Source: Candidatus Spechtbacterales bacterium (GTDB lineage: Bacteria > Patescibacteriota > Minisyncoccia > Spechtbacterales > 2-12-FULL-38-22). From it: DNA of 64,000 bases. The notes beneath the pieces are model-generated. The model saw nothing but the letters and a program-made list of their open reading frames with translations, was not told the DNA's origin and ran no database searches. The stretch is taken from NCBI GenBank assembly GCA_040879145.1, contig JBBDKX010000021.1, forward strand, positions 29,256 to 93,255, given 5' to 3'. The position numbers and the translations under genes were made by a program. This document shows, piece by piece, positions 1-64,000 of the stretch (within the stretch, counting starts at the first letter, position 1; each line of letters opens with the position of its first letter).

Positions 1-839
1 ATACTTGTTGGAAAAGTAGAAACACGAAAATCTATCTGCCTACCGTTAACCTTAGTGCTGAACCTTCCATCTTGAGGAATACGCGACTCGTCAAGGCGCA
101 GATTTGATAATATTTTTATTCTCGCAACTATTGAATTATGTATGGCAGACGGCAAAATCAAGCTCGGATAAAGAATACCATCAACACGAAAACGAACTTT
201 AGTCTCGGTATTCATCGCTTCTATATGAATATCGGAGGCATTACCCTCTATGGCGTGCTTTAAAATAACGGCAACTATCTTTGTGACGGGACTCTCTTTT
301 ATTTCCATCATTCTTTCCTTTATATCTGTTCCAACCTCCTTCTTTTCATCCAAGCTTTTTTCTATCTCATCCAAAGCGCTTTTTACCTCCACTTTTAATC
401 CCGAGTAAAGCGTTGCTATTTTTTTAAAATCACTTTCGCTAATTGCCACTATAGACGGCTGCAAATCACTTCTTAGCAGTATAAACCTCAACGCCTGTTG
501 GCTTTTTATGTTTGTAGGATCCACCATACCCACAGCAAGAACCTCTCCTTTCTTCTCCAATGGAACCATATGATACTGCTCTGCCGCTTCCTGTGGTACA
601 AGGCGAAGTATCTCTTTTGCCGGAGGGTTAGACTCATCATAGTTCCACGCCGGAACCTCGCCGAGCTTTGCCCTTACCTGTAATATATCTTCCTCTGACA
701 CCTTTATTTTGCGAATAAGATACTCCTCAAAACTCAGGGGCGAAGTTCCTGATTTTTCTTTTACTTCATTGAATTGAGCCTCACTGATAATTTTTTTATC
801 AGTGAGTGTCTTCAATATTTTTTCCTCAAATGGTGTCAT
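1..839 (-). CDS. pilB: Type IV pilus assembly ATPase PilB/GspE, N-terminal part (partial, continues past window start)
   Basis: Reverse-strand translation from ATG at 839 gives MTPFEEKILKTLTDKKIISEAQF...; T2SS/GspE N-terminal domain pattern followed by ...GNASDIHIE ATPase N2 start; downstream of pilMNO. Confidence 0.7.
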   Translation of the reverse strand, partial: MTPFEEKILKTLTDKKIISEAQFNEVKEKSGTSPLSFEEYLIRKIKVSEEDILQVRAKLGEVPAWNYDESNPPAKEILRLVPQEAAEQYHMVPLEKKGEVLAVGMVDPTNIKSQQALRFILLRSDLQPSIVAISESDFKKIATLYSGLKVEVKSALDEIEKSLDEKKEVGTDIKERMMEIKESPVTKIVAVILKHAIEGNASDIHIEAMNTETKVRFRVDGILYPSLILPSAIHNSIVARIKILSNLRLDESRIPQDGRFSTKVNGRQIDFRVSTFPTS

Positions 840-855
840 CTATAAATGGTATTTA

Positions 856-1242
856 TTACTCGCTTAAAATTTCTTCTTCCTCTTGAGCTTCAGGTTCTAC
901 ATTAATTATTTCCTGATCTACAAATTCTGCAGGGTCAAAAGGAGAAAATGGGTTCTCTCTTCCCCATTGAGCAGGGGCTTTAATGGGTTCATAGGGTGTA
1001 AACTTCCCTAAAATGTCGCTGCCGAAAAAACCTTCAGGCAAAATAACTTCGTTCTTTATATTCTGAATTTGTCTTCTCAAAAGCTCGGAGGAGGCCTCTG
1101 AGCCTTCAAATCTTTCAGCCCCTTCTCCGCTTGCCTGTGTAGTTATAAGTAAAACAACTCCGCCTAACAAGACGGCGCCAAATATTAGCGGTATAAATTT
1201 CTTAACTTTCTTTTGGCTTTGTAATATAGATATTCCTGCCAT
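856..1242 (-). CDS. Small secreted/membrane protein in pilus operon (PilP-like position); start chosen at internal Met
   Basis: ORF 856..1326 overlaps the upstream gene; internal start MAGISILQSQKKVKKFIPLIFGAVLLGG has a TM/signal segment; operon context. Confidence 0.4.
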   Translation of the reverse strand: MAGISILQSQKKVKKFIPLIFGAVLLGGVVLLITTQASGEGAERFEGSEASSELLRRQIQNIKNEVILPEGFFGSDILGKFTPYEPIKAPAQWGRENPFSPFDPAEFVDQEIINVEPEAQEEEEILSE

Positions 1243-1246
1243 AATT

Positions 1247-1795
1247 TTAGTTACCCGTCTCTGTAAAATATACATTACCCAGTATCTCAACGGAAAGAAG
1301 TCCGGGATTTTCAGCTTCCTCATCATTAGAATTTATGATTACGCGCTCAACATCAAATATTCTTAAACTATTTTCCGCGCGCAAGATAAAGGCCTTTACT
1401 GAAGAATAACTGCCTTCAGCTATAACGGTAACAGATATTTTTCGCAATATCTCACCCTCTGCCACGGGGGAATTTCCAGTTCTTATATCTTCAACCGAAA
1501 GTCCATTTTCCCTTGCAATTCTATCCAAAACAACAACCGCGTTAATCTCGTCTTTAAAGGATGGCGCCGCAAGCTCTATTAACTCCCGCTCATTAGGGCC
1601 CAGTGATGAAAAAAACGAAGCAGCCCGGTGAACTTCCGCGCGCGTTTCTTCTAAAAAGGCGACGTCCTCTCTTTCAAGTTCAATAGCTTTTTTTGCCGCA
1701 TCAATACCCTGCAAAGAGGGCCACACAAAAAACCACGCAAATACAAGCGACACTACTATGGAAACAAAAAAGACTGTTGATCTTGTGTTAGTCAT
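1247..1795 (-). CDS. pilO: Type IV pilus assembly protein PilO-like
   Basis: 182 aa, N-terminal TM helix then coiled-coil; position after pilN in pilMNO. Confidence 0.5.
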   Translation of the reverse strand: MTNTRSTVFFVSIVVSLVFAWFFVWPSLQGIDAAKKAIELEREDVAFLEETRAEVHRAASFFSSLGPNERELIELAAPSFKDEINAVVVLDRIARENGLSVEDIRTGNSPVAEGEILRKISVTVIAEGSYSSVKAFILRAENSLRIFDVERVIINSNDEEAENPGLLSVEILGNVYFTETGN

Positions 1796-1796
1796 T

Positions 1797-2351
1797 TTAT
1801 TTTAAGTAATCTTCTTTAATATCAAAGTCTACACTGAATACAACAATTCCGTCCTCGTCCCTACTAAAAGAGGTGAGTTGAACATCTTTAAACATAATAG
1901 ATTCATCTTTCCATATAACAAACTGCTCTCCCAGAGATTCAAAATCAGGAGCATTCCCCGAAACAGATAACACACTGTCCGAAACAGAAAGCTCCATGCT
2001 TGTTATAAATATTTGAGAATGAATACTGCCCTCTACTGGCCGGAAAACTTTTGAACTAACAACGTGGTTGCTTATAACATTTTCAAGGGCTCGAGCCCTT
2101 GAAACAAGAGAGCCAAATTCCGGTGTTTGAGCTCTTTTTATCTCATTCTCCAAGCTTGTTTTTTGAGCCTGTAAAGAGTCATACTCAGATATTAGACCAT
2201 TAAACCAAATAGATGTTCCTATATATATGCCTATTACTATTCCCAAAACAACAAGCGCGGGGAAAAAGTCTGCCATATATGACTTTACACCCAGCAGCAC
2301 GCCAGCTATTTTCCCTTTATTCTTTTTATTTGGAATTAATGAAATTGACAT
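1797..2351 (-). CDS. pilN: Type IV pilus assembly protein PilN-like
   Basis: 184 aa, single N-terminal TM (AGVLLGVKSYMADFFPALVVLGIVIGIYIG), coiled coil; 9 nt after pilM. Confidence 0.55.
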   Translation of the reverse strand: MSISLIPNKKNKGKIAGVLLGVKSYMADFFPALVVLGIVIGIYIGTSIWFNGLISEYDSLQAQKTSLENEIKRAQTPEFGSLVSRARALENVISNHVVSSKVFRPVEGSIHSQIFITSMELSVSDSVLSVSGNAPDFESLGEQFVIWKDESIMFKDVQLTSFSRDEDGIVVFSVDFDIKEDYLK

Positions 2352-2359
2352 AATCGCGG

Positions 2360-3400
2360 TTATCTTAGCGCAAGTCCTATTGCAACAGCATATTCGGGAG
2401 AATTAACACCCAAAGTGTGCTCCAATTCAGGAGGAATAATTATTTTTTTAAAAGGGTCGCCAACCTCTACATCAACACCTAAAGAACTCTTAAGATATTC
2501 AGTTAATCCGGGCATTCTCGCCTCTCCTCCGGTTAGTATTACGCGAACAACCTTTCTTCCGCCTTCTCTCACATAATCCTCAAACATCTGTTCTACCTCA
2601 AGTATTATCTTATCCATTGAGGGTTTTAACAGTTCGGATACTTCTCCGGCAGACTCCTGCACACCGTTTCTGCGCTTAAGCTCTTCTGCCCGAATGGGAT
2701 CTATTGCCATGCCACGCGCGAGAACCTGTACAAACTTGGAAGAGCCAGTATCTATATTGTGATGCATTACAACCAGCCCTCCATCTACAACACTCACGTC
2801 TGTTGCCCTCGCGCCTATATCTAAAATTGCAACAGGATCAGGGGAAGAGTCTACAAGTGCGCGCGCGCTGCTAAATGTTTCCAACTCTACATTAACAAGC
2901 TCTATTCCAACCATTTCAGCCATCCTGTTATACTTCTCTACTATCTCATTTGGCACCGCCACAGTCAGAACCTTTATTTTTTTGGCGTTTGAAAGATGAT
3001 CTACTTTAATCCAGTCAAATTGCACCTCCCCCATTGGGAGAGGAATATACTTTCTCGCTTCAAATCGGACTGCATTTTCAAGATCTTCATCGGCCATAGC
3101 GGGTAAATCTATTAGTGTAGAAAAGCTGGAAAACACAGGTAGTGATATTGAGGCCTCTTTTCCTCTAAACTTGGCGCTATCAAAAAGCCTATTAATAATA
3201 GTGGCTACCTGCGAATCTAAAATATTATAAGAACCGGCGTGAGCCGTTATATAGTTAGCTTTTGAAAAAAATTGGGCGTAATTAATCAAATAAACATCAT
3301 TGCCTTTTTGCAATAACTCAACCATCTTTAAAGAAGATGTTCCTATGTCAATGCCGAGTTTATATTTATAAGATTTTTTACTAAGCGGATTCCATATCAT
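2360..3400 (-). CDS. pilM: Type IV pilus assembly protein PilM (actin-like ATPase)
   Basis: 346 aa; LGIDIGTSSLKMVEL actin-fold phosphate-1 motif; operon with pilN/pilO/pilB. Confidence 0.8.
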   Translation of the reverse strand: MIWNPLSKKSYKYKLGIDIGTSSLKMVELLQKGNDVYLINYAQFFSKANYITAHAGSYNILDSQVATIINRLFDSAKFRGKEASISLPVFSSFSTLIDLPAMADEDLENAVRFEARKYIPLPMGEVQFDWIKVDHLSNAKKIKVLTVAVPNEIVEKYNRMAEMVGIELVNVELETFSSARALVDSSPDPVAILDIGARATDVSVVDGGLVVMHHNIDTGSSKFVQVLARGMAIDPIRAEELKRRNGVQESAGEVSELLKPSMDKIILEVEQMFEDYVREGGRKVVRVILTGGEARMPGLTEYLKSSLGVDVEVGDPFKKIIIPPELEHTLGVNSPEYAVAIGLALR

Positions 3401-3578
3401 ATTGGAGTATGTTTTTATTTACTTTTCCGTCTCTATCCTCTATTATAACAGTAATATAAAGTAAGAGCTATTGCTATTATCCACACTTAAATAAGCTAAA
3501 TGTTAGTATTTTGAACTCGTGCACACGATTGGATGCGCTTACAAGCAAGTACCTGCAAGATAAAGACGTATCATACAT

Positions 3579-6113
3579 ATGAAAAATATACCCACAAACT
3601 TAGAAAAACACCTGACAAAAAGAGCAAAAAATGCCTTGCGAAAATCTTTTAAGTTAGCCGCGCAATATCCCGATAAAACATCAAAAAACAAAGCAACACC
3701 AGCCCATCTTTTGTATGCCCTGGCGAAAGAGGAGGGTTCTATATCAAAAAACATACTTGAAGCTAATGACGTCAAAGCTACACGAATACTGACGGGGTTG
3801 AAAAAAATATCAGCTAAAAGCAGTTCAACAAACACAACGCCTGTAAGCGAGCTATCTCTTGATTATAAAAAGACCTTAAAAAAAGCGGCTAACTACGCTA
3901 TGAACCAAGGGCACTATTTTATAGGCACCGAACACCTGCTATATGGAACCCTTAACAAATCGCAGGGTGTTGAAGGATTTACACAACAAAAAATGAAAAA
4001 AGTAAAAGAGCATCTTGATGATATGATGGCAAGTTATCTTTCTCTTGAAACAGGGCTAAACCCAAACATGCAAAAACTTAGTTCTCTTGTAAGCGAGCAT
4101 GCAGACCATTCTCTTGAAGATGGCGAGTTGGAAGATGTTATTTTTTCAGATGTAAAGACAAAAACATCAAAAACCCCTGTGCTGGAATCTTTTTGTGAAA
4201 ATCTTTCCCAAAAAGCTGCAGATGGGAACTTAGACCCTTTAGTTGGAAGAGAAGCTGAACTAAACCGCCTGGTAAGAATACTTTCCAGAAAAACAAAGAA
4301 TAATCCCTTACTTGTAGGTGACGCGGGAGTTGGAAAAACAGCGCTTGTGCAGGGTCTCGCGCAAAAAATAAGCGAGGGTTATGTTCCGGCAAATCTTATA
4401 AACAAAACTGTGTATTCGTTAAACCTAAGCTCTCTTGTGGCCGGAACTCTTTATCGCGGGGAATTTGAAGAGAGGGTGCGCGACCTTCTTGAAGAAGCGG
4501 AAAAATCAAGTGTAATTCTTTTTATAGATGAGATACACATACTTCCCGGCGCGGGCTCAGCGCAGGGGTCGCTTGACGCGGCCAACATACTCAAACCGGC
4601 TTTGGTCAACGGAGCGTTTCAGTGTATAGGCGCCACAACATATGATGAGTATAAAAAAACCATAGAAAAAGATACAGCCCTGGACAGGCGTTTTCAAAAA
4701 ATATTTATTAAGGAGCAGACTCCTCAGGAGGCGATAAAAACCCTGGTGCACCTCAAGCCCTTCTATGAACAACATCACAACGTTGCTATATCCGACAAAA
4801 TTATTAACATGTGCGTTGATCTGTCTGTAAAATATATCCCCTCAAGATTCCTTCCCGACAAGGCGCTTGATATTCTTGATGAGGCTTCTTCGCTTACACG
4901 AACAGAAAAGATGATAAAAAAAGAGCATAGAGATATAAAGATACTGCAGGCAGAAATAATAGACGTAATTATGGACAAAGAAGAGGCTCTTAGAAAAGAG
5001 CATTATCAAAAGGCCATGCAACTAAAAAACAAACAGGAAGCGCTTGAGCAAAAAATATACAAGATGCACAAAGACAACCACGACCGCAATGCTTCGCCAA
5101 AAGTAACAGAAAAAGCTGTCTACGAAGTAATATCAGAGATAGCGGGGGTTCCTCTTCGTCAACTAACAAAACAGGACTCAGATGCGCTCTCCTCTATTGA
5201 AGCTCAAATTGGAAAACACCTTTTCGGACAGGATGACGCAATCAAAAAAGTTGCAAAAGCAATCCGCAGAAATCGAACAGGGGTTACCCGCGGAAATCGC
5301 CCCATAGCTTCCATGCTGTTCATGGGACCGAGCGGAGTTGGAAAAACAGAACTTGCAAAAATAATTGCCCACTCGTTTTCGGGCACAAACCCTTCCAGCG
5401 AGGGGGCTCCGGGAGCACTTATAAAACTGGATATGTCAGAATATTCAGAAGCGCATACAATATCACGCCTCATAGGCGCGCCTCCCGGATACGTAGGTTA
5501 TGAAGACGCGGGTCTTTTGACAGACAAGGTACGCAAGCATCCCTACTCAGTGGTGCTGTTTGATGAAATAGAAAAAGCACACCCAAAAATATTCAATGTA
5601 CTCTTACAGATACTGGAAGAGGGAACTCTAACTGATTCACAGGGAAAAAGCGCGAGTTTTAAAAATACATTTATAATACTCACATCCAACGTGGGGGCAA
5701 CTCTTTTCGGTAAAAATTCGGGGTTGGGATTTTCAGGAGCAGATTCCACAAATCGTGAAAAGAGCGCAATGGGAGCTCTTAAAGAGTTGATGAAACCGGA
5801 AATAATAAACCGGCTTGACGGCATAGTTGTATTCAATAATTTAGATTCCGCCACACTGGAGAAAATAGCAGAGGTACAAATTCACGAACTCAAAGAAAGA
5901 CTTAGCGACACAATTGAAATTACTTTCTCCAGTGCTGTCGCAAAATGGCTGGCACACAATACAGACGCGCAAGAAAAAGGAGCGCGTGGAATAAGAAAAG
6001 CAGTAGAAACACATTTAGAAGAGCCTATTTCAGACATCCTACTAAAAGAGAAGGTAAAAAACATAAAAATAGAAGTAAGACAAAATAAGCTTGTTGTTAA
6101 AACAAACAATTGA
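3579..6113 (+). CDS. clpC: ATP-dependent Clp protease ATP-binding subunit ClpC/ClpB-like AAA+ chaperone
   Basis: 844 aa; Clp_N repeats, two AAA modules (GDAGVGKTA... DEIH; FMGPSGVGKTELAK... DMSEYSEAHTISRLIGAPPGYVGY... FDEIEKAH). Confidence 0.85.
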   Translation: MKNIPTNLEKHLTKRAKNALRKSFKLAAQYPDKTSKNKATPAHLLYALAKEEGSISKNILEANDVKATRILTGLKKISAKSSSTNTTPVSELSLDYKKTLKKAANYAMNQGHYFIGTEHLLYGTLNKSQGVEGFTQQKMKKVKEHLDDMMASYLSLETGLNPNMQKLSSLVSEHADHSLEDGELEDVIFSDVKTKTSKTPVLESFCENLSQKAADGNLDPLVGREAELNRLVRILSRKTKNNPLLVGDAGVGKTALVQGLAQKISEGYVPANLINKTVYSLNLSSLVAGTLYRGEFEERVRDLLEEAEKSSVILFIDEIHILPGAGSAQGSLDAANILKPALVNGAFQCIGATTYDEYKKTIEKDTALDRRFQKIFIKEQTPQEAIKTLVHLKPFYEQHHNVAISDKIINMCVDLSVKYIPSRFLPDKALDILDEASSLTRTEKMIKKEHRDIKILQAEIIDVIMDKEEALRKEHYQKAMQLKNKQEALEQKIYKMHKDNHDRNASPKVTEKAVYEVISEIAGVPLRQLTKQDSDALSSIEAQIGKHLFGQDDAIKKVAKAIRRNRTGVTRGNRPIASMLFMGPSGVGKTELAKIIAHSFSGTNPSSEGAPGALIKLDMSEYSEAHTISRLIGAPPGYVGYEDAGLLTDKVRKHPYSVVLFDEIEKAHPKIFNVLLQILEEGTLTDSQGKSASFKNTFIILTSNVGATLFGKNSGLGFSGADSTNREKSAMGALKELMKPEIINRLDGIVVFNNLDSATLEKIAEVQIHELKERLSDTIEITFSSAVAKWLAHNTDAQEKGARGIRKAVETHLEEPISDILLKEKVKNIKIEVRQNKLVVKTNN

Positions 6114-6903
6114 GACATTTTTCCCAAGCCAATGTTACCATTGTAAAGCCCCCGGAAACTACCTTTGCGGGGACTGTTTTTGGGGGTTGGCCGTTATGTA
6201 CGAACCGGCATGCCCCCACTGTGAGACACGCCTTCCTTTCGGAGAACTGCCAAAAGAATGCCGGCAGGAAGTAAAGCTGCACCGCGTTTTTACCAGCGGG
6301 CTTTATTCAGACGCAACACTTAATGGTTTGATAAAAGACCTCAAATACAAAGGCGCCTGGCGCCTTGCGGAACCTCTTGCCCGCTTTGCGTATTGGCAAC
6401 TTGACCAAGGTGGCTACGCCGAAGTTATAAAAGAAAAGGTTGATATTATAATTCCCGTACCCCTTCATAAAAATAAATTAAAAAGACGCGGGTTTAACCA
6501 CACTCAAAAGATTGCGGAACATTTATCTGAATTGCTCGATATTCCCTTAGAGATTGACGCTTTAGTTAAGTCAAAAAAAACCGATTCGCAAGTTGAAACC
6601 GGCTCAAGAGAAGAGCGTGAAAAAAACCTTGCCGGCGCGTTCGCTATCACCAATACACAGGTTCAACCTGTGTATAAAACACCCCACACAGGTTCAACCT
6701 GTGTATCTCCTATTTTTAATAAAACCGTGCTTTTAGTTGACGATGTTATTACCACAGGCTCTACACTGCGCGAATGCGCTCTTGCCTTACGCTTTCCATA
6801 TAAATGCGCAAACGCGAAGCATAAAACATGCGAGCTTGGCAGTAGGTGTTATATGAAACAGTACGTGAGGGAGGTATGGGGGCTAACTGTAGCGAAGGAC
6901 TAA
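6091..6903 (+). CDS. comF: ComF family protein (ComFC-like phosphoribosyltransferase domain, N-terminal 4-Cys zinc finger); atypical C-terminus
   Basis: CYHCKAPGNYLCGDC...CPHCETRL zinc finger; PRTase motif VLLVDDVITTGSTL; contains in-frame palindromic repeat insertion. Confidence 0.7.
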   Translation: MLLKQTIETFFPSQCYHCKAPGNYLCGDCFWGLAVMYEPACPHCETRLPFGELPKECRQEVKLHRVFTSGLYSDATLNGLIKDLKYKGAWRLAEPLARFAYWQLDQGGYAEVIKEKVDIIIPVPLHKNKLKRRGFNHTQKIAEHLSELLDIPLEIDALVKSKKTDSQVETGSREEREKNLAGAFAITNTQVQPVYKTPHTGSTCVSPIFNKTVLLVDDVITTGSTLRECALALRFPYKCANAKHKTCELGSRCYMKQYVREVWGLTVAKD

Positions 6904-6953
6904 ATAAAAAGACACTGAATATTCAGCGTCTTTTTATTTAATCCTTACAATAT

Positions 6954-7421
6954 TTATTCTGACTCTTTCATTTCATCAACTCCTCTATTCCTTTTATTAG
7001 CCCTTTCAACCTCCTGCACTTCAGCTGCAAACGGATTCAAGCCTGTTACTTCCTCAGCTGTCGGGCTATCTTCATAATGTGAATAGGCATTAGCGGAGCC
7101 GAATTTATCCTCTGCTGTTTTGCGCGCATCAGAGACCATTTCCGGAAGGATCTTTGCCAGTCCTTCTGCTTGTTCCGGGGTCAAGTCAAAATGTGTTCGC
7201 GTGCCTTCCATAACCTTTCCATCTTCACCGATCACTCCTAAACTCACATCTAAGTGACCGTGCTTGTTGACATCAACATTAACCCTGTAGCCGTCCCTGG
7301 TTATCAACCCTGTCCTTTCGTGGTGAGCGTGAATTTCCGGCTTTATCCATCCGTTTCCAAGTTTTTCTTTAATGCTTTTTATTTTCTTCTCCCCTTGATT
7401 ATCAAATTTTTCTACAGACAT
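6954..7421 (-). CDS. Hypothetical protein
   Basis: 155-aa ORF, no recognisable motif; C9 homopolymer about 40 nt upstream. Confidence 0.4.
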   Translation of the reverse strand: MSVEKFDNQGEKKIKSIKEKLGNGWIKPEIHAHHERTGLITRDGYRVNVDVNKHGHLDVSLGVIGEDGKVMEGTRTHFDLTPEQAEGLAKILPEMVSDARKTAEDKFGSANAYSHYEDSPTAEEVTGLNPFAAEVQEVERANKRNRGVDEMKESE

Positions 7422-7489
7422 ATTTTTATAATTATTAAATTAATTATACTACCCTCATACTACCCCCCCCCTGCTGTTGATGTCAACAT

Positions 7490-7518
7490 AAAAACACGGT
7501 TTTAACCGTGTTTTTATG
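7490..7518 (-). terminator. Rho-independent terminator hairpin (AAAAACACGGTT/AACCGTGTTTTT)
   Basis: Perfect inverted repeat with T-run, directly downstream of the 7549..7872 gene on the minus strand. Confidence 0.55.
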
Positions 7519-7548
7519 TTTTAGTAAATGAGGTGAGATTCAATATTC

Positions 7549-7872
7549 TTATACATTAACCTCAAATCTCCAATCCATTGGAATTAATGTCAAATTAACC
7601 GGATGATTGAACCCGCTTTCTGTTTTCCACTTTGAAATTCCATCTCGAATATCGTTAAATAATCTGTCTCGGTCATCTGTCTTTGACGCACTCATGCGAA
7701 CAAAGACCTCAATCGGGGCAACACCGACCTTAATGCGCGCGCTATTGGCGTATACAAATACATCTTTTATTTGTGTTGCTTCTGAAACTATTTTCTGAAC
7801 CGCATTTGAAACCGCGATGATATCTTTGTCATCAAGCTTTGTGTCGTCATATTCAATGTGAATCATTGGCAT
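7549..7872 (-). CDS. Hypothetical protein; begins Met-Pro (tautomerase-superfamily-like beta-alpha-beta), weak
   Basis: 107 aa MPMIHIEYDD...; Pro1 start and two repeated beta-alpha-beta halves. Confidence 0.4.
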   Translation of the reverse strand: MPMIHIEYDDTKLDDKDIIAVSNAVQKIVSEATQIKDVFVYANSARIKVGVAPIEVFVRMSASKTDDRDRLFNDIRDGISKWKTESGFNHPVNLTLIPMDWRFEVNV

Positions 7873-7943
7873 AATTGTTTTGATTATTTTATTTTATAAT
7901 TAGTCTGAATTAACACCACGCACAGGTTCAACCTGTGTACCTT

Positions 7944-8552
7944 CTATTTTTTATAAAACGTTGCGATAAAATATGGGTGAATTTTTTTAAGGCGAAGTTT
8001 AAATTGGTTCCCCTCCCTGCTTCCAAAACGATTTTCAAACAAAGCTATATATTCTTCTTCGTTAAACCAGCGTTCAATTTCATTTACTCCGTCTGAATCA
8101 AGTTTTTTAAATACCCAATCAACAATTCCACCAAACACTCCATAACGACTTTTAAGATTGAGGAATGCGGGCTCCATCACAACCACTCGTTCTTTTGCAT
8201 TTGAATACACAAGATCAAATAATTCTTTGAGCTTTTTTTCAGGAATATGATGGACAACATCTACAAGTACTACTGTATCGCTTTTTTTATATGCACCTGG
8301 ATCAAAAATATTCCCTTTCTCAACCTGCCTTCCTCTTTTTTGAGCATATATAATAAATTCTTCATTTAAATCAATTCCTGAGTAAACATTGGAGGAATCA
8401 ATATACTTCTCCATCTGTCCGAAACCACACGCTACATCAAAAACACTAACATTCTTGCCCACCTCCTCGCTAAAAATTTTTAAAACAGATTTGCGATGAA
8501 TTATCGGAATTAATATTTTATATATCCAAGGATACTTATATTGTAGCATCAT
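7944..8552 (-). CDS. Class I SAM-dependent methyltransferase
   Basis: VFDVACGFGQ glycine-rich SAM-binding motif I; 202 aa. Confidence 0.7.
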   Translation of the reverse strand: MMLQYKYPWIYKILIPIIHRKSVLKIFSEEVGKNVSVFDVACGFGQMEKYIDSSNVYSGIDLNEEFIIYAQKRGRQVEKGNIFDPGAYKKSDTVVLVDVVHHIPEKKLKELFDLVYSNAKERVVVMEPAFLNLKSRYGVFGGIVDWVFKKLDSDGVNEIERWFNEEEYIALFENRFGSREGNQFKLRLKKIHPYFIATFYKK

Positions 8553-8618
8553 GTTTTATTATTTAAACGCTTAATAATTGCAGCTTCTGATTTGAAAATT
8601 TCTTCATTAAAATTCATA

Positions 8619-9152
8619 TCATTTGAAGAGTTCAAACATCTCAGTATCGGAGTCAATCTTTTTTGCTTTGTTATGAGCATCATCAACAGACAACTTTTTA
8701 GCAAAAAGATGATAGTAAAAATTCAAAACATAAAAAAGCGAAGCGTTGCCCATGGGATAATCTTTTGGCGCAATATAATTTTTTGCACCGGCATTGAGAA
8801 ACGCATCAGCAAAGTCTTTTATTCCTGTTTTGCAACCAGTGCTAACAACAATCTGCCCGTCAAGTTTCAAAAATTCCGAAAGATTTACTCCAGTAAGAAA
8901 CTTATCGTAGGGTTGTTGTTTCGCAATTTCTTCGCCAAGCTCGGGCAATACTATTCCCTCATCAACGCCATGACACATAAGCAGAATGTGTGGTGACAAT
9001 TTTTGCTTGCCATTCAAAATATCGACCAAATCTTGAGATTTGCCGATAAAAAAAGTTCTTGTAACAACTTGCCACCATTCTGCAGAAGCTCTCGCTGCGA
9101 GAGCTTCCAAGTCGTTGTCGATAACAATAATATCCAAAAAGTTTTTGTTCAT
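8619..9152 (-). CDS. Hypothetical protein with caspase/CHAT-like His...Cys dyad (clan CD peptidase-like mini-domain)
   Basis: HILLMCHG ...44 aa... IVVSTGCKTG followed by AFLNAGAKNYIAP, matching the His-Gly / Cys / AGA strand spacing of clan CD peptidases. Confidence 0.4.
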   Translation of the reverse strand: MNKNFLDIIVIDNDLEALAARASAEWWQVVTRTFFIGKSQDLVDILNGKQKLSPHILLMCHGVDEGIVLPELGEEIAKQQPYDKFLTGVNLSEFLKLDGQIVVSTGCKTGIKDFADAFLNAGAKNYIAPKDYPMGNASLFYVLNFYYHLFAKKLSVDDAHNKAKKIDSDTEMFELFK

Positions 9153-9242
9153 AAGATTAAAAAATTTCTTTTGCCATTACAAAATATGGTTCGAGCCGAT
9201 TTGTTTTCGGGTTCTTTGGCAGAAGATTCTTTATGGAAATTA

Positions 9243-9869
9243 CTAGGCTTTCAAATGCTTTACTATTGCATTACATTGAATCTCAAAATCATTGTCCATA
9301 TTGAAAATTTGAAAATCATATTTTTTAGCTTCTTTCTCAAAGTAGCGAGAATAACCAACAACCATTTTTGCAATCAACTCATACGTACTTTCATCTTTTG
9401 TTTTTCGTATAACCCAGTCATTGGGCGTAGTTGACTTGTGAATATCTTGAATGAATTTCTGTTCGTCATATTTTATGAGGAAAACCGCCTTGACATGTTC
9501 TTTACCAAACTTTTTGAAAATACTATCCACGATCTCAGGAGTAACCTGATATCCCTCAACAATAAAATCGTCTTTATCAGTCAGATACGTTTCTGCCATC
9601 ATGCTGATAGCATCATAAGTGGTTTTCCCTTGGGTGATGTAATTCTCGATAATCTGTTCCGCCGAGTGCTCCGAGTAAAACCCATCATTACTTTCTTCAC
9701 GAAGGTAACTATGAGGAAACAATGTAGAGTGTTTTTCTTTTGGAGTGTACGCCCAAATTATATTTTGAAGCGTATCAGCTGAAATCCAAGGAATCCGAAA
9801 CTCATTAGCCAGTTTTTTCGCTAACGTTGTTTTTCCACATTTCGGAGGACCGCCTATTAGATAAATCAT
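9243..9869 (-). CDS. P-loop NTPase / small-molecule kinase-like protein
   Basis: N-terminal Walker A IYLIGGPPKCGKTTLAKKL; 208 aa. Confidence 0.6.
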   Translation of the reverse strand: MIYLIGGPPKCGKTTLAKKLANEFRIPWISADTLQNIIWAYTPKEKHSTLFPHSYLREESNDGFYSEHSAEQIIENYITQGKTTYDAISMMAETYLTDKDDFIVEGYQVTPEIVDSIFKKFGKEHVKAVFLIKYDEQKFIQDIHKSTTPNDWVIRKTKDESTYELIAKMVVGYSRYFEKEAKKYDFQIFNMDNDFEIQCNAIVKHLKA

Positions 9870-9938
9870 ATTTTCGAAAATGTTTTACTGAAGACCACCT
9901 CCTGCCAAGACACAACGCGCCGAGGCAACCTTATTTAG

Positions 9939-10316
9939 TTAGTCTGAATTTTTTGCTGCAATGACATCTATCTCCAATGTCGCTCCAAGCGGAAGCGATT
10001 GGACACCAACAGCTGTTCTTGCCGGAAGCGGATGTTCAAAGTAATTTCCGTAAACTTTATTTAGCGCAGATAGCTCCCTAAGATCTGTCAGGTATAAATG
10101 AACCCTGATGACATCCGCCAACGTTAGTTCTGCTTCTGCAAGTATCTTTTCAATACGGCGTACCGTAATCTCAAATTTTTCTTCAATTGAGTCGCCGATA
10201 ATATTCCATTCGTCATCGGCATGAATTTGACCAGATATAAATACAAGGCCATTGACTTCAACAGCTCCCGACAACGGGGCTCCTGATTCTTCAGATGATT
10301 GATAAACCTGTTTCAT
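9939..10316 (-). CDS. ridA: RidA/YjgF family reactive-intermediate deaminase
   Basis: 125 aa; YjgF/chorismate-mutase-like pattern (ARTAVGVQSLPLGATLEIDVIA). Confidence 0.85.
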   Translation of the reverse strand: MKQVYQSSEESGAPLSGAVEVNGLVFISGQIHADDEWNIIGDSIEEKFEITVRRIEKILAEAELTLADVIRVHLYLTDLRELSALNKVYGNYFEHPLPARTAVGVQSLPLGATLEIDVIAAKNSD

Positions 10317-10337
10317 GATTTTGTTTAAATCTTATTT

Positions 10338-10729
10338 TGGCGGTGTTTTTTGATTGATGTTCGAACTTTTTTTGAGGAAAACCCCCAATAAGGAAGCCAG
10401 CCCCGCCACGGCTCGGAAACCTCGCCACACCACAGAAAAATACTCTTTGCTCTTTTCATTTTGCGCGCGCCGGATTTCTTTTTCTTCTAATGAAAAGAGT
10501 ATTTTTCTGCGGTGTTCTGCCCTCCAAGTATTCGGGCAGGTGGCGGGGCTGTCCTCAATTTGATTTCGTAAAGAAAAAGCGGAATTCCCCCCAAACCCCC
10601 CTTCCGCTTTTTCTTTTCTCAAACGGAACGGGAACGGAAGCAGTCGGGCAAAAATTCCTTCCCCCCAAACCCCTTCCTTTTTGCCCGCCTGCTTGGGCTT
10701 CGCCCACAAAACTTTTCGGCGGGACGGCG
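10338..10729. repeat. 392-bp inverted repeat, copy 1 (IR-A1); GC-rich, highly self-complementary; partner at 20572-20964
   Basis: Reverse complement matches 20572..20964 with only a few mismatches; ends in TTGGCGGTG. Confidence 0.9.
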
Positions 10730-11467
10730 TTATTTTATCAAATTCCAATTATCGAGGAAATATCCCATTTCGTGATCTTTATTTCCGAGATACACTTTTT
10801 CGTCTCTAAATTTGATATTCACTCGATAGCGTTTTCCATGCCCGACTTCCAAAATGGCTTTTTCGTGGACTTTCTTTTCAACTTCATGAAATGGCAAAAT
10901 CAAAAAATTGTTTTTCTTCTCGCCGTGCAAAACAAAAATATAGTAAATATTTCCGTTGCTGTGGCGTTCAAAAGACACTTTGCGAATATCAAAAACATAA
11001 GTATCAAAACTATTCAAATTTGAGGTTTTAACCTGTATGCCAAACAATTGATTTTCTTTGACCGCCACAATATCCATTCCCACATCTACGCTCATTATAC
11101 TGGCGTTGAAACCACGAAAAAGCAACTCGCTACAAACTAAATACTCGCCAGCTTTTCCGGTAAATCCACCAGCAATAACAATTTTTTCTTCTTCCTCTTT
11201 TTCCGCTTCAATAATCTTTGGCGTTTCTTTGATTTCTTTTTTGTTTGGATTGAGCGCAAAAGTTCCGGGTGCGGTTTTGATAAAATCCGAGCCTTCAACT
11301 TTGGTTTTAATATCTACCGTGATTTGCGCGTTCATTGATGCTTCTGGTGTTGCGCCTTCTGTTTCCAAAATACCAGACTCCAAAGCCAACCGAGTGATTT
11401 CGGTATAATGCAAGGGCGTTTTTGCCTTTTTCAATATTTCAATTGCCGATTGTTTGAATGTGTTCAT
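10730..11467 (-). CDS. HARE-HTH (Mrr_N-like winged helix) + restriction-endonuclease-fold protein; candidate Mrr-like nuclease
   Basis: N-term SAIEILKKAKTPLHYTEITRLALESG...GSDFIKTAPGTFAL (HARE-HTH); middle GEYLVCSELLFRG...DVGMDIVAVKE...IQVKT resembles a PD-(D/E)xK core; translationally coupled to upstream gene. Confidence 0.5.
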   Translation of the reverse strand: MNTFKQSAIEILKKAKTPLHYTEITRLALESGILETEGATPEASMNAQITVDIKTKVEGSDFIKTAPGTFALNPNKKEIKETPKIIEAEKEEEEKIVIAGGFTGKAGEYLVCSELLFRGFNASIMSVDVGMDIVAVKENQLFGIQVKTSNLNSFDTYVFDIRKVSFERHSNGNIYYIFVLHGEKKNNFLILPFHEVEKKVHEKAILEVGHGKRYRVNIKFRDEKVYLGNKDHEMGYFLDNWNLIK

Positions 11468-11468
11468 A

Positions 11469-12755
11469 TTATTCTAAGGTTTTATCGTTATCAGAAAGCT
11501 CTGCAAATTTAGCTTCCATTGTGGGATTTCCGCGCGTTAGTCTTTTGATTGTTAAATCTTCAGCTTTATTATTGGCAAGGCGAAGATTATTTTCAGAAGA
11601 CAAGAGAGCGTCTTTAGTTTTTTGAAGATGATCAATGGTTCTGTCTATTTCTTCAATAGCGGTTTTAAATTTGCGACTAGCAAGATCATAATTTTTGGCA
11701 AAACCTTCTTTAAACTTATTTATATTATCCTCAAAGTTTGTTATATCAACATTTTGGCTTTTAACTAAAGCGAGTTCAGCTTTATATTTCAGTGAGTTCA
11801 TCGCCGCGTTGCGAAGCAAGGTAATAATTGGAATGAAAAATTGTGGACGAACAACATACATTTTGGGGTATTTATGAGCAACATCAACAATTCCGGTGTT
11901 GTATAGCTCATTTTCAGCTTCCAAAAGCGAAACAAGAACGGCATACTCGCATTTCTTTTCAGTACGATCTTTGTCTAGTTCTCGCAAAAAATCGTCGTTT
12001 CGTTTTTTTGTAGCAGTTTCATCTCCCTCATTCTTCATCTCAAACATGATTGAGATAATTTCATTGCCGGTTTCGTCGGTCTCTCGATAAACATAATCAC
12101 CCTTACTTCCTGTTTTTGAATCGTTATCTTTTTCAAAATAAGCGTGTTGAAAAGCAGTCGCGCGAAGTTTGTTAAATTCGGTTTCGCAATGCTGTTCAAG
12201 TGTTTCCCCAACCATTTTGGTTGAGAGCTTGAGCTTCATATCTTTGCGAAGGGCGATCTCATCATCTTTCATCTTTATAATATCGTCTTTGGTTTTAAGA
12301 TCGGCTAAATACTTTTCAAGCAATGATTTTTCCAGCAGTTGTTTTTCGGTTTCTTTGCTTTTTAGGTCATTAGCCAGATCATCACGCTCTTTTTCAATCT
12401 TTTTGACTGCTTCGGTAACACTGAGTTTTTTCTCTACCTCAGATTTATCAATCTTTGATTTCATTTCGGCGAGTTCAGCTTCCTTCTTCGCCAATTGTTC
12501 AGCAAGACTGCGATCCTTCTCGGCTCTTAACTCCACCAGTTCTTTATCTTTCTTCGCGAGTTCGTCTTGTAATGTATTTTTGAGATTGGATTCGGCTAAT
12601 TTAACAGCACTTTCTTTTTCCTTTTCCGCAATATTTAATCGCTCACGCAATTCTTCTTCAAATTTATGATCACGAACCTGTTTGAGGATATCAGCAAAAC
12701 CAGCCTCATCGACTTTGAAAACTTTTTTACAATTTGGACATATAATATCTTGCAT
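11469..12755 (-). CDS. DUF2130-like protein: N-terminal zinc ribbon, long coiled coil, C-terminal globular (RmuC/nuclease-like) domain
   Basis: [20 protein letters not shown], then about 200 aa of Glu/Lys coiled coil, C-terminal [22 protein letters not shown]; 18 nt after hsdR. Confidence 0.5.
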
Positions 12756-12773
12756 ATTGATTATTTTATTTTG

Positions 12774-15700
12774 TTATAACTTACCACCTGAAATATCAAA
12801 GAATCGCTCAAAGAAACTTGTTAGCTTATACAAAACACTTTCTCGTTTCTGTGTTCTTTCACCAGTTGGAGAAAATCGAGACACGGGCGGTAATACTTTT
12901 GATATCGCAGTACCAGTTGTTGCAACGCTTCCGTCTCGAAAAGCATTTTTTATAAATTTATAGGTTGCCTCTTTATCAAGATTTTCATTTTCAATAATTT
13001 TTTCCAATTCCTCAATCTTCTTTTCTTCTACAAATTTTTGCCAATCTTCATCAACAATTGAATGCACATCAAGAGAGGTAATAAATTGATTAATGAGATC
13101 CTTTTTATTTCGGAGTTCAACGCTAGAATCAATCGCTTTATTAATATCAACCAAAAGTTCTTTATTCTTTGTATGATCTTCGTGATATCTTTTTATAAGC
13201 CCTAAAATATAATCAATATTAATCTCGACTTGCTTAATAAGCTCCATTTCAAAGACTAGATCGTCATTAACATTTTCTTGTTCTCCATCAACACCTTTGC
13301 GAAATTCATTATACAAATCAATATACATGCTGTGATAATCCTGCACATCACGCTCGGTCAGAATTTCATTACCTGCGAATTCATCAAAAGTTGTCAGGAT
13401 ATTTCGCACACGCAAAACCGCTCCATATAATTTGATAAAATCTTTTTGGTTCTGTTCTCCAACAATACTTTCACCGACTGGAAATTTCTCTAAAAGTTCG
13501 TCTATTAAACTTTTGTAACCCCGGACTTGTTTTTCGCCGTCTTTATAGCCATTGTAATAATCGGCATAGGCTTTCAGCAGGACAATGCCACATGCTTCTT
13601 TGTCTCCAAAAAGTGCAATAGATTCGTTAGTTGCTTTTTCTAGGTTGCGAAAACAAACAATATTTCCAAAGGTTTTTACACTGTTTAAAATGCGGTTTGT
13701 TCTGGAAAATGCTTGTAACAATCCATGTAAACGAAGATTTTTATCAACCCATAAAGTATTAAGAGTTGTTGCGTCAAATCCGGTCAAAAACATGTTTACC
13801 ACAATCAAAATATCTATTTCTCTTTTTTTAACTCTTTCGCTTACATCTTTATAATAATTTTGAAACTTATCTGACGAAGTATCATAGGAAGTTCCAAACA
13901 TCTTGTTATAATCAACGATAGCTTTTTCCAGAAAATCTCGAGAGCTGACATCAAGTCCGCTCGTATCTTCAGAATTTTCATCAATCATTCCGTCCGCGTC
14001 TTCATCATTGACCCCAAAACTAAAAATCGTAGCTATTTTAAGTCGTTTGTCGCTTGGCTCGTCGGTTAGTTGCTTTTTAAATTCAAGATAATACTTTTTT
14101 GCCACATCAATAGACGAAACGGCAAAAATAGAATTAAATCCCGCCAGTCTGCGATCCTGAATTTTATAAAAACTATTTCGTTTTGTCTTTTGGTCAAAAT
14201 GTTCTCGAATATATCGGACAATATTTTCCAGTCGCTCTGGGGCGCAAAGTATAGCCTCGCGATCAATATCTTTCACTTTTGCATCTTCAATATTTTCCGC
14301 TTCACGAACTGTAGAAACATAATCAACCTTAAACGGCAAAACATTTTTGTCAGCAATTGCATTGACGATTGTGTAAGTGTGCAATTTTTCTCCAAAAGCT
14401 TGTTCGGTAGTTTTGAAATCAATGCGACCGCCAGATGAAGAATTTACCGCAAAAATTGGCGTGCCGGTAAAGCCAAAAAGATGATAATTGTTAAATGCTT
14501 TGACGATACTCGCATGCATATCGCCAAATTGTGAACGATGGCACTCGTCAAAAATCAAAACAATATGTCCGTCAAAAATAGTGTGTCCAGAGTTTCGATT
14601 GATAAATCTGTCTAATTTTTGAATCGTTGTAATAATTATCCGAGAATTAGAATTTTCTAATTGTTTTTTCAAAATAGCGGTACTGGTATTGCTATTCGCC
14701 GCCCCTTTTTCAAATTTGTCATACTCTCGCATTGTTTGATAGTCCAAATCCTTACGATCAACTACAAATAAAACTTTATCTACATAAGGTAATTTGCTGA
14801 CGAGTTGAGCGGTTTTAAAACTGGTCAAAGTCTTTCCCGAACCTGTCGTATGCCAAATATAACCGCCTGCTTCTATTGTCCCTAGTTTTTTATAATTTGT
14901 ACTAACCTCAACTCTGCTCAATATTCGTTCGGTAGCAACTATTTGATATGGTCGCATCGCTAAAAGCTGTTTATCGGTAGTAAACACACAATATTTAGTC
15001 AAAATATTCAAAATCGTATGCTTGGCAAAAAATGTCTTGGCAAAATCCATCAGCTCGGTAATTGGTTTATTTGTCGCGTCTGCCCACCAGCTCGTAAATT
15101 CAAAACTATTGCTCGATCTTTTTCCTTTTTTGATTTTGCCTTCGCTTGCTTCTTTTATGTGCTGTGATCTGGTTGTATTGCTGTAATATTTGGTATGCGT
15201 TCCATTGGAAATAATAAAAAGTTGTACATATTCAAAAAGTCCGCTGGATGCCCAAAAACTTTCTCGTTGGTAACGATTGATTTGATTAAATGCTTCTTGG
15301 ATGGCGACACCACGGCGTTTTAGCTCGATATGAACAAGAGGAAGTCCGTTTACCAGAACTGTCACATCATAACGATTCACTCGCTGTCCGTCCTCGGTCG
15401 CATATTGATTGATCACCTGCAAGCTGTTGTTGTGAATATTTTTCTTGTCTATTAGATCAATATTCTTAAAAGTGCCGTCATCTCGGTCTAATATTTTTGT
15501 GCTATCTTCTTGAATAGTGGCGGTTTTTTCTTCAATGCTTTGATTTGGATTGGCAATAATACTGACAAAAAACTTTCCCCATTCGGTATCGGTAAAAGTA
15601 AAATTATTTAGTTTTTCCAACTGTTGACGCAGATTAAGAACAAGCTCATTTTCAGAAGTGATTTTCAAATATTCGTATGCTTGCGTTTCTAATTGTTTTA

Positions 15701-15827
15701 TAAAAACACTCTCAAGATCGGCTTCACTTTGGTAGTGAGCCACTCTTTTGGTATCTGGAACATACTCGGCAACAACCGTGCTTTGAGTGCTTTCGGCGAC
15801 TAAGTTGTATTTATTCTTATTTGGCAT
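12774..15827 (-). CDS. hsdR: Type I restriction enzyme R subunit (HsdR)
   Basis: 1017 aa; HsdR_N, helicase motif I HTTGSGKTLT, motif II FDECHRSQ, C-terminal HsdR_C; overlaps hsdS by 11 nt. Confidence 0.9.
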   Translation of the reverse strand: MPNKNKYNLVAESTQSTVVAEYVPDTKRVAHYQSEADLESVFIKQLETQAYEYLKITSENELVLNLRQQLEKLNNFTFTDTEWGKFFVSIIANPNQSIEEKTATIQEDSTKILDRDDGTFKNIDLIDKKNIHNNSLQVINQYATEDGQRVNRYDVTVLVNGLPLVHIELKRRGVAIQEAFNQINRYQRESFWASSGLFEYVQLFIISNGTHTKYYSNTTRSQHIKEASEGKIKKGKRSSNSFEFTSWWADATNKPITELMDFAKTFFAKHTILNILTKYCVFTTDKQLLAMRPYQIVATERILSRVEVSTNYKKLGTIEAGGYIWHTTGSGKTLTSFKTAQLVSKLPYVDKVLFVVDRKDLDYQTMREYDKFEKGAANSNTSTAILKKQLENSNSRIIITTIQKLDRFINRNSGHTIFDGHIVLIFDECHRSQFGDMHASIVKAFNNYHLFGFTGTPIFAVNSSSGGRIDFKTTEQAFGEKLHTYTIVNAIADKNVLPFKVDYVSTVREAENIEDAKVKDIDREAILCAPERLENIVRYIREHFDQKTKRNSFYKIQDRRLAGFNSIFAVSSIDVAKKYYLEFKKQLTDEPSDKRLKIATIFSFGVNDEDADGMIDENSEDTSGLDVSSRDFLEKAIVDYNKMFGTSYDTSSDKFQNYYKDVSERVKKREIDILIVVNMFLTGFDATTLNTLWVDKNLRLHGLLQAFSRTNRILNSVKTFGNIVCFRNLEKATNESIALFGDKEACGIVLLKAYADYYNGYKDGEKQVRGYKSLIDELLEKFPVGESIVGEQNQKDFIKLYGAVLRVRNILTTFDEFAGNEILTERDVQDYHSMYIDLYNEFRKGVDGEQENVNDDLVFEMELIKQVEINIDYILGLIKRYHEDHTKNKELLVDINKAIDSSVELRNKKDLINQFITSLDVHSIVDEDWQKFVEEKKIEELEKIIENENLDKEATYKFIKNAFRDGSVATTGTAISKVLPPVSRFSPTGERTQKRESVLYKLTSFFERFFDISGGKL

Positions 15828-16998
15828 ATTCTTTTTCTTTGAAAGTTAGAAGTTTCCCTCGGTAGTATTCATATTGTGATCGACGAGCTTTGAGTTCAGC
15901 CGGTAAGCCAATTGAAATATCATTTACAAGGGCATCAAATTTGTCGAGGATTGAAACAATTCGTTTTTGTTCGGGTAAGAGTGGAATAGGAATTTTAAAC
16001 TCTTTTACCTTGGCATCTGAAATTGATGGATATGCAGAACCTTCTTGCTTCTGTTCAACATAATCATTAAAACGACTAGAAGCAATATTGAAATATATCC
16101 ATTTTGGCAGAACTTTTTTTTCATCTGCTCTTAAAACACAATATCCAGTACTTGCAATCTGCCCGTCATAAACATCATCAATTAGAGTATATCGTCGTAG
16201 GGTTGGACGAGTGGTTGCAAAAATCACATCATCTTTTTGTATAAGTTTTTGCGCTCTACTAGGTGCGTTATTTGAATTAATTTCAACAGTTTCATTTATA
16301 CTATGATCATCACGGCTAACAGATGTTAAATCAATATATTTATAAATTTTGTCTATTTCTTTCCATTTTATATTTTGAGTTGAGAATGTTACTTCCCCCA
16401 AAGTTTTATATTCTACATCTTTTATATTCAACAAATCATCTCGATAATGCTCATACTGCTTCTTCCTCGCCTCCAGCTCTGCCTCCAGCTCTGCCTCCAG
16501 CTCTGTAAAACTATCAAGAATTTTGACGATTTCTTGTTGGACTGGGAGGGGTGGGATGGGGATTTTGATTTTTTCCATTACATTACTCATTATCTTGGGA
16601 TTTCCCATTCCAGCACTAACATATTTTTTAGATAATGTCGCCAAGATATATGAAAGGAACTTCATGTTCACATTCCTATCTTTAGCTTTCAAAAGTCCGC
16701 AAACATTCGTAATACTAAATTTTCCGTTACGATAGAAAATTGAACCAGCATATGCTCCGTCAGTTGTCCAAGTTATATACTCACCGTCATAGTCATAAGT
16801 ATTGATGCGACCAAAAACACCGTTGTCCGCTGTTTGAGATGAATACACTGGATACTCGCCGGCATTTTCATTCAAATAATCTTTTGACATTACTCTCCCG
16901 CGATTGATTTGGCAGATTTCACCAATACTCTTTAACTCAATCCCATTCGGGCAAAGTTCAGCAATTAGTTTTTCGATTTTAGATTGATTAGTTATCAT
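15817..16998 (-). CDS. hsdS: Type I restriction-modification specificity subunit (HsdS), two target-recognition domains
   Basis: 393 aa; conserved central region LPPLPVQQEIVKILDSFTELEAELEAELEARKKQYEHYRDDLL and C-terminal LPEQKRIVSILDKFDALV...LKARRSQYEYYRGKLL. Confidence 0.85.
   Translation of the reverse strand: MITNQSKIEKLIAELCPNGIELKSIGEICQINRGRVMSKDYLNENAGEYPVYSSQTADNGVFGRINTYDYDGEYITWTTDGAYAGSIFYRNGKFSITNVCGLLKAKDRNVNMKFLSYILATLSKKYVSAGMGNPKIMSNVMEKIKIPIPPLPVQQEIVKILDSFTELEAELEAELEARKKQYEHYRDDLLNIKDVEYKTLGEVTFSTQNIKWKEIDKIYKYIDLTSVSRDDHSINETVEINSNNAPSRAQKLIQKDDVIFATTRPTLRRYTLIDDVYDGQIASTGYCVLRADEKKVLPKWIYFNIASSRFNDYVEQKQEGSAYPSISDAKVKEFKIPIPLLPEQKRIVSILDKFDALVNDISIGLPAELKARRSQYEYYRGKLLTFKEKEYAK
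16468..16503. repeat. 12-bp tandem repeat x3 (CGCCTCCAGCTC / TGCCTCCAGCTC x2) encoding (ELEA)n in hsdS central conserved region
   Basis: Directly visible in sequence; in-frame 4-aa repeat ELEAELEAELEA. Confidence 0.9.
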
Positions 16999-18593
16999 AA
17001 TTTTTTAAGTGAATCGACATCGCTTTCTATATATCCTCTTAAGATATCAATTGACTCTTTCAGTTTTTCATCAAAATCACCCTTCTTGTTTGCCGGATAA
17101 TGGATACAATTTCTAATAAATGTTGGCAATGTTACTTTCGCATTTTTTACTTTAGGTTTACTTGTATCAGTACAGTCTTTTTCAGCTTTTTTTATTTGTT
17201 TGAGATATTGTTCATCAAAAGCATTTATACCTATACTTTCAATATGCTTTGATTCATCTTTTTCTTTAGAGTTCTTGTCATTAACAAACCAATCTCTTAA
17301 TTTATCGTAAAGTTCGTTGTGGTATTGTTCATCTAAAATGTCGAAAACTTCATATGACACTTCTGCATAGCTTGTTTGTTTTTTACCTAATTCATCAACC
17401 TCTCGTACATTTGTATATTCTTCATTATTTTGATTTTTTATCTTTTCAACTCGATAATATCTACCCAAATCTTTTTTATCAATCATGTAGTTCGAGTGTG
17501 TGGCGAATAAAACAATATTACTTTTGCTATTGTTTGTAATCTCTACAAGCTGAGCAAGTAAATGCTCTTGTGCTTTTGGATGTAAATGTGTTTCAGGCTC
17601 ATCAAGTAAAATAATTGTATTTTGCAGTTCCTCATTTTTATTTTCTGCAACGACAGTTAATAAAAAAGAAATGAATTGCTTAAAACCATCACTCCGCATG
17701 TCTGATGTCTGAGCTTTTCCTTCTGTATCAATATCTTTAACATGAAAATTAATATGCCCATCCATTATCTTAAATGTAATTTCTATAGGATGTTTGGGCC
17801 AAGCTGTATTAATATGCTCTGTTACATTTTTGCCAAGTCTCTTTTCAAGATATTCACAAGTTGGAGTATCAGCTAAAGCATCCTCTAGTTCCTGTTTTAT
17901 TTTATCTTGAGAAATTGAAGATAGTAAAAAACAGTTTCTCAGAGGTATTGAGGTGTTTGTGTCATTAATAAACTGTTCAATATTTATCGGTTTTGAAATT
18001 AGATAACGATCTTCTGCAGTCCAGAAAATTGTTTTATGTACATTTTCCTCTATAAAGTTATCAAATTCATCTTTGTTATTGATTTCAATTTCTTGATCTC
18101 CTTCAAAAACTGAAGTTGAATATTCAGGATCAGCACTAGCCTTAGAAAAACTAATAACATAATCTGCAATCAAAGAGCTCAAAATTTTATTCTTTGGTTT
18201 TTTAACTTCCTTAATTTTACTATCTTCAACATCTTGCGTCTGCCCACCTTCTATAGCAGAAACTTCTTTTTCTAAATTTGGGACTGGATTATCAACAGAA
18301 TCTTCTTTATTTAAAATCTCGTACAATTCCTTATCCTCTTTCGAAGTAATACTATATCGATAAGTAATTTTTATTTCTTCTTTTAATCTAAAGTCTTTTA
18401 ATAATGGAAGTTTTGTACCAGAGTCGTCAACTAATCCATCTTTTAAGCCAATCGCTTTTAATATAGATGATTTACCAGCTTCATTTATTCCTATTAATCC
18501 GTAAGTGAAACTATTGTCATCTCTTTTGATTATGTTAAAAGGAGTTTCTTTTATACTTCTATAATTTTCAATTGTAATTTTTGTGATTTTCAT
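16995..18593 (-). CDS. ABC/SMC-like AAA ATPase (OLD/AAA_15-like head) with about 130-aa C-terminal domain of unknown function, embedded between hsdM and hsdS
   Basis: Start reassigned to MKITKITIENYRSIK (ATG 18593, 4 nt after hsdM stop); Walker A GINEAGKSSILKAIGL; Walker B ILLDEPETHLHP; ATHSNYMID. Confidence 0.7.
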   Translation of the reverse strand: MKITKITIENYRSIKETPFNIIKRDDNSFTYGLIGINEAGKSSILKAIGLKDGLVDDSGTKLPLLKDFRLKEEIKITYRYSITSKEDKELYEILNKEDSVDNPVPNLEKEVSAIEGGQTQDVEDSKIKEVKKPKNKILSSLIADYVISFSKASADPEYSTSVFEGDQEIEINNKDEFDNFIEENVHKTIFWTAEDRYLISKPINIEQFINDTNTSIPLRNCFLLSSISQDKIKQELEDALADTPTCEYLEKRLGKNVTEHINTAWPKHPIEITFKIMDGHINFHVKDIDTEGKAQTSDMRSDGFKQFISFLLTVVAENKNEELQNTIILLDEPETHLHPKAQEHLLAQLVEITNNSKSNIVLFATHSNYMIDKKDLGRYYRVEKIKNQNNEEYTNVREVDELGKKQTSYAEVSYEVFDILDEQYHNELYDKLRDWFVNDKNSKEKDESKHIESIGINAFDEQYLKQIKKAEKDCTDTSKPKVKNAKVTLPTFIRNCIHYPANKKGDFDEKLKESIDILRGYIESDVDSLKKL

Positions 18594-18597
18594 AAAT

Positions 18598-20178
18598 TTA
18601 TCGTTTAGTATTTTCAATATCCGCCACAATCTCATCAATCGCAGTACGCAGTTCATTTTGTCTTGACACGATCTTGGCAATTTTTTCGTTGAGTTCCGTT
18701 ATATTCACCACCTCGCGTGTATCTTCCGCCATCACATAACTTGAAACCGCAATATTGTAATCATTCTCACCAATAGTTTTATTATCAACTAACTTTGCAA
18801 AATACTCTGCATCTTGTCGTAGCGTAAAAGCATCAAGAATTTTTTTGCGATTTCCTTCGCTCAATTTATTTTTATTTCCGCCCCGTACAAATTCAGCCGA
18901 GGCATCAATAAATAAAGTTTTGTTGTCTTTTTTGCTTTTTTTCAAAACAATAATGCAAGTAGCAATAGTCACCCCAAAAAATAGATCGGGGGGAAGCTGG
19001 ATAACCGTATCAATATAGTTATTATCAACCAAATACTTGCGGATTTTTTGTTCAGCTCCGCCACGATAGAGAACTCCCGGAAATTCAACAATCGCCGCCG
19101 TTCCGCTGGTTGAAAGCCACGCAAGCATGTGCATGGTAAAAGCGAGATCAGCTTTGCTCTTTGGCGCCAACACCCCAGCCGGCGAAAAACGCGGATCATT
19201 AATCATCAAAGGATTGGCATCGCCGTCCCACTTTATCGAATATGGCGGATTAGAAACAATGGCGTCAAACGGTTCATCATCCCAATGTTTTGGATCAGTG
19301 AGTGTGTCGCCGTGAGCAATATCAAAATGATTGTAATTAATATCATGCAAAAACATGTTGATACGGCAAAGATTGTAGGTAGTGAGATTTATTTCTTGAC
19401 CAAAAAATCCCTGCCTGACATTTTCCTTGCCAAGCACTTTTGCAAATTTCAAAAGAAGCGAACCAGATCCACAGGCTGGATCGTAGACTTTATTAACTTC
19501 TGTTTTGCCTGCTGTTGCGATTTCCGCCAAAAGCTCGCTCACTTCTTGAGGTGTATAATATTCTCCGCCAGATTTACCAGCATTAGATGCGAACATCGCC
19601 ATTAAATATTCGTAAGCATCACCAAAAGCGTCGATTGTATTATCTCCATAATTACCAAGACGAAGATCGCCGATGGCTTCTAAAAGTTTTACGAGTTTTT
19701 GATTTCTTTTCTCTACAGTTCCACCGAGCTTATTTGAATTCACATCTAAATCGTCAAATAATCCTTTCAAGTCATCTTCACTATCAAATCCTTTCGCAGA
19801 ATTTTCGATATTATCAAAAACATTTGAAAGTGTTTCGTTAAGTTTTGCATCGTTGCGAGCATTTTTACGAACATTTACAAAAAGAGCACTTGGTAAAATA
19901 TAAAAACCTTTTTCTTTTATAGTGTCGGCTCTTCCAAATTCAGCTTCTTTATCAGAAAGTGAAGCATAATCAAAATCTTTGTTGCCGGTGCGTCGCTCAT
20001 CGGCATTGATGTAATTTGTAAGATTTTCGCTGATGAAACGATAAAAAAGTATTCCAAGAACATATTGCTTGAAATCCCACCCATCAACGGCACCTCGCAA
20101 ATCATTGGCAATCTGCCAAATAGCACGATGAAGTTCGGCTCGTTCTTGTTCTTTGGTTGTATTTAGATTATTTGCCAT
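18598..20178 (-). CDS. hsdM: Type I restriction-modification DNA methyltransferase (HsdM), N6-adenine
   Basis: 526 aa; HsdM_N; SAM motif YDPACGSGSLL; catalytic SNPPYSIKW. Confidence 0.9.
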   Translation of the reverse strand: MANNLNTTKEQERAELHRAIWQIANDLRGAVDGWDFKQYVLGILFYRFISENLTNYINADERRTGNKDFDYASLSDKEAEFGRADTIKEKGFYILPSALFVNVRKNARNDAKLNETLSNVFDNIENSAKGFDSEDDLKGLFDDLDVNSNKLGGTVEKRNQKLVKLLEAIGDLRLGNYGDNTIDAFGDAYEYLMAMFASNAGKSGGEYYTPQEVSELLAEIATAGKTEVNKVYDPACGSGSLLLKFAKVLGKENVRQGFFGQEINLTTYNLCRINMFLHDINYNHFDIAHGDTLTDPKHWDDEPFDAIVSNPPYSIKWDGDANPLMINDPRFSPAGVLAPKSKADLAFTMHMLAWLSTSGTAAIVEFPGVLYRGGAEQKIRKYLVDNNYIDTVIQLPPDLFFGVTIATCIIVLKKSKKDNKTLFIDASAEFVRGGNKNKLSEGNRKKILDAFTLRQDAEYFAKLVDNKTIGENDYNIAVSSYVMAEDTREVVNITELNEKIAKIVSRQNELRTAIDEIVADIENTKR

Positions 20179-20182
20179 AATT

Positions 20183-20392
20183 TTATTTCATTAAATCATC
20201 AAGCGAAACGCCGAGAGCGTCCGCAATTTTTTTGACTGTATCAATAGTAGGGTTGGGAGTAGAGCCAGCTTCAATTTTGGCAATCGTATGAAAAGCCAAA
20301 TCTGCTTTTTTTGAAAGCACATCTTGAGAAATACCGAGCTTGTTTCGGTATTTCTTTATATTCTCGCCAATTGTGGATTTTTCGTTTGACAT
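20183..20392 (-). CDS. XRE-family HTH transcriptional regulator (candidate C-protein/controller of the R-M operon)
   Basis: 69 aa; IKKYRNKLGISQDVLSKKADLAFHTIAKIEAG HTH_XRE; first gene of operon, 4 nt before hsdM. Confidence 0.8.
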   Translation of the reverse strand: MSNEKSTIGENIKKYRNKLGISQDVLSKKADLAFHTIAKIEAGSTPNPTIDTVKKIADALGVSLDDLMK

Positions 20393-20397
20393 ATTCG

Positions 20398-20451
20398 TAT
20401 AGTTTTACTATTATAGTTGTATAGTATTAAAAACATCACTTATTTATAGTT
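20398..20451 (-). promoter_or_regulatory. Putative promoter/operator of XRE-hsdM operon: TATAAT -10 (minus strand, 20410-20415) and 4 copies of ACTATA(A)
   Basis: Minus-strand read: ...ACTATACAACTATAATAGTAAAACTATACGAAT-ATG; repeated half-sites resemble C-box operators. Confidence 0.3.
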
Positions 20452-20571
20452 AGTATATGAAATTTTTAGCATTTAGTCAAACAAAATTAGGGAGTTCTTT
20501 TGACATAACGCGCGCACGGGTGGGTGGGGCAAGCGTTATCCCTCTTTTATCCTCTCTTTTGTTTTCTGTCC

Positions 20572-20964
20572 CGCCGTCCCGCCGAAAAGTTTTGGGGGCG
20601 AAGCCCAAGCAGGCGGGCAAAAAGGAAGGGGGTTGGGGGGAAGGAATTTTTGCCCGACTGCTTCCGTTCCCGTTCCGTTTGAGAAAAGAAAAAGCGGAAG
20701 GGGGGTTTGGGGGGAATTCCGCTTTTTCTTTACGAAATCAAATTGAGGACAGCCCCGCCACCTGCCCGAATACTTGGAGGGCAGAACACCGCAGAAAAAT
20801 ACTCTTTTCATTAGAAGAAAAAGAAATCCGGCGCGCGCAAAATGAAAAGAGCAAAGAGTATTTTTCTGTGGTGTGGCGAGGTTTCCGAGCCGTGGCGGGG
20901 CTGGCTTCCTTATTGGGGGTTTTCCTCAAAAAAAGTTCGAACATCAATCAAAAAACACCGCCAA
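20572..20964. repeat. 392-bp inverted repeat, copy 2 (IR-A2)
   Basis: Near-identical reverse complement of 10338..10729; ends ...CACCGCCAA, overlapping the start of IR-B1. Confidence 0.9.
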
Positions 20965-21091
20965 TTTTCACTTTTTGTGAAATCGTAAGGAATTGCCTCG
21001 GCGCAAAGCGCCTCGGCATGGTATTTTTCCGCAATTTTGAAGGCATTTTTGAAATCCAAAAACAAAGAGCGGTCGGCAATGCGGAAGTTCG
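20958..21091. repeat. About 134-bp inverted repeat IR-B1 (inverted copy of the recombinase 3' coding end plus tRNA-Ser-proximal sequence)
   Basis: Reverse complement identical to 22575..22709. Confidence 0.85.
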
Positions 21092-21205
21092 CAGAGCGAA
21101 GCTCTGGCAAAATGAAATTTTGCAAACCAATCTTTTTTCTTTCGCTTTCAGCGAAAGGTTGAGCGTATTTTTCTTTGATTGCCCAAAAACTAATTTCAAA
21201 ACAAT

Positions 21206-22819
21206 ATGGACAACATAAATTTACAAACCAAAAAGTTTTTCCTCTATGCCCGTAAATCCACGGACGAACCCGAAAGGCAGGTTTTGAGTATTGAAGCGCA
21301 AATTTTCGAGCTGAAAGAATACGCCCGAAAAGAAAATTTGCAGATCGTCCGTGAATTTGTGGAAAGCAAAACCGCCAAAGAACCCGGGCGAGAAATTTTT
21401 AATGAAATGGTGGCGGGCATAGAGAAAAACGAAGCCGAGGGAATTTTAGCGTGGCACCCTGACCGTCTTGCTCGCAATTCCATAGACGGCGGACGAATAA
21501 TCTATCTTGTAGATACTGGAAAGATCACCACGCTAAAATTTCCAACTTTTTGGTTTGATTCAACTCCACAGGGAAAATTTATGTTGTCCATTGCTTTTGG
21601 GCAATCAAAATACTATGTGGATAATCTTTCGGAAAATATAAAGAGGGGTATTCGCCAGAAATTGCGAAATGGAATTTGGCCCGCTTGGGCGCCACTTGGC
21701 TATATAAACGATAAAAACGCTCGCTGTATCGCTGTGGACAAAGAAAAGGCGAAGTATATCAAGCGGGCTTTTGAAATGTATTCAACTGGCGAATATCCCC
21801 TCGCTCAAATCCGAAAGATTATCAATTCCTTGGGCTTGGTTGGCAAGAAAGGCAAAATGCTTTCCGTCTCAAATTATCAATATATGCTCAAGAACAAAAT
21901 ATATTTTGGCATGATTGAATATAACGGCGAATTGTATGACGGAAAGCATGAACCGATTATCACAAAGAAACTTTTTGATTCTGTTCAAGAAGTGATGATG
22001 AAAAAATCCAAACCGAAAACGCCAAAATTGAAACCGTATGTGTATAGAGGATTTTTCCGTTGCGGAGAGTGTGGCTGTTTCATAACTACCGAAACGCAGA
22101 AAGGTCATAACTACCTGCGATGCACTAAACGGAAAAATCCTTGCACGCAAAAATATGTTCGCGAGGAAATCATCACTTCTCAAATAAAAGAGGAAATCAA
22201 AAAAGTTTCTTTGTCTTCCGCTTGGGCAAACGCTTCAATCAATTATTTTGAAAATGAAAAATTGAAAACCGCCCAAGCGGAAAGCTCTTTTGCCCAAAAG
22301 TCGCGAGATGAGCTTGTGGAAACAGAAACAAAACTTGATCGTTTGCTTGATTTACATTTGGAAGGCAGTTTGTCGCAAACGGAATATGCTACTAAAAAGC
22401 ACAAGCTCATTCTCGCAAAAAAGGATTTGGAAGAAAAAATCTCGTCTTTTGGGCGAAAGAGCAATAATCGGTTCGAACTTGCCATAAACTTCATAAAAGA
22501 AGCCAACCAAGCCGAAAAATACGCTCAACAAGAAAATCCCGAAAGGATTCGGGATTTTCTCAAAAAGATTGGTTCGAACTTCCGCATTGCCGACCGCTCT
22601 TTGTTTTTGGATTTCAAAAATGCCTTCAAAATTGCGGAAAAATACCATGCCGAGGCGCTTTGCGCCGAGGCAATTCCTTACGATTTCACAAAAAGTGAAA
22701 ATTGGCGGAGGGGGTGGGACTCGAACCCACATAGGCTTGCGCCTGCCAGTTTTCAAGACTGGTTCCTTAGCCAATTCGGAGCACCCCTCCTTATTTATTT
22801 TTTCTTCTTTTTACCCTGA
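21206..22819 (+). CDS. Large serine recombinase (resolvase N-domain + recombinase domain + zinc ribbon + coiled coil)
   Basis: YARKSTDEPERQ catalytic Ser motif; PLGYIND recombinase domain; CGECGCFITTETQKGHNYLRC zinc ribbon; ORF as predicted runs through IR-B2 and antisense across tRNA-Ser, so true stop is uncertain. Confidence 0.8.
   Translation: MDNINLQTKKFFLYARKSTDEPERQVLSIEAQIFELKEYARKENLQIVREFVESKTAKEPGREIFNEMVAGIEKNEAEGILAWHPDRLARNSIDGGRIIYLVDTGKITTLKFPTFWFDSTPQGKFMLSIAFGQSKYYVDNLSENIKRGIRQKLRNGIWPAWAPLGYINDKNARCIAVDKEKAKYIKRAFEMYSTGEYPLAQIRKIINSLGLVGKKGKMLSVSNYQYMLKNKIYFGMIEYNGELYDGKHEPIITKKLFDSVQEVMMKKSKPKTPKLKPYVYRGFFRCGECGCFITTETQKGHNYLRCTKRKNPCTQKYVREEIITSQIKEEIKKVSLSSAWANASINYFENEKLKTAQAESSFAQKSRDELVETETKLDRLLDLHLEGSLSQTEYATKKHKLILAKKDLEEKISSFGRKSNNRFELAINFIKEANQAEKYAQQENPERIRDFLKKIGSNFRIADRSLFLDFKNAFKIAEKYHAEALCAEAIPYDFTKSENWRRGWDSNPHRLAPASFQDWFLSQFGAPLLIYFFFFLP
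22575..22709. repeat. IR-B2 (partner of 20958-21091), ending in the tRNA-Ser 3' terminus
   Basis: Sequence identity with reverse complement of IR-B1. Confidence 0.85.
22703..22790 (-). tRNA. tRNA-Ser (anticodon UGA), long variable arm, CCA encoded
   Basis: Minus-strand GGAGGGGTGCTCCGAATTGGCTAAGGAACCAGTCTTGAAAACTGGCAGGCGCAAGCCTATGTGGGTTCGAGTCCCACCCCCTCCGCCA; cloverleaf and anticodon loop CTTGAAA. Confidence 0.85.
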
Positions 22820-22998
22820 GTTCGTCGAATGGGCCAATCCTTTATCCTCAATCCTTTTCCAAATTTCTTAACAACCACCTTTTGATGCTCTTGCCATTTC
22901 AGTTCGCGCATTAACTCAATAGGGATGTTTATATGGTACATATCCCCTGACTTTTGTATATTCCTTATATTTTCTTCCTCTATCTTTCTTCTTGGCAT
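22795..22998 (-). CDS. AbrB/SpoVT(MazE)-like small DNA-binding protein
   Basis: 67 aa; YHINIPIELMRELKWQEHQKVVVKKFGKGLRI resembles a swapped-hairpin AbrB fold; Lys-rich tail. Confidence 0.4.
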   Translation of the reverse strand: MPRRKIEEENIRNIQKSGDMYHINIPIELMRELKWQEHQKVVVKKFGKGLRIKDWPIRRTQGKKKKK

Positions 22999-23083
22999 AA
23001 CAAAAAAAATAATATTATAAATAGTACTATTTATAATATTATTTTGGCGGTGTATTCTAAAAATAGCTTACTAAGATAAAAAA

Positions 23084-23500
23084 TTATTTATCTTGCTCCG
23101 CCAATAAATTCCTGACCTTTTTCATTGCTTCGGCTAATTGTCGGCGAGTCTCAACCCTTTCTGGGTTATCGTTTTGTTGTTCTGCGTTTTGAGCATCCTG
23201 CACAAGCCAGTCATGAAGAACTTCATCCAAGTAACCCGGGCCATTGAAGCCCGCATCAACATACAGCATGGTTTTAGCGAGGTTAGTTCGATGTTTTAAT
23301 TCATTGCTTCCTTCAGATCGTTTGTCTTCCTGTGCTTGCCACTTGTCAAAAAGCTCGTTTGCATCTTTTACTTCTGCGTTTTCAAAGTCTAAGTCATCAG
23401 GATTTTTAACGCCTTGCTCAACAAATTTCTTATACGCATTAATGACTTCTTCTCTTGTTATTTCTTTTTCTGATTCTGGCGATGGAAATGATTCCTTCAT
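23084..23500 (-). CDS. Hypothetical acidic protein (start moved to internal Met to avoid tRNA overlap)
   Basis: ORF 23084..23563 overlaps tRNA-Ser(GCT); MKESFPSPESEKEITREEV... Confidence 0.35.
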   Translation of the reverse strand: MKESFPSPESEKEITREEVINAYKKFVEQGVKNPDDLDFENAEVKDANELFDKWQAQEDKRSEGSNELKHRTNLAKTMLYVDAGFNGPGYLDEVLHDWLVQDAQNAEQQNDNPERVETRRQLAEAMKKVRNLLAEQDK

Positions 23501-23538
23501 ATAAAATATTAGCTTGTTCTGTTTAATTATTGCTGATG

Positions 23539-23623
23539 CGGAGGAGGTGGGATTCGAACCCACGGGCCGCTAACGCGGCACGGTTTAGCAAACCGTCCCA
23601 TTTGACCACTCTGGCACTCCTCC
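23539..23623 (-). tRNA. tRNA-Ser (anticodon GCU), long variable arm
   Basis: Minus strand GGAGGAGTGCCAGAGTGGTCAAATGGGACGGTTTGCTAAACCGTGCCGCGTTAGCGGCCCGTGGGTTCGAATCCCACCTCCTCCG. Confidence 0.8.
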
Positions 23624-23643
23624 TATTGTCCCCTGATTATACA

Positions 23644-24660
23644 TTAATTGTTGTATTTTTTCAAATGTTTAGGATTATTACTGCTTATTGTATCAAAATA
23701 AATTTTCATGTCATGCTTACTATCCAAACGCACATCCCGCCCTGCCAGTCTTGGATTTAAGCCAGTATTGCGCATTATTTTGAAAACTGAATTTCTAAGG
23801 GGTTCTGAATAAGATGTAAATGACAGTTTTTTATAAGAGTACTCCTTACTCTTAACTCTATATCTATGAATAAAAATAGAGCCATCTGTGTCAACCAAGC
23901 CCCGCAGGCACGCAATTTCGAAATCTTTATCACCCATTATCCATTTCGGTATATCTACCTGCTTTTTTATTTTATTACCTCTTACTAAACCCAGATTATT
24001 TTCACAAAACCTTACTAACTCTACTCGAGATACCGCATAAATACACGCATTAGCATCTTTTCGTTCGTGAATTCCCACATATACTCCAAACAGATTCTCC
24101 ATTAAATTTTTTACATATACGCCATATTTTTTATCATCTTTACTATGAAGTGTAACTGTAACCTGTTGATTAGATATACCCCCATCCCCTAACATTATTC
24201 CAACAAACTCTGCAAGGCTTTTTGAGTATTTAGGTTTTTTAATTTTTATTGGAGCACTTGTAAGCCCGCTTGACTTAAAACGCCCTTCTTTCTCCCACCA
24301 TTCATACCATTTCTGTTTTCTGTATTTCTCATTTTTTGGCATTTCCCCATACTTACTAATAACAGCCTCCCACCCCAACTTTGCGCCTTCATGCGCATAC
24401 CAATATTTATCTAACATCGTTATATCTTTAGGCCAAGATTGTTTAGATTTCTCACATAAAATTTTCAACGATTTTTCATTTATTAAAAATTTTTCACGTC
24501 GCCAATCTCTAACAGTACGCTCAGACCTACCACACCACTTTGCCATTTGTTCAACTGAAAACTCTTTTTCTATATTTTCTATAAAAGCTTTTTGTTTTCC
24601 TTTTGGAAATCTTATTCTGCTATCTTTAATCTTTTCAGCCATATCTCCATAATACACCAT
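23644..24660 (-). CDS. Free-standing LAGLIDADG homing endonuclease (two motifs) with N-terminal HTH-like region
   Basis: LAEFVGIMLGDGGIS and LRGLVDTDGSIF LAGLIDADG motifs; 338 aa; 21 nt upstream of tRNA-Ser(GCT). Confidence 0.8.
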   Translation of the reverse strand: MVYYGDMAEKIKDSRIRFPKGKQKAFIENIEKEFSVEQMAKWCGRSERTVRDWRREKFLINEKSLKILCEKSKQSWPKDITMLDKYWYAHEGAKLGWEAVISKYGEMPKNEKYRKQKWYEWWEKEGRFKSSGLTSAPIKIKKPKYSKSLAEFVGIMLGDGGISNQQVTVTLHSKDDKKYGVYVKNLMENLFGVYVGIHERKDANACIYAVSRVELVRFCENNLGLVRGNKIKKQVDIPKWIMGDKDFEIACLRGLVDTDGSIFIHRYRVKSKEYSYKKLSFTSYSEPLRNSVFKIMRNTGLNPRLAGRDVRLDSKHDMKIYFDTISSNNPKHLKKYNN

Positions 24661-24719
24661 TCTAACACACTTTTCAATGTGCCCTTATAAATATAGACAA
24701 AATACGCTAAAATAAGTAC

Positions 24720-25160
24720 ATGGAAAACTTTAGATGGCAAATATCTAAAAAGGATAGAGCTACCCCTTGGGGCGTATTAAGTATTTTATTTGTTATATCT
24801 TTGGCCGCCGGAGCGTACCAATTATTAACAGAAAACTATTTTGGAGCAGCTCTCTTTGTTGTAGCTCCCGTTATTATGTTTATGGTATCTACACAAGGGC
24901 AAAAGGAATTTTACTGCGAAATAACTGATGAGGGAATAAAAGCAAACAACAAGTTTTACCCCTTTAAAAAATTGAACTTCTTTGCTATAATAGCGGACAG
25001 TTTAATAGTGAAGGTTAAAAAAGAAAAAGATGTTGTTTATATGCCCATACATTTTGAAGACGCGGAATTAATAAGAGAAGTTTTATCTCCGCAGCTAAAA
25101 GAGAAGGAGTACGAAGAGAACTTTTCAGAGATTGTAAACAGGTTTTTAAGGATACACTAA
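24720..25160 (+). CDS. Hypothetical membrane protein
   Basis: 146 aa, two TM helices near N-terminus. Confidence 0.4.
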   Translation: MENFRWQISKKDRATPWGVLSILFVISLAAGAYQLLTENYFGAALFVVAPVIMFMVSTQGQKEFYCEITDEGIKANNKFYPFKKLNFFAIIADSLIVKVKKEKDVVYMPIHFEDAELIREVLSPQLKEKEYEENFSEIVNRFLRIH

Positions 25161-25199
25161 CTGTCCCCGTGGCTTAACAAGACCCCGCACTAAAAATAT

Positions 25200-25272
25200 G
25201 CGCCCGTAGTTCAGCGGATAGAACGCTTCCTTGCGGAGGAAGAGGCCGCAGGTTCAATTCCTGCCGGGCGCA
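25200..25272 (+). tRNA. tRNA-Arg (anticodon GCG by my fold; anticodon assignment tentative)
   Basis: GCGCCCGTAGTTCAGCGGATAGAACGCTTCCTTGCGGAGGAAGAGGCCGCAGGTTCAATTCCTGCCGGGCGCA; flanked by 18-bp inverted repeat CCGCACTAAAAATATGCG / CGCATATTTTAGTGCGG. Confidence 0.7.
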
Positions 25273-25426
25273 CAAATCGCATATTTTAGTGCGGGACATG
25301 TGCCGCGCAACTACAAAGTCGCAGGCGAAGTCCCGTCACCAAAAAAGTATTTTATTTTTGATTGAGCGAAGCGAAAGATATACTTTTTCTGGTGCGGGAT
25401 TCGACTCCTGTCGGGGACGCCAAAAA

Positions 25427-26290
25427 ATGATTTTTATAGCTACAATTGGCGGACTTGCCGCGTTAATATTTTGGGGCTTAAGTGACTACTTTGGAGGTAA
25501 AAGTAGTCAAAATGCAGGACCGCACTTAACAAATATAGTAATACAATTTTCAAGCGTTATAGCATTACTGCCTATTGTCTTGTTTTCAGGTATAGATTTT
25601 AATTTTAACCTTTCCTTTGTTGTGGTCATGGCTATAGCTGCTCTTTTCACTATTGCGTATGTTTCTTTTCTTAAGTCACTACAAATAGGTCCTTATGGTG
25701 TTGCAGCACCCGTTGCGAACAGTTACGCATTAATTACTTTGATAGTTAGTCTTTTAATTTTTAAAACCCAAATTTCCGGTTTACAACTTATAGCATTGAT
25801 TATAATAATTATAGGAGTAATAATGCTTGCGATTGACAAAACAACATTCCATCATAAAAAAATTAAAGGAACTACCGCCTATCTTGCGGGTATCGCAGCC
25901 ATATTTTGGGGAATAGGATTTGCCTTGATGGATACAGTTTTAGGAGACTTTACATGGTATCAATTATTTTTTCTGATATCTCTTTGGATGGTTATATTTG
26001 GGTCTATTTATTACTTGAAAGAACATAAAAAAATTCCAAAGAAAGAGGAGTTGACCACCGAAAAACTAAGGGAAGCCTGGATCGCCGGAATCCTAATTAC
26101 TGTGGGTTCCTCAATATTTTTTATATCACTTGAAAAAACCTTAAGTGTTGCAGTTCCTGCAGTTATAGCATCCGCATCACCGCTGGTTACTTCGTTTACA
26201 GCCTGGGTAAAAGAACAAGAGCGCCTTTCTGTATATAAAAGAATAGGTGCTGTAATAATAGTTATTGGCTTAATGCTTTTAAACGTTTAG
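25427..26290 (+). CDS. DMT/EamA-family membrane transporter
   Basis: About 10 predicted TM helices, two EamA-like halves; start chosen at MIFIATIGG. Confidence 0.65.
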   Translation: MIFIATIGGLAALIFWGLSDYFGGKSSQNAGPHLTNIVIQFSSVIALLPIVLFSGIDFNFNLSFVVVMAIAALFTIAYVSFLKSLQIGPYGVAAPVANSYALITLIVSLLIFKTQISGLQLIALIIIIIGVIMLAIDKTTFHHKKIKGTTAYLAGIAAIFWGIGFALMDTVLGDFTWYQLFFLISLWMVIFGSIYYLKEHKKIPKKEELTTEKLREAWIAGILITVGSSIFFISLEKTLSVAVPAVIASASPLVTSFTAWVKEQERLSVYKRIGAVIIVIGLMLLNV

Positions 26291-26299
26291 CCCGTTTAT

Positions 26300-28411
26300 A
26301 TGAATCTCTCCACTCCAACAGAAGAAATACAGAGGATAGGCTCAGTTTACGCAAAGCGTCTGAAGAAATTAGGGATTGAGAAGGTCCGGGACCTTCTTTT
26401 TCATTTTCCTTCCCGTTATGAGGACTACTCTAAAATAACGTCCATAGCGAATGTAAACCCAGATGATTTTGTAACCATACAGGGCAAAATAGTGCATATA
26501 TCAGAGAGAAACTCATTTAAGAGAAATTTAAAAATTATAGAAGCCGTAATAGAGGATGAAACAGACACAATAAAGGCAGTCTGGTTTAACCAATCTTATG
26601 TAAAAAATCGGCTTGATACCAACTCCCCAGTGCTTTTGGCGGGAAAAGTAACACACGGCAAAGATGGAATTTATCTGTCTAATCCTGCATCCGAAGTAGT
26701 ACGCTTAGACTCTGTCCCTATACATACAGGGCGCATAGTTCCTATATACCCCGAAACAAGGGGGGTAACTTCCAGATGGCTACGGTATATTATTTATAAA
26801 CTCCTGCCACTTGCCGAAAACATAGAGGACCCTATGCCGGAGGAAATTCTAAAAGCTCACGACCTGCTCCCGCTTAAAGACGCTCTATATACTATACATT
26901 TTCCAGCAAATATGGAGATTGCGCAAAAAGCAAAAAGAAGGTTTGAGTTTGAACAGCTTTTTTATGTTCAACTCTCCGCCTTAAAAACCAAACTAGACCT
27001 GCAAAAAGAAAATTCTCCCAAAATTAAAACGGAGGTAGAACTTACCAAAAAATTTGTAAAATCGCTTCCTTTCACTCTTACAGATTCTCAAAAAAAGGCT
27101 TCATGGCAGATATTAAAAGACATGGAAAGAAAAGTGCCTATGAACAGAATGCTGGAGGGAGACGTGGGAAGCGGCAAAACTATTGTAGCGGCTTTAGCAG
27201 CTTTAAATGTTGCAAAAGCAGGGTTTCAAACAGCTTTAATGGCGCCCACAGAAATACTCGCGGAACAGCATTTTAAATCATTAAGTGAACTTTTTAAAAA
27301 TCAAGATATACAAATTGCTCTTTTTACCCGCAGTCACCAAAAAACTACAATACACGAAAAAAAACTAACAAAAGAAACTATAAAAAAAGAGATAGCAACA
27401 GGCGCGGTAGATTTGATTATAGGCACGCATACTCTCGCGCAAGAAAATGTTAAATTTAAAAATTTAGGACTTGTGGTAATAGATGAACAGCACCGCTTCG
27501 GAGTCTCTTATCGAGCGGCGCTTGCCAAAAAAACAGGGCAATCCTCCTCCGCCAAGGCTTCGGCGAGACACGGAAAATCCTCCCCTATCCCCCATCTTTT
27601 GAGCATGACAGCAACTCCGATACCCAGAAGCTTGGCGCTTACAATATATGGAGATCTTGATATATCCCTGCTAAAAGAGATGCCGGAGGGAAGGAAGGAA
27701 ATAATAACAAAAATAGTTCCGCCATCAAAAAGAAACGAAGCATACAAACTTATACAAAAAGAGCTTGATGTGGGAAGACAGGCCTTTTGCATATTCCCCC
27801 TTATTGAAGTTTCAGAAAAACTGGAGGCAAAAGCGGCAAAAGAAGAGTACGAAAAATTATCAAGCGGACCTTTCAAAAATTACAACGTAGGGCTTTTGCA
27901 TGGAAAAATAAAAGCAAAAGAAAAAGAGGAAATAATGCGCGATATGAAGGAAGGTAAAATAGACTTGCTTGTTGCAACATCGGTTGTAGAGGTTGGTATA
28001 GATATTCCAAACGCCACCATAATGATGGTAGATGGCGCCGAACGTTTTGGATTGGCGCAACTGCACCAGTTCCGGGGAAGAGTAGGGCGTGACAAGCACC
28101 AGTCTTACTGCTTCCTCCTAACAGAATCTAACACAGACAGTACAGCGAAACGCCTCCAAGCCTTGACCAAGGCAAAAAACGGCTTTGAGCTTGCTGAATA
28201 CGACCTGAAGTTCCGTGGCGCGGGAGATCTTTACGGTGTGCGCCAAAGCGGAATGCCAGATATCGCTATGGCATCTTTAAGTAATATGGAGCTTATTGAA
28301 GAGACAAGGGATAGCGCGAACAAAATTCTTGAAAAAGATGGTGATTTAAAAAAATGGACAGTACTAAAAGAAATAGTAGAAGAGATGCAAAAGACTATGC
28401 ACTTTGAGTAA
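26300..28411 (+). CDS. recG: ATP-dependent DNA helicase RecG
   Basis: 703 aa; wedge/OB domain, helicase motif I GDVGSGKT, motif II DEQHRFG, HQFRGRVGR. Confidence 0.85.
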   Translation: MNLSTPTEEIQRIGSVYAKRLKKLGIEKVRDLLFHFPSRYEDYSKITSIANVNPDDFVTIQGKIVHISERNSFKRNLKIIEAVIEDETDTIKAVWFNQSYVKNRLDTNSPVLLAGKVTHGKDGIYLSNPASEVVRLDSVPIHTGRIVPIYPETRGVTSRWLRYIIYKLLPLAENIEDPMPEEILKAHDLLPLKDALYTIHFPANMEIAQKAKRRFEFEQLFYVQLSALKTKLDLQKENSPKIKTEVELTKKFVKSLPFTLTDSQKKASWQILKDMERKVPMNRMLEGDVGSGKTIVAALAALNVAKAGFQTALMAPTEILAEQHFKSLSELFKNQDIQIALFTRSHQKTTIHEKKLTKETIKKEIATGAVDLIIGTHTLAQENVKFKNLGLVVIDEQHRFGVSYRAALAKKTGQSSSAKASARHGKSSPIPHLLSMTATPIPRSLALTIYGDLDISLLKEMPEGRKEIITKIVPPSKRNEAYKLIQKELDVGRQAFCIFPLIEVSEKLEAKAAKEEYEKLSSGPFKNYNVGLLHGKIKAKEKEEIMRDMKEGKIDLLVATSVVEVGIDIPNATIMMVDGAERFGLAQLHQFRGRVGRDKHQSYCFLLTESNTDSTAKRLQALTKAKNGFELAEYDLKFRGAGDLYGVRQSGMPDIAMASLSNMELIEETRDSANKILEKDGDLKKWTVLKEIVEEMQKTMHFE

Positions 28412-28450
28412 ATTGATAAAACTGATAATAGTTGATTCACGCTGAAAACA

Positions 28451-28483
28451 AAAACGATTGAAGTTAAACTTCAATCGTTTTTA
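28451..28483 (+). terminator. Rho-independent terminator hairpin after recG
   Basis: AAAAACGATTGAAGTTAAACTTCAATCGTTTTT. Confidence 0.55.
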
Positions 28484-28560
28484 TAAGTCGTACGCTTTTC
28501 GGCGACTATTGCTAATAAAGTGTGTATATCTCATATATCTTCATTATGAGGTATTGCACT

Positions 28561-29184
28561 TCAAACGAAACTAGAGAGATAAAGCTCTCCCTTTATCTTG
28601 CCCTCTTCTCTCATTTTTATCAGTTTTCCTCTTAAGTCAGGAGTTAGGGATGAGCAGCCTGTAAAATAAGCATCTCCGTTGAATATAATATTGTCGGGTA
28701 TTTCTTTGAGAGATGTGCAGCCTCCAAAATAAGCCCTTCTTTCAAAGGTTGTGTTGTCGGGTATTTCTTTGAGAGATGTGCAGTGCCCAAAATTAGCATC
28801 TCCTTCAAAGGTTGTGTTGTCGGGTATTTCTTTTAATGTTTCCGCATAGGGACTAAAATCTATATTCTTGGACACGATGATCTTCTCTTTTTCTGTATCT
28901 ATTTTAAAATTGGCTTCAATAAATTCTCCCGCCTCCTCTTCGCTGTTACCCAGGTTTTCCCGCGCCCATTGTATGAGTTTTTCTTTTTCTCTTTCTGGGT
29001 TGAACTCCTGTTCTTGAGCGCCACTATCTGCATTATCATATTTTTCTAATTCATCTAGATCTTGAGGATCATCATCCTGAGGCATCGCACCTCCTAGTTT
29101 TTCTATACTCATAATATTAAAATTTAATTCTACTCTTCCATAATACCCCCCCCGACCTAAAAATGCAAGCGTTTTTATACACAA
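28561..29184 (-). CDS. Leucine-rich-repeat (BspA/TpLRR-like) repeat protein; true start uncertain (29184 or 29112)
   Basis: 21-aa repeats IPDNTTFEGDANFGHCTSLKE x3; 63-bp nucleotide tandem repeats. Confidence 0.5.
   Translation of the reverse strand: MCIKTLAFLGRGGYYGRVELNFNIMSIEKLGGAMPQDDDPQDLDELEKYDNADSGAQEQEFNPEREKEKLIQWARENLGNSEEEAGEFIEANFKIDTEKEKIIVSKNIDFSPYAETLKEIPDNTTFEGDANFGHCTSLKEIPDNTTFERRAYFGGCTSLKEIPDNIIFNGDAYFTGCSSLTPDLRGKLIKMREEGKIKGELYLSSFV
28681..28828. repeat. 63-bp tandem repeats (about 2.3 copies plus a degenerate copy upstream) inside LRR gene
   Basis: TTGTCGGGTATTTCTTTGAGAGATGTGCAG... repeated. Confidence 0.85.
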
Positions 29185-29246
29185 AATTAATCTTAGCTCA
29201 TGAAGCTTTTTAATCTATGCACTATCCGTAAGTTAAATACTCGCCA

Positions 29247-29312
29247 TACAACAAGTACAACCTATTAAAAGAGAGACGGCCGTCTCTCTTTTAATAGGTT
29301 GTACTTGTTGTA
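29247..29312. repeat. 66-bp perfect palindrome (33+33, no loop)
   Basis: Checked base-by-base: 29247..29279 is the reverse complement of 29280..29312. Confidence 0.9.
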
Positions 29313-29388
29313 CAAAGCGCGGCACAAAAAAGAATGACCCATACATGTGAGTCATTATTTTTTGTAAGTAATCTAAAATATATTATGC

Positions 29389-29670
29389 TTATAGCACTTT
29401 ATCTTTCTTCTTTTTACTGGAATACTGGTGCAAAAGAGAACTTATAAGCGTTTGGTAAGGCATGCCTTTTTCCACAGCTATTGCCTTTAACTTTTGAAGG
29501 TCGCGCTCAGAAAGGCGAATATTGATGCTCTTGGACTTGCCGAGAGTATTCTTGGCATACTTACCATAGCGCTCCTTTTCTTTTTCAATACCGCGCACAC
29601 GCTTTAATTCCTCTTTGTCAAAATCTTCCAGTATCTTTTTTTCTTCTTTATTTAATTTAATGTTGTCCAT
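29389..29670 (-). CDS. brnA: BrnA-family antitoxin (CopG/RHH-like)
   Basis: 93 aa; INIRLSERDLQKLKAIAVEKGMPYQTLISSLLHQY; immediately downstream of BrnT. Confidence 0.65.
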   Translation of the reverse strand: MDNIKLNKEEKKILEDFDKEELKRVRGIEKEKERYGKYAKNTLGKSKSINIRLSERDLQKLKAIAVEKGMPYQTLISSLLHQYSSKKKKDKVL

Positions 29671-29675
29671 ATGTT

Positions 29676-29951
29676 TTAATTTAAGTTTATGTAATTTTGG
29701 GTTGCCTTGCGGCTGGGAATAATGGTCTTTAAAAATATTTTTTCTTCATCTTCAACAAACGGAACCAGATACGCGTAATCCTCTACACCTACAACAAATA
29801 TTCGCTGCTGAGGATATTTTTCTTTATTATGATGTTCCAAAATATCCAAAAGGCCACCTTCGTTAATAGCCACCAACACCTCCTCAAAACTTATTCTTCT
29901 TTCCTTAATAAGTTGTTCGTTTTTCTCCGGGTCCCAGTCAAAATATTTCAT
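29676..29951 (-). CDS. brnT: BrnT-family toxin (DUF497)
   Basis: 91 aa; MKYFDWDPEKNEQLIKERRISFEEVLVAI pattern typical of BrnT. Confidence 0.65.
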   Translation of the reverse strand: MKYFDWDPEKNEQLIKERRISFEEVLVAINEGGLLDILEHHNKEKYPQQRIFVVGVEDYAYLVPFVEDEEKIFLKTIIPSRKATQNYINLN

Positions 29952-30306
29952 ATTGCTTTATATACATTGTATATACATTATTTATGAGTGTCAAGTGAAA
30001 AATCGGTTTCTGGATTAACTTGTACTTCCTTGTGCGCTACAAGTGATTTTGATATTTGGATGAAGCGCAAGGAAGCGCCGAGCAACGGAACGGAGCTTAG
30101 TTACTGCTAAGTGGAGTGAGTAGCGCAGGTACTGACACAGCGGTTCGCCAAATAGGAAATCGCTACTCCTCGCGATGCTTCGGAGTAACCCATCCCCACG
30201 GTCACTTGATTTTCCCCGACCCCCTTCTTTTAAAACCTTGCGGTTTCAACATTTTGCGCCTACTGGCGCAAAACTACTTCCACCACGGGGAAAATCGGTT
30301 TCTGGC

Positions 30307-31905
30307 TTACTCCTCTCGAAACTTCGGAGTAACCCAGAAACCCATATACTTACCGAACATTAACCTCGTTTGGGCCTCTATGGCGGGGAAAGCGCCGAAT
30401 ATTATTAAGTGAAAAGGAATTAAGAGCCACTGGAGAACCATAATTACATACTTATGCTTTCCGTATTTTGGAGGACGCGGAGGTAAAAGCAAAATACTCA
30501 AATATGCGGACGAGACAAGACCAATCATAGCTATGGTTAAAAGCCAGCGAACAGTAACTAACTGATTATATGACTGTAATGTGCTGTTATACTCATCACC
30601 TCCTAAAACAAGGGGCAACCAACCCATTATAAACAATAGTAAGGCATGTGTTGCCCAGGAGTAAAATCCCTCTATTTTATTAAACGCGTGGCGGAAAAAC
30701 GACCAGAAAGGAATAATATTACCATTATCTCCTGACAACTTAGCGTTTTTGTGCGACTTATAATACCCAAACAGAAGATAAGGAATATTCTCCGCCCCGT
30801 AAGCCCACCTGCGCATTTGTTTATATATATTTTTTAAAGTCTTAAAATAGGAACCTGCAACATTGGCGTCCATTGCCACAGGATAATACAGGCTTGTAAC
30901 CCGGTAATCTCCGCCATATTTTAAAAAGCATTGAAAAAATATCCTAGAATCTTCCGAAACCACATTTGTCTGCCAGAAGCCCACATCTACAAGTGTCTTA
31001 AATGGCATAGAATGAGACGAAAAAGTTGTTTGCTTCTCAGGCCGCTCCTGGCTTAAGGTGTGCCAAAAGGTGGTAGAAAACGCGCTTATCCTGCTTAAAG
31101 CCGGGGCTTGCCATATGTTATTTATAAACATTGGGATTGGCTGATAGCTTGAGCGATAAGGGTTTTCAATTGTGAGAAAATGATAACTTAAGCAGGAAAA
31201 ATATCTAGGGTAAACAACGGTATCCACATCAAATGTAGATACAAGAATATTGTCATAAGGAATATTGTGGGTATCTAGTACCTCCTCTTTAACTCTTTTT
31301 GCGGCCCATGTTTCATTTGAACCCTTACCTGCAACTTCACCGGGCAAACCCTCCGGATGGCGTGTTACAAAAATCTTATAAAATTTATCACCATATTTTT
31401 TCTCAATTCGCGCAGCAACATCTAAAGCATGCTCCCCTGCCCTCTCTTCTGTTGCTAAAACAACTATCATCTTCTCCTTTGGCCAATCTGTATCAAGCAA
31501 AGACTCAAACGAGCCATCCACTATTTCAAATGACTCTGTGTACATAGGCAAAATAACAAGATGCCAGATGTCACTCCAGTCACCAACTTTTGCTTTATAG
31601 CTTTCCCTGGGTAAATGTTTTAATTTTTCTATCCAGTTTATCTTTTCGTGACGAAGCATTATCTTATAAGCGCTTCTTGTGTGAATAGCCAAATAAACAG
31701 ATTTTAAAAGCCAAAAGAAAGCAAACGCGATAATAAGCATGCTCATCCACAAGGGCTTCCGCCATGAAAGAAACACAACAAAAATAAAAGTAAACCAAAC
31801 CAAAAAGCCGGGTATCATCTCAAATGCCCTATATAATCTTCTCTCTTTTTTATCTTTTATGTCGGCGGCACGACCAACAAACAAATGTTTATACGAGTCT
31901 TCCAT
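30307..31905 (-). CDS. Membrane glycosyltransferase family 2 (processive synthase-like)
   Basis: 532 aa; N- and C-terminal TM helices, DVDT, QMRRW (QxxRW) motif. Confidence 0.7.
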   Translation of the reverse strand: MEDSYKHLFVGRAADIKDKKERRLYRAFEMIPGFLVWFTFIFVVFLSWRKPLWMSMLIIAFAFFWLLKSVYLAIHTRSAYKIMLRHEKINWIEKLKHLPRESYKAKVGDWSDIWHLVILPMYTESFEIVDGSFESLLDTDWPKEKMIVVLATEERAGEHALDVAARIEKKYGDKFYKIFVTRHPEGLPGEVAGKGSNETWAAKRVKEEVLDTHNIPYDNILVSTFDVDTVVYPRYFSCLSYHFLTIENPYRSSYQPIPMFINNIWQAPALSRISAFSTTFWHTLSQERPEKQTTFSSHSMPFKTLVDVGFWQTNVVSEDSRIFFQCFLKYGGDYRVTSLYYPVAMDANVAGSYFKTLKNIYKQMRRWAYGAENIPYLLFGYYKSHKNAKLSGDNGNIIPFWSFFRHAFNKIEGFYSWATHALLLFIMGWLPLVLGGDEYNSTLQSYNQLVTVRWLLTIAMIGLVSSAYLSILLLPPRPPKYGKHKYVIMVLQWLLIPFHLIIFGAFPAIEAQTRLMFGKYMGFWVTPKFREE

Positions 31906-31945
31906 TACAGTGTATTAGTGTACACAATTAAACGCTGTTTTGCAA

Positions 31946-31970
31946 TAAAAAAACCCCGTAAATACGGGGT
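31946..31970 (-). terminator. Rho-independent terminator (CCCCGTAAATACGGGG + T-run on minus strand)
   Basis: Hairpin directly downstream of 31971..32444. Confidence 0.6.
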
Positions 31971-32444
31971 TCAATTTCTTGCCAAAATTTTAAAACACCA
32001 TGAAATAGCCTTTTCCTCTGCCTGTATTTCACATGTCCTTTCTTCATAATCTTTGGAGTAATCAATCTTAATTCCCTCGAAACCTTGAAGTGTGTGTGTA
32101 AGTTCATGAAACAGCGTCTCAAGAAAATCGCGCTCATCTTTTATGCTTTTAACAAACACAACAATGTCTCCCCAGGCAAAAGCGTTGCCTTCATCTTCTC
32201 TAAAGGTATGCGAGGCACGCCCCCACACCTTAGATTTTCTAAAAAGTATGGCAACTCTTCGCTCCTTACACAAAGGAAAGCCCTCTTCTTCAAAAAATTT
32301 CTCAATGTATTCAATGAGGCGCTCTTTTGATACGAATTTTTTGGCAAAACCAAAATGTCCCAAAAGAATGTAAGGATGTTCTGATAACTCAAAAAGGTCG
32401 GGGTCGTCATGACCTGTCATTACATAATCCGGGGCATCTTTCAA
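31971..32444 (-). CDS. Putative HExxH zinc metallopeptidase-like protein
   Basis: 157 aa; HELTHTLQ motif. Confidence 0.4.
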   Translation of the reverse strand: MKDAPDYVMTGHDDPDLFELSEHPYILLGHFGFAKKFVSKERLIEYIEKFFEEEGFPLCKERRVAILFRKSKVWGRASHTFREDEGNAFAWGDIVVFVKSIKDERDFLETLFHELTHTLQGFEGIKIDYSKDYEERTCEIQAEEKAISWCFKILARN

Positions 32445-32540
32445 GTTAAACCTCCTTTATTGTATAAAGTAACTGCTTTGTCTATATCACAGAAAAAATT
32501 TTATGTCCAATATTAACGCTTTTAAACTACCTGCAAACCA

Positions 32541-32575
32541 AAATAAAAACCCCCTGCTACCAGGGGGTTAAAAAT
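32541..32575 (-). terminator. Rho-independent terminator (CCCCCTGCTACCAGGGGG)
   Basis: Hairpin plus T-run downstream of spoVR-like gene. Confidence 0.6.
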
Positions 32576-32582
32576 TAAAGTG

Positions 32583-34253
32583 CTAATCATCAGAATCTTC
32601 AACAGTTTTCTCTTTTTCTGTGTGATTTTTTCCATCATAAGAATGTACTATCACGCGCATATTTCTCATTACAACAACTTCAGATTTTCCATGCTTTGGC
32701 TTTACTTCCACCTCTTTTTCATCTAATATCTCTACAGTTTCCAGATGCACGGGCTTGCTCCACATTCTGTAAATGTGCTCAAGAGTTCCCGATTCAAACC
32801 TCGGATCAAGCTCAAATCCTGTGAAATGATGCTTCAGGTAAAGCTCGCCTCTGCGTTTGTAATTTCCATCTTCAACAGTAACCAGAGGGCTGTTGTAAAG
32901 GCCGTGGAAGTTCTTCAACTGTTGTCTTATAACTTCCGGGCGGTCTTCAACAATGACATCCACATATTCGCCATTCCAGTAAACCTGTTCCCAAATATAC
33001 AGCTCCTGTTCTCTTATGAACTCGTCTGTAAAAAATTCCTCTATTGCCATCCTGTCGCTATAAGCAGTTCTTATTTCAAAAAGCTTTTCTCTGCCTTTCA
33101 TAGCTCCCATATCCCAGGTTAAATGCTTACGCGGGTCATTAGAGTCTTCATACTCTATACCGAACTGTCCTTTATTCCATCTATCTTCAACATACCCGTA
33201 CATGGCAACACCAATCCTGTACCAGTTCATAGATTTTTTGTTTTCCGCTAAGACTGCAGAGTTATACTGGTTGAAAACTCCATGCTCTCTTTCAGTTAAA
33301 AGACCTTCTTCAAAAAGTTGTCTGATTATCTTCGTGTGCCAGTAAGTGGCCCAACCTTCGTTAAGAAGTTTTGTTCTCCTTTGTGGAGCAAGATATCTTG
33401 CCTGGTGTCTTACAACCTGCAATACGTCGCGCTCCCAGTCGCGCAAGGGCTTTGGAGAGTGGTCTGTAATGTATTTGAGAACATCGTGCGTTGGCACGGG
33501 GGGTGTTCGGTATTTCAATCTCTTAAGACGGGAGTTTATACTGATTAATTCTTTATCAGTATAATTTTTCAAGTTAAACTCGGAGCTTAATCCGCCTTTT
33601 GCTCTTTCCAGTTTTGCGCGTTCTCTTTCCATAAGATCTTCTCTTACCGCTTCTTCATCAAGATCTTCCGCGAACGGATCAGGATCCTGAATCCACTGAA
33701 TCGTCATAGCGGCATCTATCATCTGCTCTACGGCATCTACACCGTATATTTTTTCATATTCCTGAAAACGCTTTGCGGCATTGCGCGCTTCACGCGCCAT
33801 GTCCGCGATTTCACGACCGCGATTTAGATACCTGCTTCCCAGAAAGAAATCAACATGGCCATAAACATGACACAAGATAACAACATTCAACGCAAACGGG
33901 TTGGTGTCTACAAGAAAGGCGCGCGGAGTATCAAAATTCCACACAACCTCGTAAGGTATTCCCGCACCCGTATGGTCATAAATTGTCCTCTGTCTCTCAA
34001 AGTCGCGTCCGCGACTCCAGTGTGAAAAGTTGGTTGGAAACCCGTAAGCCATGGCTTCTATCATTCTTTTTGGAGGTACAAGTTCAAAAATAATCTCAGT
34101 TGTTATAAGCCCGTTTTCTTGTGCTATCTCATGAACTCTTTTTTCTATGGTTTTTAAGCGTTCTATCTCCTCTCTATTCACTTTGACCACCTCTCTCTGT
34201 AAAGAAATTCGCGAATAACTGCCCATAACTGTTCTTTTTCTTCTATCTTGCAC
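32583..34253 (-). CDS. SpoVR/YcgB family protein
   Basis: 556 aa; third gene of conserved prkA-yeaH-ycgB module. Confidence 0.7.
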   Translation of the reverse strand: MQDRRKRTVMGSYSRISLQREVVKVNREEIERLKTIEKRVHEIAQENGLITTEIIFELVPPKRMIEAMAYGFPTNFSHWSRGRDFERQRTIYDHTGAGIPYEVVWNFDTPRAFLVDTNPFALNVVILCHVYGHVDFFLGSRYLNRGREIADMAREARNAAKRFQEYEKIYGVDAVEQMIDAAMTIQWIQDPDPFAEDLDEEAVREDLMERERAKLERAKGGLSSEFNLKNYTDKELISINSRLKRLKYRTPPVPTHDVLKYITDHSPKPLRDWERDVLQVVRHQARYLAPQRRTKLLNEGWATYWHTKIIRQLFEEGLLTEREHGVFNQYNSAVLAENKKSMNWYRIGVAMYGYVEDRWNKGQFGIEYEDSNDPRKHLTWDMGAMKGREKLFEIRTAYSDRMAIEEFFTDEFIREQELYIWEQVYWNGEYVDVIVEDRPEVIRQQLKNFHGLYNSPLVTVEDGNYKRRGELYLKHHFTGFELDPRFESGTLEHIYRMWSKPVHLETVEILDEKEVEVKPKHGKSEVVVMRNMRVIVHSYDGKNHTEKEKTVEDSDD

Positions 34254-35557
34254 CCTATGAAAGGATATTCTCCCGAACCAACAATCATGTCTTCACCATC
34301 TCCGCCATCAGAACCCACATGGTTAAGAGGCATATTTAGATAAAACTCATTAAAGAGATTGCTCATGCTTTTGAAATATTCATCCACATGAATTTCCGCG
34401 TAACCAAACATGTTTATCTTCAACTTCTCTATCATCATCTTGGCGCCCTCAACAGCTTTTTCAGGGTTGAAGTCCCACCCGTCGGAAAATTGAAAAACAT
34501 AAACATTCCATTGTTTGGTTGGATACTGCGTCTCTATCAGGTCAATGGCCTTTTTATGCGCCTCATAAGCCACAGTACCACCGCTCTCCATGGTGTGAAA
34601 AGCGGTGTGTTCATCTACAATCCTCGCGGTTGAGTGGTAAATTATAAAGCGTATTTCCACATTGTCGTAAATCTTGCGCAAAAACTCCGTGAGCCAAAAC
34701 GCGATAGAACGAGCGAGATACTTCTTTACAGTGGTCATAGACCCCGAAACATCCAGCTCTATAATTATTACAGCATTGGATTCGTGAGTAGTCTGCTCCT
34801 CAAGATTGTGAAATCTTAGGTCTTCTTCTTCAAATATGGGGAAGGGATTGATGTCGTCTTCATCCCAATCATCATCTTCTCCGGCTAAAAATTCCGCATC
34901 CGACAAGAGCTCTCTTGCCTCATTAAGGTTTCCGTTAGAATCCTCAAGGGCTTTAGCGCAAAGGAATTTATTCTTTCCTGTTTCATCTTCCAGTATGTCC
35001 AAAAGCATATAAAAACGCTTGATACCTTCTCTGGCCGTCCTTTTTTTGAAAAGAAGGGCCGGAGGACCGCTCTTTCGCAATCCTGATATCTTAAATCCCA
35101 TATCAATTTCCAGCTGTTCTACATCCTTCTTTTCAATGTTAGGCAGCCCGAGATCTTCAAGCATCATCTCTATAACTTCTTCGATATCAATCTCTGTTTC
35201 AATGAAATCTTCTCCGGGCTCTTCTCCGGCTTCTCCGGGCTCTCCCCCTCCACCGGGAGCGGGTTTGCGACCTATAACATCGCCTTGCTTGCCTTTGCCT
35301 TGGCCTATGCCACCTCCACCGGGATTGGCTCCCGAACCACCACCCTCTTCTTTCTTCCTTTTTCCCGGACGCAAGTCCGGAATAACAACACCTCTAATAG
35401 GTACTTTAACTTTTCTGCCCTTTTTATCGGTAATTATGTTTTCTTCAGAAATTATGTCGGGAAGTTTTTTGCGAATTATCTCTCTCTGCTTGTCTCTATG
35501 GCGCTTAGCGTCTTTTCTGCCGCGCTCACCCTTTGGACTTGAATGCACTATTGGCAT
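34178..35557 (-). CDS. YeaH/YhbH family protein (DUF444, vWA-like)
   Basis: 459 aa; Gly-rich linker, C-terminal vWA-like IIELDVSGSM. Confidence 0.7.
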   Translation of the reverse strand: MPIVHSSPKGERGRKDAKRHRDKQREIIRKKLPDIISEENIITDKKGRKVKVPIRGVVIPDLRPGKRKKEEGGGSGANPGGGGIGQGKGKQGDVIGRKPAPGGGGEPGEAGEEPGEDFIETEIDIEEVIEMMLEDLGLPNIEKKDVEQLEIDMGFKISGLRKSGPPALLFKKRTAREGIKRFYMLLDILEDETGKNKFLCAKALEDSNGNLNEARELLSDAEFLAGEDDDWDEDDINPFPIFEEEDLRFHNLEEQTTHESNAVIIIELDVSGSMTTVKKYLARSIAFWLTEFLRKIYDNVEIRFIIYHSTARIVDEHTAFHTMESGGTVAYEAHKKAIDLIETQYPTKQWNVYVFQFSDGWDFNPEKAVEGAKMMIEKLKINMFGYAEIHVDEYFKSMSNLFNEFYLNMPLNHVGSDGGDGEDMIVGSGEYPFIGCKIEEKEQLWAVIREFLYRERWSK

Positions 35558-35653
35558 TGCACTCCTCCTTTCTTATTGAGTGTCGTGTTAAAAAATAGGC
35601 GGGGTTCCCGACGCTCCCAGAAGGAACGCCGGGAAATCCCCGCCATAAGTACA

Positions 35654-37771
35654 TTACTCATTAAGTATCTCAGAAGCGGTTCGCACCGCCTCTTTCGCGC
35701 CTGTTCTGCAAAATCCGCGCTCTTTAAGGCCATCATACAGATCTTTTGCTCTCTGCTTGATATCAGCGTCCTCTGGACGATCAGATGCCAAGACAAGTGT
35801 AAGAGATGTGCGGGAACGCTCCAAGAGCATTCTTTCCACAGCCCTTCTCAGGGGCTGATAATTGTCGTATCCAAAACCAGGCTGACTGATTCTCTCAAGG
35901 ATTTCTCCCCTGAAAACATCAGCTTGATTCTTGGGTATAGGAATCTGGTCTTCAACCGCGCGCATGAATTTTTCATCAGGCTCGCTCGGCTTACCCGTTA
36001 TAGGGTCACGCCTTATGTTGCTTTTATCTCCGCGTACAAATTTCCTCTTGCGCTCTCTATCGTAAGTTATCTCTTCAACATATTTATCAAAGATCTCTTC
36101 TGCCTGGTCACGATATGCTCCCAGGTAAGCGCGCTGTACCTCGTTAAGGATAAACTCCTTATAGAGCTCAATAACGCTTCCGCCTTCTTCTGAACTTAAA
36201 AGGTCCTGGAAAAACTTAATCTGCTCAGGCTCATAACCCATTCTATGGTTGAACACCTCACGCAGAGAACGAATCGCCTTAAGGGGTGTAAGACACCCAT
36301 TTTCAGCACCTTCCTCTTTTACAAGTCCGTTGTTTAAAGCGGCAAGAATATCTCGACTGGAAACGCCGAACATTCCTTCCCGTTCAGCTATGTCATCGTT
36401 TTTTTGACCCTCTTCAATAAGAGATTCTATGTCAACTGCCTGATTTTCATCATCAACGGCGTCTGTAAAAATCTTTTCGCCGTTATACAGCTGAAGCTTA
36501 GTTATAGGATCAACATTCATGTTGCTCTTAACAAGACGTGACAACACCGCGAACGATGCGGCAAGCTTGAAAGTTCCGGGGCAAATATGGCAACTCTGAA
36601 GCTGATCCAGGTCGCTTTCGCCCTGAATTAGCTTTTCATAAACCCTGATTTCATCCTGCACTCTGAGCGGATAAGGAAAGGGTACAACATAGATTCTGTC
36701 GTGAAGGGCTTCATGAGCCTGATTACTTGAGAACCACTTGTATCCTGTAAGGTTGCAGTGGCCTACTACCACAGTATCCACGGATACATGGCTAAAGTTA
36801 GAACCCTGAACCTTAATTTCCTGCTCTTCAGCAACATTGATGAATACCCAGAGAATGCGCTCGTCAATACCTTTTTTGATAAACTCGCGACCTTCAACTA
36901 TTCCACGGTTTCCTTTTTCTATCTCACCGTTTAAGTGGAAGGAATTTCTGTCTCGATAACCCTTTTTACTGCTTGTAACGCGGAAGTTCTCACGACCGAC
37001 AAGGTCGCTTACATCCTGGCTTTTTTCATCACTTGGCTCAAAAGAGCCGATACCCTGACTTTCCTGCATAGAAAACGAAAAGGTTTCAACTTTAATCTCC
37101 CACCATCTCAAAACTCCGTCTTCATCTGCAAAATCTTCCTTCATCGCGATGCGGCAATGAGGGCAAAGATCTCCCTTGATATCAGAGATACCAAGCTCAT
37201 CTTCAATAGGCTTATCGAGACCCACTTTTAACGCCTTCTCTTTGTCAAAATGACTTCGGCGCATATACCTGGGGAGCGCATGGAGCGGCTCCTCGTTCAT
37301 AGGGCAGTTCATAATCCTGTAAACAGGCCTAATGTTGTAACCCTCAAGTGCTCTTTTGATAATATTAGCAAAAGAGCTCTTGCCGGATGCTGTAGGACCC
37401 ACCAAGAGCAAAATCTGTTTACCTGTAGAAAGGCGATTTGCTCCCGCCTTAAGATATTCAAGCACCTGTTCGGTGGGCTTTTCTACTCCATAAAGAGTAT
37501 CACTAATAAGTTTGCGCCTAACAGTAGAACCAAGCCACTGCTCATCATAAGGAATTTCCTCAAAACCCGCCTCTTCAAACAACTCCAGAAGCCGGGCCGG
37601 AGACACCTGTGAAACCTTCGGATCCTCCCTGACCACATCAAGATACTCACGCAGAGTCATCTCTACGTGGTCTTTCTTTTTGTTGCGCTTAATCTCCGCA
37701 TCTTTTTGTATAATGGCATCAATATCAAAACTTCTTTCATTTGACATAAAGTCCTCCTTCCTTTCGTTCAC
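35654..37771 (-). CDS. prkA: PrkA-family serine protein kinase (AAA+ / Lon-like)
   Basis: 705 aa; Walker A LLLVGPTASGKSSFANIIK; PrkA C-terminal region. Confidence 0.85.
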   Translation of the reverse strand: MNERKEDFMSNERSFDIDAIIQKDAEIKRNKKKDHVEMTLREYLDVVREDPKVSQVSPARLLELFEEAGFEEIPYDEQWLGSTVRRKLISDTLYGVEKPTEQVLEYLKAGANRLSTGKQILLLVGPTASGKSSFANIIKRALEGYNIRPVYRIMNCPMNEEPLHALPRYMRRSHFDKEKALKVGLDKPIEDELGISDIKGDLCPHCRIAMKEDFADEDGVLRWWEIKVETFSFSMQESQGIGSFEPSDEKSQDVSDLVGRENFRVTSSKKGYRDRNSFHLNGEIEKGNRGIVEGREFIKKGIDERILWVFINVAEEQEIKVQGSNFSHVSVDTVVVGHCNLTGYKWFSSNQAHEALHDRIYVVPFPYPLRVQDEIRVYEKLIQGESDLDQLQSCHICPGTFKLAASFAVLSRLVKSNMNVDPITKLQLYNGEKIFTDAVDDENQAVDIESLIEEGQKNDDIAEREGMFGVSSRDILAALNNGLVKEEGAENGCLTPLKAIRSLREVFNHRMGYEPEQIKFFQDLLSSEEGGSVIELYKEFILNEVQRAYLGAYRDQAEEIFDKYVEEITYDRERKRKFVRGDKSNIRRDPITGKPSEPDEKFMRAVEDQIPIPKNQADVFRGEILERISQPGFGYDNYQPLRRAVERMLLERSRTSLTLVLASDRPEDADIKQRAKDLYDGLKERGFCRTGAKEAVRTASEILNE

Positions 37772-37899
37772 CTCTTTAGATTGTTAAGGAACTGAAACTA
37801 TCCCTATCATAGAAAAGAGAGGGTACTACGTCAATCTTGATAAAATTAAATTGTGTTGTATTATAGGTTGCTTTAAATAGAAGAGGGCACATTTTTAAA

Positions 37900-37930
37900 A
37901 TAAAAAAAGACCCCTAAATAGGGGTCTTGG
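37900..37930 (-). terminator. Rho-independent terminator (GACCCCTAAATAGGGGTC)
   Basis: Hairpin plus T-run downstream of 37939..39429. Confidence 0.6.
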
Positions 37931-37938
37931 AACTGTTT

Positions 37939-39429
37939 TTATTCCTCTTCATCAGAATCATCATCATGGTCATATATATCAGAGTCGTCATCTAAATCAT
38001 CAATGTCGTCATCAGAATTATCATCCGAAGAAGGTTTGGGAATTTTTCTCTTTATTCTTTGCCTTGCTTCGTCTTCAAGTATCATCCGATACACATCTCC
38101 AATGTCGCTGAAGAACTCTTTTTCAAGAGATTTTTCATCAACCTCTTTATGTCCTCCGGAAAGGGTATGAAGTTCCATGCCATCCAGACGGGGCATCATC
38201 TTGAGTTTAACCTCTTTATCTACAACGGTAACCAATACAACATCACCTGCCATAAAATCTCCAGAATTTATTCTTTTAGCCAACGGAAGGCGCATATATT
38301 TATCAATTAACCTTGACATCATTCTGGCTCCCTCTACGGAAGAATCCGCCTCTTCAAGAATAAAATCTTTAAACTCCTGTGTTACATGGACAAATAAAAA
38401 GTCTTCGCGAAACTCCTCTCTAACCTCATTTATCTCTTTTTCTACAATATTCTCAAATCCCCGCGCGGATAATTTATGAAACACCACTAAGCCATCATGC
38501 CCTATTCTGCTGTAAAGCTCCGGCGGAAGGTTTTTTTCAACCGCTCGCTTTACTGTTTCATATATACGCTGGTCCATATCCTCCACGGAACGCTTATCTT
38601 TTTTCAAGGAGTGAAAACCTATGGGTTTTTGGTCTATAAATTTTGATATCTCGCCTGTTCCTATATTGCTTGTAAAAATTATAAGACATCCCCTAAAATC
38701 TATAACGCGCGCCCTGTTGCTTCTTAACTGCAGGAAGCCATCATTGAGAATAGTCAAAAACTGCTTTTGCACCTCTTCGTGCATCTTTTCAAACTCATCA
38801 ACACGCAAAACGGAACGATAAGGCATGGAGGTTTTTGATTCCTCTATATCAAGTAGCTTACGCTCAATAAACATCTCTTTAAGATCTTCCAGGGATTCCC
38901 TGTATTCATTGGGTGAGTTTCCGGTATACTCTGACATTTCGCTATTTACCCACTTCTCGCCTATCTCATCCAGAAGATAGTCGTTGCGGTACATATCAAA
39001 TGTACCCAACTTTTCCAAGGGAGACTTGGTTGCCGCCGAACCGGAACCGCCATGTCCTATATATCCTGCAGGTGCGCCAAGCAACGCGGATATGGTATGG
39101 CTCTCTCTAAAGTTTTCACCGGCGATGCTTACAAGAGGACCATCCTCAGCACCTCTTGGTTTTCCAAGCCACGCATAGGCGGCAACTTCTGCAAGATAAC
39201 TCTTTCCGCTACCGGGAGGTCCCGCGAAAAACAACGGCGATGGGCGCTTTTGTTTTCCTGAGTCTATAAGCGCTATGCGCTGTAAAACTTTTCTTATGGC
39301 TCTGTCCTGTTCAAAAACTTCACCGGATATCTTTTCTCGCAGTTTTTCAATATAGGGAGGGTCTCTGTCAGAAAGCTCCACAGTAAAATCCTCAAATCTG
39401 GGATTTGGCAAAACAAGGTCGGAGGACAT
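37939..39429 (-). CDS. Stand-alone Clp-type D2-like AAA+ ATPase with acidic C-terminal tail
   Basis: FFAGPPGSGKSYLAEV; ISALLGAPAGYIGHGGSG; EMSEYTG; RVDEFEKMHEEVQKQFLTILNDG; sensor region FTSNIG; Asp/Glu-rich tail. Confidence 0.6.
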   Translation of the reverse strand: MSSDLVLPNPRFEDFTVELSDRDPPYIEKLREKISGEVFEQDRAIRKVLQRIALIDSGKQKRPSPLFFAGPPGSGKSYLAEVAAYAWLGKPRGAEDGPLVSIAGENFRESHTISALLGAPAGYIGHGGSGSAATKSPLEKLGTFDMYRNDYLLDEIGEKWVNSEMSEYTGNSPNEYRESLEDLKEMFIERKLLDIEESKTSMPYRSVLRVDEFEKMHEEVQKQFLTILNDGFLQLRSNRARVIDFRGCLIIFTSNIGTGEISKFIDQKPIGFHSLKKDKRSVEDMDQRIYETVKRAVEKNLPPELYSRIGHDGLVVFHKLSARGFENIVEKEINEVREEFREDFLFVHVTQEFKDFILEEADSSVEGARMMSRLIDKYMRLPLAKRINSGDFMAGDVVLVTVVDKEVKLKMMPRLDGMELHTLSGGHKEVDEKSLEKEFFSDIGDVYRMILEDEARQRIKRKIPKPSSDDNSDDDIDDLDDDSDIYDHDDDSDEEE

Positions 39430-39543
39430 AATTATCTCCTTTCTTTTTTAAGGTTCTATTTTCTGAACTTATCATACTTTCTATAAACCCCATACGTCAA
39501 CTTGATTTTTTATAAAAACTTGGTAAAATAAATACACGTTACT

Positions 39544-39558
39544 GGTCCCATCGTCTTA
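39544..39558 (+). other. 15-nt 5' fragment of a tRNA-Glu (acceptor 5' strand + D-stem), followed by 31-bp IR arm
   Basis: GGTCCCATCGTCTTA matches the 5' end of tRNA-Glu at 39714. Confidence 0.5.
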
Positions 39559-39559
39559 G

Positions 39560-39939
39560 AGCCCGTTCTTTGCAATCTAAAATCAATTTGACGGAGCGAA
39601 TTTTCAAATGAATGCTAGGCGTGAGGAGCGAAGCGATGCCAGGAGCATCGTGAGCAACGAACAACAACGCAGGCATTGAAAATTCGCCCGCCGACTCATT
39701 TAATTTACATTGCGGTCCCATCGTCTAGTCTGGCCTAGGACGCCAGGTTTTCATCCTGGTAACACGGGTTCGAATCCCGTTGGGACCGCAATGTACGTTA
39801 GTAAAAGGAAACAAAATAGTACGCCATCTGCTTCGTTACGCTTTCCTAGAAGTAATATAAATTACTCCTTCGTCACCGCGCCTACCATATGGCGCACTCT
39901 TTTGTTTTCAAATTGATTTTAGATTGCAAAGAACGGGCT
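39560..39939. repeat. Segment bounded by perfect 31-bp inverted repeat (39560-39590 / 39909-39939) enclosing an intact tRNA-Glu
   Basis: AGCCCGTTCTTTGCAATCTAAAATCAATTTG and its exact reverse complement. Confidence 0.85.
39714..39788 (+). tRNA. tRNA-Glu (anticodon UUC)
   Basis: GGTCCCATCGTCTAGTCTGGCCTAGGACGCCAGGTTTTCATCCTGGTAACACGGGTTCGAATCCCGTTGGGACCG; close to the E. coli tRNA-Glu pattern. Confidence 0.85.
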
Positions 39940-39942
39940 GAA

Positions 39943-39991
39943 GCCTAGGACGCCAGGTTTTCATCCTGGTAACACGGGTTCGAATCCCGTT
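39943..39991 (+). other. 3' two-thirds of a second tRNA-Glu copy (D-loop to CCA), lacking its own 5' end
   Basis: GCCTAGGACGCCAGGTTTTCATCCTGGTAACACGGGTTCGAATCCCGTTGGGACCGCCA identical to intact copy; CCA encoded here but not in intact copy. Confidence 0.6.
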
Positions 39992-40058
39992 GGGACCGCC
40001 ATATAAATTACCAAAAGGAAAACGGCTTATTAAGCCGTTTTCCTTTATAGATCAATTA

Positions 40059-41249
40059 ATGAGAGTGCTTGGCATAGAAACATCATGCGATGACACAGCC
40101 ATCGCCCTGCTTGAAGCCAAAAGAGAACTCCCCTCTCCCGAACTTAAGTTGCTTAAAAATATAGTATCTTCACAGGTAAAAATGCACTCCGAATACGGAG
40201 GAGTTGTGCCGGGATTAGCAAAGAGAGAACATCAAAAGAATTTAATTCCGGTGTTGTTTGAAGCACTGGAATTAAATTCCATGAAACATGAAACAGGAAA
40301 CATGAAACAGGCCCAAAAAATTAAAAACATTGAAAAAATATTAGAAAGATATGATGACCTGCTTGAGGAATTTAAAGAAAAGGTAGTACCGATTGAAAAG
40401 CCTGCTGTAGATTTAATCGCTGTAACTCATGGTCCAGGGCTTGAGCCCGCACTGTGGGTGGGAGTTAATTTTGCCCGCGCTTTGTCCGCTTTATGGGATA
40501 TTCCCATAATTGGAGTGGACCATATGGAAGGCCACATTGCAGTAAATTTACTGCAATGTGGAAATTCAAAATTCAAAATTCAAAATTCGAAATTAGCGAG
40601 AGAAATTGAATTTCCTGCAATTTCTCTCGCTGTATCGGGTGGGCATACCCAGCTTATACTTATTAAAAACTGGATGGATTATGAAATTTTAGGCGAAACT
40701 CTTGACGATGCGGCGGGTGAAGCATTTGATAAAGTAGCCCGCTTAATTGGGCTTGGATTTCCCGGAGGGCCTGAAATTGAAAAAATCGCAAAAAAGGGAG
40801 ACCCTAAGGCCTTTGATTTTCCCCGCCCCATAATGAACAGGCCGGATTATAACTTCAGTTTTTCAGGCTTAAAAACTGCAGTTATGTATAAAGTCAAAGA
40901 AATGACAGAAAAAGAAATAAAAAGCAGGCAAGCCGATATTGCCGCTTCTTTCCAGCAGGCGGCAATTGATACACTTGTTAAAAAATCTATAAAAGCGGCA
41001 AAAGCGCATAATATAAAAACATTTATGCTTGCGGGAGGAGTTGCGGCAAATACAGCGTTGCGCGAACAAATGAAAGAAGCTCTAAAAAAAGAGCTTCCCG
41101 AAGCTCAGTTTATGGTTCCCGAAATAAAACTGGCAACAGACAACGGTGCCATGATAGCGGTTGCCGGTTACATGCGCTATAAAGCGGGACAAAAAAGCAA
41201 CTGGCACACACTTAAAGCAGACAGTTCAAAGTTGATTACAGAGGAATAA
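40059..41249 (+). CDS. tsaD: tRNA N6-adenosine threonylcarbamoyltransferase TsaD (Kae1/Gcp)
   Basis: MRVLGIETSCDDTAIAL...; HMEGH; SGGHTQL; in-frame (AAAATTC)x4 SSR insertion. Confidence 0.85.
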   Translation: MRVLGIETSCDDTAIALLEAKRELPSPELKLLKNIVSSQVKMHSEYGGVVPGLAKREHQKNLIPVLFEALELNSMKHETGNMKQAQKIKNIEKILERYDDLLEEFKEKVVPIEKPAVDLIAVTHGPGLEPALWVGVNFARALSALWDIPIIGVDHMEGHIAVNLLQCGNSKFKIQNSKLAREIEFPAISLAVSGGHTQLILIKNWMDYEILGETLDDAAGEAFDKVARLIGLGFPGGPEIEKIAKKGDPKAFDFPRPIMNRPDYNFSFSGLKTAVMYKVKEMTEKEIKSRQADIAASFQQAAIDTLVKKSIKAAKAHNIKTFMLAGGVAANTALREQMKEALKKELPEAQFMVPEIKLATDNGAMIAVAGYMRYKAGQKSNWHTLKADSSKLITEE

Positions 41250-41257
41250 TTAACTCA

Positions 41258-41335
41258 ATACTATGAGTTAATTATAATAATTAACTCATGCTCATGAGTT
41301 AATTATAATAATCGACTCACAGGCATGAGTCGATT
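41258..41335. terminator. Three consecutive hairpins sharing stem TAACTCA/TGAGTTA (bidirectional terminator cluster)
   Basis: TTAACTCAATACTATGAGTTAA; TTAACTCATGCTCATGAGTTAA; TCGACTCACAGGCATGAGTCGA between convergent genes. Confidence 0.5.
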
Positions 41336-42341
41336 ATTGTTTAACAAGATTTTCAAATATTTTTTCCAACTTGTCTAAATCTTCCTGTAAATCTCCCAGC
41401 TCCGCGTCTTCACTATCAAGCGCTTCAATTATACTGTAAGCGCTTTTTATATTATCCAAAAATTCTTTGTCAGCATTTTCGCTTTGCTCCCCTATTTGCA
41501 AATAAACTTCAAGTTGTTTTTTTATCTGTTTTATAAAAAGCCACCGCGCGGGATGTTTTGTAGCCTCGCTTTTTAATTCCTGCAATTTTTCTATATTTTT
41601 TTCCAGCATTTCATCCTCTACAGAAGATAAAACCTCACCGGCTCTTTTTCTTTGATATAAAGCGCCGGCTATATTTTCAGCTCTCATTATTTCAGCTGTA
41701 GTTTTAAACATATCGCTCGCATTAGGGCCACTCAAAGATACCGCAACAGGTGGAAGATTGGATAGCCCCCCTTTGTACCTGTTTCCGTCTTTATCTTTTA
41801 TGGCAGATTGAAAATAGTCTACCCGTGCAAAGGTGTCGGCATACGGCTTGCCCGTAGCTGTATTTGTCTCGCCCCTCACAGCTTTTGCAAATCTTTCGGC
41901 TTTTTTAGATAGACTGGCAAGACTTTTTCCACTATAAGCATCTATGGCAAGGCCTAATCTTTTTACCTCTTTATCTTCTAAGTCTCCGCCTATGGCGGAA
42001 AACTCTACCACCATGTCTATTCCATGGGCTATGTCGTCATATTCTGAAGTATTTACAGCATGTCCGCCCTCTCCAAGCCAGTGCATGTTTTCAATATAAT
42101 ACGCGGCTAAAATTTCAAGCGCCTTTGCTTTTTTTTCAATAATGTCATTATACTCTTCCATCTTAGCGCGTACTTTTTGAACATAACCTGTATCACGCTT
42201 TATTTTCTCCTCATCGTAAACATCTAAAAAATCTTCGGGGTTTGGCCGTTTTATCATATCTCCACGCGCAATAATAATATCCAGATATTTTTCAATATCC
42301 AAATCTTCACGTTTTTCTTGTTGTGGGAAGGTTTCGGGCAT
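41334..42341 (-). CDS. Hypothetical protein (last gene of 4-gene operon)
   Basis: 335 aa, no recognisable motif. Confidence 0.4.
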   Translation of the reverse strand: MPETFPQQEKREDLDIEKYLDIIIARGDMIKRPNPEDFLDVYDEEKIKRDTGYVQKVRAKMEEYNDIIEKKAKALEILAAYYIENMHWLGEGGHAVNTSEYDDIAHGIDMVVEFSAIGGDLEDKEVKRLGLAIDAYSGKSLASLSKKAERFAKAVRGETNTATGKPYADTFARVDYFQSAIKDKDGNRYKGGLSNLPPVAVSLSGPNASDMFKTTAEIMRAENIAGALYQRKRAGEVLSSVEDEMLEKNIEKLQELKSEATKHPARWLFIKQIKKQLEVYLQIGEQSENADKEFLDNIKSAYSIIEALDSEDAELGDLQEDLDKLEKIFENLVKQ

Positions 42342-42358
42342 GTTGAATTTTAGTTTGA

Positions 42359-44674
42359 TTACGAAATATTAATTCTAAACGGTCTTGTTGTCTGATTGTT
42401 TATTAAAAGTTTAGCATGCGCTTTAAAATTGTCTATGTTGCTTAAATCTTCTTCGGTAAAAGCCGGTTCAAATTGTTCTTTTAAAAATTGGGCATCTTCT
42501 ATCCCCACGCGCAAAGCAAGCATGGAACCCACATTGCCAAACACAGCTTTTTGTATCTTATCTTCCAATTGCGCTATAAACTGATGCGCCATAATAAGAT
42601 TCAGGTGGTACTTTCTCGCTTCAGATAAAATAGTAGCTATGCTGTCTGTAGAAAAATTTTGAAACTCATCCATATACAGATAAAAGTCGTTCCTAGTCTC
42701 CTCTTCTATGTCTACGCGCGAAAGCGATGCAATAAGCAATTTTCCCACAATAACAAGCCCTACAAGGTTGGCGTTAAGTTCGCCAAGTTTTCCTTTGCTC
42801 AGGTTCACCAGTATTATCTTCTTTTCGTCCATCGCAGTCCTAAAATTGAGCGAACTTTGCTTATGGCTTATTATCGGTCGTAGAAACTCATCCGAGACAA
42901 AACCGTTTATCTTGCTTGTAATATATGGCGCTATGTTTGCAAGGGCCGCATCCCCTCCCGCCTTTTCGGCTTCTTTCTCCCAAAAGTTCTTAACTACCTC
43001 GTTGGTTTCCCGGCTCAACTTATCACTTCTAAACTCGGAATCTGTAAGAACACGTGATACATCTAAAAGTGTGGGAATTTCATATTCGTAATCATCTAAT
43101 AGAAGGAGGCAGGCATTTCTAAAATACTGGTCAAACATGGGACCCATTGTCTCTTCATGAAAAAGTTTGCGAAATATTCCCAGGAGTTCGTTCACCACAA
43201 GCGTCTTTTGCTGCGGACGACTTGTGTCATATTCAAGCATATTTAACCCGAAAGGACGGCTGGGGTCGCCCGGGTCAAACCACACAATATCATCCCAGCG
43301 CTCTTTGGGAACTACCTCAAGTATCTTATGCGCCAAATCTCCGTGAGGGTCTAAGAGTGCCACGCCTTCTCCATTAGCTATATCCTGCTTTATCATATTA
43401 TAAATAAGCCTACTCTTACCGGTTCCCGTCTGCCCTATTATATACATGTGTCTGCGCCTGTCATTTTTTGATATTCGTACAAGATGCCTCTCACCCCTGT
43501 AAACATTTTCCCCGAGCACAAGACCTTCAGCAGGCAACGTGGGTGGTGGTGGTGCCGCCTTGCTACGCAAGCTGCGCATCTTTGTCATTTCTGTATCTAC
43601 AACAGGAAAGTGGTAAAAACTTACAACTTCATCAATTGAAAAATTAGACGCGTTTGCCGAACGGGGTATTCTAAATGAATAATCAAAGATAAACTTACGC
43701 ATACTTCTTGCCGGAACTTTTTTAAATACCAGAGAGTTGCCACTGGCTGAATTAAACTGCGCAAAAGCGGCTTCAAGCTCACTCAATACCTGCTCAGCCC
43801 TGCCTTTATCTTCAGCCGCGGAAACAAGGCGCAAATTAACATTAAAGTGCGTCTTATAAGCCTTATCGCGCACCATCTGTACAGTGTGTTCGTCTACCGG
43901 CTTGCGATACATTTCCTGTTGCTCTTCAGGTTTTGGAGGTTTGCTGGTAAACTCTTTAAACACATCCTTTGCCAAACTACCGCTGCCTTCATGCGATGCC
44001 TCGTTAAAGCTTTTACCTTTATACATCTCCTGCACTATCTTTTCCGCCATACTCTGTTGGTTTTTAGAACTTACCGGCTTTAACACTAACTGTACCACAA
44101 CCCCCTCCCCTTCTGCTTTTAACTTGCTCATTGCTGTAGCTATGTTGTTAAGAGGGTCGGCATTCATTTCATGATAAGTTACAAGAGGAAGCACAGAAGG
44201 CCGGCGCAATTGGGCAAAAGATGCCGCTGAAGCGCCTCCGGGATTAAAAATGCTATAATCTTTTACCTGCTCCACCTCTGCGTGAGGGAAAAAACCATGT
44301 ACCTGTTTTTCTAATATATTTTCCATATTGCGAGGCACAGCAATATATGTATGAATATGCTCGCCTTTGTGATGTACCGCCATCTCCAGTGCTATATACG
44401 GCTTACCGTAAAGAGTTTCTCTCAACCAGCCTCCGGCTTCCAGTGTACTAAAAGAGGCAAGGAGCTGTTCCATTAAAGATATCTTTTCTTTTACCGCCTC
44501 GTGACCCTGGCCTCCTTCTGCCTTATTTGCAAGCGGAAGAGTTACCAAAAAAAGACTCATGTTTAAAGAGCGGGTAACTACTCCGCGTTTTGCAAGATGG
44601 CGCATCCAAACTAAAACACCACCCATGAGAGCAAAAAGTAAAACAAGTCCTGAAATTATAAAAAACTGTGTCAT
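42359..44674 (-). CDS. AAA_10/DUF87-type ATPase (VirB4/TraG/HerA-like) with N-terminal TM helix
   Basis: 771 aa; Walker A IIGQTGTGKSRL; ALLDPHGDL; Walker B YLYMDEFQNF. Confidence 0.5.
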   Translation of the reverse strand: MTQFFIISGLVLLFALMGGVLVWMRHLAKRGVVTRSLNMSLFLVTLPLANKAEGGQGHEAVKEKISLMEQLLASFSTLEAGGWLRETLYGKPYIALEMAVHHKGEHIHTYIAVPRNMENILEKQVHGFFPHAEVEQVKDYSIFNPGGASAASFAQLRRPSVLPLVTYHEMNADPLNNIATAMSKLKAEGEGVVVQLVLKPVSSKNQQSMAEKIVQEMYKGKSFNEASHEGSGSLAKDVFKEFTSKPPKPEEQQEMYRKPVDEHTVQMVRDKAYKTHFNVNLRLVSAAEDKGRAEQVLSELEAAFAQFNSASGNSLVFKKVPARSMRKFIFDYSFRIPRSANASNFSIDEVVSFYHFPVVDTEMTKMRSLRSKAAPPPPTLPAEGLVLGENVYRGERHLVRISKNDRRRHMYIIGQTGTGKSRLIYNMIKQDIANGEGVALLDPHGDLAHKILEVVPKERWDDIVWFDPGDPSRPFGLNMLEYDTSRPQQKTLVVNELLGIFRKLFHEETMGPMFDQYFRNACLLLLDDYEYEIPTLLDVSRVLTDSEFRSDKLSRETNEVVKNFWEKEAEKAGGDAALANIAPYITSKINGFVSDEFLRPIISHKQSSLNFRTAMDEKKIILVNLSKGKLGELNANLVGLVIVGKLLIASLSRVDIEEETRNDFYLYMDEFQNFSTDSIATILSEARKYHLNLIMAHQFIAQLEDKIQKAVFGNVGSMLALRVGIEDAQFLKEQFEPAFTEEDLSNIDNFKAHAKLLINNQTTRPFRINIS

Positions 44675-44676
44675 AT

Positions 44677-45096
44677 CTATAATTTTTCCAGTTTTCCCGT
44701 GTTGACTAAGTGGTCATGCAGCTCGTCAACTAAGGCATCGTGAAAAGCATCTATAAGCGCGGCGTCATCAGTTGCCCGCACCTCTTTTACAGCGCTGTCT
44801 AAATCTTTTTCAAATACACTATTAACAAGTTTCTGCACTCTCTCATGAAGCTCCGGTAAGTTGTAGGACTGCTCCTCACCTCCATGGGTGGCCGGCAGCT
44901 CTTCGTGCCTTTCTTCTTCGTGCGGTGAATGTTCGGTTTCACCATACAGTTTTTCACCGACAATATCATGCAGGTGCTCTTTTTCCGGCTTTGGTTCGGA
45001 TTCAATACGGCGTCCATCCACGGGCAACTGCTTTCTCTTTTCTATTTCCTGCGTTAAGGTTTCAAGTTGTTGTTCTAATGTTTGGTTGTCTGCCAT
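44677..45096 (-). CDS. Hypothetical acidic His/Glu-rich protein
   Basis: 139 aa; 2-nt spacing to neighbours. Confidence 0.35.
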   Translation of the reverse strand: MADNQTLEQQLETLTQEIEKRKQLPVDGRRIESEPKPEKEHLHDIVGEKLYGETEHSPHEEERHEELPATHGGEEQSYNLPELHERVQKLVNSVFEKDLDSAVKEVRATDDAALIDAFHDALVDELHDHLVNTGKLEKL

Positions 45097-45097
45097 A

Positions 45098-45748
45098 TTA
45101 ATTTTCTGAGTTTATTTTTTCGTTATATTTTTCTAAAACTTTTTTTGCTTCTTGCTGCACAGCGGGGTCTTGGTCAGATTCGGCTCTTCTTTTTATATTT
45201 TCCAAAATAAAACCCTTGTCTGCACCCTCTGTAACTTCAAATAAAACCTCCGCATAAGCTTCCAGGTTTTTCAGCCTTTTGTTTACTTTTTTATCTTCTT
45301 CTTTAAGCATTTCTTTTATCTGTTTCATTCCTTCGCTCGCTTCTCTTTCCATCCCCTCCTCTGTGTTAGCTTTCAACATCTCCTCTATTTGCTCTATGCC
45401 TTCATTTGCTTCTTTCTTCACCCGCTCTTCTCTTTGTTGTTCTATATTAGCTTCTAATAGTTCCGTGATTCTTTCAGCCTCTTGTCGCACCTGATTATTT
45501 TCACCTTCATCATCCGCTGTTCTCATATAACTCTCTAAAACTTTTTCCTTGTCTGAAAAGGTCGCATCTTCAATCGCCTTCTCTGCAAAAAGACGCATAT
45601 CTCTTATCTTGTTTTTAATATCTTGTTCTTGCTCGCGGGCTTCTTTTTTAAGAATATCTTCTAACTCCTCTATGCCCTGTTTCGCATAGTTTTTAAGATC
45701 TTTGCTTTTGTTTAAATCTTTGTTATTATCAAAATTTTCAAGTCCCAT
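45098..45748 (-). CDS. Hypothetical Glu/Lys-rich coiled-coil protein with internal repeats
   Basis: 216 aa; repeated EG(I/M)EQIEEMLK-like segments. Confidence 0.35.
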   Translation of the reverse strand: MGLENFDNNKDLNKSKDLKNYAKQGIEELEDILKKEAREQEQDIKNKIRDMRLFAEKAIEDATFSDKEKVLESYMRTADDEGENNQVRQEAERITELLEANIEQQREERVKKEANEGIEQIEEMLKANTEEGMEREASEGMKQIKEMLKEEDKKVNKRLKNLEAYAEVLFEVTEGADKGFILENIKRRAESDQDPAVQQEAKKVLEKYNEKINSEN

Positions 45749-46081
45749 ATTTTTGATTAATTAATTTTTTGCCTAATATTATTCTAACATAAAAACAGCT
45801 ACAAAAATTGAAAAATCAGAAAATTAAGCTATAATGTAAAGGTTCGCGCTTTACGCGCTCAACTTTGAAAAATACAAAGCACGAAATCCGATATTCGGAT
45901 TTTGAAATTAATTTTGTTGAGCGTTAGCGCCTGCCTGCCGGCAGGCAGGCCTGCCTGCCGCGCTAGCGTAGCGGCGCAGGTAGGAAATCCCGACGCTATC
46001 AAAATCTTTGATTTTGATAGCGTCGAGGATCCACGATACCGCAAGCGAATCAAAGATTTGGGCGGTATCGGGACAAAAATT

Positions 46082-46582
46082 ATGGAAAAACCTGTTATCC
46101 AAGCGCCGGCAGAGGTTTTGCGCAAAAAAAGTGAACCAATAAAGCAATACAATACCCCCGATTTAAAAGGGTTAATTTCGGATATGATGGACACGGTTAT
46201 AAAAGAAGACGGCGTAGGCCTTGCAGCTCCTCAAATAAATATCTCAAAAAGAATTTTTATAATACCCGAGGATTACGCCCCTGAGATAAAAAACCTAAAC
46301 CCCAAAACATGGTTGCGTCCCAAAACGCAAACTGTATTTATTAATCCTGAAATAATTTTTTACAGCGATGTTAAAGAGGAGACAGAAGAAGGTTGTCTAA
46401 GTGTAAAAGGAGCAAATATGTACCACCCAACAAACCGCTCTTATGAAGTTGTAATACGCGCGCAAAATGAAAAAGGTAAAAAGTTCAAAATACGAGGACG
46501 GGGTTTTTTGGCGCGTATATTCCAACACGAAACAGACCACTTAAACGGAATTCTGTTTATAGACAGAATGCATGAAAAATAG
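46082..46582 (+). CDS. def: Peptide deformylase
   Basis: GLAAPQI, EGCLSV, HETDHLNG motifs; start at ATG 46082. Confidence 0.85.
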   Translation: MEKPVIQAPAEVLRKKSEPIKQYNTPDLKGLISDMMDTVIKEDGVGLAAPQINISKRIFIIPEDYAPEIKNLNPKTWLRPKTQTVFINPEIIFYSDVKEETEEGCLSVKGANMYHPTNRSYEVVIRAQNEKGKKFKIRGRGFLARIFQHETDHLNGILFIDRMHEK

Positions 46583-46714
46583 ACAAGCAAATTAACGATA
46601 TATAAATTTAGACCGTTGCAAGCGCCTACCTTATAACCCAAATTTGTTATTAATGAATTCTAAGATAGAAAAAGTGGGGTCTAAATTTATATATCGTTAA
46701 TTTGCTTTTACATA

Positions 46715-47656
46715 ATGAAAAATAAATCAAAAATTATCTTCTTTGGAACTCCGAAATTCGCTGATATTATCTTAAAAGAGCTTATAGCTGCTGACTATAA
46801 GCCCTGTTTGATTGTAACAGCTCCCGACAAACCCGTGGGTAGAAAACAAGAACTTGTGCCGCCTGCAACCAAAATCACAGCAAAAAAACATGGCATAGAA
46901 GTTTGGCAGCCCGAAAAATTGGAAATTGGAAATTGGAAATTGGAAATTAACAAACTTGGTCATATTGATTTTGCTGTAGTAGCGGCATACGGTAAAATTA
47001 TCCCGAAAGAAATTTTAGATACTTTAAAAAACAGATTTGCAAATATTCACCCCTCTCTTTTGCCTAAATGGCGCGGTCCCTCGCCTGTGCACTCCGCTCT
47101 TTTGCATGGTGATACAACAACAGGAAGTACAATTATTTTACTGGATGAAAAAATGGACCATGGACCAATACTTGCACAGGAGGCATTAAAAATATCGGAA
47201 ACAGACACAACAGAAAGCCTCACAGAAAAACTCGCTATACACGGAGCTAAAGTCTTAATAAAAACTATTCCCGATTGGACAAGCGGTAAAATTAAATCAA
47301 AAGAACAAGACCACAACAGCGCTTCATACACAAAAATAATAACCCGTGAAGATGGGCGAGTAGATTGGCACGAGAGCGCGCCAAGCTTAGAGCGCAGGTT
47401 ACGAGCTTTTACTCCTTGGCCGGGACTATTTACATACTGGGAAGAAAAAAGATTAAAAATACTATCATTAGACACAGAAAAAAACGAACAAAAAATAAAC
47501 CCCGGACAGGTTGTACAACATAAAAATATTTTCGCAATACAAACCGGAAGGGGGCTTGTACTGCCGAGGGAAGTGCAGTTAGAGGGTGGCAAGCCAATGG
47601 AAGTAAAAGAGTTCTTAAAAGGCCACCCCGGCATAATAGGCGTTCAGCTTCTGTAA
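46715..47656 (+). CDS. fmt: Methionyl-tRNA formyltransferase
   Basis: IIFFGTP...; HPSLLPKWRGPSP; C-terminal domain; contains (GGAAATT)x4 SSR. Confidence 0.85.
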   Translation: MKNKSKIIFFGTPKFADIILKELIAADYKPCLIVTAPDKPVGRKQELVPPATKITAKKHGIEVWQPEKLEIGNWKLEINKLGHIDFAVVAAYGKIIPKEILDTLKNRFANIHPSLLPKWRGPSPVHSALLHGDTTTGSTIILLDEKMDHGPILAQEALKISETDTTESLTEKLAIHGAKVLIKTIPDWTSGKIKSKEQDHNSASYTKIITREDGRVDWHESAPSLERRLRAFTPWPGLFTYWEEKRLKILSLDTEKNEQKINPGQVVQHKNIFAIQTGRGLVLPREVQLEGGKPMEVKEFLKGHPGIIGVQLL

Positions 47657-47692
47657 AAAATAAACGGGTCACTGCAGTGACCCGTTTATTTT
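47655..47692. terminator. Bidirectional terminator hairpin (AAACGGGTCACTGCAGTGACCCGTTT)
   Basis: Between convergent fmt and 47693..47884. Confidence 0.6.
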
Positions 47693-47884
47693 TTACATAT
47701 GTTTTTTTAAAAGATTAGTCAGCTCGCTTGTGTGCTCTTCCTTATCTTTTTGCATTTTTTCCCAAAAGGCTTTACAATCCGCGCACTCCCCTGCATCTTT
47801 TAAATAATTGTTTTTAATGCGCCACAAGGCCTTGTTCTCCTGCGTTAACTGCAACATTAAATTGTATAAATGATTATCTAACAT
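47693..47884 (-). CDS. Small hypothetical protein
   Basis: 63 aa. Confidence 0.3.
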   Translation of the reverse strand: MLDNHLYNLMLQLTQENKALWRIKNNYLKDAGECADCKAFWEKMQKDKEEHTSELTNLLKKHM

Positions 47885-47920
47885 AGTGTGTTTTAAATTT
47901 TAATTATATTTTTAATTATA

Positions 47921-48475
47921 TCATTCTATTGGGCAAACTAAAGGATCATTAATCTTTTTAGCTAGTACGTATATTGAAACAAGAAGAAGCATAACCCCCA
48001 AAATGCCAAACTCAGCCCCTTTAAACGGCAAAATAACTAAAAGCCCTGTAGCGCCGAGGGATGCTAAAAGAGGAGTTAAAATAAGCGAGCCGCAAGCCGC
48101 ACAGCCTACTCCCAAAAAACCGCTCATAGTACCGCCTATGCTTGAAAAGACTCCCCTCTTTTGTATTCTCTGTTTAGATAAACGATTTTTACTTATCATA
48201 AACACAAGCATTGGTATATTTACCCCTAAAAGAATTGATATCGCAATGGTGCTAAATGCGGACAAAGGAATAACACTTGTCTGTAAACCTCCCACAAGTC
48301 CCCAAAAAAAGTGAAGTTTATACCAAATACTTACAGTCGGTGCCATTAGTACCTTTCCCACAAGTGTGGCATTTGGCGCCAATACAGAAGTAAAAAAAAC
48401 CAAAAACGAAACAGCCACTCCCATCACAACATAGAGTGGCTGTTTAAAAACCCGTTTTAAAGATTTTAGCAACAT
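47921..48475 (-). CDS. Membrane protein with in-membrane CxxC motif (GVGCAACG); thiol-disulfide-related?
   Basis: 184 aa, 4-5 TM; adjacent to DsbA-like gene. Confidence 0.4.
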   Translation of the reverse strand: MLLKSLKRVFKQPLYVVMGVAVSFLVFFTSVLAPNATLVGKVLMAPTVSIWYKLHFFWGLVGGLQTSVIPLSAFSTIAISILLGVNIPMLVFMISKNRLSKQRIQKRGVFSSIGGTMSGFLGVGCAACGSLILTPLLASLGATGLLVILPFKGAEFGILGVMLLLVSIYVLAKKINDPLVCPIE

Positions 48476-48495
48476 TATTGCTATATTATACCTCC

Positions 48496-49302
48496 TTAAT
48501 TGGCCTGAAGCGCTAAGTCAACAATGGCCTTTATGCTGTCGTAAGGTTGTGCTCCATCTACAGGGTATGTTTCACCGTTAGGTGCTACAACTACACTGTA
48601 AGGAGTGCCCCTCAAGCCCGCGTTAAACGCATCTTCCAGGCTGTCTGCAACCTTATCTGCATACCTGCCACTATCTAAGCAAGTCTGGAAAGCTGACCTG
48701 TTAACACCCGCGTAAACCGCTATTTCCGGCAACTGAGAATCCGCAAGTCCATTATTCATTGGACCTACTTCAAACACTCTGTCAATAAAAGCCCAAAAAG
48801 CATCATTTCCGCCAAGCTCTCCCGCGCATTCCGCGGCCTCTGCCTCCCTCGGTGCTTTTGAATGCAGTTGTTCAAGAGGCGCGTGCCTGTAAACCCATGC
48901 CACCTGCCCGTCGTAATCTTCTACAATCTGGTTAAGTGTTGAATGTATTCTTTGGCAAAATGGACACTCTAAGTCTGAATACTCAACTATCTTTACAGGC
49001 GCGTTTGAATCACCTTTTATCCAGTCGTCAGAAGTTACTTCTTTCATCTCTATCTCAGCGGAAGTTCCGGGAGGTACCGGTTCTGCCGTGTTGCCGGGCT
49101 GGTTATTATTTGCCACCTGGTTAGTTCCTGTAGTAGCCCCTCCCGATAAATAAACAGCGGCTGCAATAAACATGCCCGCTATTATTATGGACAAAGGAAT
49201 AAGAAACTGATTATTGTCTCCGCCTTTATCTTCTTTTTTGAGATCTTTTAACTTTGATTCAAGTTCTTTTATCTCGACTTCTGAAGTTTTTTTCTCTGTC
49301 AT
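48496..49302 (-). CDS. DsbA-family thioredoxin-fold thiol:disulfide oxidoreductase, membrane-anchored
   Basis: N-terminal TM, ECPFCQ CxxC active site. Confidence 0.7.
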   Translation of the reverse strand: MTEKKTSEVEIKELESKLKDLKKEDKGGDNNQFLIPLSIIIAGMFIAAAVYLSGGATTGTNQVANNNQPGNTAEPVPPGTSAEIEMKEVTSDDWIKGDSNAPVKIVEYSDLECPFCQRIHSTLNQIVEDYDGQVAWVYRHAPLEQLHSKAPREAEAAECAGELGGNDAFWAFIDRVFEVGPMNNGLADSQLPEIAVYAGVNRSAFQTCLDSGRYADKVADSLEDAFNAGLRGTPYSVVVAPNGETYPVDGAQPYDSIKAIVDLALQAN

Positions 49303-49443
49303 TGTTTGTTTTTAGGAATAAAATTTTTAAAAAATCCTATATCCAAATTAATTATTTATTTTATATGGCAACTTACCTAATTAAGTATATCACAATTTAA
49401 ATAATTTATAAAAGCAAAAGCACCAGAAAAACTCTGATGCTTT

Positions 49444-50325
49444 TTATGAAGCTATAAATTCTTTCACCACTTTATTAAATTCCTCAGGATTTTCGCGGGC
49501 CGGCCAATGTCCGGCATTTTTGAATATATAAAGTTTGCAATCCTGAAAAAGTGTGGATGCTCTGCGGGCTTGCTCAACAGAAAACAGTGGATCAAGCTCT
49601 CCCCAAATAACAAGAGTTGGCACTTCAATACGATGAAGCTTGTCGTCTCTTCTTATCGCTTTTTTCTGTCCACGCAGGCCAAATCCGTGCCTGAACAGCT
49701 TAAGAAACGTACCCCTGTTCTCCTCTCGGGTATTTTTAAGCCGCGCGGGCTCAGGAGGAGTAAGGGCATATTCAAAAATTGCTCCCAATATCTTACCTAT
49801 CTTCGGGACCGCACTTGCTCTGCTTATCCAGTTCTCCGCGTCTTCAATGCCATGATAGTCCAAATACTTCCATAGCTCCCCAACTCCAGGAAGGGTTAAA
49901 AGACGGTACGCAAACTTAATATCTTTACTAAGTCCCGCGCTACCCATAAGAATAAGTTTAGAAATATTCCCTGAAAACTCAAGGGCATAGTCCAGTGCCG
50001 CCAACCCGCCCAAAGAGCCACCAAGTAGCACGGGATTTTCTATATCAAAATGCCTGCGAAACTGCTCTATAAACACCGTTGCTGAAAATATTGACATCTC
50101 ATGTCTATACAAAGGTTCGGATTGACCGAATCCCGGAAAATCAAAAGCGTAAACAGTGTTTGTTTTAGCAAGCTCAGGAAAATGTTCTTCCCACTGAAAT
50201 AGAGACCTTCCAAGGCCGTGAAGAAGTATTATAGGAGGGCCACTGCCGGCCTTCGCGTAATGTATCCTTCTTCCCGCAATTTCTACAAAATCAGGTACAA
50301 ATTGGAACTCTTCACTCAAGGTCAA
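49444..50325 (-). CDS. Alpha/beta hydrolase fold protein
   Basis: ILLHGLGRS, GGSLGG nucleophile elbow. Confidence 0.7.
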   Translation of the reverse strand: MTLSEEFQFVPDFVEIAGRRIHYAKAGSGPPIILLHGLGRSLFQWEEHFPELAKTNTVYAFDFPGFGQSEPLYRHEMSIFSATVFIEQFRRHFDIENPVLLGGSLGGLAALDYALEFSGNISKLILMGSAGLSKDIKFAYRLLTLPGVGELWKYLDYHGIEDAENWISRASAVPKIGKILGAIFEYALTPPEPARLKNTREENRGTFLKLFRHGFGLRGQKKAIRRDDKLHRIEVPTLVIWGELDPLFSVEQARRASTLFQDCKLYIFKNAGHWPARENPEEFNKVVKEFIAS

Positions 50326-50389
50326 TCACCTCCTTTCTTTTACCCTAAGTTGTGTGATGAATTTTTATGTACTGTGTAATTTATATCAC

Positions 50390-50438
50390 AACTAACTAAA
50401 AAAAACAAGGTTGACACCTTGTTTTTTTTAGTTAGTTG
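50390..50438. terminator. 49-bp palindrome / terminator (AACTAACTAAAAAAAACAAGGTTGACACCTTG...)
   Basis: Extended perfect inverted repeat with A/T runs on both sides. Confidence 0.6.
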
Positions 50439-50454
50439 ATATGTTTATTTGTAT

Positions 50455-51096
50455 TTACTGCGTTATTGAAATTCCTGTTGCATAAGCATCCCTGTCTGTT
50501 GTGTTAATTGTGTATATTGCGTCCCAGTCCCAGTCATTATTTAAAAATACACTCTCACTGGTTATCCATCTCTTTGTTCCTGTGTCTCCCTTAGGAACAA
50601 GCATATACACTTTAGGGTCTCCCGCTGATGTGGCGCGTACAAAATTAGACGTCGTAAAAGAATCAAGAGTAGTCTTATTTACAGTCTGCACATCGTTCCA
50701 GTTAAAGTGCCCGTAGCTATCAAAAACATGGGGACTTAAAATAAGTCTCTTAAACTTCTCATTGCAAACATATTTTACAATGTAAATATCAATATCACCC
50801 TGTGCGCGTATAAGAGCGCCGTCAGTGATTCCTGTGATAGTTGTTGCTGCCTGATTAAACGCGCACACTTGGGAATTAACACCGCCCAAAGTATTGACTC
50901 CCGCAACCGTCCCTCCTGTGCTACCGGATGTGCTACCCCCTCCCGTATTGGGCACCTGATTAGCGCAACGATAAATATATCCGTTACTATCTTTGCAAAG
51001 ATAGTTTGCAAAAACATCGGCGGGTACGATAAAAACACCCGCAATCATAGATATCGCCACCCAGAAAACTACTGTTTTTTTGATGTTTAATGTCAT
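50455..51096 (-). CDS. Secreted hypothetical protein (signal/TM anchor, Gly/Thr-rich linker)
   Basis: 213 aa. Confidence 0.4.
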   Translation of the reverse strand: MTLNIKKTVVFWVAISMIAGVFIVPADVFANYLCKDSNGYIYRCANQVPNTGGGSTSGSTGGTVAGVNTLGGVNSQVCAFNQAATTITGITDGALIRAQGDIDIYIVKYVCNEKFKRLILSPHVFDSYGHFNWNDVQTVNKTTLDSFTTSNFVRATSAGDPKVYMLVPKGDTGTKRWITSESVFLNNDWDWDAIYTINTTDRDAYATGISITQ

Positions 51097-51184
51097 AATA
51101 TTTTATTCTCACTAAGTGGACATATTATAACATGTAACTAATTATTTGTAAATACCTACGTATGCACACAAAACTTCCTTTACC

Positions 51185-51790
51185 CTAAGACAACTTATGC
51201 AATAAGTTTGATAGTATCTTTATATCTTTTTCTGCCTTTTCTTTTGTGGTTTTAGAGTAAAGAGAGGCCGCGGGATGGTACATAGGCACTAAATATGCAT
51301 TTCCATATTCTGTTTTAACCCGTATAGAATGCCCGTGAATTTCCCTCATTGGCGCTAAACTATCTATGAGGCCATATTTTTTCATTAAGTACTCTGCCGA
51401 AAACCTACCAAGCGTTACAATTATAGCAGGTTTTATTATGTTTATCTCTCTGTCTAAAAAGGGGGCGTAAAGCTCTATTTCTTCAGAAGAAGGGTCTCTG
51501 TTTTCAGGGGGTCTGTCTTTAACTATATTTGTTATATAGACATCGCTTCTGCTTATTCCCGCAACAGATAAAAGTTTGTCTAAAACCCTGCCGGAAGCCC
51601 CGCAAAAGGGACTGCCTTGTTCTGCTTCGTTCTTTCCGGGAGCTTCGCCTACAAATACTATTTTTGCATCACAACTACCCTCGCCCATAACGTGAAGGTA
51701 GTCATTCTTTTTTCTATACTCATACAAAAGAGAGGTCCGCAGATTAGCGACCTCTCTTTTTATTTTTTCAAGTTCTTTTGCTTTATTCAT
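51185..51790 (-). CDS. Uracil-DNA glycosylase, family 4
   Basis: VFVGEAPGKNE (GEAPG variant of GEGPG), FCGASGRVL; HPAA near the C-terminus. Confidence 0.75.
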   Translation of the reverse strand: MNKAKELEKIKREVANLRTSLLYEYRKKNDYLHVMGEGSCDAKIVFVGEAPGKNEAEQGSPFCGASGRVLDKLLSVAGISRSDVYITNIVKDRPPENRDPSSEEIELYAPFLDREINIIKPAIIVTLGRFSAEYLMKKYGLIDSLAPMREIHGHSIRVKTEYGNAYLVPMYHPAASLYSKTTKEKAEKDIKILSNLLHKLS

Positions 51791-51889
51791 ATCTCAACGC
51801 TTCAATAGGACTCTTTTGGGCCGCCTGCCGCGCGGGGCAAATACCAAAAACTAATCCAACCAGACTTGATACCACAACTCCAAGAAAAG

Positions 51890-52540
51890 TTAACTTTTAG
51901 AAGCACGAATCATGAAAAGCCCTCCCACAGCAAAGGTGCCTCCAAATCCCATTATTAGAAGACTGATGAAAAAAGCAAATTGCGCCAAATAGTCAGCACT
52001 CACTCCCGCGCTAAGCTCTGCTAATAAGCCATGAACAAGCGGACTCCATGCAAGTTCCCTGACTTGAGAGTCCAGTGGATGCATGCGGTCAAAGTCAGAC
52101 CAGTACCTGCCATCAACAGGAACATCATACTCCCCCGCTTCAAATACTTCTCCCATGTACTCAGCATCTTCTTCAAGAGTAACTGTATGTTCGCCGTGCA
52201 TTACGTGATAACTAATTGTGGAAAACTGCACCATCAACTCATCAGATGTATTTACCAAAGGGTCGCCGGGATCCAAATTCCTTTCATTAAGCGGATATTT
52301 CCAATCATCTTTAAGCAGTGACAGAATTTCATTACCCGTATCCACGCTTCCTCTATCAACAAATTCGCCATTTTCGTTGTAGCTTAATTCTATCCCTTGT
52401 GCCTCATATACTGCACCCAGAGATTCCAGACCGGCCTGCGCTCTTAAAAACACAGCGCCTCCGACAGCCATAAAACCAAGTCCCGCCAACATAAATACAA
52501 CCCCGGCAAGTTTTAGATTTTTTTGCATTTTATTTTGCAT
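51890..52540 (-). CDS. Hypothetical membrane-anchored protein
   Basis: 216 aa, TM at both ends. Confidence 0.35.
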   Translation of the reverse strand: MQNKMQKNLKLAGVVFMLAGLGFMAVGGAVFLRAQAGLESLGAVYEAQGIELSYNENGEFVDRGSVDTGNEILSLLKDDWKYPLNERNLDPGDPLVNTSDELMVQFSTISYHVMHGEHTVTLEEDAEYMGEVFEAGEYDVPVDGRYWSDFDRMHPLDSQVRELAWSPLVHGLLAELSAGVSADYLAQFAFFISLLIMGFGGTFAVGGLFMIRASKS

Positions 52541-53107
52541 ATGAATATTATTTTAATTTTTAACTGTAAATAATAAATTATAGCAAACAAACTTTGCGGC
52601 CTTTTTTATTATACACCCGCCTTAACAAAAGAGGAAATATCAGCGGTATTTTTATGAAACAAGATATTTATTTATAGCTTTCTAAGATACCATCTGAATC
52701 ATGGCATATTGACCATAAGAGAAACCAACAAACATTATAAGAAAGCTGAGCAACAGAGCGTAAAATGCAGTTTCTAAGTATTCGTGTATGGTCTTCATGG
52801 TAATGTGTTAGATATTAAAATTTTTTATAACTTTATTCACATTATACAATCATACAAAATAACACGCAAGTCCTTAGTTACTTGCAACAACACGCCTGTG
52901 TCAGCGCTTTCACTCTTTATCTTCGTCCAAAGTTCCCTATATAGCTTGTTCATTTCTTTTTCATAAAACCAAACCCTTTGAAGAAGTTTTGGATACACCA
53001 AAAAAACAACTAAAACAAACACTACTCCATACAGGTAACGGTTTGGGTCGTCTATGCCAAAAAGAATTCTCAATATGGCCGTTACATATATTTTATAATG
53101 CCTATAC

Positions 53108-53136
53108 TATAAAAACCCCGCAAAACGGGGTTTAAA
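53108..53136 (-). terminator. Terminator hairpin CCCCGCAAAACGGGG
   Basis: Downstream of 53139..53549. Confidence 0.55.
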
Positions 53137-53138
53137 AA

Positions 53139-53549
53139 CTAACATCCGGGAAAACCGTCCTCCCAACTACAGGGTCCTGAGTGGTTTTCATAGTACTCAC
53201 ATATCGCAGAACGTCCGCAACCGCCGAGCTTTATCAATTCCTGAGAAAGCTTCTGTCTTGTGTAATCTGCCTCTTCAGACTGCTTTCTCATTACCTGCAT
53301 AAACGAGCGTATAAGTGCCTTCTTCTTTAAGGGATCTGTCTCCCGCTCAACACTTGTGAACAGTTCGTCGTGCATGGCCTTTTTCATGTCACCTCCTATT
53401 TTCTCCCAATCACCCCTCAGGCGCTCACTGTCTGCTCCGTAATATTCTTCATATTTCCAATCAGCAGGACTCCAAAATGATGGGTAGAAAGAAAATATTT
53501 GGCTCATGCCGCGCAAAACGTTTTTCCATGAAATTCTAAACCTCTTCAA
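53139..53549 (-). CDS. Hypothetical protein
   Basis: 136 aa. Confidence 0.3.
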   Translation of the reverse strand: MKRFRISWKNVLRGMSQIFSFYPSFWSPADWKYEEYYGADSERLRGDWEKIGGDMKKAMHDELFTSVERETDPLKKKALIRSFMQVMRKQSEEADYTRQKLSQELIKLGGCGRSAICEYYENHSGPCSWEDGFPGC

Positions 53550-53624
53550 GTTATTCCTCCTTTTTATGTACTGAACTTAAGATACATTAGCTCCCCTGTT
53601 TTTGCAACTATTGCGTTAACGCGT

Positions 53625-53948
53625 CTAACTTACGGAACTACCGGGCTCTACATCTTTTTCCGGAATCAAAAGAACAGGACCATCCTCAGAGCTTGCGGCA
53701 AGTAGCATTCCCTGAGATTCAAGTCCCATTAATTTACGGGGCTCAAGATTGGCAACTACAACTATCTGTCTGCCGACAATATCTTGAAAATTATATTTTT
53801 TTGCTATTCCGGCAAGTACCTGCCTTTCCTCTTCTTCTCCAACATCTACCACCAGCCTGAGTAGCTTATCAGAACCATCTACATTTTCCGCGCTCTTTAT
53901 CGTGGCTATTTTTAATTCAATTTTTGCAAAATCTTCAAAATTTATCAT
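53625..53948 (-). CDS. tRNA-binding domain protein (CsaA / EMAP-like OB fold)
   Basis: 107 aa; FAKIELKIATIKSAENVDGSDKLLRLVVDVG...VVANLEPRKLMG. Confidence 0.7.
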   Translation of the reverse strand: MINFEDFAKIELKIATIKSAENVDGSDKLLRLVVDVGEEEERQVLAGIAKKYNFQDIVGRQIVVVANLEPRKLMGLESQGMLLAASSEDGPVLLIPEKDVEPGSSVS

Positions 53949-54096
53949 GATTTTATTTATTAAATTATAGATTTTATACTAACACCCAAAACAAAAAAAG
54001 GGAATTTATTATTGACGCCAAAAATCAAAAGTGGTATGCTATGTGCAGTTACTTAAACAAATAAATTTCTGGCACCAATACGAAAGGAGGGAGATA

Positions 54097-54393
54097 GTGA
54101 CAACCATAAAAACAACATGCGACAATTGCAGGAATGTTGAAATCTTGGTCAAAGAAATGAAGGGTATAGTCCAAAACCCTGAAACAGGAAATGGTTTTTA
54201 TATATTCTTGTGTGTGGAGTGTGATACGCACCAAAAAAATCCCGCGAACAAAGAGGTAATCGCAGTTCTCTCAGCTTTAGGTATTTCCATCACTCTTGAA
54301 TTGACAGAAAAAGAAATTGATAATTTCTCCGTACAACTTGATAAATTGGAGGATGTAGTTGGCGCAATGGAAGCTGCCAAAAAAGAAAAATAG
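54097..54393 (+). CDS. Hypothetical zinc-ribbon protein (start GTG after GGAGGG RBS)
   Basis: CDNC...CVEC. Confidence 0.35.
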   Translation: MTTIKTTCDNCRNVEILVKEMKGIVQNPETGNGFYIFLCVECDTHQKNPANKEVIAVLSALGISITLELTEKEIDNFSVQLDKLEDVVGAMEAAKKEK

Positions 54394-54489
54394 CACAAAA
54401 AAAATCCGCATACTAAATGCGGATTTTGTTTTGAAATTAAAAATATTTACCTTACGTCCCCTTCTGTTATATGCGTTTCCGGCATATTT

Positions 54490-57186
54490 TTAATTTATAG
54501 CGGGCTTTATTTCGGGATTTCCACCTGTTGCGCGATGAAATAATCCACCTCTTCGCATAACCCACTTTGTAAGCTCGATAAATAGTAATCTCACAATTCC
54601 CGATCCAAGAGCAAGAGATATGCCAAACATATCCAGAGGAACCGTTGAAAGCAATGTGTTTAACGCAGGTACATAAACTGAAGAAAACATAAGGAGCATA
54701 CCTACAACAATACCCATTATCAGATATTTATTGTTGGTAATGGAGGAATGGAAAATAGACTTATGCAGCCGCTTTACAGAAAATACATATATTAGCGTGT
54801 CTGTTGCTACCGCTGCAAAAATAACTGTCTGAATATACTGGGTCGGGTAGCCGGCCCAAACCAGCCAAAGGAATAAGCCGACTAAAATTAAATTACTAAA
54901 TATTCCAACAATACCGATAATGTACATCCCTAATCTGTCTAAAATAGGCTCTTTGCGCTTAAAAGGCTTTCGTTTCATTATATCTTCCTCTCCCGGTTCA
55001 AACGCAAGCGCTATGGCAGGTAAGCCGTCCTCAACAAGATTTGCCCACAGTATCTGCACTGCTGTAATAGGCAAAGGTAAGCGCAATATTAAAGCGGTTA
55101 AAACAAGCATTATCTCTGTAAACGCGTTTGAAATAACAAATATAGATACTTTGCGTATATTATCAAAAGCGATTCTGCCTTGGCGTATGGCCTCGCTTAT
55201 AGTAGTAAAACTATCATTCATTAAAACCAAGTCAGAAGCTTCCTTTGTTACATCCATGCCTGTACCCAAGGCAACTCCAATATCCGCATTTTTTAAAGCC
55301 GGAGCATCATTTACACCATCGCCGGTCATAGCTACAACTTCTTCCTTCAACCGTAAGGCCTCAATTATCTGCATTTTGTGTTTAGGGCTGGCGCGAGAAA
55401 TTATATCCACGTCCCCTATAATATTAGCCAACTCTTCCGCACTCATCTTGTCCAACTCACTTCCTTCAAGAATTGACTTTTCGGTATTCCTAAAACCGAG
55501 TTTGTCACCTATGGAGAGTGCTGTAAGCTTATGGTCGCCCGTTATCATAATTATCCTTATACCCGCCTCTCTGGCTGTTTGCAGAGATTCTGAAACATCC
55601 GACCTTATCGGATCACCAATAATAGCCGTGCCTGTATAAACAAGATTTTTAATCTCTTTTCGCAAAGATTCTGAATCTTCAAAATCCGTCTTTGCGCTAT
55701 CTTCCAAAACGCGTTCGGCAAGTCCTATTAACCGATAACCACTACTTGCAAGCTCATCAATTTCTCCCTGAATTTTTTTCTTCTCAGCATCGCTTTTTGT
55801 AGATATCTCAAGAAGTTCTTCGGGCGCTCCTGTAACAAAAACCTTAGTACCCCCCTCTGAATTGTGAAAAGACGCTATATATTTAGAATCAGAGTCAAAA
55901 GGAAGTGTTGCAATTCGCGGCATCTCGTCCAATGCTTTTTCTAAATCCCCCCCATTATCTATAAAGTATTGTAATTTGGCTTTATCGGTTGATTCTCCGC
56001 TTATCTCACCACCTTCCATTATCATCGCCTCATTAGCAAAAGCGAGCGCGAAACCTGCATTGTGTGCTTTATCTGTGTGCTTAAGATCTTCAACTTTCAT
56101 CTTGCCCTCTGTTAAAGTTCCGGTCTTATCTGTACAAATAACACTTGTAGAGCCCAAAATTTCCGCTCCAAGAAGTGTTTTTACTAATCCTTTTTTAGAA
56201 AGTATTCGCTGAGAAGCAACAGCAAGAACTACAGACATGGCAGCGGGTAAACCTTCAGGAATAGCGGCAACCGCAACCGCGACTGCAAGAGTAAACATCT
56301 CTGTAACATCCTCGCGCGCCAGCTCAGAAAAACTTCCGGCTCTTTCAAAAAGCCCTACTGCAACTATCACAGCAGCAAAAAATACAACAATCCAAGATAT
56401 TTTCTTACTCAAGCCCTCAAGACGTTTTTGAAGGGGTGTTTTTTCTTCTTCAACACTCGCTGTAAGTTTTGCTATCTCCCCAAGTTCGGTGTGCTCTCCT
56501 GTTGCAACAACAAGTGCCACACCATCGCCCTTTTCTATTACAGTTCCCGCGTGAACCATATTTACGCGTTCCGCCAAGTCTGTTTTCTCATCTAAATCCG
56601 CAACCTCTTTTTTAACAGGCATAAATTCACCTGTAAGTAGGGCCTCGTTAGTCTCTATATTCTTTGCTTCTATAATACGCGCGTCAGCGGGAACTTTTAC
56701 TCCGGCATGTAGTAATATAATATCCCCGGGTACCAATTCTTTAGAATCAACCTCTTTTAATCCGCCACCTCTTTTTACCTGAGCCTTTATGTTTACAAGT
56801 TTTTCAAGTTTCTCAAATAAGTTGTTAGAACGAAACTCCTGCCAAAAACCTATTAAAACGTTTATTAAAACGGCAAGAGTTATTACCAATGTATCTGCGT
56901 AAAGTTCTAAACTCCCGCTATGCCCGGCCTTGGATTCATGCACAGCAATCCACAAGGTAAGGCCGGCAGCTATCAGTAATATAAAAATTAAAGGGTTAAT
57001 AAACTGACTAAAAAACATTTGCCACCAGTGTTTTTCTTTTCCGCGCGGAAGTTCATTCAAACCAAAAGAGACCTGCCTTTCAGCAACCTCTTTTGTGGAG
57101 AGACCTCTTTCTGTGTCCACAGAAAGCTTCTCTTTTATCTCATCAAGAGTTTTTAAGTGCCAAAGCACACTTTCTTGCTTGTCCAT
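54490..57186 (-). CDS. Cation-transporting P-type ATPase (type IIA, Ca2+-type)
   Basis: 898 aa; CTDKTGTLT, MITGDHKLTA, TGDGVNDAPAL. Confidence 0.9.
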   Translation of the reverse strand: MDKQESVLWHLKTLDEIKEKLSVDTERGLSTKEVAERQVSFGLNELPRGKEKHWWQMFFSQFINPLIFILLIAAGLTLWIAVHESKAGHSGSLELYADTLVITLAVLINVLIGFWQEFRSNNLFEKLEKLVNIKAQVKRGGGLKEVDSKELVPGDIILLHAGVKVPADARIIEAKNIETNEALLTGEFMPVKKEVADLDEKTDLAERVNMVHAGTVIEKGDGVALVVATGEHTELGEIAKLTASVEEEKTPLQKRLEGLSKKISWIVVFFAAVIVAVGLFERAGSFSELAREDVTEMFTLAVAVAVAAIPEGLPAAMSVVLAVASQRILSKKGLVKTLLGAEILGSTSVICTDKTGTLTEGKMKVEDLKHTDKAHNAGFALAFANEAMIMEGGEISGESTDKAKLQYFIDNGGDLEKALDEMPRIATLPFDSDSKYIASFHNSEGGTKVFVTGAPEELLEISTKSDAEKKKIQGEIDELASSGYRLIGLAERVLEDSAKTDFEDSESLRKEIKNLVYTGTAIIGDPIRSDVSESLQTAREAGIRIIMITGDHKLTALSIGDKLGFRNTEKSILEGSELDKMSAEELANIIGDVDIISRASPKHKMQIIEALRLKEEVVAMTGDGVNDAPALKNADIGVALGTGMDVTKEASDLVLMNDSFTTISEAIRQGRIAFDNIRKVSIFVISNAFTEIMLVLTALILRLPLPITAVQILWANLVEDGLPAIALAFEPGEEDIMKRKPFKRKEPILDRLGMYIIGIVGIFSNLILVGLFLWLVWAGYPTQYIQTVIFAAVATDTLIYVFSVKRLHKSIFHSSITNNKYLIMGIVVGMLLMFSSVYVPALNTLLSTVPLDMFGISLALGSGIVRLLFIELTKWVMRRGGLFHRATGGNPEIKPAIN

Positions 57187-57194
57187 AAGTTAAA

Positions 57195-58292
57195 TTAAAC
57201 TAATTTTCCCCTGCTCACCCCCTTTTGCCACATCATCGCAACAATCACTGCTAAAGCTAAAAATACTCCGTACGCAAACAGCAATGTACCCAAACTATAC
57301 CCTTTCACGTAATCCATAAAAAACGCGAAATACAAAGATGCCATAACTAACGCGCCGTTTACAAATATTGGCTTCCTTAAACTTGCCAGTACGGACGTTT
57401 TTTCTTTTTCCAAATCACCCGCTTTAAAAGGTACAGCTGTAGCAAGCGGCGCAAAAATTATCATTAAAACTGCCGCAAATCCTGCCGTAAAAAGTAAGGA
57501 TAGTGTTTGTAAAATAAAGGCGGGAGATGATAATGTTGCATCGGCGTTCACAACATAGGATGCGAACTGACCCATGAGGGCAAGTCCCAACCCAACCCAT
57601 ACAATCTCAGCAATGCTCTGTATTGACCACATCTCTCTGTCGTCTAAACTAAAATCTCGCAGTGACCTGAAAAACACAAAAGACGCTATTGTGGTACCAC
57701 CTAAACTAAGCGCAAAACCAAGAGAGTGAATTGAAGACACTAAATCTCCGACGCCCGCAAATGACCCTATATTTATACCGAGACTTTCAAGACTAACCAA
57801 AGACACTATGAATATCAGCATAGAGCACATTGACGCAAACAGACACCATATACACCACTGCCTTAACAAAAACGCCTGCACAAACAAGAGATAGCAGGAA
57901 AAAAGAAAGGCTCCCGCTGTAAATAAAAGCACCAGCCAAATGGCTGTAGTATTAAAGTAATCTAAAAAGAAAACCATAATCCCATATATAAGGAATATCA
58001 AACCATAATAAAGCATTCCCAAATACTCAAGATGTATGCCCATAAATTTTGCGAAGCGACTATTAACAACGGTGTTGCAATTAGAACCCGTAGGACACAC
58101 AAGTTCTTTACCACTTCTTTTCGTTCTAAAAATATAGGTTGCTATACCAAAACCAACGGCCCCCACGGTCGCTACAAACGCGTAAAAACCCGCGGGCTTA
58201 GGCAAAAGAGGTAAAAAAGAAAACCCCACTATAGCAAGTAATAATAGAGAAAAGTATATATAATAGCTCTTGTTTATTTTTATTTTCATCAT
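57195..58292 (-). CDS. Vitamin K epoxide reductase (VKOR) family protein with C-terminal membrane extension
   Basis: Loop cysteines CPTGSNC, active-site CIWC in TM; 365 aa. Confidence 0.65.
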   Translation of the reverse strand: MMKIKINKSYYIYFSLLLLAIVGFSFLPLLPKPAGFYAFVATVGAVGFGIATYIFRTKRSGKELVCPTGSNCNTVVNSRFAKFMGIHLEYLGMLYYGLIFLIYGIMVFFLDYFNTTAIWLVLLFTAGAFLFSCYLLFVQAFLLRQWCIWCLFASMCSMLIFIVSLVSLESLGINIGSFAGVGDLVSSIHSLGFALSLGGTTIASFVFFRSLRDFSLDDREMWSIQSIAEIVWVGLGLALMGQFASYVVNADATLSSPAFILQTLSLLFTAGFAAVLMIIFAPLATAVPFKAGDLEKEKTSVLASLRKPIFVNGALVMASLYFAFFMDYVKGYSLGTLLFAYGVFLALAVIVAMMWQKGVSRGKLV

Positions 58293-58343
58293 TTTAAATT
58301 ATACCATCCATTGTTAATAATATAATATGGACAAAACCTATTT

Positions 58344-58787
58344 TTAAACCTTATCTCTATTCCCACCGACACCATTTTTCGAAGCACGTTTTTTATATAA
58401 TTCCACAATTCCGCCTTCAATATTTTGCACGATATTGCCTGCCCGCAAAAGCCGCGTTAATCTGGCAAATCTCAATATTCTCAATGCCTGGAAAAATCCG
58501 TTTGAAAACGGTATAGAGCCGAAAAAATCCAATAAATTCTGTTTAATATGCCTCCACTTTTTAGGAGCAAAATATACTCCCGCGCTAAAATCAGCAAGGA
58601 ATATATACGCTATTATAAGATCCAGCGCATTCATTCGCCTTAATGTTTCTTCCGTAACATTGTCGCCAAAAAACTCATAAGCAAGCATTCCCCCGCTGAT
58701 AAGTGCTAATGCGGCTATGATTATTATATACCAAAGCTTTTCCCTTAATTCTATTACAAAATATTTTATTTTATTAATGTTTTTCAT
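58344..58787 (-). CDS. Ion-transport family fragment with S4-like voltage-sensor segment
   Basis: RILRFARLTRLLRAG, Arg at every third position; 147 aa, 3 TM. Confidence 0.4.
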   Translation of the reverse strand: MKNINKIKYFVIELREKLWYIIIIAALALISGGMLAYEFFGDNVTEETLRRMNALDLIIAYIFLADFSAGVYFAPKKWRHIKQNLLDFFGSIPFSNGFFQALRILRFARLTRLLRAGNIVQNIEGGIVELYKKRASKNGVGGNRDKV

Positions 58788-58790
58788 ACA

Positions 58791-59777
58791 TTAAAGATTA
58801 ACAAACAGCTGTGAGGCAGCAAAAAGAATATATATAGCAACGAGAACAAAGCCCTCTTTTCTGCTAATAGTGCTTTTTTTCTTGCGTAAGAAAAAAAGCA
58901 CTGTCAAAAATGCTGCCACTGTAAAAATAAGTCCAACAAAAAGGCTTAGTTTGTTCTCTAAATGTATTGGAGAAATTAAACTCACAATACCCAAAATCAA
59001 AGTGGAATTTATAACTCCGGAACCAAAAATATCGCCTAAAGATATGCCGCCCATTTTTCTGCGCACGCTTCTTATGCCTATTGTAAGTTCGGGCAAGCTT
59101 GTGCCCACACCTACTACTAAGACACCTACCAATATCCGGGATAAACCAAAGGCGACAGACAGGTTGCGCACACTATAGACTATAAGTATTGCTGCGGAAA
59201 TTAAAAAGGTAACGCTTGCTAAAAATACGGCTAAATTCTTAAAAAATTCTTTCCTGGTTTCTGCTTTATGGTGCACATGCTCAGCCAGATGCGGGCGGAA
59301 AACTTTTTTGCCCAATATCATATCATCAACATCAAGAAGGCGGATTATATTCCACGTAAAAAGCAGAAGTAAAATAGTTCCGTCTATTCTTGAAAGAGCT
59401 CCATCAAGCATCAAAACAAGAGGCGAGAGAAGCAGTGCCAGCTCAAAAAATCTGTTCTTGCGGAAATGCTCATAGTCTTTGAGGGCAATGTTCCCTCCGA
59501 CAATCGCAACTGTTCCTAAAATAAGAGTAAAATTTATAACATTGGTTCCTAAAATATCCCCGAACGAAAGTTCGGAAATCCCAAGAAGCGCGGAATTTAT
59601 TCCTACAGTGAGCTCAGGCAAAGAAGTTGCAAAGGCGACAAGCACAAACGAAAGCACAAATTCAGATATGCCTAAAAACCGGGCCATAGCTCCCAAAGAG
59701 CCTACAACACGTTTTCCGGATTGGATTAAAAGGAATATTCCAACTACTATAGCTAATACTGAAAACCCTATATGCAT
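58791..59777 (-). CDS. Na+/Ca2+ exchanger (CaCA family, YrbG-like)
   Basis: Two alpha-repeats GTSLPEL; 328 aa. Confidence 0.8.
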   Translation of the reverse strand: MHIGFSVLAIVVGIFLLIQSGKRVVGSLGAMARFLGISEFVLSFVLVAFATSLPELTVGINSALLGISELSFGDILGTNVINFTLILGTVAIVGGNIALKDYEHFRKNRFFELALLLSPLVLMLDGALSRIDGTILLLLFTWNIIRLLDVDDMILGKKVFRPHLAEHVHHKAETRKEFFKNLAVFLASVTFLISAAILIVYSVRNLSVAFGLSRILVGVLVVGVGTSLPELTIGIRSVRRKMGGISLGDIFGSGVINSTLILGIVSLISPIHLENKLSLFVGLIFTVAAFLTVLFFLRKKKSTISRKEGFVLVAIYILFAASQLFVNL

Positions 59778-59897
59778 GTTTTGTAATTATTTTTTATCTC
59801 TATTACTTTTAAATATAAATTTACGCGATATTACTCCCGTAGCTCCCAACACTACAAAAAGATGCTTATCCAAGTATTTAAAAACACAATTTTCATA

Positions 59898-60368
59898 CTA
59901 ATAAAACACTTTCATTATAACTACAACACTCCACCAGCACACAAAAGAAACCGTCGTCGATATGCCGGCTATTACCATAAACTTTTTCACGCGCGGAGTT
60001 TTTTGCTCCCACTCAGGCGCTAATTCGCTGAACTTGGGAGTAACCCACACATTCAGAAATATCCCGTTCAAAAAAAGTCCCAGCACTAAAAGCATTTTAA
60101 GCTTAAAAAGCCAGTACTGCTCTAAGCCCTCCAGGGGAATAAAGAGCAAAAAACCGCTCAAAGATATTAAAATCAAGCCGAGCCAAACTTGTATAGATAA
60201 TATGGGCGCTACTCGTGAAATTACAGAAATAAGCCCGGGCTTAAGTTTAAAAAAAAGTAAAAGCAGGTCTGTCGCAGTAACAGCTCCAATGGCAATAATA
60301 GATCCGGCAATATGAGTGAAAAGTATCCAGTTGCGATACTCTACAGCAAATTCTGTAATAAGTTCCAT
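59898..60368 (-). CDS. Hypothetical membrane protein
   Basis: 156 aa, 4 TM. Confidence 0.35.
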   Translation of the reverse strand: MELITEFAVEYRNWILFTHIAGSIIAIGAVTATDLLLLFFKLKPGLISVISRVAPILSIQVWLGLILISLSGFLLFIPLEGLEQYWLFKLKMLLVLGLFLNGIFLNVWVTPKFSELAPEWEQKTPRVKKFMVIAGISTTVSFVCWWSVVVIMKVFY

Positions 60369-60567
60369 GTTTATTATTATTATTCTTTTTCTTTATCACG
60401 ATTTTCAAACTCGCGATAAATACCCGCGAACGCAAACCACAGCGAAGTTAAAAAAATTACAAGTGCGAATAAAATAATTAACTTGTACATATCTTTATTC
60501 TATCATGTGTAGGTGTTTTTACAGAAAAAAATGGCGCAAAATTGCGCCATTTTAATAAAAGAACTAT

Positions 60568-60813
60568 TTATTCCTGTCCCCCAAAATGGTCAAGCCATTT
60601 TTTCTCTTCCGGATGGAGGACATAACAACCAAGATCTCTGTCATAGACTGTCACAACGTTCACAACAGGCTTAATGCCTACCCCCAAAAACTCTTCTGCC
60701 TGAACCCTTGAAAATCCATCCTCAAGCATTCTCGCTACTTTTTTAGCATGCCGCGCGCGCTTTATTTTCTCTTCCTCCGCTTTGACAAGCTGGAGTCTGA
60801 ATTCGTCCGACAT
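60568..60813 (-). CDS. Small hypothetical protein
   Basis: 81 aa. Confidence 0.3.
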   Translation of the reverse strand: MSDEFRLQLVKAEEEKIKRARHAKKVARMLEDGFSRVQAEEFLGVGIKPVVNVVTVYDRDLGCYVLHPEEKKWLDHFGGQE

Positions 60814-60892
60814 TTACAACCTCCGTATAAGGAACGTAGCGATTATAACATTGTAATTACTGAAAAGAAATACTTACTGTTATAAAAAACAA

Positions 60893-61786
60893 TCAACTGT
60901 TTATCCAAAAATTCCATATATCTCGGGTAACTTCAGGGACCCTGTAATCAAAATCCCACACTCTCCTCTCTGGCCACGAGTGCTCCTGTCCAAAATACAT
61001 GCGGAACAAAACTTTAACCTCATCATTATTTGCATATGTCTTTTCTTTGTACATATCTGTCTCTTTTTCTCCCACCAACTCCGCTTTGTAATGTTCCTGC
61101 CACGCCAAAAGTGTTTCCTCAGCGGAAATAAAATTAAAACCATCTATTGGTGTGTCACTCTTGTTTATTCTTATATATTTATCCATGTCTCCCTGTACAA
61201 GCATTATCGGCGCGCGCGCGTCCGAAATATCCAGTACACCTCCATCTGCTCCAACACCACTCATTAAAGAAGCGCCGGCTCTAAATATGTCCGGAGATTC
61301 GACAAGAAGTTTTTGTGCCAAAAGCCCTCCATTAGAAAACCCTGCTACATAAACTTTTGAATTATCTATTTTATATTTTTGTTTCGCATCCTCTACTACT
61401 TTTAAGATAAAACCCACATCATCTACATTGTTCTGGAAACTATACCCACAACAAAACCCGCCATTCCATGACATTTTCAATCCTTCTGGCAAAAGAAGCG
61501 CAAAACCTTTTTCCTGAGCCAAAATATTAAAGCCTGAATAGGCGCTTATCCACTCTGACCGGTCTTTAAACCCATGTAAAAGCACAAGGAGCGGCTGCGA
61601 CGGACCATCTTCTCTCGCATTGAACACGCGGTATTTTCTAACAGTTCCATCTACTTCTATAGATGTTCGGCTCAACTTCACAACACTCCTGTCCACGGGT
61701 TTTAAAACAAAAAACCAGACATACAAAAGTCCTGCAACCAAAGCAAGTATTATCACCAAAACAAATACAGAAATAAATTTAACCAT
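60893..61786 (-). CDS. Alpha/beta hydrolase (esterase / PHB-depolymerase-like), N-terminal TM anchor
   Basis: LVLLHGFKD, GFSNGG nucleophile elbow. Confidence 0.6.
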   Translation of the reverse strand: MVKFISVFVLVIILALVAGLLYVWFFVLKPVDRSVVKLSRTSIEVDGTVRKYRVFNAREDGPSQPLLVLLHGFKDRSEWISAYSGFNILAQEKGFALLLPEGLKMSWNGGFCCGYSFQNNVDDVGFILKVVEDAKQKYKIDNSKVYVAGFSNGGLLAQKLLVESPDIFRAGASLMSGVGADGGVLDISDARAPIMLVQGDMDKYIRINKSDTPIDGFNFISAEETLLAWQEHYKAELVGEKETDMYKEKTYANNDEVKVLFRMYFGQEHSWPERRVWDFDYRVPEVTRDIWNFWINS

Positions 61787-61818
61787 ATATCCTTAATGTT
61801 ACTATTTCAAAACTTACA

Positions 61819-62784
61819 CTATTCTAATAACTTTAAAAGCTCGTCTCTAAAATTTTTCACTTCCCCATCATCCAAAACAGATAATGCATAAACCTCATCT
61901 GAAAACTCTTTCATTTTTTTAATGTGTTTTTTAACTTCCTTATCATCCATGGCAAGATCAGTCTTTGTTATTAAAATTATCTCCCGCTTTTTTAAAAGAT
62001 TGGGGTCAAACTCTTCAAGTTCTTTTCTTACTGTTTTGTATGTAGCTTCCATATCACTATTCTCACACGATACAAGATGTACGAGTATCTTTGTACGTCT
62101 TATGTGGCGTAAAAATTTATGCCCAAGCCCTTTTCCTTGCGCGGCACCCTCTATAAGCCCGGGGATATCAGAAATTATGTATCCAAAACACTCGCCCAAA
62201 GCCGGCTCAAGCGTAGTAAAAGGATACGCGCCAACTTTTCCCGCGGCGCGCGTTAATTCATTAAGTAAGCTGGTTTTTCCCGCGTTTGGAAGCCCTATAA
62301 GCCCCACGTCTGCTATAAGTTCTACCTCTATATAAAACTCCCCCTCTTCACCAGATTTCCCTGTTGTAAACTTGTCAGGACTTCTATTTTTTGACGATTT
62401 AAAAGATTCATTCCCGCGTCCTCCCCTGCCGCCCTTTAATAGCAAAAACCTATCATCCTCTTTATCCAGTGAAATCTTTCCTCCGGTTTTGGTGTTTGTG
62501 ATACGCGACCCTACAGGCAAAAGAATATCCAAATCTTCCCCGTTAGCGCCTTCCAGGCTGTTTCTGTCACCGTCTTCTCCGCGCTCTGCCGCAAATTCTT
62601 TTTTTGTACGATATTTAGAAAGCAGGTGAACATCGCGAACGGCGTGTACATAAACATCTCCGCCTTTTCCACCATCTCCACCAGTGGGACCTCCATACTC
62701 GGTATTTTTATCATGCCTCCAACGCACAACACCATCTCCCCCGTCTCCGGCCTTTGCATAAATTGTTATCTCATCAACAAACAT
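61819..62784 (-). CDS. obg: GTPase Obg (short form, no TGS domain)
   Basis: MFVDEITIYAKAGDGGDGVV Obg fold; G1 GLPNAGKTSLL; start moved to Met15 of the predicted ORF. Confidence 0.85.
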   Translation of the reverse strand: MFVDEITIYAKAGDGGDGVVRWRHDKNTEYGGPTGGDGGKGGDVYVHAVRDVHLLSKYRTKKEFAAERGEDGDRNSLEGANGEDLDILLPVGSRITNTKTGGKISLDKEDDRFLLLKGGRGGRGNESFKSSKNRSPDKFTTGKSGEEGEFYIEVELIADVGLIGLPNAGKTSLLNELTRAAGKVGAYPFTTLEPALGECFGYIISDIPGLIEGAAQGKGLGHKFLRHIRRTKILVHLVSCENSDMEATYKTVRKELEEFDPNLLKKREIILITKTDLAMDDKEVKKHIKKMKEFSDEVYALSVLDDGEVKNFRDELLKLLE

Positions 62785-62839
62785 ATACATTACAGTACCA
62801 TGTAAAGCAAAATAAAGAAAAACCAAACCTATCCCTGAG

Positions 62840-63400
62840 TTATTCTATGTTTTTGAGTTTTTCACTAAAGAGTTCTTTAATCTTTTCAATTTTTGGATTA
62901 ATAACAATACTACAATAAGGCGCGCTTGTGTTTTTGTTGTAATAATCCTGATGATAGCCCTCCGCGGGATAAAAATTCTTAAATGGCAGAACTTTTGTAA
63001 CTATTGGCTTATCATAAACACTCTCATCTTCAAGATTTTTTTTAGAACTTTCTGCCAAATCTTTTTGTTCATCATTGTGGTAAAGAATAACGGCCTCGTA
63101 CTGCGGGCCCATGTCACTCCCCTGCCCGCCTGCCTGAGTCGGATTATGCGAAGTCCAAAAGATTTCCAGCAAATCGTTATAGCTTACTTCATCCGGATTA
63201 TACTCTATTTGTATCGCCTCAAGATGTCCGGTGTCGCCTCTTGTTACCTGTTCATAGGTTGGGTTTTCTATATCTCCTCCCGAATAACCCGAAGTAACTG
63301 ACTCAACGCCTTTGAGCATACGAAATACGGCATCTTGGCACCAGAAACACCCCCCTGCAAATGTAGCTTTTTGTGAATTATTTTCCATTTTTTTAAACAA
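62840..63400 (-). CDS. msrA: Peptide methionine sulfoxide reductase MsrA
   Basis: ATFAGGCFWC active site. Confidence 0.9.
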   Translation of the reverse strand: MFKKMENNSQKATFAGGCFWCQDAVFRMLKGVESVTSGYSGGDIENPTYEQVTRGDTGHLEAIQIEYNPDEVSYNDLLEIFWTSHNPTQAGGQGSDMGPQYEAVILYHNDEQKDLAESSKKNLEDESVYDKPIVTKVLPFKNFYPAEGYHQDYYNKNTSAPYCSIVINPKIEKIKELFSEKLKNIE

Positions 63401-63407
63401 TACTAAT

Positions 63408-63653
63408 CTACTTTCTGTTTATATCTTGCCAAAGCCATACTACAGCAAGAATGCCTACCACGAGCCATACAAGCCATGTAAGAAGTGCAAAAAATCCAAA
63501 GACTCCTCCTCCCATCATTCCTACTCCGTTACCCATATGCCAGTCCATCATGTGGAATGAACCTCCATCGCTGTAAGTATCCTCTGTGTGTGCCAATGTA
63601 AACATGGGAAATGCCAAAAAAAAGTTAGTTACAAAAATAAATGTTTTTTTCAT
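63408..63653 (-). CDS. Small secreted/membrane His/Met-rich protein (possible metal-binding)
   Basis: HMMDWHMGNGVGMMGGG, signal peptide and C-terminal TM. Confidence 0.35.
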   Translation of the reverse strand: MKKTFIFVTNFFLAFPMFTLAHTEDTYSDGGSFHMMDWHMGNGVGMMGGGVFGFFALLTWLVWLVVGILAVVWLWQDINRK

Positions 63654-63695
63654 GTTTTTTGGTTTTAATTATTAAACTTTTAATCTTTTCTTGCA

Positions 63696-63998
63696 CTATA
63701 AAACCGGGACACTTCCTTCAGGAAGTGTTTCTCTGCCTTCCGAATTCCAATCATGCAAGCCTCCCGTTAACTCATAAACATTAGTATAACCCATATCAGC
63801 CAGTTTCTGAGCCGCAATCTTGCTCATAGAACCCGAGCGGCAATATAAAACAACTTTTGTATTTTTATTCTCAACAACAGACACTATGCTGTCTGTGTCG
63901 TTATAAGAAATAAAATAATCCGTTCCCGGAACATGACGCTGTTCTGGTGTGTGTACATCTATAAAAACAAAATCTTTATCTTCCAGCATAACTTCCAA
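63696..63998 (-). CDS. Rhodanese-domain sulfurtransferase
   Basis: YCRSGSMS active-site Cys loop; 100 aa. Confidence 0.8.
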   Translation of the reverse strand: MEVMLEDKDFVFIDVHTPEQRHVPGTDYFISYNDTDSIVSVVENKNTKVVLYCRSGSMSKIAAQKLADMGYTNVYELTGGLHDWNSEGRETLPEGSVPVL

Positions 63999-64000
63999 TT

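Follow-up and report, generated by a model that had tools for sequence, protein, structure and literature searches.

Two probably independent accessory nuclease genes at the end of a mobile type I restriction-modification operon

The two genes that follow hsdR in the 64,000-nt stretch of Candidatus Spechtbacterales DNA analyzed here (the window) probably each encode an accessory nuclease in its own right, added to a mobile type I restriction-modification (R-M) operon, rather than half of a dedicated two-component system. The initial annotation had proposed that the pair, a DUF2130 protein of 428 aa and a HARE-HTH nuclease of 245 aa, forms one module. A co-occurrence check found the conserved association of the two genes essentially absent: a DUF2130 gene lies within 10 kb of the HARE gene in only 2 of 80 species-representative loci (L017 and L033), and of the 62 metagenome DUF2130 loci that extend 800 nt or more downstream, none carries a HARE gene.

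Layout of the operon and the island

The ORF calls place two intact minus-strand genes 3′ of hsdR, separated by gaps of 18 nt and then 1 nt, as first described. They close an operon with the order HTH controller, hsdM, AAA_15 ATPase, hsdS, hsdR, DUF2130, HARE nuclease. The features of the locus, in window coordinates, are the following.

10337 to 10729: inverted-repeat arm A1; its outer 7 nt, TTGGCGG, are the left copy of the island's direct repeat
10730 to 11467, minus strand: 245-aa gene, HARE-HTH (residues 3-72) and predicted PD-(D/E)XK nuclease (about residues 104-206)
11469 to 12755, minus strand: 428-aa DUF2130 gene (Pfam DUF2130, E = 4.8e-87; invariant residues; AF2 secondary structure)
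12774 to 15827, minus strand: hsdR, type I restriction subunit, 1017 aa (Pfam HSDR_N, SWI2_SNF2, T1R_D3-like and EcoR124_C; PADLOC REase_I, E = 0)
15817 to 16998, minus strand: hsdS, specificity subunit, 393 aa, with two target-recognition domains (Pfam Methylase_S, E = 1.1e-53, in two stretches)
16995 to 18593, minus strand: 532-aa AAA_15/AAA_21 (OLD/AriA/AbiL-like) ATPase between hsdM and hsdS (Pfam AAA_15, E = 7.4e-22; PADLOC Old, AbiLi and AriA matches)
18598 to 20178, minus strand: hsdM, N6-adenine methyltransferase, 526 aa (Pfam N6_Mtase, E = 1.3e-114, and HsdM_N)
20183 to 20392, minus strand: 69-aa XRE-type HTH, likely a controller protein and the first gene of the operon (Pfam HTH_3, E = 9.3e-16)
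20572 to 20964: inverted-repeat arm A2, reverse complement of A1 with 2 mismatches (99% complementary)
20958 to 21091: inverted-repeat arm B1, contiguous with A2
21206 to 22700, plus strand: large serine recombinase (Pfam Resolvase, Recombinase and Zn_ribbon_recom; PHROG integrase, E = 2e-73)
22575 to 22708: inverted-repeat arm B2, perfect reverse complement of B1; its last 7 nt, TTGGCGG, are the right direct-repeat copy
22703 to 22790, minus strand: tRNA-Ser(TGA), the integration target, whose 3′ end CCGCCA overlaps the direct repeat

The type I R-M system is complete, with HsdM, HsdS and HsdR all present at full length by Pfam and PADLOC. The same six genes were called independently in a separate public assembly, and the AAA_15 ATPase is 532 aa in L172 as well. 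The best minus-strand promoter-like site of the promoter scan (20480-20452) lies upstream of the 69-aa HTH gene, and scans of the minus strand from hsdR to the operon end turned up neither a strong promoter nor a strong terminator. As the gaps from hsdR through DUF2130 to the HARE gene are too small to hold promoters or terminators of their own, both genes are most likely co-transcribed with hsdR, in keeping with the earlier description of nuclease-type genes appended to a type I operon. Each gene has hundreds to thousands of homologues, the HARE family counting 3334 members, and neither is therefore a chance ORF.

The locus as a whole forms a 12.4-kb serine-recombinase island that has integrated at tRNA-Ser and whose inverted repeats are nested in an unusual arrangement. 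The 245-aa gene closes both the operon and the 9.8-kb cargo of the island; its stop codon ends at 10730, directly against the 393-nt arm A1, which bears out the boundary noted initially. Arms A2 and B1 jointly form an intact copy of the junction expected from excision. The C-terminus of the recombinase is encoded within arm B2, and its ORF continues into the tRNA. An island-end motif, GTTCGAACATCAATCAAAAAACACCGCC, occurs 200-400 nt past the HARE gene in the window and in L009, L011 and L049, loci whose upstream cargo differs. A conserved hairpin-like sequence that follows the HARE stop codon in several loci was considered as a tRNA and rejected; it is the start of an island arm.

Domain content of the two proteins

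The winged helix of the 245-aa protein, initially labelled HARE-HTH/Mrr_N-type, belongs to HARE-HTH (Pfam, E = 1.9e-18); the Mrr_N part of the label did not hold, as neither Mrr_N nor Mrr_cat matched the protein in Pfam at E ≤ 0.01. Mrr_cat_2 reached E = 0.11, and weak Mrr_cat or Mrr_cat_2 matches were seen in only 7 of 67 relatives. The PD-(D/E)XK-like core proposed for the rest of the protein is probable on the strength of its relatives. Its own match to PDDEXK_5 is weak (E = 7.5e-4, or E = 2e-4 for the isolated domain; 20.0 bits against a gathering threshold of 26.1), and the same family is matched by 48 of 67 diverse family representatives (best E = 2.2e-10). Putatively catalytic residues lend further support: no columns other than E108, D128, D132, Q145 and K147 are invariant in the 67 representatives. 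The helix-strand-strand-strand order in the AF2 model fits a PD-(D/E)XK fold, within a domain modelled at low confidence (pLDDT 46-82).

PDB sequence searches with either protein or with the family profiles returned nothing relevant, and the nuclease had no match even at E ≤ 10. Neither protein matches any system model of PADLOC-DB v2: the HARE protein reaches only E = 0.0016, to the REase_II and Csx1 models, and DUF2130 matches 0 families. The closest relatives of the HARE protein are 73-95% identical among the best 120 listed and come from many candidate phyla. A phage origin was considered and rejected. Both proteins are absent from 50,697 phage records searched by tblastn, which fits host-side genes, and a single PHROG of unknown function matches the HARE protein, in its nuclease domain. 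The HARE gene was not found in the phages or plasmids searched.

DUF2130 (PF09903, COG4487) is matched over its full length by the 428-aa protein (residues 153-408, profile positions 5-254 of 255). The protein consists of an N-terminal CxxC hairpin, a coiled coil (17-180), a domain of the PD-(D/E)XK superfamily, in which DUF2130 and RmuC have both been placed (PMC3424549), and long C-terminal helices. The putative nuclease residues E187, D220, E239 and K241 are invariant, as are C6, C9, H189, C190 and C269. The initial annotation had described a CPNC zinc ribbon, about 200 aa of coiled coil and an RmuC-like C-terminal domain. The CxxC (C6, C9) is indeed invariant, and it amounts to half a ribbon: the two CxxC/CxxH knuckles of a zinc ribbon are not both present, the Zn_ribbon_4 match spans no more than positions 3-17 of 36 and misses the cut-off (E = 0.0017), and the invariant H189, C190 and C269 lie far off in sequence. 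The coiled coil is present and shorter, at about 165 aa, modelled by AlphaFold as one helix over 17-180 (pLDDT ~90). The RmuC-like assignment was not upheld, as Pfam gave no RmuC (PF02646) match even at E ≤ 10. Comparison by hhalign with 23 downstream proteins of at least 300 aa, a set with one Pfam RmuC match, gave probabilities of about 1% or less, from a shallow alignment and single-sequence targets. The nuclease domain of DUF2130 is poorly modelled by AF2.

Genomic neighborhoods and competing explanations

We analyzed the neighbors within 10 kb of the HARE gene in the 80 species-representative loci that carry it. The gene upstream of HARE is co-directional in 72 of 75 loci and separated by 30 nt or less in 60. 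It is of HsdR type in 11-14 loci; the other immediate neighbors include N6_Mtase (7), D12 methylase (7), Eco57I (7), Methylase_S (6) and AlwI (2). Local searches found an R-M component in the upstream gene run of 39 of the 61 loci with at least 3 kb of upstream sequence, and among loci first scored R-M-negative four have a type III or IIG system and one encodes a Piwi protein. As a tightly coupled 3′-terminal gene, the HARE nuclease closes type I, II, IIG and III R-M operons in about 75 species, and the linkage to methylases or R-M genes reaches distant family members in Bacteroidota and an archaeon. Genes downstream of HARE are heterogeneous (83 families in 69 proteins), and DNA homology between loci begins within 10 nt of the HARE start codon and ends at its stop codon. 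In L001-L006 and L028 the HARE gene lies amid housekeeping-like genes with no recognizable R-M genes. L007 and L024 have a C5-methylase gene within 5 kb, and L085 has one in the upstream run; this speaks at most weakly against simple 5mC-dependent cutting.

Between the R-M core and the HARE gene, Pfam identifies a reverse transcriptase (L011), ThsB_TIR (L058), Trypsin_2 (L010), Piwi (L068) or an SMC_N ATPase (L033). DUF2130 thus occupies in the window a position held elsewhere by reverse transcriptase, TIR, protease and Argonaute genes, which marks this position as an accessory-effector slot. The earlier suggestion that extra defence layers ride on the R-M operon fits this wider pattern across loci. 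Elsewhere DUF2130 mostly stands alone, in variable regions or on plasmids; its intergenic gaps are larger there, and its neighbors fall into 137 different families. A large AAA ATPase follows it in Lactococcus plasmids and was considered as a fixed partner; the candidate was rejected, as homologues of these ATPases adjoin DUF2130 in only 3 of 80 metagenome loci. AAA_13 was found in 5 of 126 DUF2130-neighboring proteins scanned (63 loci, each side).

The pair could be read as a dedicated two-gene type IV-like module, such as a sensor and its effector, piggy-backing on the type I operon, and the 1-nt spacing does suggest translational coupling. In L017, where the pair adjoins tRNA-Ser with no R-M genes between, DUF2130 also adjoins HARE in the same order with ~2-nt spacing; the two genes are kept there at 78% nucleotide identity over ~2 kb and can therefore travel together. 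In L033, DUF2130 lies downstream of the HARE gene, no more than ~1 kb away. Against a module, DUF2130 is missing within 10 kb from the remaining 78 loci, and each gene occurs singly with the same type I system. L024 and L080 carry a system whose HsdR and HsdM are 85-86% identical to those of the window, from which DUF2130 and the AAA_15 ATPase are both missing and in which the HARE gene comes straight after hsdR; L090 carries one 85-87% identical, with DUF2130 and no HARE gene in the 368 nt before the contig end. The HARE gene is coupled at 1-10 nt to its upstream neighbor regardless of what that neighbor is; its tight spacing is thus no special feature of DUF2130. The co-occurrence counts largely refute the two-gene module, and we consider it very unlikely.

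The HARE nuclease may instead belong to the backbone of the island, either as an endonuclease, homing-type or site-directed, or as an aid to recombination, and would then promote the spread or maintenance of serine-recombinase islands at tRNA genes, with R-M genes as swappable cargo. Consistent with this, the Pfam family that best matches the nuclease domain, PDDEXK_5, is that of the homing endonuclease I-Ssp6803I; the island-end motif recurs past HARE despite differing cargo; a serine recombinase homologue lies within 10 kb of the HARE gene in ~17 of 80 loci; and homology is confined to the HARE ORF, with very high identity across phyla. Most loci, however, have no recombinase within 10 kb. 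The HARE gene is always fused to the preceding operon without an intergenic region of its own, its methylase/R-M linkage extends to the distant members named above, and neither an intron or intein context nor a phage or plasmid copy was found. In contrast to I-Ssp6803I, the window protein falls below the gathering threshold, carries an additional HARE-HTH and is encoded behind R-M genes. We regard a backbone function as improbable. Both genes might also be housekeeping repair or recombination genes that happen to sit beside an R-M operon, DUF2130 as an RmuC-like recombination-limiting nuclease and HARE as an Hjc-like junction resolvase. One source names some of the 245-aa homologues "Holliday junction resolvase", DUF2130 shares the coiled-coil and PD-(D/E)XK layout of RmuC, its versions in these bacteria are 58-62% identical to those of Lactococcus, Bradyrhizobium and Ralstonia plasmids, and the HARE gene sits among ordinary genes in L001-L006. 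This explanation has little in its favor once context is weighed, and we give it scant probability: both genes lie inside an island bounded by direct repeats at a tRNA gene, the distribution is patchy, with DUF2130 found on plasmids and beside transposases, the neighbors are enriched for R-M and defence-type genes, and no RmuC or Hjc Pfam match was obtained. DUF2130 further differs from RmuC in its N-terminal CxxC hairpin and in its coiled coil, which differs in length among members by increments of ~88 aa.

Two accessory nucleases appended independently remain our preferred explanation. More tentatively, and with considerable doubt, candidate-phyla-radiation bacteria could harbor a family of modular serine-recombinase defence islands that integrate at tRNA genes, with the 245-aa HARE nuclease as their conserved 3′ anchor. 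Upstream of this anchor, any type of R-M core may be exchanged along with a variable accessory slot, and the anchor itself may read methylation status generically, in combination with any adenine methylase. Such islands may carry their attachment junction a second time, in inverted orientation. Long, near-perfect inverted repeats would then lie on either side of both the cargo and the recombinase gene, which may invert. A fixed 3′ anchor role behind a variable accessory slot was not found described in the literature covered, in which Aravind and Iyer (2012) figures through papers citing it.

Related systems and proposed function

Mrr- and DpnI-type enzymes (type IV/IIM) share with the HARE protein a winged-helix DNA reader and a PD-(D/E)XK nuclease, and its D...QxK signature resembles that of Mrr. 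Mrr likewise adjoins hsdR in E. coli K-12. The window protein differs from Mrr in having no significant Mrr_N or Mrr_cat match and from DpnI in its reversed domain order, and its co-operonic adenine methylase would be awkward for a 6mA-dependent cutter. Type I operons are known to acquire extra genes: PrrC, RloC, rlo genes and Abi/OLD-type ATPases are additional effectors within or appended to hsdMSR operons, forming a second line of defence. The window operon likewise has appended putative effectors, and an AAA_15/AAA_21 ATPase separates its hsdM from hsdS; DUF2130 and the HARE nuclease belong to protein families other than those examples.

The HARE-HTH and restriction endonuclease architecture, and its link to adenine methylases, are already known from comparative genomics. 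The papers that we consulted credit the architecture to Aravind and Iyer 2012 (as cited in PMC10853773, PMC12839542 and PMC6591016). The window protein shares its N-terminal HARE-HTH and, probably, its C-terminal PD-(D/E)XK domain, and it likewise occurs in methylase/R-M or modification-defence operons straight downstream of modification genes. The window copy differs in belonging to a 245-aa subfamily of highly conserved relatives, mainly from candidate-phyla-radiation bacteria, and in its position at the extreme end of a tRNA-integrated serine-recombinase island.

We propose that the HARE winged helix senses how DNA is modified and would thereby license the attached D...QxK nuclease to cleave molecules without the self mark or with a foreign one. 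The HARE nuclease would then act as a sequence-independent second restriction activity, working with whichever methylase lies upstream. Proteins combining HARE-HTH with a restriction endonuclease have been proposed as modification-discriminating nucleases beside Dnd and BREX (PMC10853773; PMC12839542). Bacterial HARE-HTH has been proposed as a 6mA reader on the basis of its operon link to N6-adenine methylases, and the HARE-HTH of ASXL1 bound 6mA DNA in pull-downs (PMC6591016); the domain may instead sense cytosine modifications (PMC11037411). A reader that both bound and cut 6mA DNA would conflict with the adenine methylase of its own operon. Conservation among the closest HARE relatives is unusually high for a defence gene, which argues against a defence function, as does the housekeeping-like setting of the gene in L001-L006 and L028. 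DUF2130 would be a coiled-coil, probably dimeric, PD-(D/E)XK DNA nuclease acting as a lone additional accessory effector. A literature search found no functional study of DUF2130, COG4487 or TrlF.

Tight spacing in this operon does not equate to a two-component system, and the pair should not enter defence-system catalogues as one unit. A generalization suggested by these loci is that one highly conserved HARE-HTH nuclease trails R-M operons of all types, and that the slot in front of it gathers defence effectors already known. The nuclease would constitute a portable second restriction activity, provided that it reads methylation whatever the sequence context. DUF2130, a large family without known function, would gain its first functional context. 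As both proteins are small and easily expressed, these predictions are directly testable.

The type I operon and its last two genes

The type I R-M operon in the window is encoded on the reverse strand and ends with the genes for a DUF2130 protein and for a HARE-HTH/PD-(D/E)XK protein (HARE nuclease):

20183-20392 (-), XRE-type HTH protein, 69 aa (HTH_3, E = 9.3e-16)
18598-20178 (-), hsdM
16995-18593 (-), AAA_15/AAA_21 ATPase, 532 aa
15817-16998 (-), hsdS
12774-15827 (-), hsdR
11469-12755 (-), DUF2130 protein, 428 aa
10730-11467 (-), HARE nuclease, 245 aa

As the initial annotation had described in its coordinates, spacing and repeat boundary, 18 nt separate hsdR from the DUF2130 gene, 1 nt separates the latter from the HARE gene, and the HARE stop codon abuts a 393-nt inverted-repeat arm (10337-10729). 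The six genes from hsdM to the HARE gene are called identically in an independent public assembly (L172, a 9,525-nt Logan contig of SRR27977663). A promoter scan placed the strongest promoter-like site of the operon 5′ of the HTH gene. Because no convincing promoter or terminator was found in the interval from hsdR to the operon end, both terminal genes are likely co-transcribed with the R-M operon. The 532-aa ATPase, with OLD/AriA/AbiL-like matches in PADLOC, lies between hsdM and hsdS; it is missing from type I systems 85-86% identical to that of the window (L024, L080), and another locus (L090) has a different ATPase, 29% identical, in its place. The hsdM-hsdS interval is a second accessory slot of the window operon.

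The 428-aa protein matches DUF2130 over its full length (Pfam, E = 4.8e-87), a PD-(D/E)XK superfamily member of unknown function (PMC3424549). Residues E187, D220, E239 and K241 are invariant in the alignment (n = 30 homologues) and occur in the order expected of a PD-(D/E)XK site. An N-terminal zinc ribbon, about 200 aa of coiled coil and an RmuC-like C-terminal domain had been proposed. A single invariant CxxC (C6, C9) is present at the N-terminus, but it matches the zinc-ribbon model at the first knuckle only and so amounts to no more than half a ribbon; the remaining invariant Cys and His residues (H189, C190, C269) lie inside the nuclease domain. The coiled coil corresponds to a single long helix, but one spanning residues 17-180 in the AlphaFold model, with more long helices at 308-333 and 339-407. 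Pfam and hhalign comparisons found no specific relationship to RmuC. Relatives of 513-608 aa (P0150, P0157, P0164, P0172, P0181, P0212; alignment A4 columns 93-285) carry extra coiled-coil repeat units of ~88 aa, one in the 516-aa proteins and two in the 608-aa protein, suggesting a coiled coil of adjustable length. The DUF2130 protein would be a dimeric coiled-coil DNA nuclease that works alone.

The 245-aa protein contains a clear HARE-HTH domain (E = 1.9e-18), and the model of its N-terminal part matches winged helices such as the N-terminal domain of RNA polymerase delta, in agreement with the winged helix first annotated. Its C-terminal half matches PDDEXK_5 only below threshold; the same model is matched by 48 of the 67 diverse HARE-family representatives, across which the sole invariant columns (E108, D128, D132, Q145, K147) constitute a predicted D...QxK nuclease signature, and the PD-(D/E)xK-like core is supported on these grounds. 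The family comprises 3,334 representatives (50% clustering, E ≤ 0.001). Among the matches listed, the closest relatives are 73-95% identical and spread over many candidate phyla; the gene was not found in the phage or plasmid collections searched.

Genomic neighborhoods of the HARE and DUF2130 genes

The two genes had been read as a type IV (modification-dependent) or otherwise uncharacterized nuclease module, giving layered defense in one transcript. In a census of 80 HARE loci (one genome per species, relatives 52-98% identical), a DUF2130 gene lies within 10 kb of the HARE gene in only two: adjoining it upstream as in the window (L017), and downstream of it (L033). Conversely, none of 80 metagenome DUF2130 loci (relatives 58-88% identical), 62 of them with at least 800 nt of downstream sequence, contains a HARE gene. 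Three arrangements of one type I system were seen: hsdR followed immediately by the HARE gene (L024, L080; HsdR and HsdM 85-86% identical to those of the window), DUF2130 without a HARE gene up to the contig end 368 nt further on (L090; 85-87% identical), and both genes (window). These counts and arrangements amount essentially to an absence of conserved gene-pair association. The genes, spacing and boundary first annotated stand; the reading given to them holds in part, but not as a conserved module, and the pair does not constitute a new system. A true two-gene system of DUF2130 and HARE nuclease, contradicted by the 2/80 and 0/62 co-occurrence counts, is highly improbable. As the one exception, the L017 pair is conserved as a unit (78% DNA identity with the window), showing that the genes, once adjacent, are able to move jointly. 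We consider it probable that they encode two independent accessory nucleases, the HARE gene being a generic end-gene of R-M operons.

The gene upstream of the HARE gene is co-directional in 72 of the 75 loci where one could be called, with a gap of at most 30 nt in 60 of these 75, and is very often an R-M gene (HsdR-type, N6_Mtase, D12 methylase, Eco57I-type, S subunit or AlwI). By a conservative search for local homology, 39 of the 61 loci having 3 kb or more of upstream sequence carry an R-M gene in the run of co-directional genes that precedes the HARE gene. Individual inspection of six apparent negatives revealed type III or IIG systems (n = 4), a Piwi protein 3′ of a type III-like Res protein (n = 1), and a helicase followed by an SMC_N-type ATPase (L033). 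Genes downstream are mutually unrelated (83 families in 69 proteins), and nucleotide homology between loci starts 0-10 nt 5′ of the HARE start codon and stops at its stop codon.

Between the R-M core and the HARE gene, other loci encode a reverse transcriptase (L011), a ThsB-type TIR protein (L058), a trypsin-like protease (L010 and, partial, L013), a Piwi protein (L068) or an SMC-type ATPase (L033). Because this slot holds defense effectors elsewhere, DUF2130 appears to occupy a position that gathers defense-type accessory effectors; this guilt by association is the best functional hint for DUF2130. In the metagenome loci DUF2130 mostly stands alone, set off by larger intergenic gaps, and its neighbors are very diverse (137 families in 126 proteins), a few of them typical of defense islands or mobile elements (ResIII, AAA_13, AAA_21, MTES_1575, DUF559 nucleases, Schlafen/AlbA_2, integrases). 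On plasmids of Lactococcus, Bradyrhizobium, Ralstonia and others, DUF2130 proteins 58-62% identical to that of the window are encoded alongside genes for Eco57I-type R-M proteins, AAA ATPases and transposases. In Lactococcus plasmids pCV56A (L169 7001-10871) and pC42 (L170 7001-10623), the gene 3′ of DUF2130 encodes a large ATPase, annotated as "TrlF family AAA-like ATPase" or AAA ATPase, and Eco57I-type R-M genes are close by; of the 80 metagenome loci, just 3 have a homologue of these ATPases next to DUF2130.

A nested-repeat island

The whole R-M operon, including both terminal genes, lies inside a 12.4-kb element (10337-22708) bounded by a TTGGCGG direct repeat (10337-10343 and 22702-22708), the complement of the tRNA-Ser(TGA) 3′ end, CCGCCA. 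Within it, the 9.8-kb R-M cargo is flanked by 393-nt arms (10337-10729 and 20572-20964, 2 mismatches), and a large serine recombinase by perfect 134-nt arms, one of which encodes its C-terminus. Positions 20572-21091 carry, intact and inverted, the junction expected from excision. L172, assembled from short reads of the same organism, contains exactly the unique cargo, from hsdM to the HARE gene. Because this contig ends exactly at both arms, the arms are real repeats; the cargo orientation therefore comes from the window assembly alone.

Comparable arrangements are found in other genomes. Serine recombinase homologues (identity 47-53% in L015 and L023, 37% in L044) lie between arms of 124, 173 and 73 nt, respectively, which enclose 1483-1497 nt in the window, L015 and L023 and 2685 nt in L044. 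A second repeat pair flanks HARE-containing cargo in L044 and L016. Four elements that differ in their R-M cargo share an island-end motif, GTTCGAACATCAATCAAAAAACACCGCC, ~200-390 nt 3′ of the HARE stop codon, which suggests a common island end with swappable cargo.

Repeat-flanked segments and island-end motif sites
L015 2152-3896, repeat-flanked segment
L023 10672-12510, repeat-flanked segment
L044 1643-4473 and 4584-12847, repeat-flanked segments
L016 3089-15210, repeat-flanked segment
L009 6609-6636, GTTCGAACATCAATCAAAAAACACCGCC
L011 9360-9387, GTTCGAACATCAATCAAAAAACACCGCC
L049 1971-1998, GTTCGAACATCAATCAAAAAACACCGCC
Window 10337-10364, GTTCGAACATCAATCAAAAAACACCGCC (reverse complement)

Elsewhere in the window, the 3′ part of tRNA-Glu(TTC) with its flank (39733-39811) is duplicated 210 nt downstream (39943-40021, 92% identity) and may be another integration scar. 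A 338-aa ORF between the tRNA-Ser(GCT) gene and tRNA-Arg (23644-24660, -) shows LAGLIDADG-like motifs by eye (e.g. GIMLGDGG, LRGLVDTDGS) and may be a free-standing homing endonuclease. Three 63-nt tandem repeats occupy 28646-28834, the later copies being 73-75% identical to the first.

A candidate role for the HARE nuclease

Fusions of HARE-HTH to a restriction endonuclease have been proposed to discriminate modified DNA, and in Dnd and BREX neighborhoods their genes come just after those for modification (PMC10853773, PMC12839542). Bacterial HARE-HTH domains occur in operons with adenine methylases, and pull-downs have shown binding of 6mA DNA by the HARE-HTH of human ASXL1 (PMC6591016); a role in cytosine modification has also been suggested by another group (PMC11037411). 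The location of the HARE gene next to R-M genes fits this already described architecture, and the HARE nuclease belongs to a known, computationally described kind.

The winged helix would read DNA modification status and the D...QxK nuclease would cut DNA judged foreign, adding a sequence-independent second restriction activity attachable to any methylase-bearing operon. We put forward this mechanism as a whole tentatively, stopping somewhat short of expecting it to hold. Near-identical HARE proteins accompany methylases of differing specificity, so the reader would be independent of the methylase recognition sequence. Indiscriminate 6mA-dependent cutting is unlikely because the gene shares operons with adenine methylases, and C5 methylases near the HARE gene in three loci argue against simple 5mC-dependent cutting.

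An island-backbone or homing function of the HARE nuclease would be consistent with its PDDEXK_5 similarity and with the island-end motif that the window, L009, L011 and L049 share 3′ of the gene, but in most HARE loci no recombinase lies close by and the gene is never preceded by an intergenic region of its own, and we regard this role as unlikely. Less likely still are housekeeping repair roles for both proteins, which fit poorly with their island, plasmid and patchy distribution. The modular layout of R-M core, accessory slot and HARE anchor and the nested-repeat island that carries it merit follow-up, and DUF2130, an uncharacterized family, now has a positional context.

Follow-up and report, generated by a model that had tools for sequence, protein, structure and literature searches.

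Tandem tetra-amino-acid repeats are characteristic of the hsdS genes of type IC restriction-modification (R-M) systems (PMC10030836). [quoted passage not shown] EcoR124I, with two TAEL units, recognizes GAAN6RTCG, whereas EcoR124II, with three, recognizes GAAN7RTCG; the review that reports these sites (PMC3874165) confirms the N6 versus N7 difference from which the first-pass annotation of the present locus had argued. Other type IC units, namely LEAT, SEAL and TSEL (Adamczyk-Poplawska et al. 2003), appear in a short list in PMC10030836, where repeats of this type are described as helping to define spacer length. In the account given by PMC4537597, a 12-bp tandem repeat in the hsdS of Mycoplasma pneumoniae differs in copy number across strains and passages.

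Operon organization and family assignment

The window analysed here is a stretch of 64,000 nucleotides from a metagenome-assembled genome (MAG) of Candidatus Spechtbacterales, an uncultured bacterium of the phylum Minisyncoccota (CPR/Patescibacteria group). Its minus strand carries a tightly packed, co-directional operon, the ORFs of which overlap or abut. The first gene encodes an XRE-family HTH protein of 69 aa (20183..20392), located directly upstream of hsdM and likely the controller of the operon. It is followed by hsdM (18598..20178, 526 aa), by a gene for an AAA_15/AAA_21 ATPase (16995..18593, 532 aa from the ATG at 18593), by hsdS (15817..16998, 393 aa, intact), and by hsdR (12774..15827, 1017 aa). 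A DUF2130 gene (11469-12755) and a HARE-HTH/PDDEXK gene (10730-11467) end the series. The ATPase is a member of the operon and stands outside the repeat mechanism. In relatives, the slot between hsdM and hsdS is occupied by different defence-type genes.

For each of the three Hsd subunits, the closest solved relative is an EcoR124 protein. HsdR matches EcoR124I HsdR (2w00/4bec) in a phmmer search with an E-value of 1e-255 and 854 bits, and displays the Pfam domain EcoR124_C (4.7e-68) together with HSDR_N, SWI2_SNF2 and T1R_D3-like domains. HsdM aligns over its full length with EcoR124 HsdM (7bst_D, E 3.1e-187, 626 bits, residues 7-523 versus 3-515), and HsdS is closest to EcoR124I HsdS (7bst_A, E 1.9e-38). 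Because the EcoR124 subunits are the best solved relatives of HsdR, HsdM and HsdS alike, the system is assigned by sequence to the EcoR124-like type IC family. The order hsdM, (ATPase), hsdS, hsdR on the minus strand can be set beside the order hsdM-hsdS-hsdR typical of type IC, a family for which subunit complementation with other type IC enzymes is the classical criterion. HsdS also has two TRDs, its central and C-terminal conserved regions follow the IC type (ILDKF...GLPxE...RxKQYEYYR), and it contains the hallmark tandem tetra-amino-acid repeat of the central conserved region, here (ELEA)3.

A 393-nt inverted repeat of 99% identity (10337-10729 and 20572-20964) flanks the whole R-M island on both sides. 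Next to the island lies a large serine recombinase gene, which is flanked by a perfect inverted repeat of its own, 134 nt long and adjoining a tRNA-Ser. An Rfam scan of the window retrieved four tRNAs only and no match for the long inverted-repeat arms. An inverting hsdS shufflon was considered for the window and rejected: there is a single hsdS, neither further hsdS-like sequences nor silent cassettes were found in the window, and the repeat unit occurs nowhere else in it. The serine recombinase is thus left without an hsdS partner to invert.

Predicted structure of HsdS

Pfam Methylase_S covers HsdS in two stretches (E 1.1e-53), the best of them spanning residues 18-176. TRD1 was placed on the minus strand at approximately residues 18-150 (16549..16947) from this best stretch, and TRD1 sequences that are 84-91% identical exist in many relatives. 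TRD2 occupies approximately residues 198-340 (15979..16407, minus strand), corresponds to the second Methylase_S stretch, and matches over residues 199-355 the TRD1 of the T. tengcongensis HsdS (5ybb/3okg).

Between both TRDs lies the central conserved region (residues 151-190; 16429..16548, minus strand), delimited by an AlphaFold2 (AF2) model and by an ungapped alignment to 7bst_A. Its sequence reads QQEIVKILDSF-T(ELEA)3-RKKQYEHYRDDLL, so that 13 aa separate the ILDxF anchor from the RKKQY anchor. The AF2 model, built on 38 sequences with a mean pLDDT of 88.7, predicts a single uninterrupted alpha-helix over residues 151-190 (pLDDT 83-91), within which the repeat residues 166-177 lie. The first-pass annotation had located the repeat in the central region of hsdS between the two TRDs, and both this helix and the ungapped alignment, which brings the repeat onto the TAEL region of 7bst_A, agree with that placement. 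Compared with the PDB by Foldseek, the HsdS model matches solved S subunits and reaches a TM score of 0.72 to EcoR124I HsdS (7bst_A). The distal, C-terminal conserved region (residues 341-383; 15850..15978, minus strand) was defined from the sequence, the AF2 model and the linkers of relatives. It is modelled as one helix at 341-359 and another at 364-383, with an interruption at GLP, and holds a non-repetitive linker of 17 aa (DALVNDISIGLPAELKA). This distal region may be the partner of the central helix in an antiparallel coiled coil.

The repeat tract

On the forward strand, positions 16468-16503 read CGCCTCCAGCTC TGCCTCCAGCTC TGCCTCCAGCTC. Read on the minus strand, these are three 12-bp units, GAG CTG GAG GCA / GAG CTG GAG GCA / GAG CTG GAG GCG, the product of which is ELEAELEAELEA at residues 166-177, with codon boundaries falling exactly at 16503 and 16468. 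Tandem Repeats Finder reports a 37-bp tract at 16469-16505 with a period of 12 and 3.1 copies, which match at 100% and are free of indels. Letters, program output and codon frame therefore concur on the threefold 12-bp repeat encoding (ELEA)3 that had been annotated at first pass.

The longest perfect period-12 run in the tract is 25 bases long. When the window was shuffled 200 times, the longest such run had a mean of 8.1 bases and always stayed at or below 13, and only 1.9e-10 runs of at least 25 bases are expected; a chance origin of the run is excluded. Codon usage adds to the case for duplication. All three units have GAG-CTG-GAG in common, whereas elsewhere in hsdS GAA outnumbers GAG 19 to 5 and CTG is found only once among 28 Leu codons. 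Chance agreement of the three units on any one set of codons has a probability of about 0.01, which falls to about 4e-9 if the set has to be this rare one. The units are duplicates at the DNA level and more than a periodic peptide. The central region uses codons ending in G (GAG, CTG, AGG, AAG, CAG), which are atypical of this AT-rich hsdS. The repeat DNA has no hairpin or cruciform potential that could serve as a slippage aid, since 169 of 200 shuffles fold equally well or better (z = 0.92).

Linker lengths and unit turnover in relatives

A protein search with HsdS yielded 7986 matches at E <= 1e-20, among which full-length relatives reached an identity of 73-74% at most. Linkers were surveyed in the best 120 of these 7986 proteins, 98 of which were at most 500 aa long with a parsable linker, and in 108 fetched loci. 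Across some 170 homologues, central linkers measure 9, 13 or 17 aa, equivalent to two, three or four units. These three classes contain 7, 64 and 27 of the 98 proteins and 1, 39 and 28 of 68 full-length loci, respectively. The distal linker has 17 aa in all 95 proteins and in 68 of 70 loci.

The DNA of the units differs from gene to gene (GAGCTAGAAGCA, GAGCTGGAGGCG and GAGCTTACAGCC, among others). When units encoding the same peptide are compared within a gene, 73% are identical in DNA, with a mean of 0.29 differences (n = 175), whereas between genes only 15% are identical, with a mean of 1.72 differences (n = 3818). At the sequence level, this homogeneity within genes bears the signature of continuing unit turnover, i.e., concerted evolution.

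Three independent pairs of metagenome alleles testify to unit turnover most directly. The hsdS genes of L085 and L086 show no mismatch over 1206 nt and one 12-bp indel, and the complete 6.2-kb loci contain a single mismatch. L094 and L098 are separated by one mismatch and a 12-bp indel, L054 and L055 by one mismatch in 4.2 kb and one 12-bp gap. In addition, relatives that carry the TRD pair of the window at 65-83% overall identity possess two, three or four units. P0005 (65% identical overall) has two units; P0002, L002 and L030 have three; L029 has four, with a TRD1 85% and a TRD2 67% identical to those of the window. L001, from a Parcubacteria MAG, also has four units and is 83% identical overall, with a TRD1 90% and a TRD2 77% identical, although a TRD identity of 77-90% does not guarantee identical half-sites. 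Because linkers are quantised, allele pairs are nearly identical, and relatives with the same TRDs have two to four units, gain and loss of units are real and recurrent in this HsdS family.

Proposed mechanism

The repeat is very probably the tandem repeat of four amino acids that belongs to the central conserved helix in HsdS proteins of the type IC family, functioning as a spacer-length module that changes by whole units. Each unit of four amino acids adds about one turn to the central helix. Since the units share their DNA sequence, whole 12-bp units could be gained or lost in frame through replication slippage or unequal recombination, and each change would leave the enzyme active, with its spacer lengthened or shortened by one base. 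By homology and by the comparison of relatives, the repeat in the window would be the same length module as that of EcoR124, and by analogy the spacer length of this enzyme should follow the number of units. The rate at which units change in this organism may also be meaningful.

Unit number in this organism and alternative explanations

At the consensus level, the copy number is three in both available assemblies, that of the MAG and the 9525-bp Logan contig L109, independently assembled from run SRR27977663, which is 100% identical to the window over positions 10676-20200. No relative of this hsdS above 90% identity was found in the genome and metagenome collections (28 + 80 loci): searches for strain-level variants gave 82-83% at best among the 28 loci of the genome scan, and full-length matches of at most about 75% among the 80 loci of the metagenome scan. 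Hypothetical proteins with one, two, four or five units had no exact match in a look-up, the index of which also lacks the real three-unit protein, though the latter is encoded by the Logan contig. The first-pass interpretation of the repeat is supported, whole-unit variability being seen in homologues with two, three or four units and in the three allele pairs. One correction concerns the linker length, which is that of EcoR124I; the other is that switching is not seen here, as both assemblies have three units. The switch in this population is a potential and not an observation. An array of only three 12-bp units probably changes rarely and does not undergo high-frequency phase variation.

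Several of these results would also fit a static structural repeat, in which the coiled-coil helix is held at a fixed working length, the identity of the units derives from an old duplication or from an imported central region, and no variation arises within the species on ecological timescales. Besides the three units common to both assemblies, there is the 13-aa linker, which falls in the largest class (64 of 98 proteins, 39 of 68 loci) and may place this hsdS at a stable optimum. The array is also short, and for three-unit tetranucleotide tracts a survey, as it is cited in PMC7383803, gives rates of change of only 0.5-2 x 10^-6. This account is nonetheless rather unlikely. The rare synonymous codons common to the units, the homogenization of units within genes and their divergence between genes, the three independent allele pairs that differ essentially by one unit alone, and the differing unit numbers in relatives with the same TRD pair all speak against it. 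A purely static repeat is thus hard to reconcile with codons, concerted evolution and allele pairs, and is possible for this organism in the short term.

It is also doubtful that the conserved central DNA acts mainly as homology for the reassortment of TRDs between hsdS alleles, with unit change as a by-product. Reassortment itself has left traces: the TRD1 type of the window (84-91% identical) is paired with unrelated TRD2s in many loci, for example L004, L005, L036 and L039, and is found in the TRD2 position in L013, L014, L016 and L070-L078. The G-ending codons of the central region, atypical of this AT-rich gene, are consistent with import, and recombination at the central conserved region has been proposed for H. 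pylori hsdS (PMC3077401). A role of the central DNA as a crossover site is therefore supported by sequence comparison. However, such a role is compatible with the setting of spacer length and does not replace it, the allele pairs change their unit number without TRD exchange, and the window contains one hsdS only and no other copy of the unit.

Finally, although the source is a MAG in which consensus calling hides minority alleles, an assembly or consensus artefact concealing another or a mixed copy number is highly improbable, because the independent Logan assembly is identical and has three units, and the 37-bp tract is shorter than one sequencing read.

Significance

The length-setting repeat favoured here belongs to the textbook picture of type IC HsdS, is found in a new host lineage and involves no new mechanism. 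It shows that an uncultured, ultra-small bacterium possesses a complete type I system of the EcoR124 kind, including the classical repeat that sets length. It is also useful for the prediction of methylation motifs from hsdS sequences, provided that linker length is counted and not copies. What is mildly new is the breadth of unit turnover in metagenomes; the one large, systematic survey of repeats in hsd genes left out, by its design, units divisible by three (PMC7383803).

A broader reading can be offered tentatively, namely that in-frame gain and loss of 12-bp units in the central helix is a pervasive and ongoing means of varying type I specificity across many phyla including CPR bacteria, and that minority alleles with two or four units coexist in this Spechtbacterales population. 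If so, alleles with spacers one base shorter or longer would be present side by side, and the invariant GAG-CTN start of the units, even in AT-rich hosts, would suggest selection at the DNA level or the horizontal spread of a slippage-prone cassette.

Comparison with known systems

The repeat shares with EcoR124I a period of 12 bp or four amino acids and the same site in the central helix. The central linker is 13 aa and the distal linker a non-repeated 17 aa in both proteins. Indeed, HMMER aligns ILDSF-T-ELEA-ELEA-ELEA-RKKQY of the window without gaps to ILDKF-T-ALTA-ELTA-ELNM-RKKQY of EcoR124I. The structure 7bst, titled EcoR124I, contains two perfect TAEL units, and because the partial units that flank them are degenerate (ALTA-ELTA-ELNM), (ELEA)3 and (TAEL)2 both amount to 13 aa. 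The three perfect DNA units of the window are thus equivalent to two perfect units plus degenerate flanking units in EcoR124I. That three copies represent the EcoR124II state was considered and rejected, the ungapped alignment giving the linker length of EcoR124I. Judged by linker length, the state of the window matches the shorter, two-TAEL EcoR124I form and not the three-TAEL EcoR124II form, and the quantity that can be compared across hsdS genes is linker length rather than copy number. Both systems differ in the unit, which is TAEL in EcoR124I and ELEA (LEAE register) in the window, and in their TRDs, which are not the same. Moreover, the gene of the window belongs to a CPR bacterium, in which it lies on the chromosome or on an island, and an additional ATPase gene separates hsdM from hsdS.

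EcoDXXI and EcoPrrI carry the same type IC module with three TAEL units, a state that corresponds to the 17-aa linker of some relatives of the window gene, such as L001, L005 and L016 (PMC3874165). Compared with them, the window gene is shorter by one unit. In EcoPrrI, the anticodon nuclease gene prrC adjoins hsdS, whereas the window is devoid of any AAA_13/PrrC-like gene; such a gene is present in the relatives L001 and L013.

The ELEA/LEAE unit is missing from the short list of LEAT, SEAL and TSEL given in PMC10030836. It is the commonest unit among the relatives of the window gene, and therefore represents a sequence variant only.

The repeat of M. pneumoniae, as it is presented in PMC4537597 and PMC8836594, is likewise an in-frame 12-bp repeat (AELS/TELS) and is located in the first helical dimerisation domain of HsdS. 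Its arrays are far longer, with up to about 33 copies in Table 7 of PMC4537597. Many of the repeat-bearing hsdS genes in M. pneumoniae are orphans, whereas the window harbours a single three-unit array within a complete hsdMSR operon.

Inverted repeats and the recombinase locus

The restriction-modification (R-M) island, a 9.8-kb type IC operon region with the HARE-HTH/PDDEXK gene at one end and hsdM plus the XRE gene at the other, is wholly enclosed by a 393-nt inverted repeat. The two arms, at positions 10337-10729 and 20572-20964 of the window, are 99.5% identical, the two mismatches between them lying at 10669 and 10706. They are rich in G+C and contain a 22-nt hairpin; the translations of their open reading frames are implausible, and no Rfam match was found for them. 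An independently assembled Logan contig (run SRR27977663, 9525 bp, 100% identical to window 10676-20200) ends 54 nt inside the left arm, and this break suggests that the repeat is truly present in the reads. Because an identical stretch of 332 bp is common to both arms, the orientation of the island may not be settled by short-read assembly. The island could be an invertible or mobile segment.

A second inverted repeat, perfect over 134 nt (20958-21091 and 22575-22708), flanks on both sides a large serine recombinase gene (21206-22819) whose product displays Resolvase, Recombinase and Zn_ribbon_recom domains. Its left arm adjoins the 393-nt repeat; its right arm takes in the recombinase ORF's 3' end and meets that of a tRNA-Ser(tga) gene (22703-22790). 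This arrangement of the 134-nt repeat around the recombinase, in contact with both the 393-nt repeat and the tRNA gene, suggests an integrative element at tRNA-Ser, carrying or adjoining the R-M island. The G+C content of the island is 0.33-0.37, versus about 0.40 outside. A LAGLIDADG-like ORF on the minus strand (23644-24660) adjoins a second tRNA-Ser. Elsewhere, the window includes a 63-bp tandem repeat in 2.3 copies with 90% matches (28691-28833) and three short tandem repeats of 7 bp in 4-5 copies (40280-40309, 40562-40594 and 46916-46948).

Genes of the hsdM-hsdS slot and the XRE-family gene

Between hsdM and hsdS, the minus strand encodes an AAA_15/AAA_21 ATPase of 532 aa (16995-18593). 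Its top matches in the defence library are the Old, AbiLi and AriA (PARIS) ATPases. The assigned part of the protein stops short of the C-terminal ~130 aa, and neither a Toprim nor a DUF4435 nuclease partner was detected for it. The contents of this slot differ among three of the fetched relatives. Locus L001 carries a HATPase_c_3 protein (2019-3974 and 5193-6290 listed for the locus), L005 an SMC-like ATPase with a small ORF (1561-3998), and L013 a Shedu SduA (2043-3173 and 4355-5455 listed for the locus); in L001 and L013, an AAA_13 (PrrC/RloC-like) gene also lies 3' of hsdS. The slot behaves as a variable defence-gene hotspot within type IC operons. Directly upstream of hsdM, a 69-aa XRE-family HTH protein (20183-20392, minus strand; HTH_3, E 9e-16) is likely the controller of the R-M operon.

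Codon usage and domain organization of hsdS

Nearly all versions of the 12-bp unit in the 108 fetched loci and the window begin with GAG-CTN, GAG-TTG occurring in two of the 48 distinct arrays, and this start is kept even in AT-rich genes preferring GAA and TTA/CTT. In the window, G-ending codons run throughout the central conserved stretch at 16444-16503 (AGG AAG AAG CAG ... GAG), unlike the distal conserved region, where codons end in A or T. These preferences could mean that the central cassette has spread horizontally, or else that a constraint acts at the DNA level.

An exact look-up did not find the window HsdS in the protein collection. Negative exact look-ups for this particular hsdS carry no weight, however, since the Logan contig in the companion index has a called 393-aa gene translating to exactly this protein.

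Some relatives depart from the usual architecture. In L044 and L051, the distal linker reaches 31 aa through a Pro/Ala-rich insertion (DALVNDTTPPPSAAPLQGRGIAESIPAEISL), versus an otherwise invariant 17 aa. Half-length hsdS ORFs of ~190-250 aa (L012, L047, L057, L059-L063 and L065) comprise TRD1 and the central repeat, with two units only in some. Truncation or frameshifting may account for them, or they may be true half-HsdS genes whose products work as homodimers.

The pairing and placement of the target-recognition domains also vary. The window TRD1 type is combined with many unrelated TRD2s, and is itself found, 80-87% identical, at the TRD2 position in hsdS of L013, L014, L016 and L070-L078, which is the 'domain movement' known from Helicobacter pylori.

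Follow-up and report, generated by a model that had tools for sequence, protein, structure and literature searches.

The window analysed here, a stretch of DNA of 64 kb from a Candidatus Spechtbacterales bacterium, contains a recombinase gene that lies between two perfect inverted repeats and whose reading frame runs antisense into a tRNA-Ser gene. What kind of DNA has this geometry, and does the recombinase invert its own gene? An earlier note, made from the sequence alone, had likened the arrangement to Hin-type invertible segments and had offered the scar of a partial inverted duplication as an alternative. Our analysis points to a different answer, to which we assign a probability of about 70%: a large serine recombinase (LSR) inserted an integrative element of 12.4 kb at the 3' end of tRNA-Ser(UGA), and the region is that element's integrase module.

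The recombinase and its antisense-tRNA tail

The open reading frame at 21206-22819 (plus strand) encodes 537 amino acids and contains the Resolvase, Recombinase and Zn_ribbon_recom domains of Pfam. The catalytic domain is present (PF00239, E = 2.3e-20), with S18 as the nucleophile within an R16-K17-S18 motif that is invariant in 36 homologues. PF07508 and PF13408 were also matched, and the zinc-ribbon cysteines C286, C289, C306 and C313 are invariant in the same 36 proteins. The AlphaFold model shows an inserted coiled coil, made of long helices at 338-385 and 391-441, and the best Foldseek matches of the fold were full-length serine integrases, solved structures among them, with E values down to 4e-19. 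A sequence search of the PDB with the integrase matched N-terminal domains only, and a look-up of the exact 537-aa protein returned no record. By its domains, its fold and its attachment-site signature, the enzyme is, as judged from sequence, a large serine recombinase of the serine-integrase kind. Three features describe the gene and its 3' end:

21206-22708, plus strand: LSR (integrase), residues 1-501, the part found in every homologue
22709-22819, plus strand: non-native extension of 36 codons (RGWDSNPH...FLP and a stop), an antisense translation of the tRNA
22703-22790, minus strand: tRNA-Ser(UGA), the integration target and B' half (ARAGORN; Rfam, 50.2 bits)

The earlier note had the frame open across the whole tRNA gene on the opposite strand, and this proved correct, the stop lying 27 nt past the 5' end of the tRNA. 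The read-through is real and no sequencing error. A frameshift, suspected near 22560, is absent; homologues are collinear up to W500-R501, and none of them stops before 22560. The note had also called a recombinase stop within a tRNA unusual, which is so in general, yet it is the rule in this family: among the 120 homologues that match best in the database, 69 have an antisense-tRNA tail. The extensions of the homologues measure 8-80 aa, are mutually unrelated and depend on the resident tRNA. Two tail classes, antisense-tRNA sequence and a conserved native tail, occur among the homologues and are interleaved inside clusters at >=90% identity. The native tail varies synonymously and is therefore under protein-level selection; these last 15 codons (CFLIDVRTFFEENPQ and a stop) form a helix in the AlphaFold model of P0004, a class-B homologue of 93% identity. 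The open reading frame of the window crosses the tRNA because integration swapped its last 15 codons for host DNA.

Attachment sites and the extent of the element

The first inverted repeat (IR1) pairs 20958-21091 with 22575-22708. A repeat search and direct string comparison gave 134 of 134 nt as perfect reverse complements, and about 4e-72 such pairs would be expected by chance in 64 kb. The length and the 100% identity were thus as claimed before; the right end, placed at 22709, was one base too far. A second inverted repeat (IR2), missed by the earlier note, abuts IR1 and pairs 10337-10729 with 20572-20964 (391 of 393 nt identical). The two repeats and the sites that they contain are as follows:

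10337-10343, plus strand: attL core TTGGCGG, where the host B half meets the P' half of the element
10337-10729, plus strand: IR2 outer copy; core, native-tail codons (10344-10391) and noncoding DNA of about 340 nt, rich in hairpins
20572-20964, minus strand: IR2 inner copy; the native tail runs from 20957 to 20910 and noncoding DNA follows, toward the HTH gene
20933-20985, minus strand: intact internal attP (P joined to P'), inverted relative to attR, core CCGCCA at 20958-20963
20958-21091, minus strand: IR1 left arm, a duplicate of integrase codons 457-501
21092-21106 and 21107-21123, plus strand: two neighbouring small hairpins, each with a GAA loop, that form an insertion where the left arm ends on its inner side
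21092-22574, plus strand: the 1483-nt integrase segment that the arms enclose, with a relic, the presumed integrase promoter and 5' UTR, and integrase codons 1-456
21124-21205, minus strand: the decayed relic, of integrase codons ~423-456, within the integrase segment
22575-22708, plus strand: IR1 right arm, the P half of attR, coding for SNFRIADR...SENWR
22703-22708, plus strand: attR core TGGCGG, common to the W-R codons of the integrase and the 3' CCGCCA of the tRNA

Three junctions are thus built on one core: attR joins P to B', attL joins B to P' (10337), and the inverted, intact attP joins P to P' (20958). Since the three share this core, the 134-nt IR1 is recognised as a pair of P arms; the 393-nt IR2 is a pair of P' arms. 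The crossover core, within the CGG of TGGCGG, sits inside the integrase reading frame after codon 501. The B and P sequences are identical at the junction over only 3-7 nt (14 loci, the window and 13 others). In the window, TTCGAAC lies 16 nt past the core in P' and TCGAAC 11 nt past it in B', that is, in the tRNA; TTCGAA is at +16 in P' and at +11 in B' in 34 of the 38 evaluable loci, from three clades. This shift of 5 nt between attP and attB agrees with known LSR sites, in which the motif for the zinc-ribbon domain is 5 bp farther from the centre in attP than in attB (PMC3783163).

From the three-junction layout it follows that the element spans ~10337-22708 and has a type I restriction-modification operon aboard. 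It is a mobile defence island, of which the repeat of 134 nt marks the integrase end. At this end the tRNA gene is intact, its 3' CCA and trailer being supplied by the element. The left boundary at 10337 is a predicted one, drawn from junction logic only. The identity of the outer IR2 copy with its inverted partner begins exactly at the attL core, 20 nt from the start codon (10316) of a host RidA gene. No empty attB was found for the host of the window, RidA relatives in metagenomes reaching no more than 78% identity, since the synteny of RidA and tRNA-Ser is not kept in the relatives examined. An Islander-type tyrosine-integrase island was considered and rejected: Pfam found no Phage_integrase domain in the called reading frames of the element, and the far end shares just TTGGCGG with the tRNA end. 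The cargo, annotated by Pfam and a promoter scan, consists of the following:

10730-20571, minus strand: cargo segment, potentially invertible
10730-11467, minus strand: HARE-HTH/PD-(D/E)XK
11469-12755, minus strand: DUF2130
12774-15827, minus strand: HsdR
15817-16998, minus strand: HsdS
16995-18680, minus strand: AAA_15/AAA_21 ATPase
18598-20178, minus strand: HsdM
20183-20392, minus strand: HTH_3
20452-20480, within the cargo segment: promoter-like site

The G+C content falls to 0.30-0.32 at 17-19 kb, compared to ~0.40 for the window. By Pfam, the cargo comprises restriction-modification and accessory genes only, with no replication gene in the element. In related elements the cargo begins with the small HTH gene in 12 cases out of 14. 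Serine integrases of this large class catalyse attP x attB recombination and require a directionality factor for excision. No such factor was recognised, and the conserved HTH protein of 64-71 aa is a candidate at most.

The left arm deserves a closer description. Its antisense reading frame of 71 aa (20910-21125, minus strand) does repeat NFRIADR...SENWR, as the earlier note had seen, and goes on into the native tail and its stop; as an expressed protein it was rejected, having neither an ATG nor a conserved start. The spacer at 21092-21205 (114 nt), overlooked before, is on its minus strand the decayed continuation of the duplicated 3' end of the integrase gene. The sharp boundary of IR1 at 134 nt is set by the insertion of the hairpins at 21092-21123, whose stems covary among loci and whose predicted folding energy is -12.8 kcal/mol; in a related locus that lacks the insertion (L037), the arm extends to 148 nt. 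Rfam at gathering thresholds reported tRNAs only, and under permissive settings nothing credible emerged from the noncoding region or the spacer.

Recurrence of the layout and the rival readings

The family counts at least 517 loci in species-representative genomes, and 80 related loci were kept for comparison. Their carriers are mostly Patescibacteria, with Elusimicrobia as well, and the targets are four tRNA-Ser isoacceptors or tRNA-Gln. The layout, with inverted tail and arm, integrase gene, second arm and tRNA in this order, is present in 37 of these 80 loci and in the window. It is kept across three clades, with integrase identity down to 61%, in assemblies made by different assemblers. 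In one locus (L085) the integrase gene lies between two intact inverted attP sites with non-identical arms. No description of the dual inverted-attP layout was found in the literature searched; the family is apparently widespread and as yet undescribed.

Both orientations of the integrase segment, for which the earlier note had suggested a search, occur among the relatives. In two relatives (L042 and L001) the segment is opposite, with the tRNA-Ser upstream on the same strand and the integrase gene reading away from it. The order in L001, integrase gene, tail, ~440 nt and HTH, is that of the inner IR2 copy of the window. The opposite orientation is rare in genomes, with 2 clear cases against ~60. 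One integrase allele (1624 nt, 100%) has two kinds of junction, with the tail and with tRNA-Ser, and both come from the same two field sites, but from different samples; short contigs with a native tail could be assembly-graph walks where the arm exceeds the k-mer. The arm mismatches of L095-L098 lie too far inward to tell whether a crossover took place at the core or within the outer 96 nt. The cargo was seen in both orientations with an identical integrase, and in L043 and L045 too. A search of IMG/VR for the free form gave one distant phage-like match only, and no circular contig or contig with terminal overlaps was found.

The Hin-type geometry therefore holds in part: the repeats define an invertible segment, and relatives have it in the opposite orientation, but the enzyme and the sites are not of the Hin type. 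In a Hin/Gin-type phase switch, the recombinase would invert its own gene through short sites at the repeat ends and so toggle the expression of a neighbouring gene. The position of the recombinase between inverted repeats and the two orientations among relatives are shared with Hin, Gin and Pin, which also occur in both orientations in nature, and inversion would redirect integrase transcription from the tRNA toward the HTH and restriction-modification operon. We nevertheless regard such a switch as unlikely. The protein has the LSR architecture, with a 501-aa core and a coiled coil, and not that of a small invertase of ~190 aa with a C-terminal HTH. The arms share the P half only and are not hix-like sites; their outer flanks differ, one being tRNA and the other native tail, which is the pattern of attR versus attP. 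Hin-type systems, in addition, use 26-bp sites and an enhancer, and their segment is not an att-bounded mobile element, whereas the attL at 10337 is the mark of an integrated one. The strong skew in orientation also speaks against this reading.

The comparison of arms bears on the second alternative, that the 3' end of the integrase gene was long ago partly duplicated in inverse orientation and the copy is merely carried along as a non-functional scar. The median identity of the arms is 99.3% within a locus compared to 84.7% between loci, the adjoining integrase body being 93% identical between loci. This pattern is, at the sequence level, one of concerted evolution of the arms. In some loci the arms are different alleles with 75-89% identity (75% in L016), and L043 has no detectable arm; identity is thus not obligatory, and the 134-nt identity of the window may lack a functional need. 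This divergence and the decay of the spacer are what a scar would leave behind. A neutral copy would, however, have decayed as the spacer did. Most loci have near-identical arms, an intact tail reading frame and a complete P' half site, and the layout has persisted in three clades. The conserved layout, the concerted arms and the protein-level selection on the tail of the left copy contradict the scar proposed earlier, and we hold it to be slightly more doubtful still than the phase switch.

The right junctions address the third. Where the junction is visible, that is, not cut by a contig end, all integrase copies but one read into a tRNA 3' end or into a native or tail-like peptide; the exception, L084, has 56% identity and is phage-like, and L068 was not assigned. 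Four copies that a script had labelled "other" (L005, L017, L067 and L079) end in a variant of the tail or in a peptide read from antisense tRNA. On its outer sides the unit is invariably flanked by a tRNA 3' end or by the conserved tail with noncoding DNA, and by no other sites. This argues against an autonomous IS-like unit of 1751 bp, with 134-nt terminal inverted repeats and the LSR as transposase, lying between the tRNA and an unrelated island. The perfect terminal repeats around a single recombinase, the many database contigs of ~2 kb and a locus in which the integrase unit stands alone between two tRNA-Ser copies (L030) would suit such a unit. The tail, on the other hand, co-evolves with the integrase gene as coding sequence, the small HTH gene and noncoding module are always found with the integrase unit, and the many unrelated target sites of an IS607/TnpX-like unit were not seen among the integrase copies classified. 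We judge this reading improbable. IR1 as a member of a dispersed repeat family, which the earlier note had also raised, was likewise rejected. An assembly artefact, whether a chimeric hairpin or one path chosen arbitrarily through the repeat, is very improbable indeed. The 134-nt arm is longer than the k-mers in common use, the arms are frequent breakpoints of contigs and one contig (L036) is precisely the 1483-nt inter-arm segment; yet dozens of assemblies, produced by different pipelines, show the layout independently of each other, and arms that are a few bases apart or different alleles in some loci remove the ambiguity of the repeat path.

Proposed mechanism and its setting among known systems

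Under the integrative-element reading, excision by attL x attR would produce a circle with two inverted repeats of ~520 bp, each with an attP, that separate the 1.5-kb integrase segment from a 9.8-kb cargo segment. Either attP would be usable for integration, and each segment would be able to flip. A flip of the integrase segment would give the gene its native tail back and point it away from the tRNA, so that it would no longer run antisense through the tRNA. The most likely route of flipping is homologous recombination between the arms, or gene conversion, and such a process would keep the arms identical as well. Known LSRs do not recombine attP x attR (PMC3783163), and enzyme-driven flipping would therefore be without precedent. 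The native-tail form is probably active or excision-competent; the tRNA-fused form, predominant in genomes, would be the settled state. That flipping is programmed, and what it might regulate, we only infer.

It is possible, and we offer this tentatively, that the inverted attP duplicate is a programmed device and not a by-product, serving as a heritable, stochastic mobility switch. Integration through the attP in the integrase gene would replace the C-terminal helix of the protein and park the element. The 1.5-kb flip would then restore the native protein, re-license excision and turn the gene from antisense through the tRNA to co-oriented with tRNA read-through. The intact internal attP would stay live, and a second tRNA-Ser, at a distance of 830 bp in the window, could serve as its recombination partner. 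Such an event, as the locus with the unit between two tRNA-Ser copies suggests, could drive cassette exchange or chromosomal inversion.

The integrases of Listeria A118/LI, Bxb1, PhiC31 and TP901-1 resemble the present system in domain set, fold, short core and the split of attL and attR. The present integrase differs from those of phages and ICEs in several respects. Its identity to any LSR of the deposited phages and plasmids does not exceed 29%. The integrase targets a tRNA gene at its 3' end, a site that serine integrases were not known to use in a 2020 survey. The attP lies inside the last codons of the integrase itself, and a second, inverted attP is kept. In mycobacteriophages such as BPs, Broussard et al. 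reportedly described in 2013 an attP in a coding 3' end and integration-dependent immunity. There, as here, integration cuts off C-terminal codons so that the protein made differs between the integrated and the free form; the phages differ in that a repressor gene is affected, the integrase is a tyrosine enzyme and no inverted spare 3' end exists. The deduced circle would resemble the yeast 2-micron plasmid in having two long inverted repeats with recombinase sites and two unique segments that can flip. That plasmid, in which Flp/FRT flip-flop amplifies copy number, uses a tyrosine recombinase and identical sites and replicates autonomously; no replication gene was found in the present element. 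Islander-type islands and tycheposons are also small islands at tRNA 3' ends with defence or niche cargo. They differ in having mostly tyrosine integrases and long tRNA-derived direct repeats, and an inverted attP duplication is not reported for them; an LSR is present in a minority of tycheposon-like elements (bioRxiv 10.1101/2020.12.28.424599).

The locus has consequences for annotation and engineering. In many database recombinases the variable C-terminus ("RGRDSNPR...") is no protein sequence but a read-through of antisense tRNA, and the family supplies pairs of predicted attP and attB sites for a new clade of integrases. It adds tRNA genes to the targets of serine integrases and is an example of an attachment site embedded in the coding end of the integrase itself. 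The mobile DNA of Patescibacteria (CPR) and Elusimicrobia is poorly known; here a family of elements with a large serine integrase moves restriction-modification and other defence genes among them. Its conserved dual inverted-attP layout creates two invertible segments and may be a self-contained control of mobility.

The integrase reading frame and its native C-terminus

The large serine recombinase (LSR) gene, int, occupies an open reading frame (21206-22819) for a protein of 537 amino acids with Resolvase, Recombinase and zinc-ribbon domains. The inverted repeat that the earlier note had placed around it is exact over 134 nt (arms at 20958-21091 and 22575-22708), against a chance expectation of approximately 4e-72 for such an inverted pair in 64 kb. 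The antisense read-through described there was also borne out: the reading frame spans the entire tRNA-Ser(UGA) gene and stops 27 nt past the tRNA 5′ end. Six nucleotides of the right arm fall within the tRNA, and the W-R codons TGGCGG are the antisense of the tRNA 3′ end CCGCCA. The left arm, read on the minus strand, runs on into CFLIDVRTFFEENPQ and a stop.

Features of the element and its surroundings (P and P′, element half sites; B and B′, host half sites)
10337: attL, composed of B and P′
10392-10729 and 20393-20909: noncoding DNA after the native tail, approximately 0.5 kb, a modular hairpin array
20958: internal attP, intact and inverted, composed of P and P′
21092-21123: two small GAA-loop hairpins side by side, flanked by the left arm and the integrase promoter region
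22703-22790, minus strand: tRNA-Ser(UGA), from ARAGORN and Rfam
22708: attR, composed of P and B′
23538-23623: tRNA-Ser(GCU), unoccupied, 830 bp from the occupied tRNA-Ser
23644-24660, minus strand: free-standing ORF of 338 aa with LAGLIDADG homing-endonuclease domains, between tRNA genes

The C-terminus was compared with those of the 120 best database relatives (60-93% identical). All 120 are collinear up to W-R, and two classes are seen beyond it. Antisense-tRNA peptides, variable in sequence and length, follow in 69 of the 120, while in approximately 20 the C-terminus is the conserved tail C-F-L-(D/I)-(E/D)-V-R-T-F-F-(E/D)-x-N-P. Both classes can be found together in one cluster at 90% identity or higher, and one tail-class and tRNA-class pair is 99.8% identical over 480 residues. 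Because the homologues split in this manner even within close clusters, the tail in the left copy of the window is the native integrase C-terminus. Its codons differ synonymously among loci (ACT/ACA/ACG/ACC, TTT/TTC, AAC-CCC/AAT-CCT), a pattern that points to selection on the tail at the protein level. In the AlphaFold model of a native-tail homologue (P0004, 93% identical to the window protein; mean pLDDT 82), the arm-encoded part folds as a beta-hairpin plus a helix, with the tail as the final helix (498-513). Most deposited sequences carry spurious variable C-termini (R-G-R-D-S-N-P-R...), gene callers having run these recombinases on through the tRNA.

Element boundaries, enzyme class and cargo

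A crossover at the W-R codons would move the tail to the opposite end of the element, and it was found there. A second inverted repeat relates 10337-10729 to 20572-20964 (391 of 393 nt identical). Its plus strand at 10337 starts with TTGGCGG, followed by TGTTTTTTGATTGATGTTCGAAC, and the start codon of a host RidA/L-PSP gene lies 20 nt to the left. Since this displaced tail copy sits beside host DNA, one core is common to attL, the internal attP and attR. The structure is well supported: an LSR element of approximately 12.4 kb is integrated here, its attP falls within the int ORF and exists in a second, inverted copy, and two of its segments are invertible. No empty site for the element was found among RidA relatives in metagenomes, and no recombination directionality factor was recognized.

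The far-end copy of tail and noncoding DNA recurs in 13 further loci, in which host-side and element-side identity amounts to just 3-7 nt, as expected of a serine recombinase but not of a tyrosine integrase. In 34 of 38 evaluable loci, and in each of the three clades, TTCGAA is 16 nt past the core on the tail side and 11 nt past it on the tRNA side. This agrees with published serine integrase sites, where the zinc-ribbon-domain motif lies 5 bp further inward in attB (PMC3783163). Foldseek with the AlphaFold model matched full-length serine integrases, including Bxb1, PhiC31 and the Listeria LI integrase; sequence identity to deposited phage and plasmid LSRs is at most 29%. A 2020 survey did not know tRNA genes as targets of serine integrases (PMC7192596), whereas the family described here sits in them.

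The scan of species-representative genomes gave at least 517 loci with relatives, of which 80 were kept. The order tail′, arm′, int, arm, tRNA has both junctions visible in 37 of the 80, and 22 more show arm and tRNA with the left side lost to the contig end. Targets are tRNA-Ser (GCU, CGA, UGA, GGA) and, in one clade, tRNA-Gln. Arm length stays at 133-134 nt even at 61% identity (Elusimicrobia relatives). We found no earlier description of this dual inverted-attP layout in the literature. The intact internal attP could potentially use the unoccupied tRNA-Ser(GCU) as a second attB; over 26 nt, the 3′ half of this gene matches that of the occupied tRNA-Ser at 92% identity.

In the window, the cargo comprises a full type I restriction-modification system plus accessory genes and is lower in G+C than the flanks; its first gene encodes a 69-aa HTH protein and has its own promoter-like site. 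Cargo in related elements is mainly defence-related (NgoPII and a C5 methylase; GmrSD/Mrr; type IIG systems; ResIII-helicase/N6_N4-methyltransferase systems, possibly of type III; MmeI-like systems; SMODS).

Bins that contain integrases of approximately 90% identity bear the labels of many Patescibacteria classes and also of Gammaproteobacteria, Verrucomicrobiota, Dehalococcoidia and Pacearchaeota; either transfer is very wide or short mobile contigs have been mis-binned. In locus L017, one cargo segment lies between two different integrase cassettes (425-1927 and 6268-7638; 92% and 53% identity with the window protein), both of which have arms of their own. P-arm relics adjoin tRNA-Ser genes in L024 (2014-2103, approximately 90 nt) and L087 (11570-11606, approximately 30 nt), and look like scars of earlier occupancy. 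The LSR of a phage-like IMG/VR contig (L084), which also has tail and lysis-like ORFs, shows 56% identity to that of the window, and the integrase family may have a phage origin.

Arm evolution and inversion

The stems of the hairpins beside the left arm covary among loci, and the pair may serve as a terminator or insulator against tRNA read-through. Past them, decayed int homology picks up again (AACCAATCTTTTT, TTGAGCGTATTTTTC), which indicates that the original duplication comprised at least 80 codons, with identity now kept in the outer 134 nt only. Arms of the same locus have a median identity of 99.3% (perfect in 15 of 32 loci), against 84.7% for arms and 93% for the adjacent int body of different loci. 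These values indicate concerted evolution of the arms, of which arm-arm recombination or gene conversion would be the simplest source. In some loci the arms are different alleles (75-89% identity). The noncoding hairpin array has C-rich loops on the cargo-sense strand (such as GGCGGGCAAAAATTCCTTCCCCCCAACCCCCTTCCTTTTTGCCCGCC) and modules gained or lost from locus to locus; neither window copy has an Rfam match.

Alternative arrangements were seen in related loci. In L042, tRNA-Ser (plus strand) is followed by arm′, hairpins, spacer and int, which points away from the tRNA; L001 has this order with a diverged arm, then native tail, noncoding DNA and an HTH gene. In L085, int lies between two intact attP sites with non-identical arms, as the free form should look. 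The int cassette of L030 lies between identical inverted copies of tRNA-Ser(GGA) (5669-5758 and 7498-7587) and its arms are two different alleles, a layout that recombination of each attP with a tRNA target could produce. Four samples from the same two field sites share an int allele without a single difference over 1624 nt; in two of them it abuts tRNA-Ser(CGA), and in the other two the tail and noncoding DNA. In the latter pair the tail-side sequence departs from the internal copy at 5 of 236 positions, as would be expected of the attL copy. A further element, for which 17 contigs carry an identical integrase, has its 9.3-kb cargo (MmeI-like methylase, PLD-SNF2, AAA_13, HTH) in both orientations, inverted between samples. 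The crossover (L087 2113-2168 and 11499-11554; L088-L094) falls within a 29-nt identical stretch, CAAAAATTTTTCAGAAGGCGACGGGCTA, shorter than the assembly k-mer. Flipped cargo is also present in L043 and L045.

Because recombination between attP and attR is not a reaction of known LSRs (PMC3783163), homologous recombination between the arms is favoured as the flipping mechanism. No circular contig was found among those checked for terminal overlaps. We infer that the excised form would be a circle with two attP sites and that flipping is probably frequent. The native tail would be required for activity, and the predominant tRNA-fused state would be a parked state of the element.
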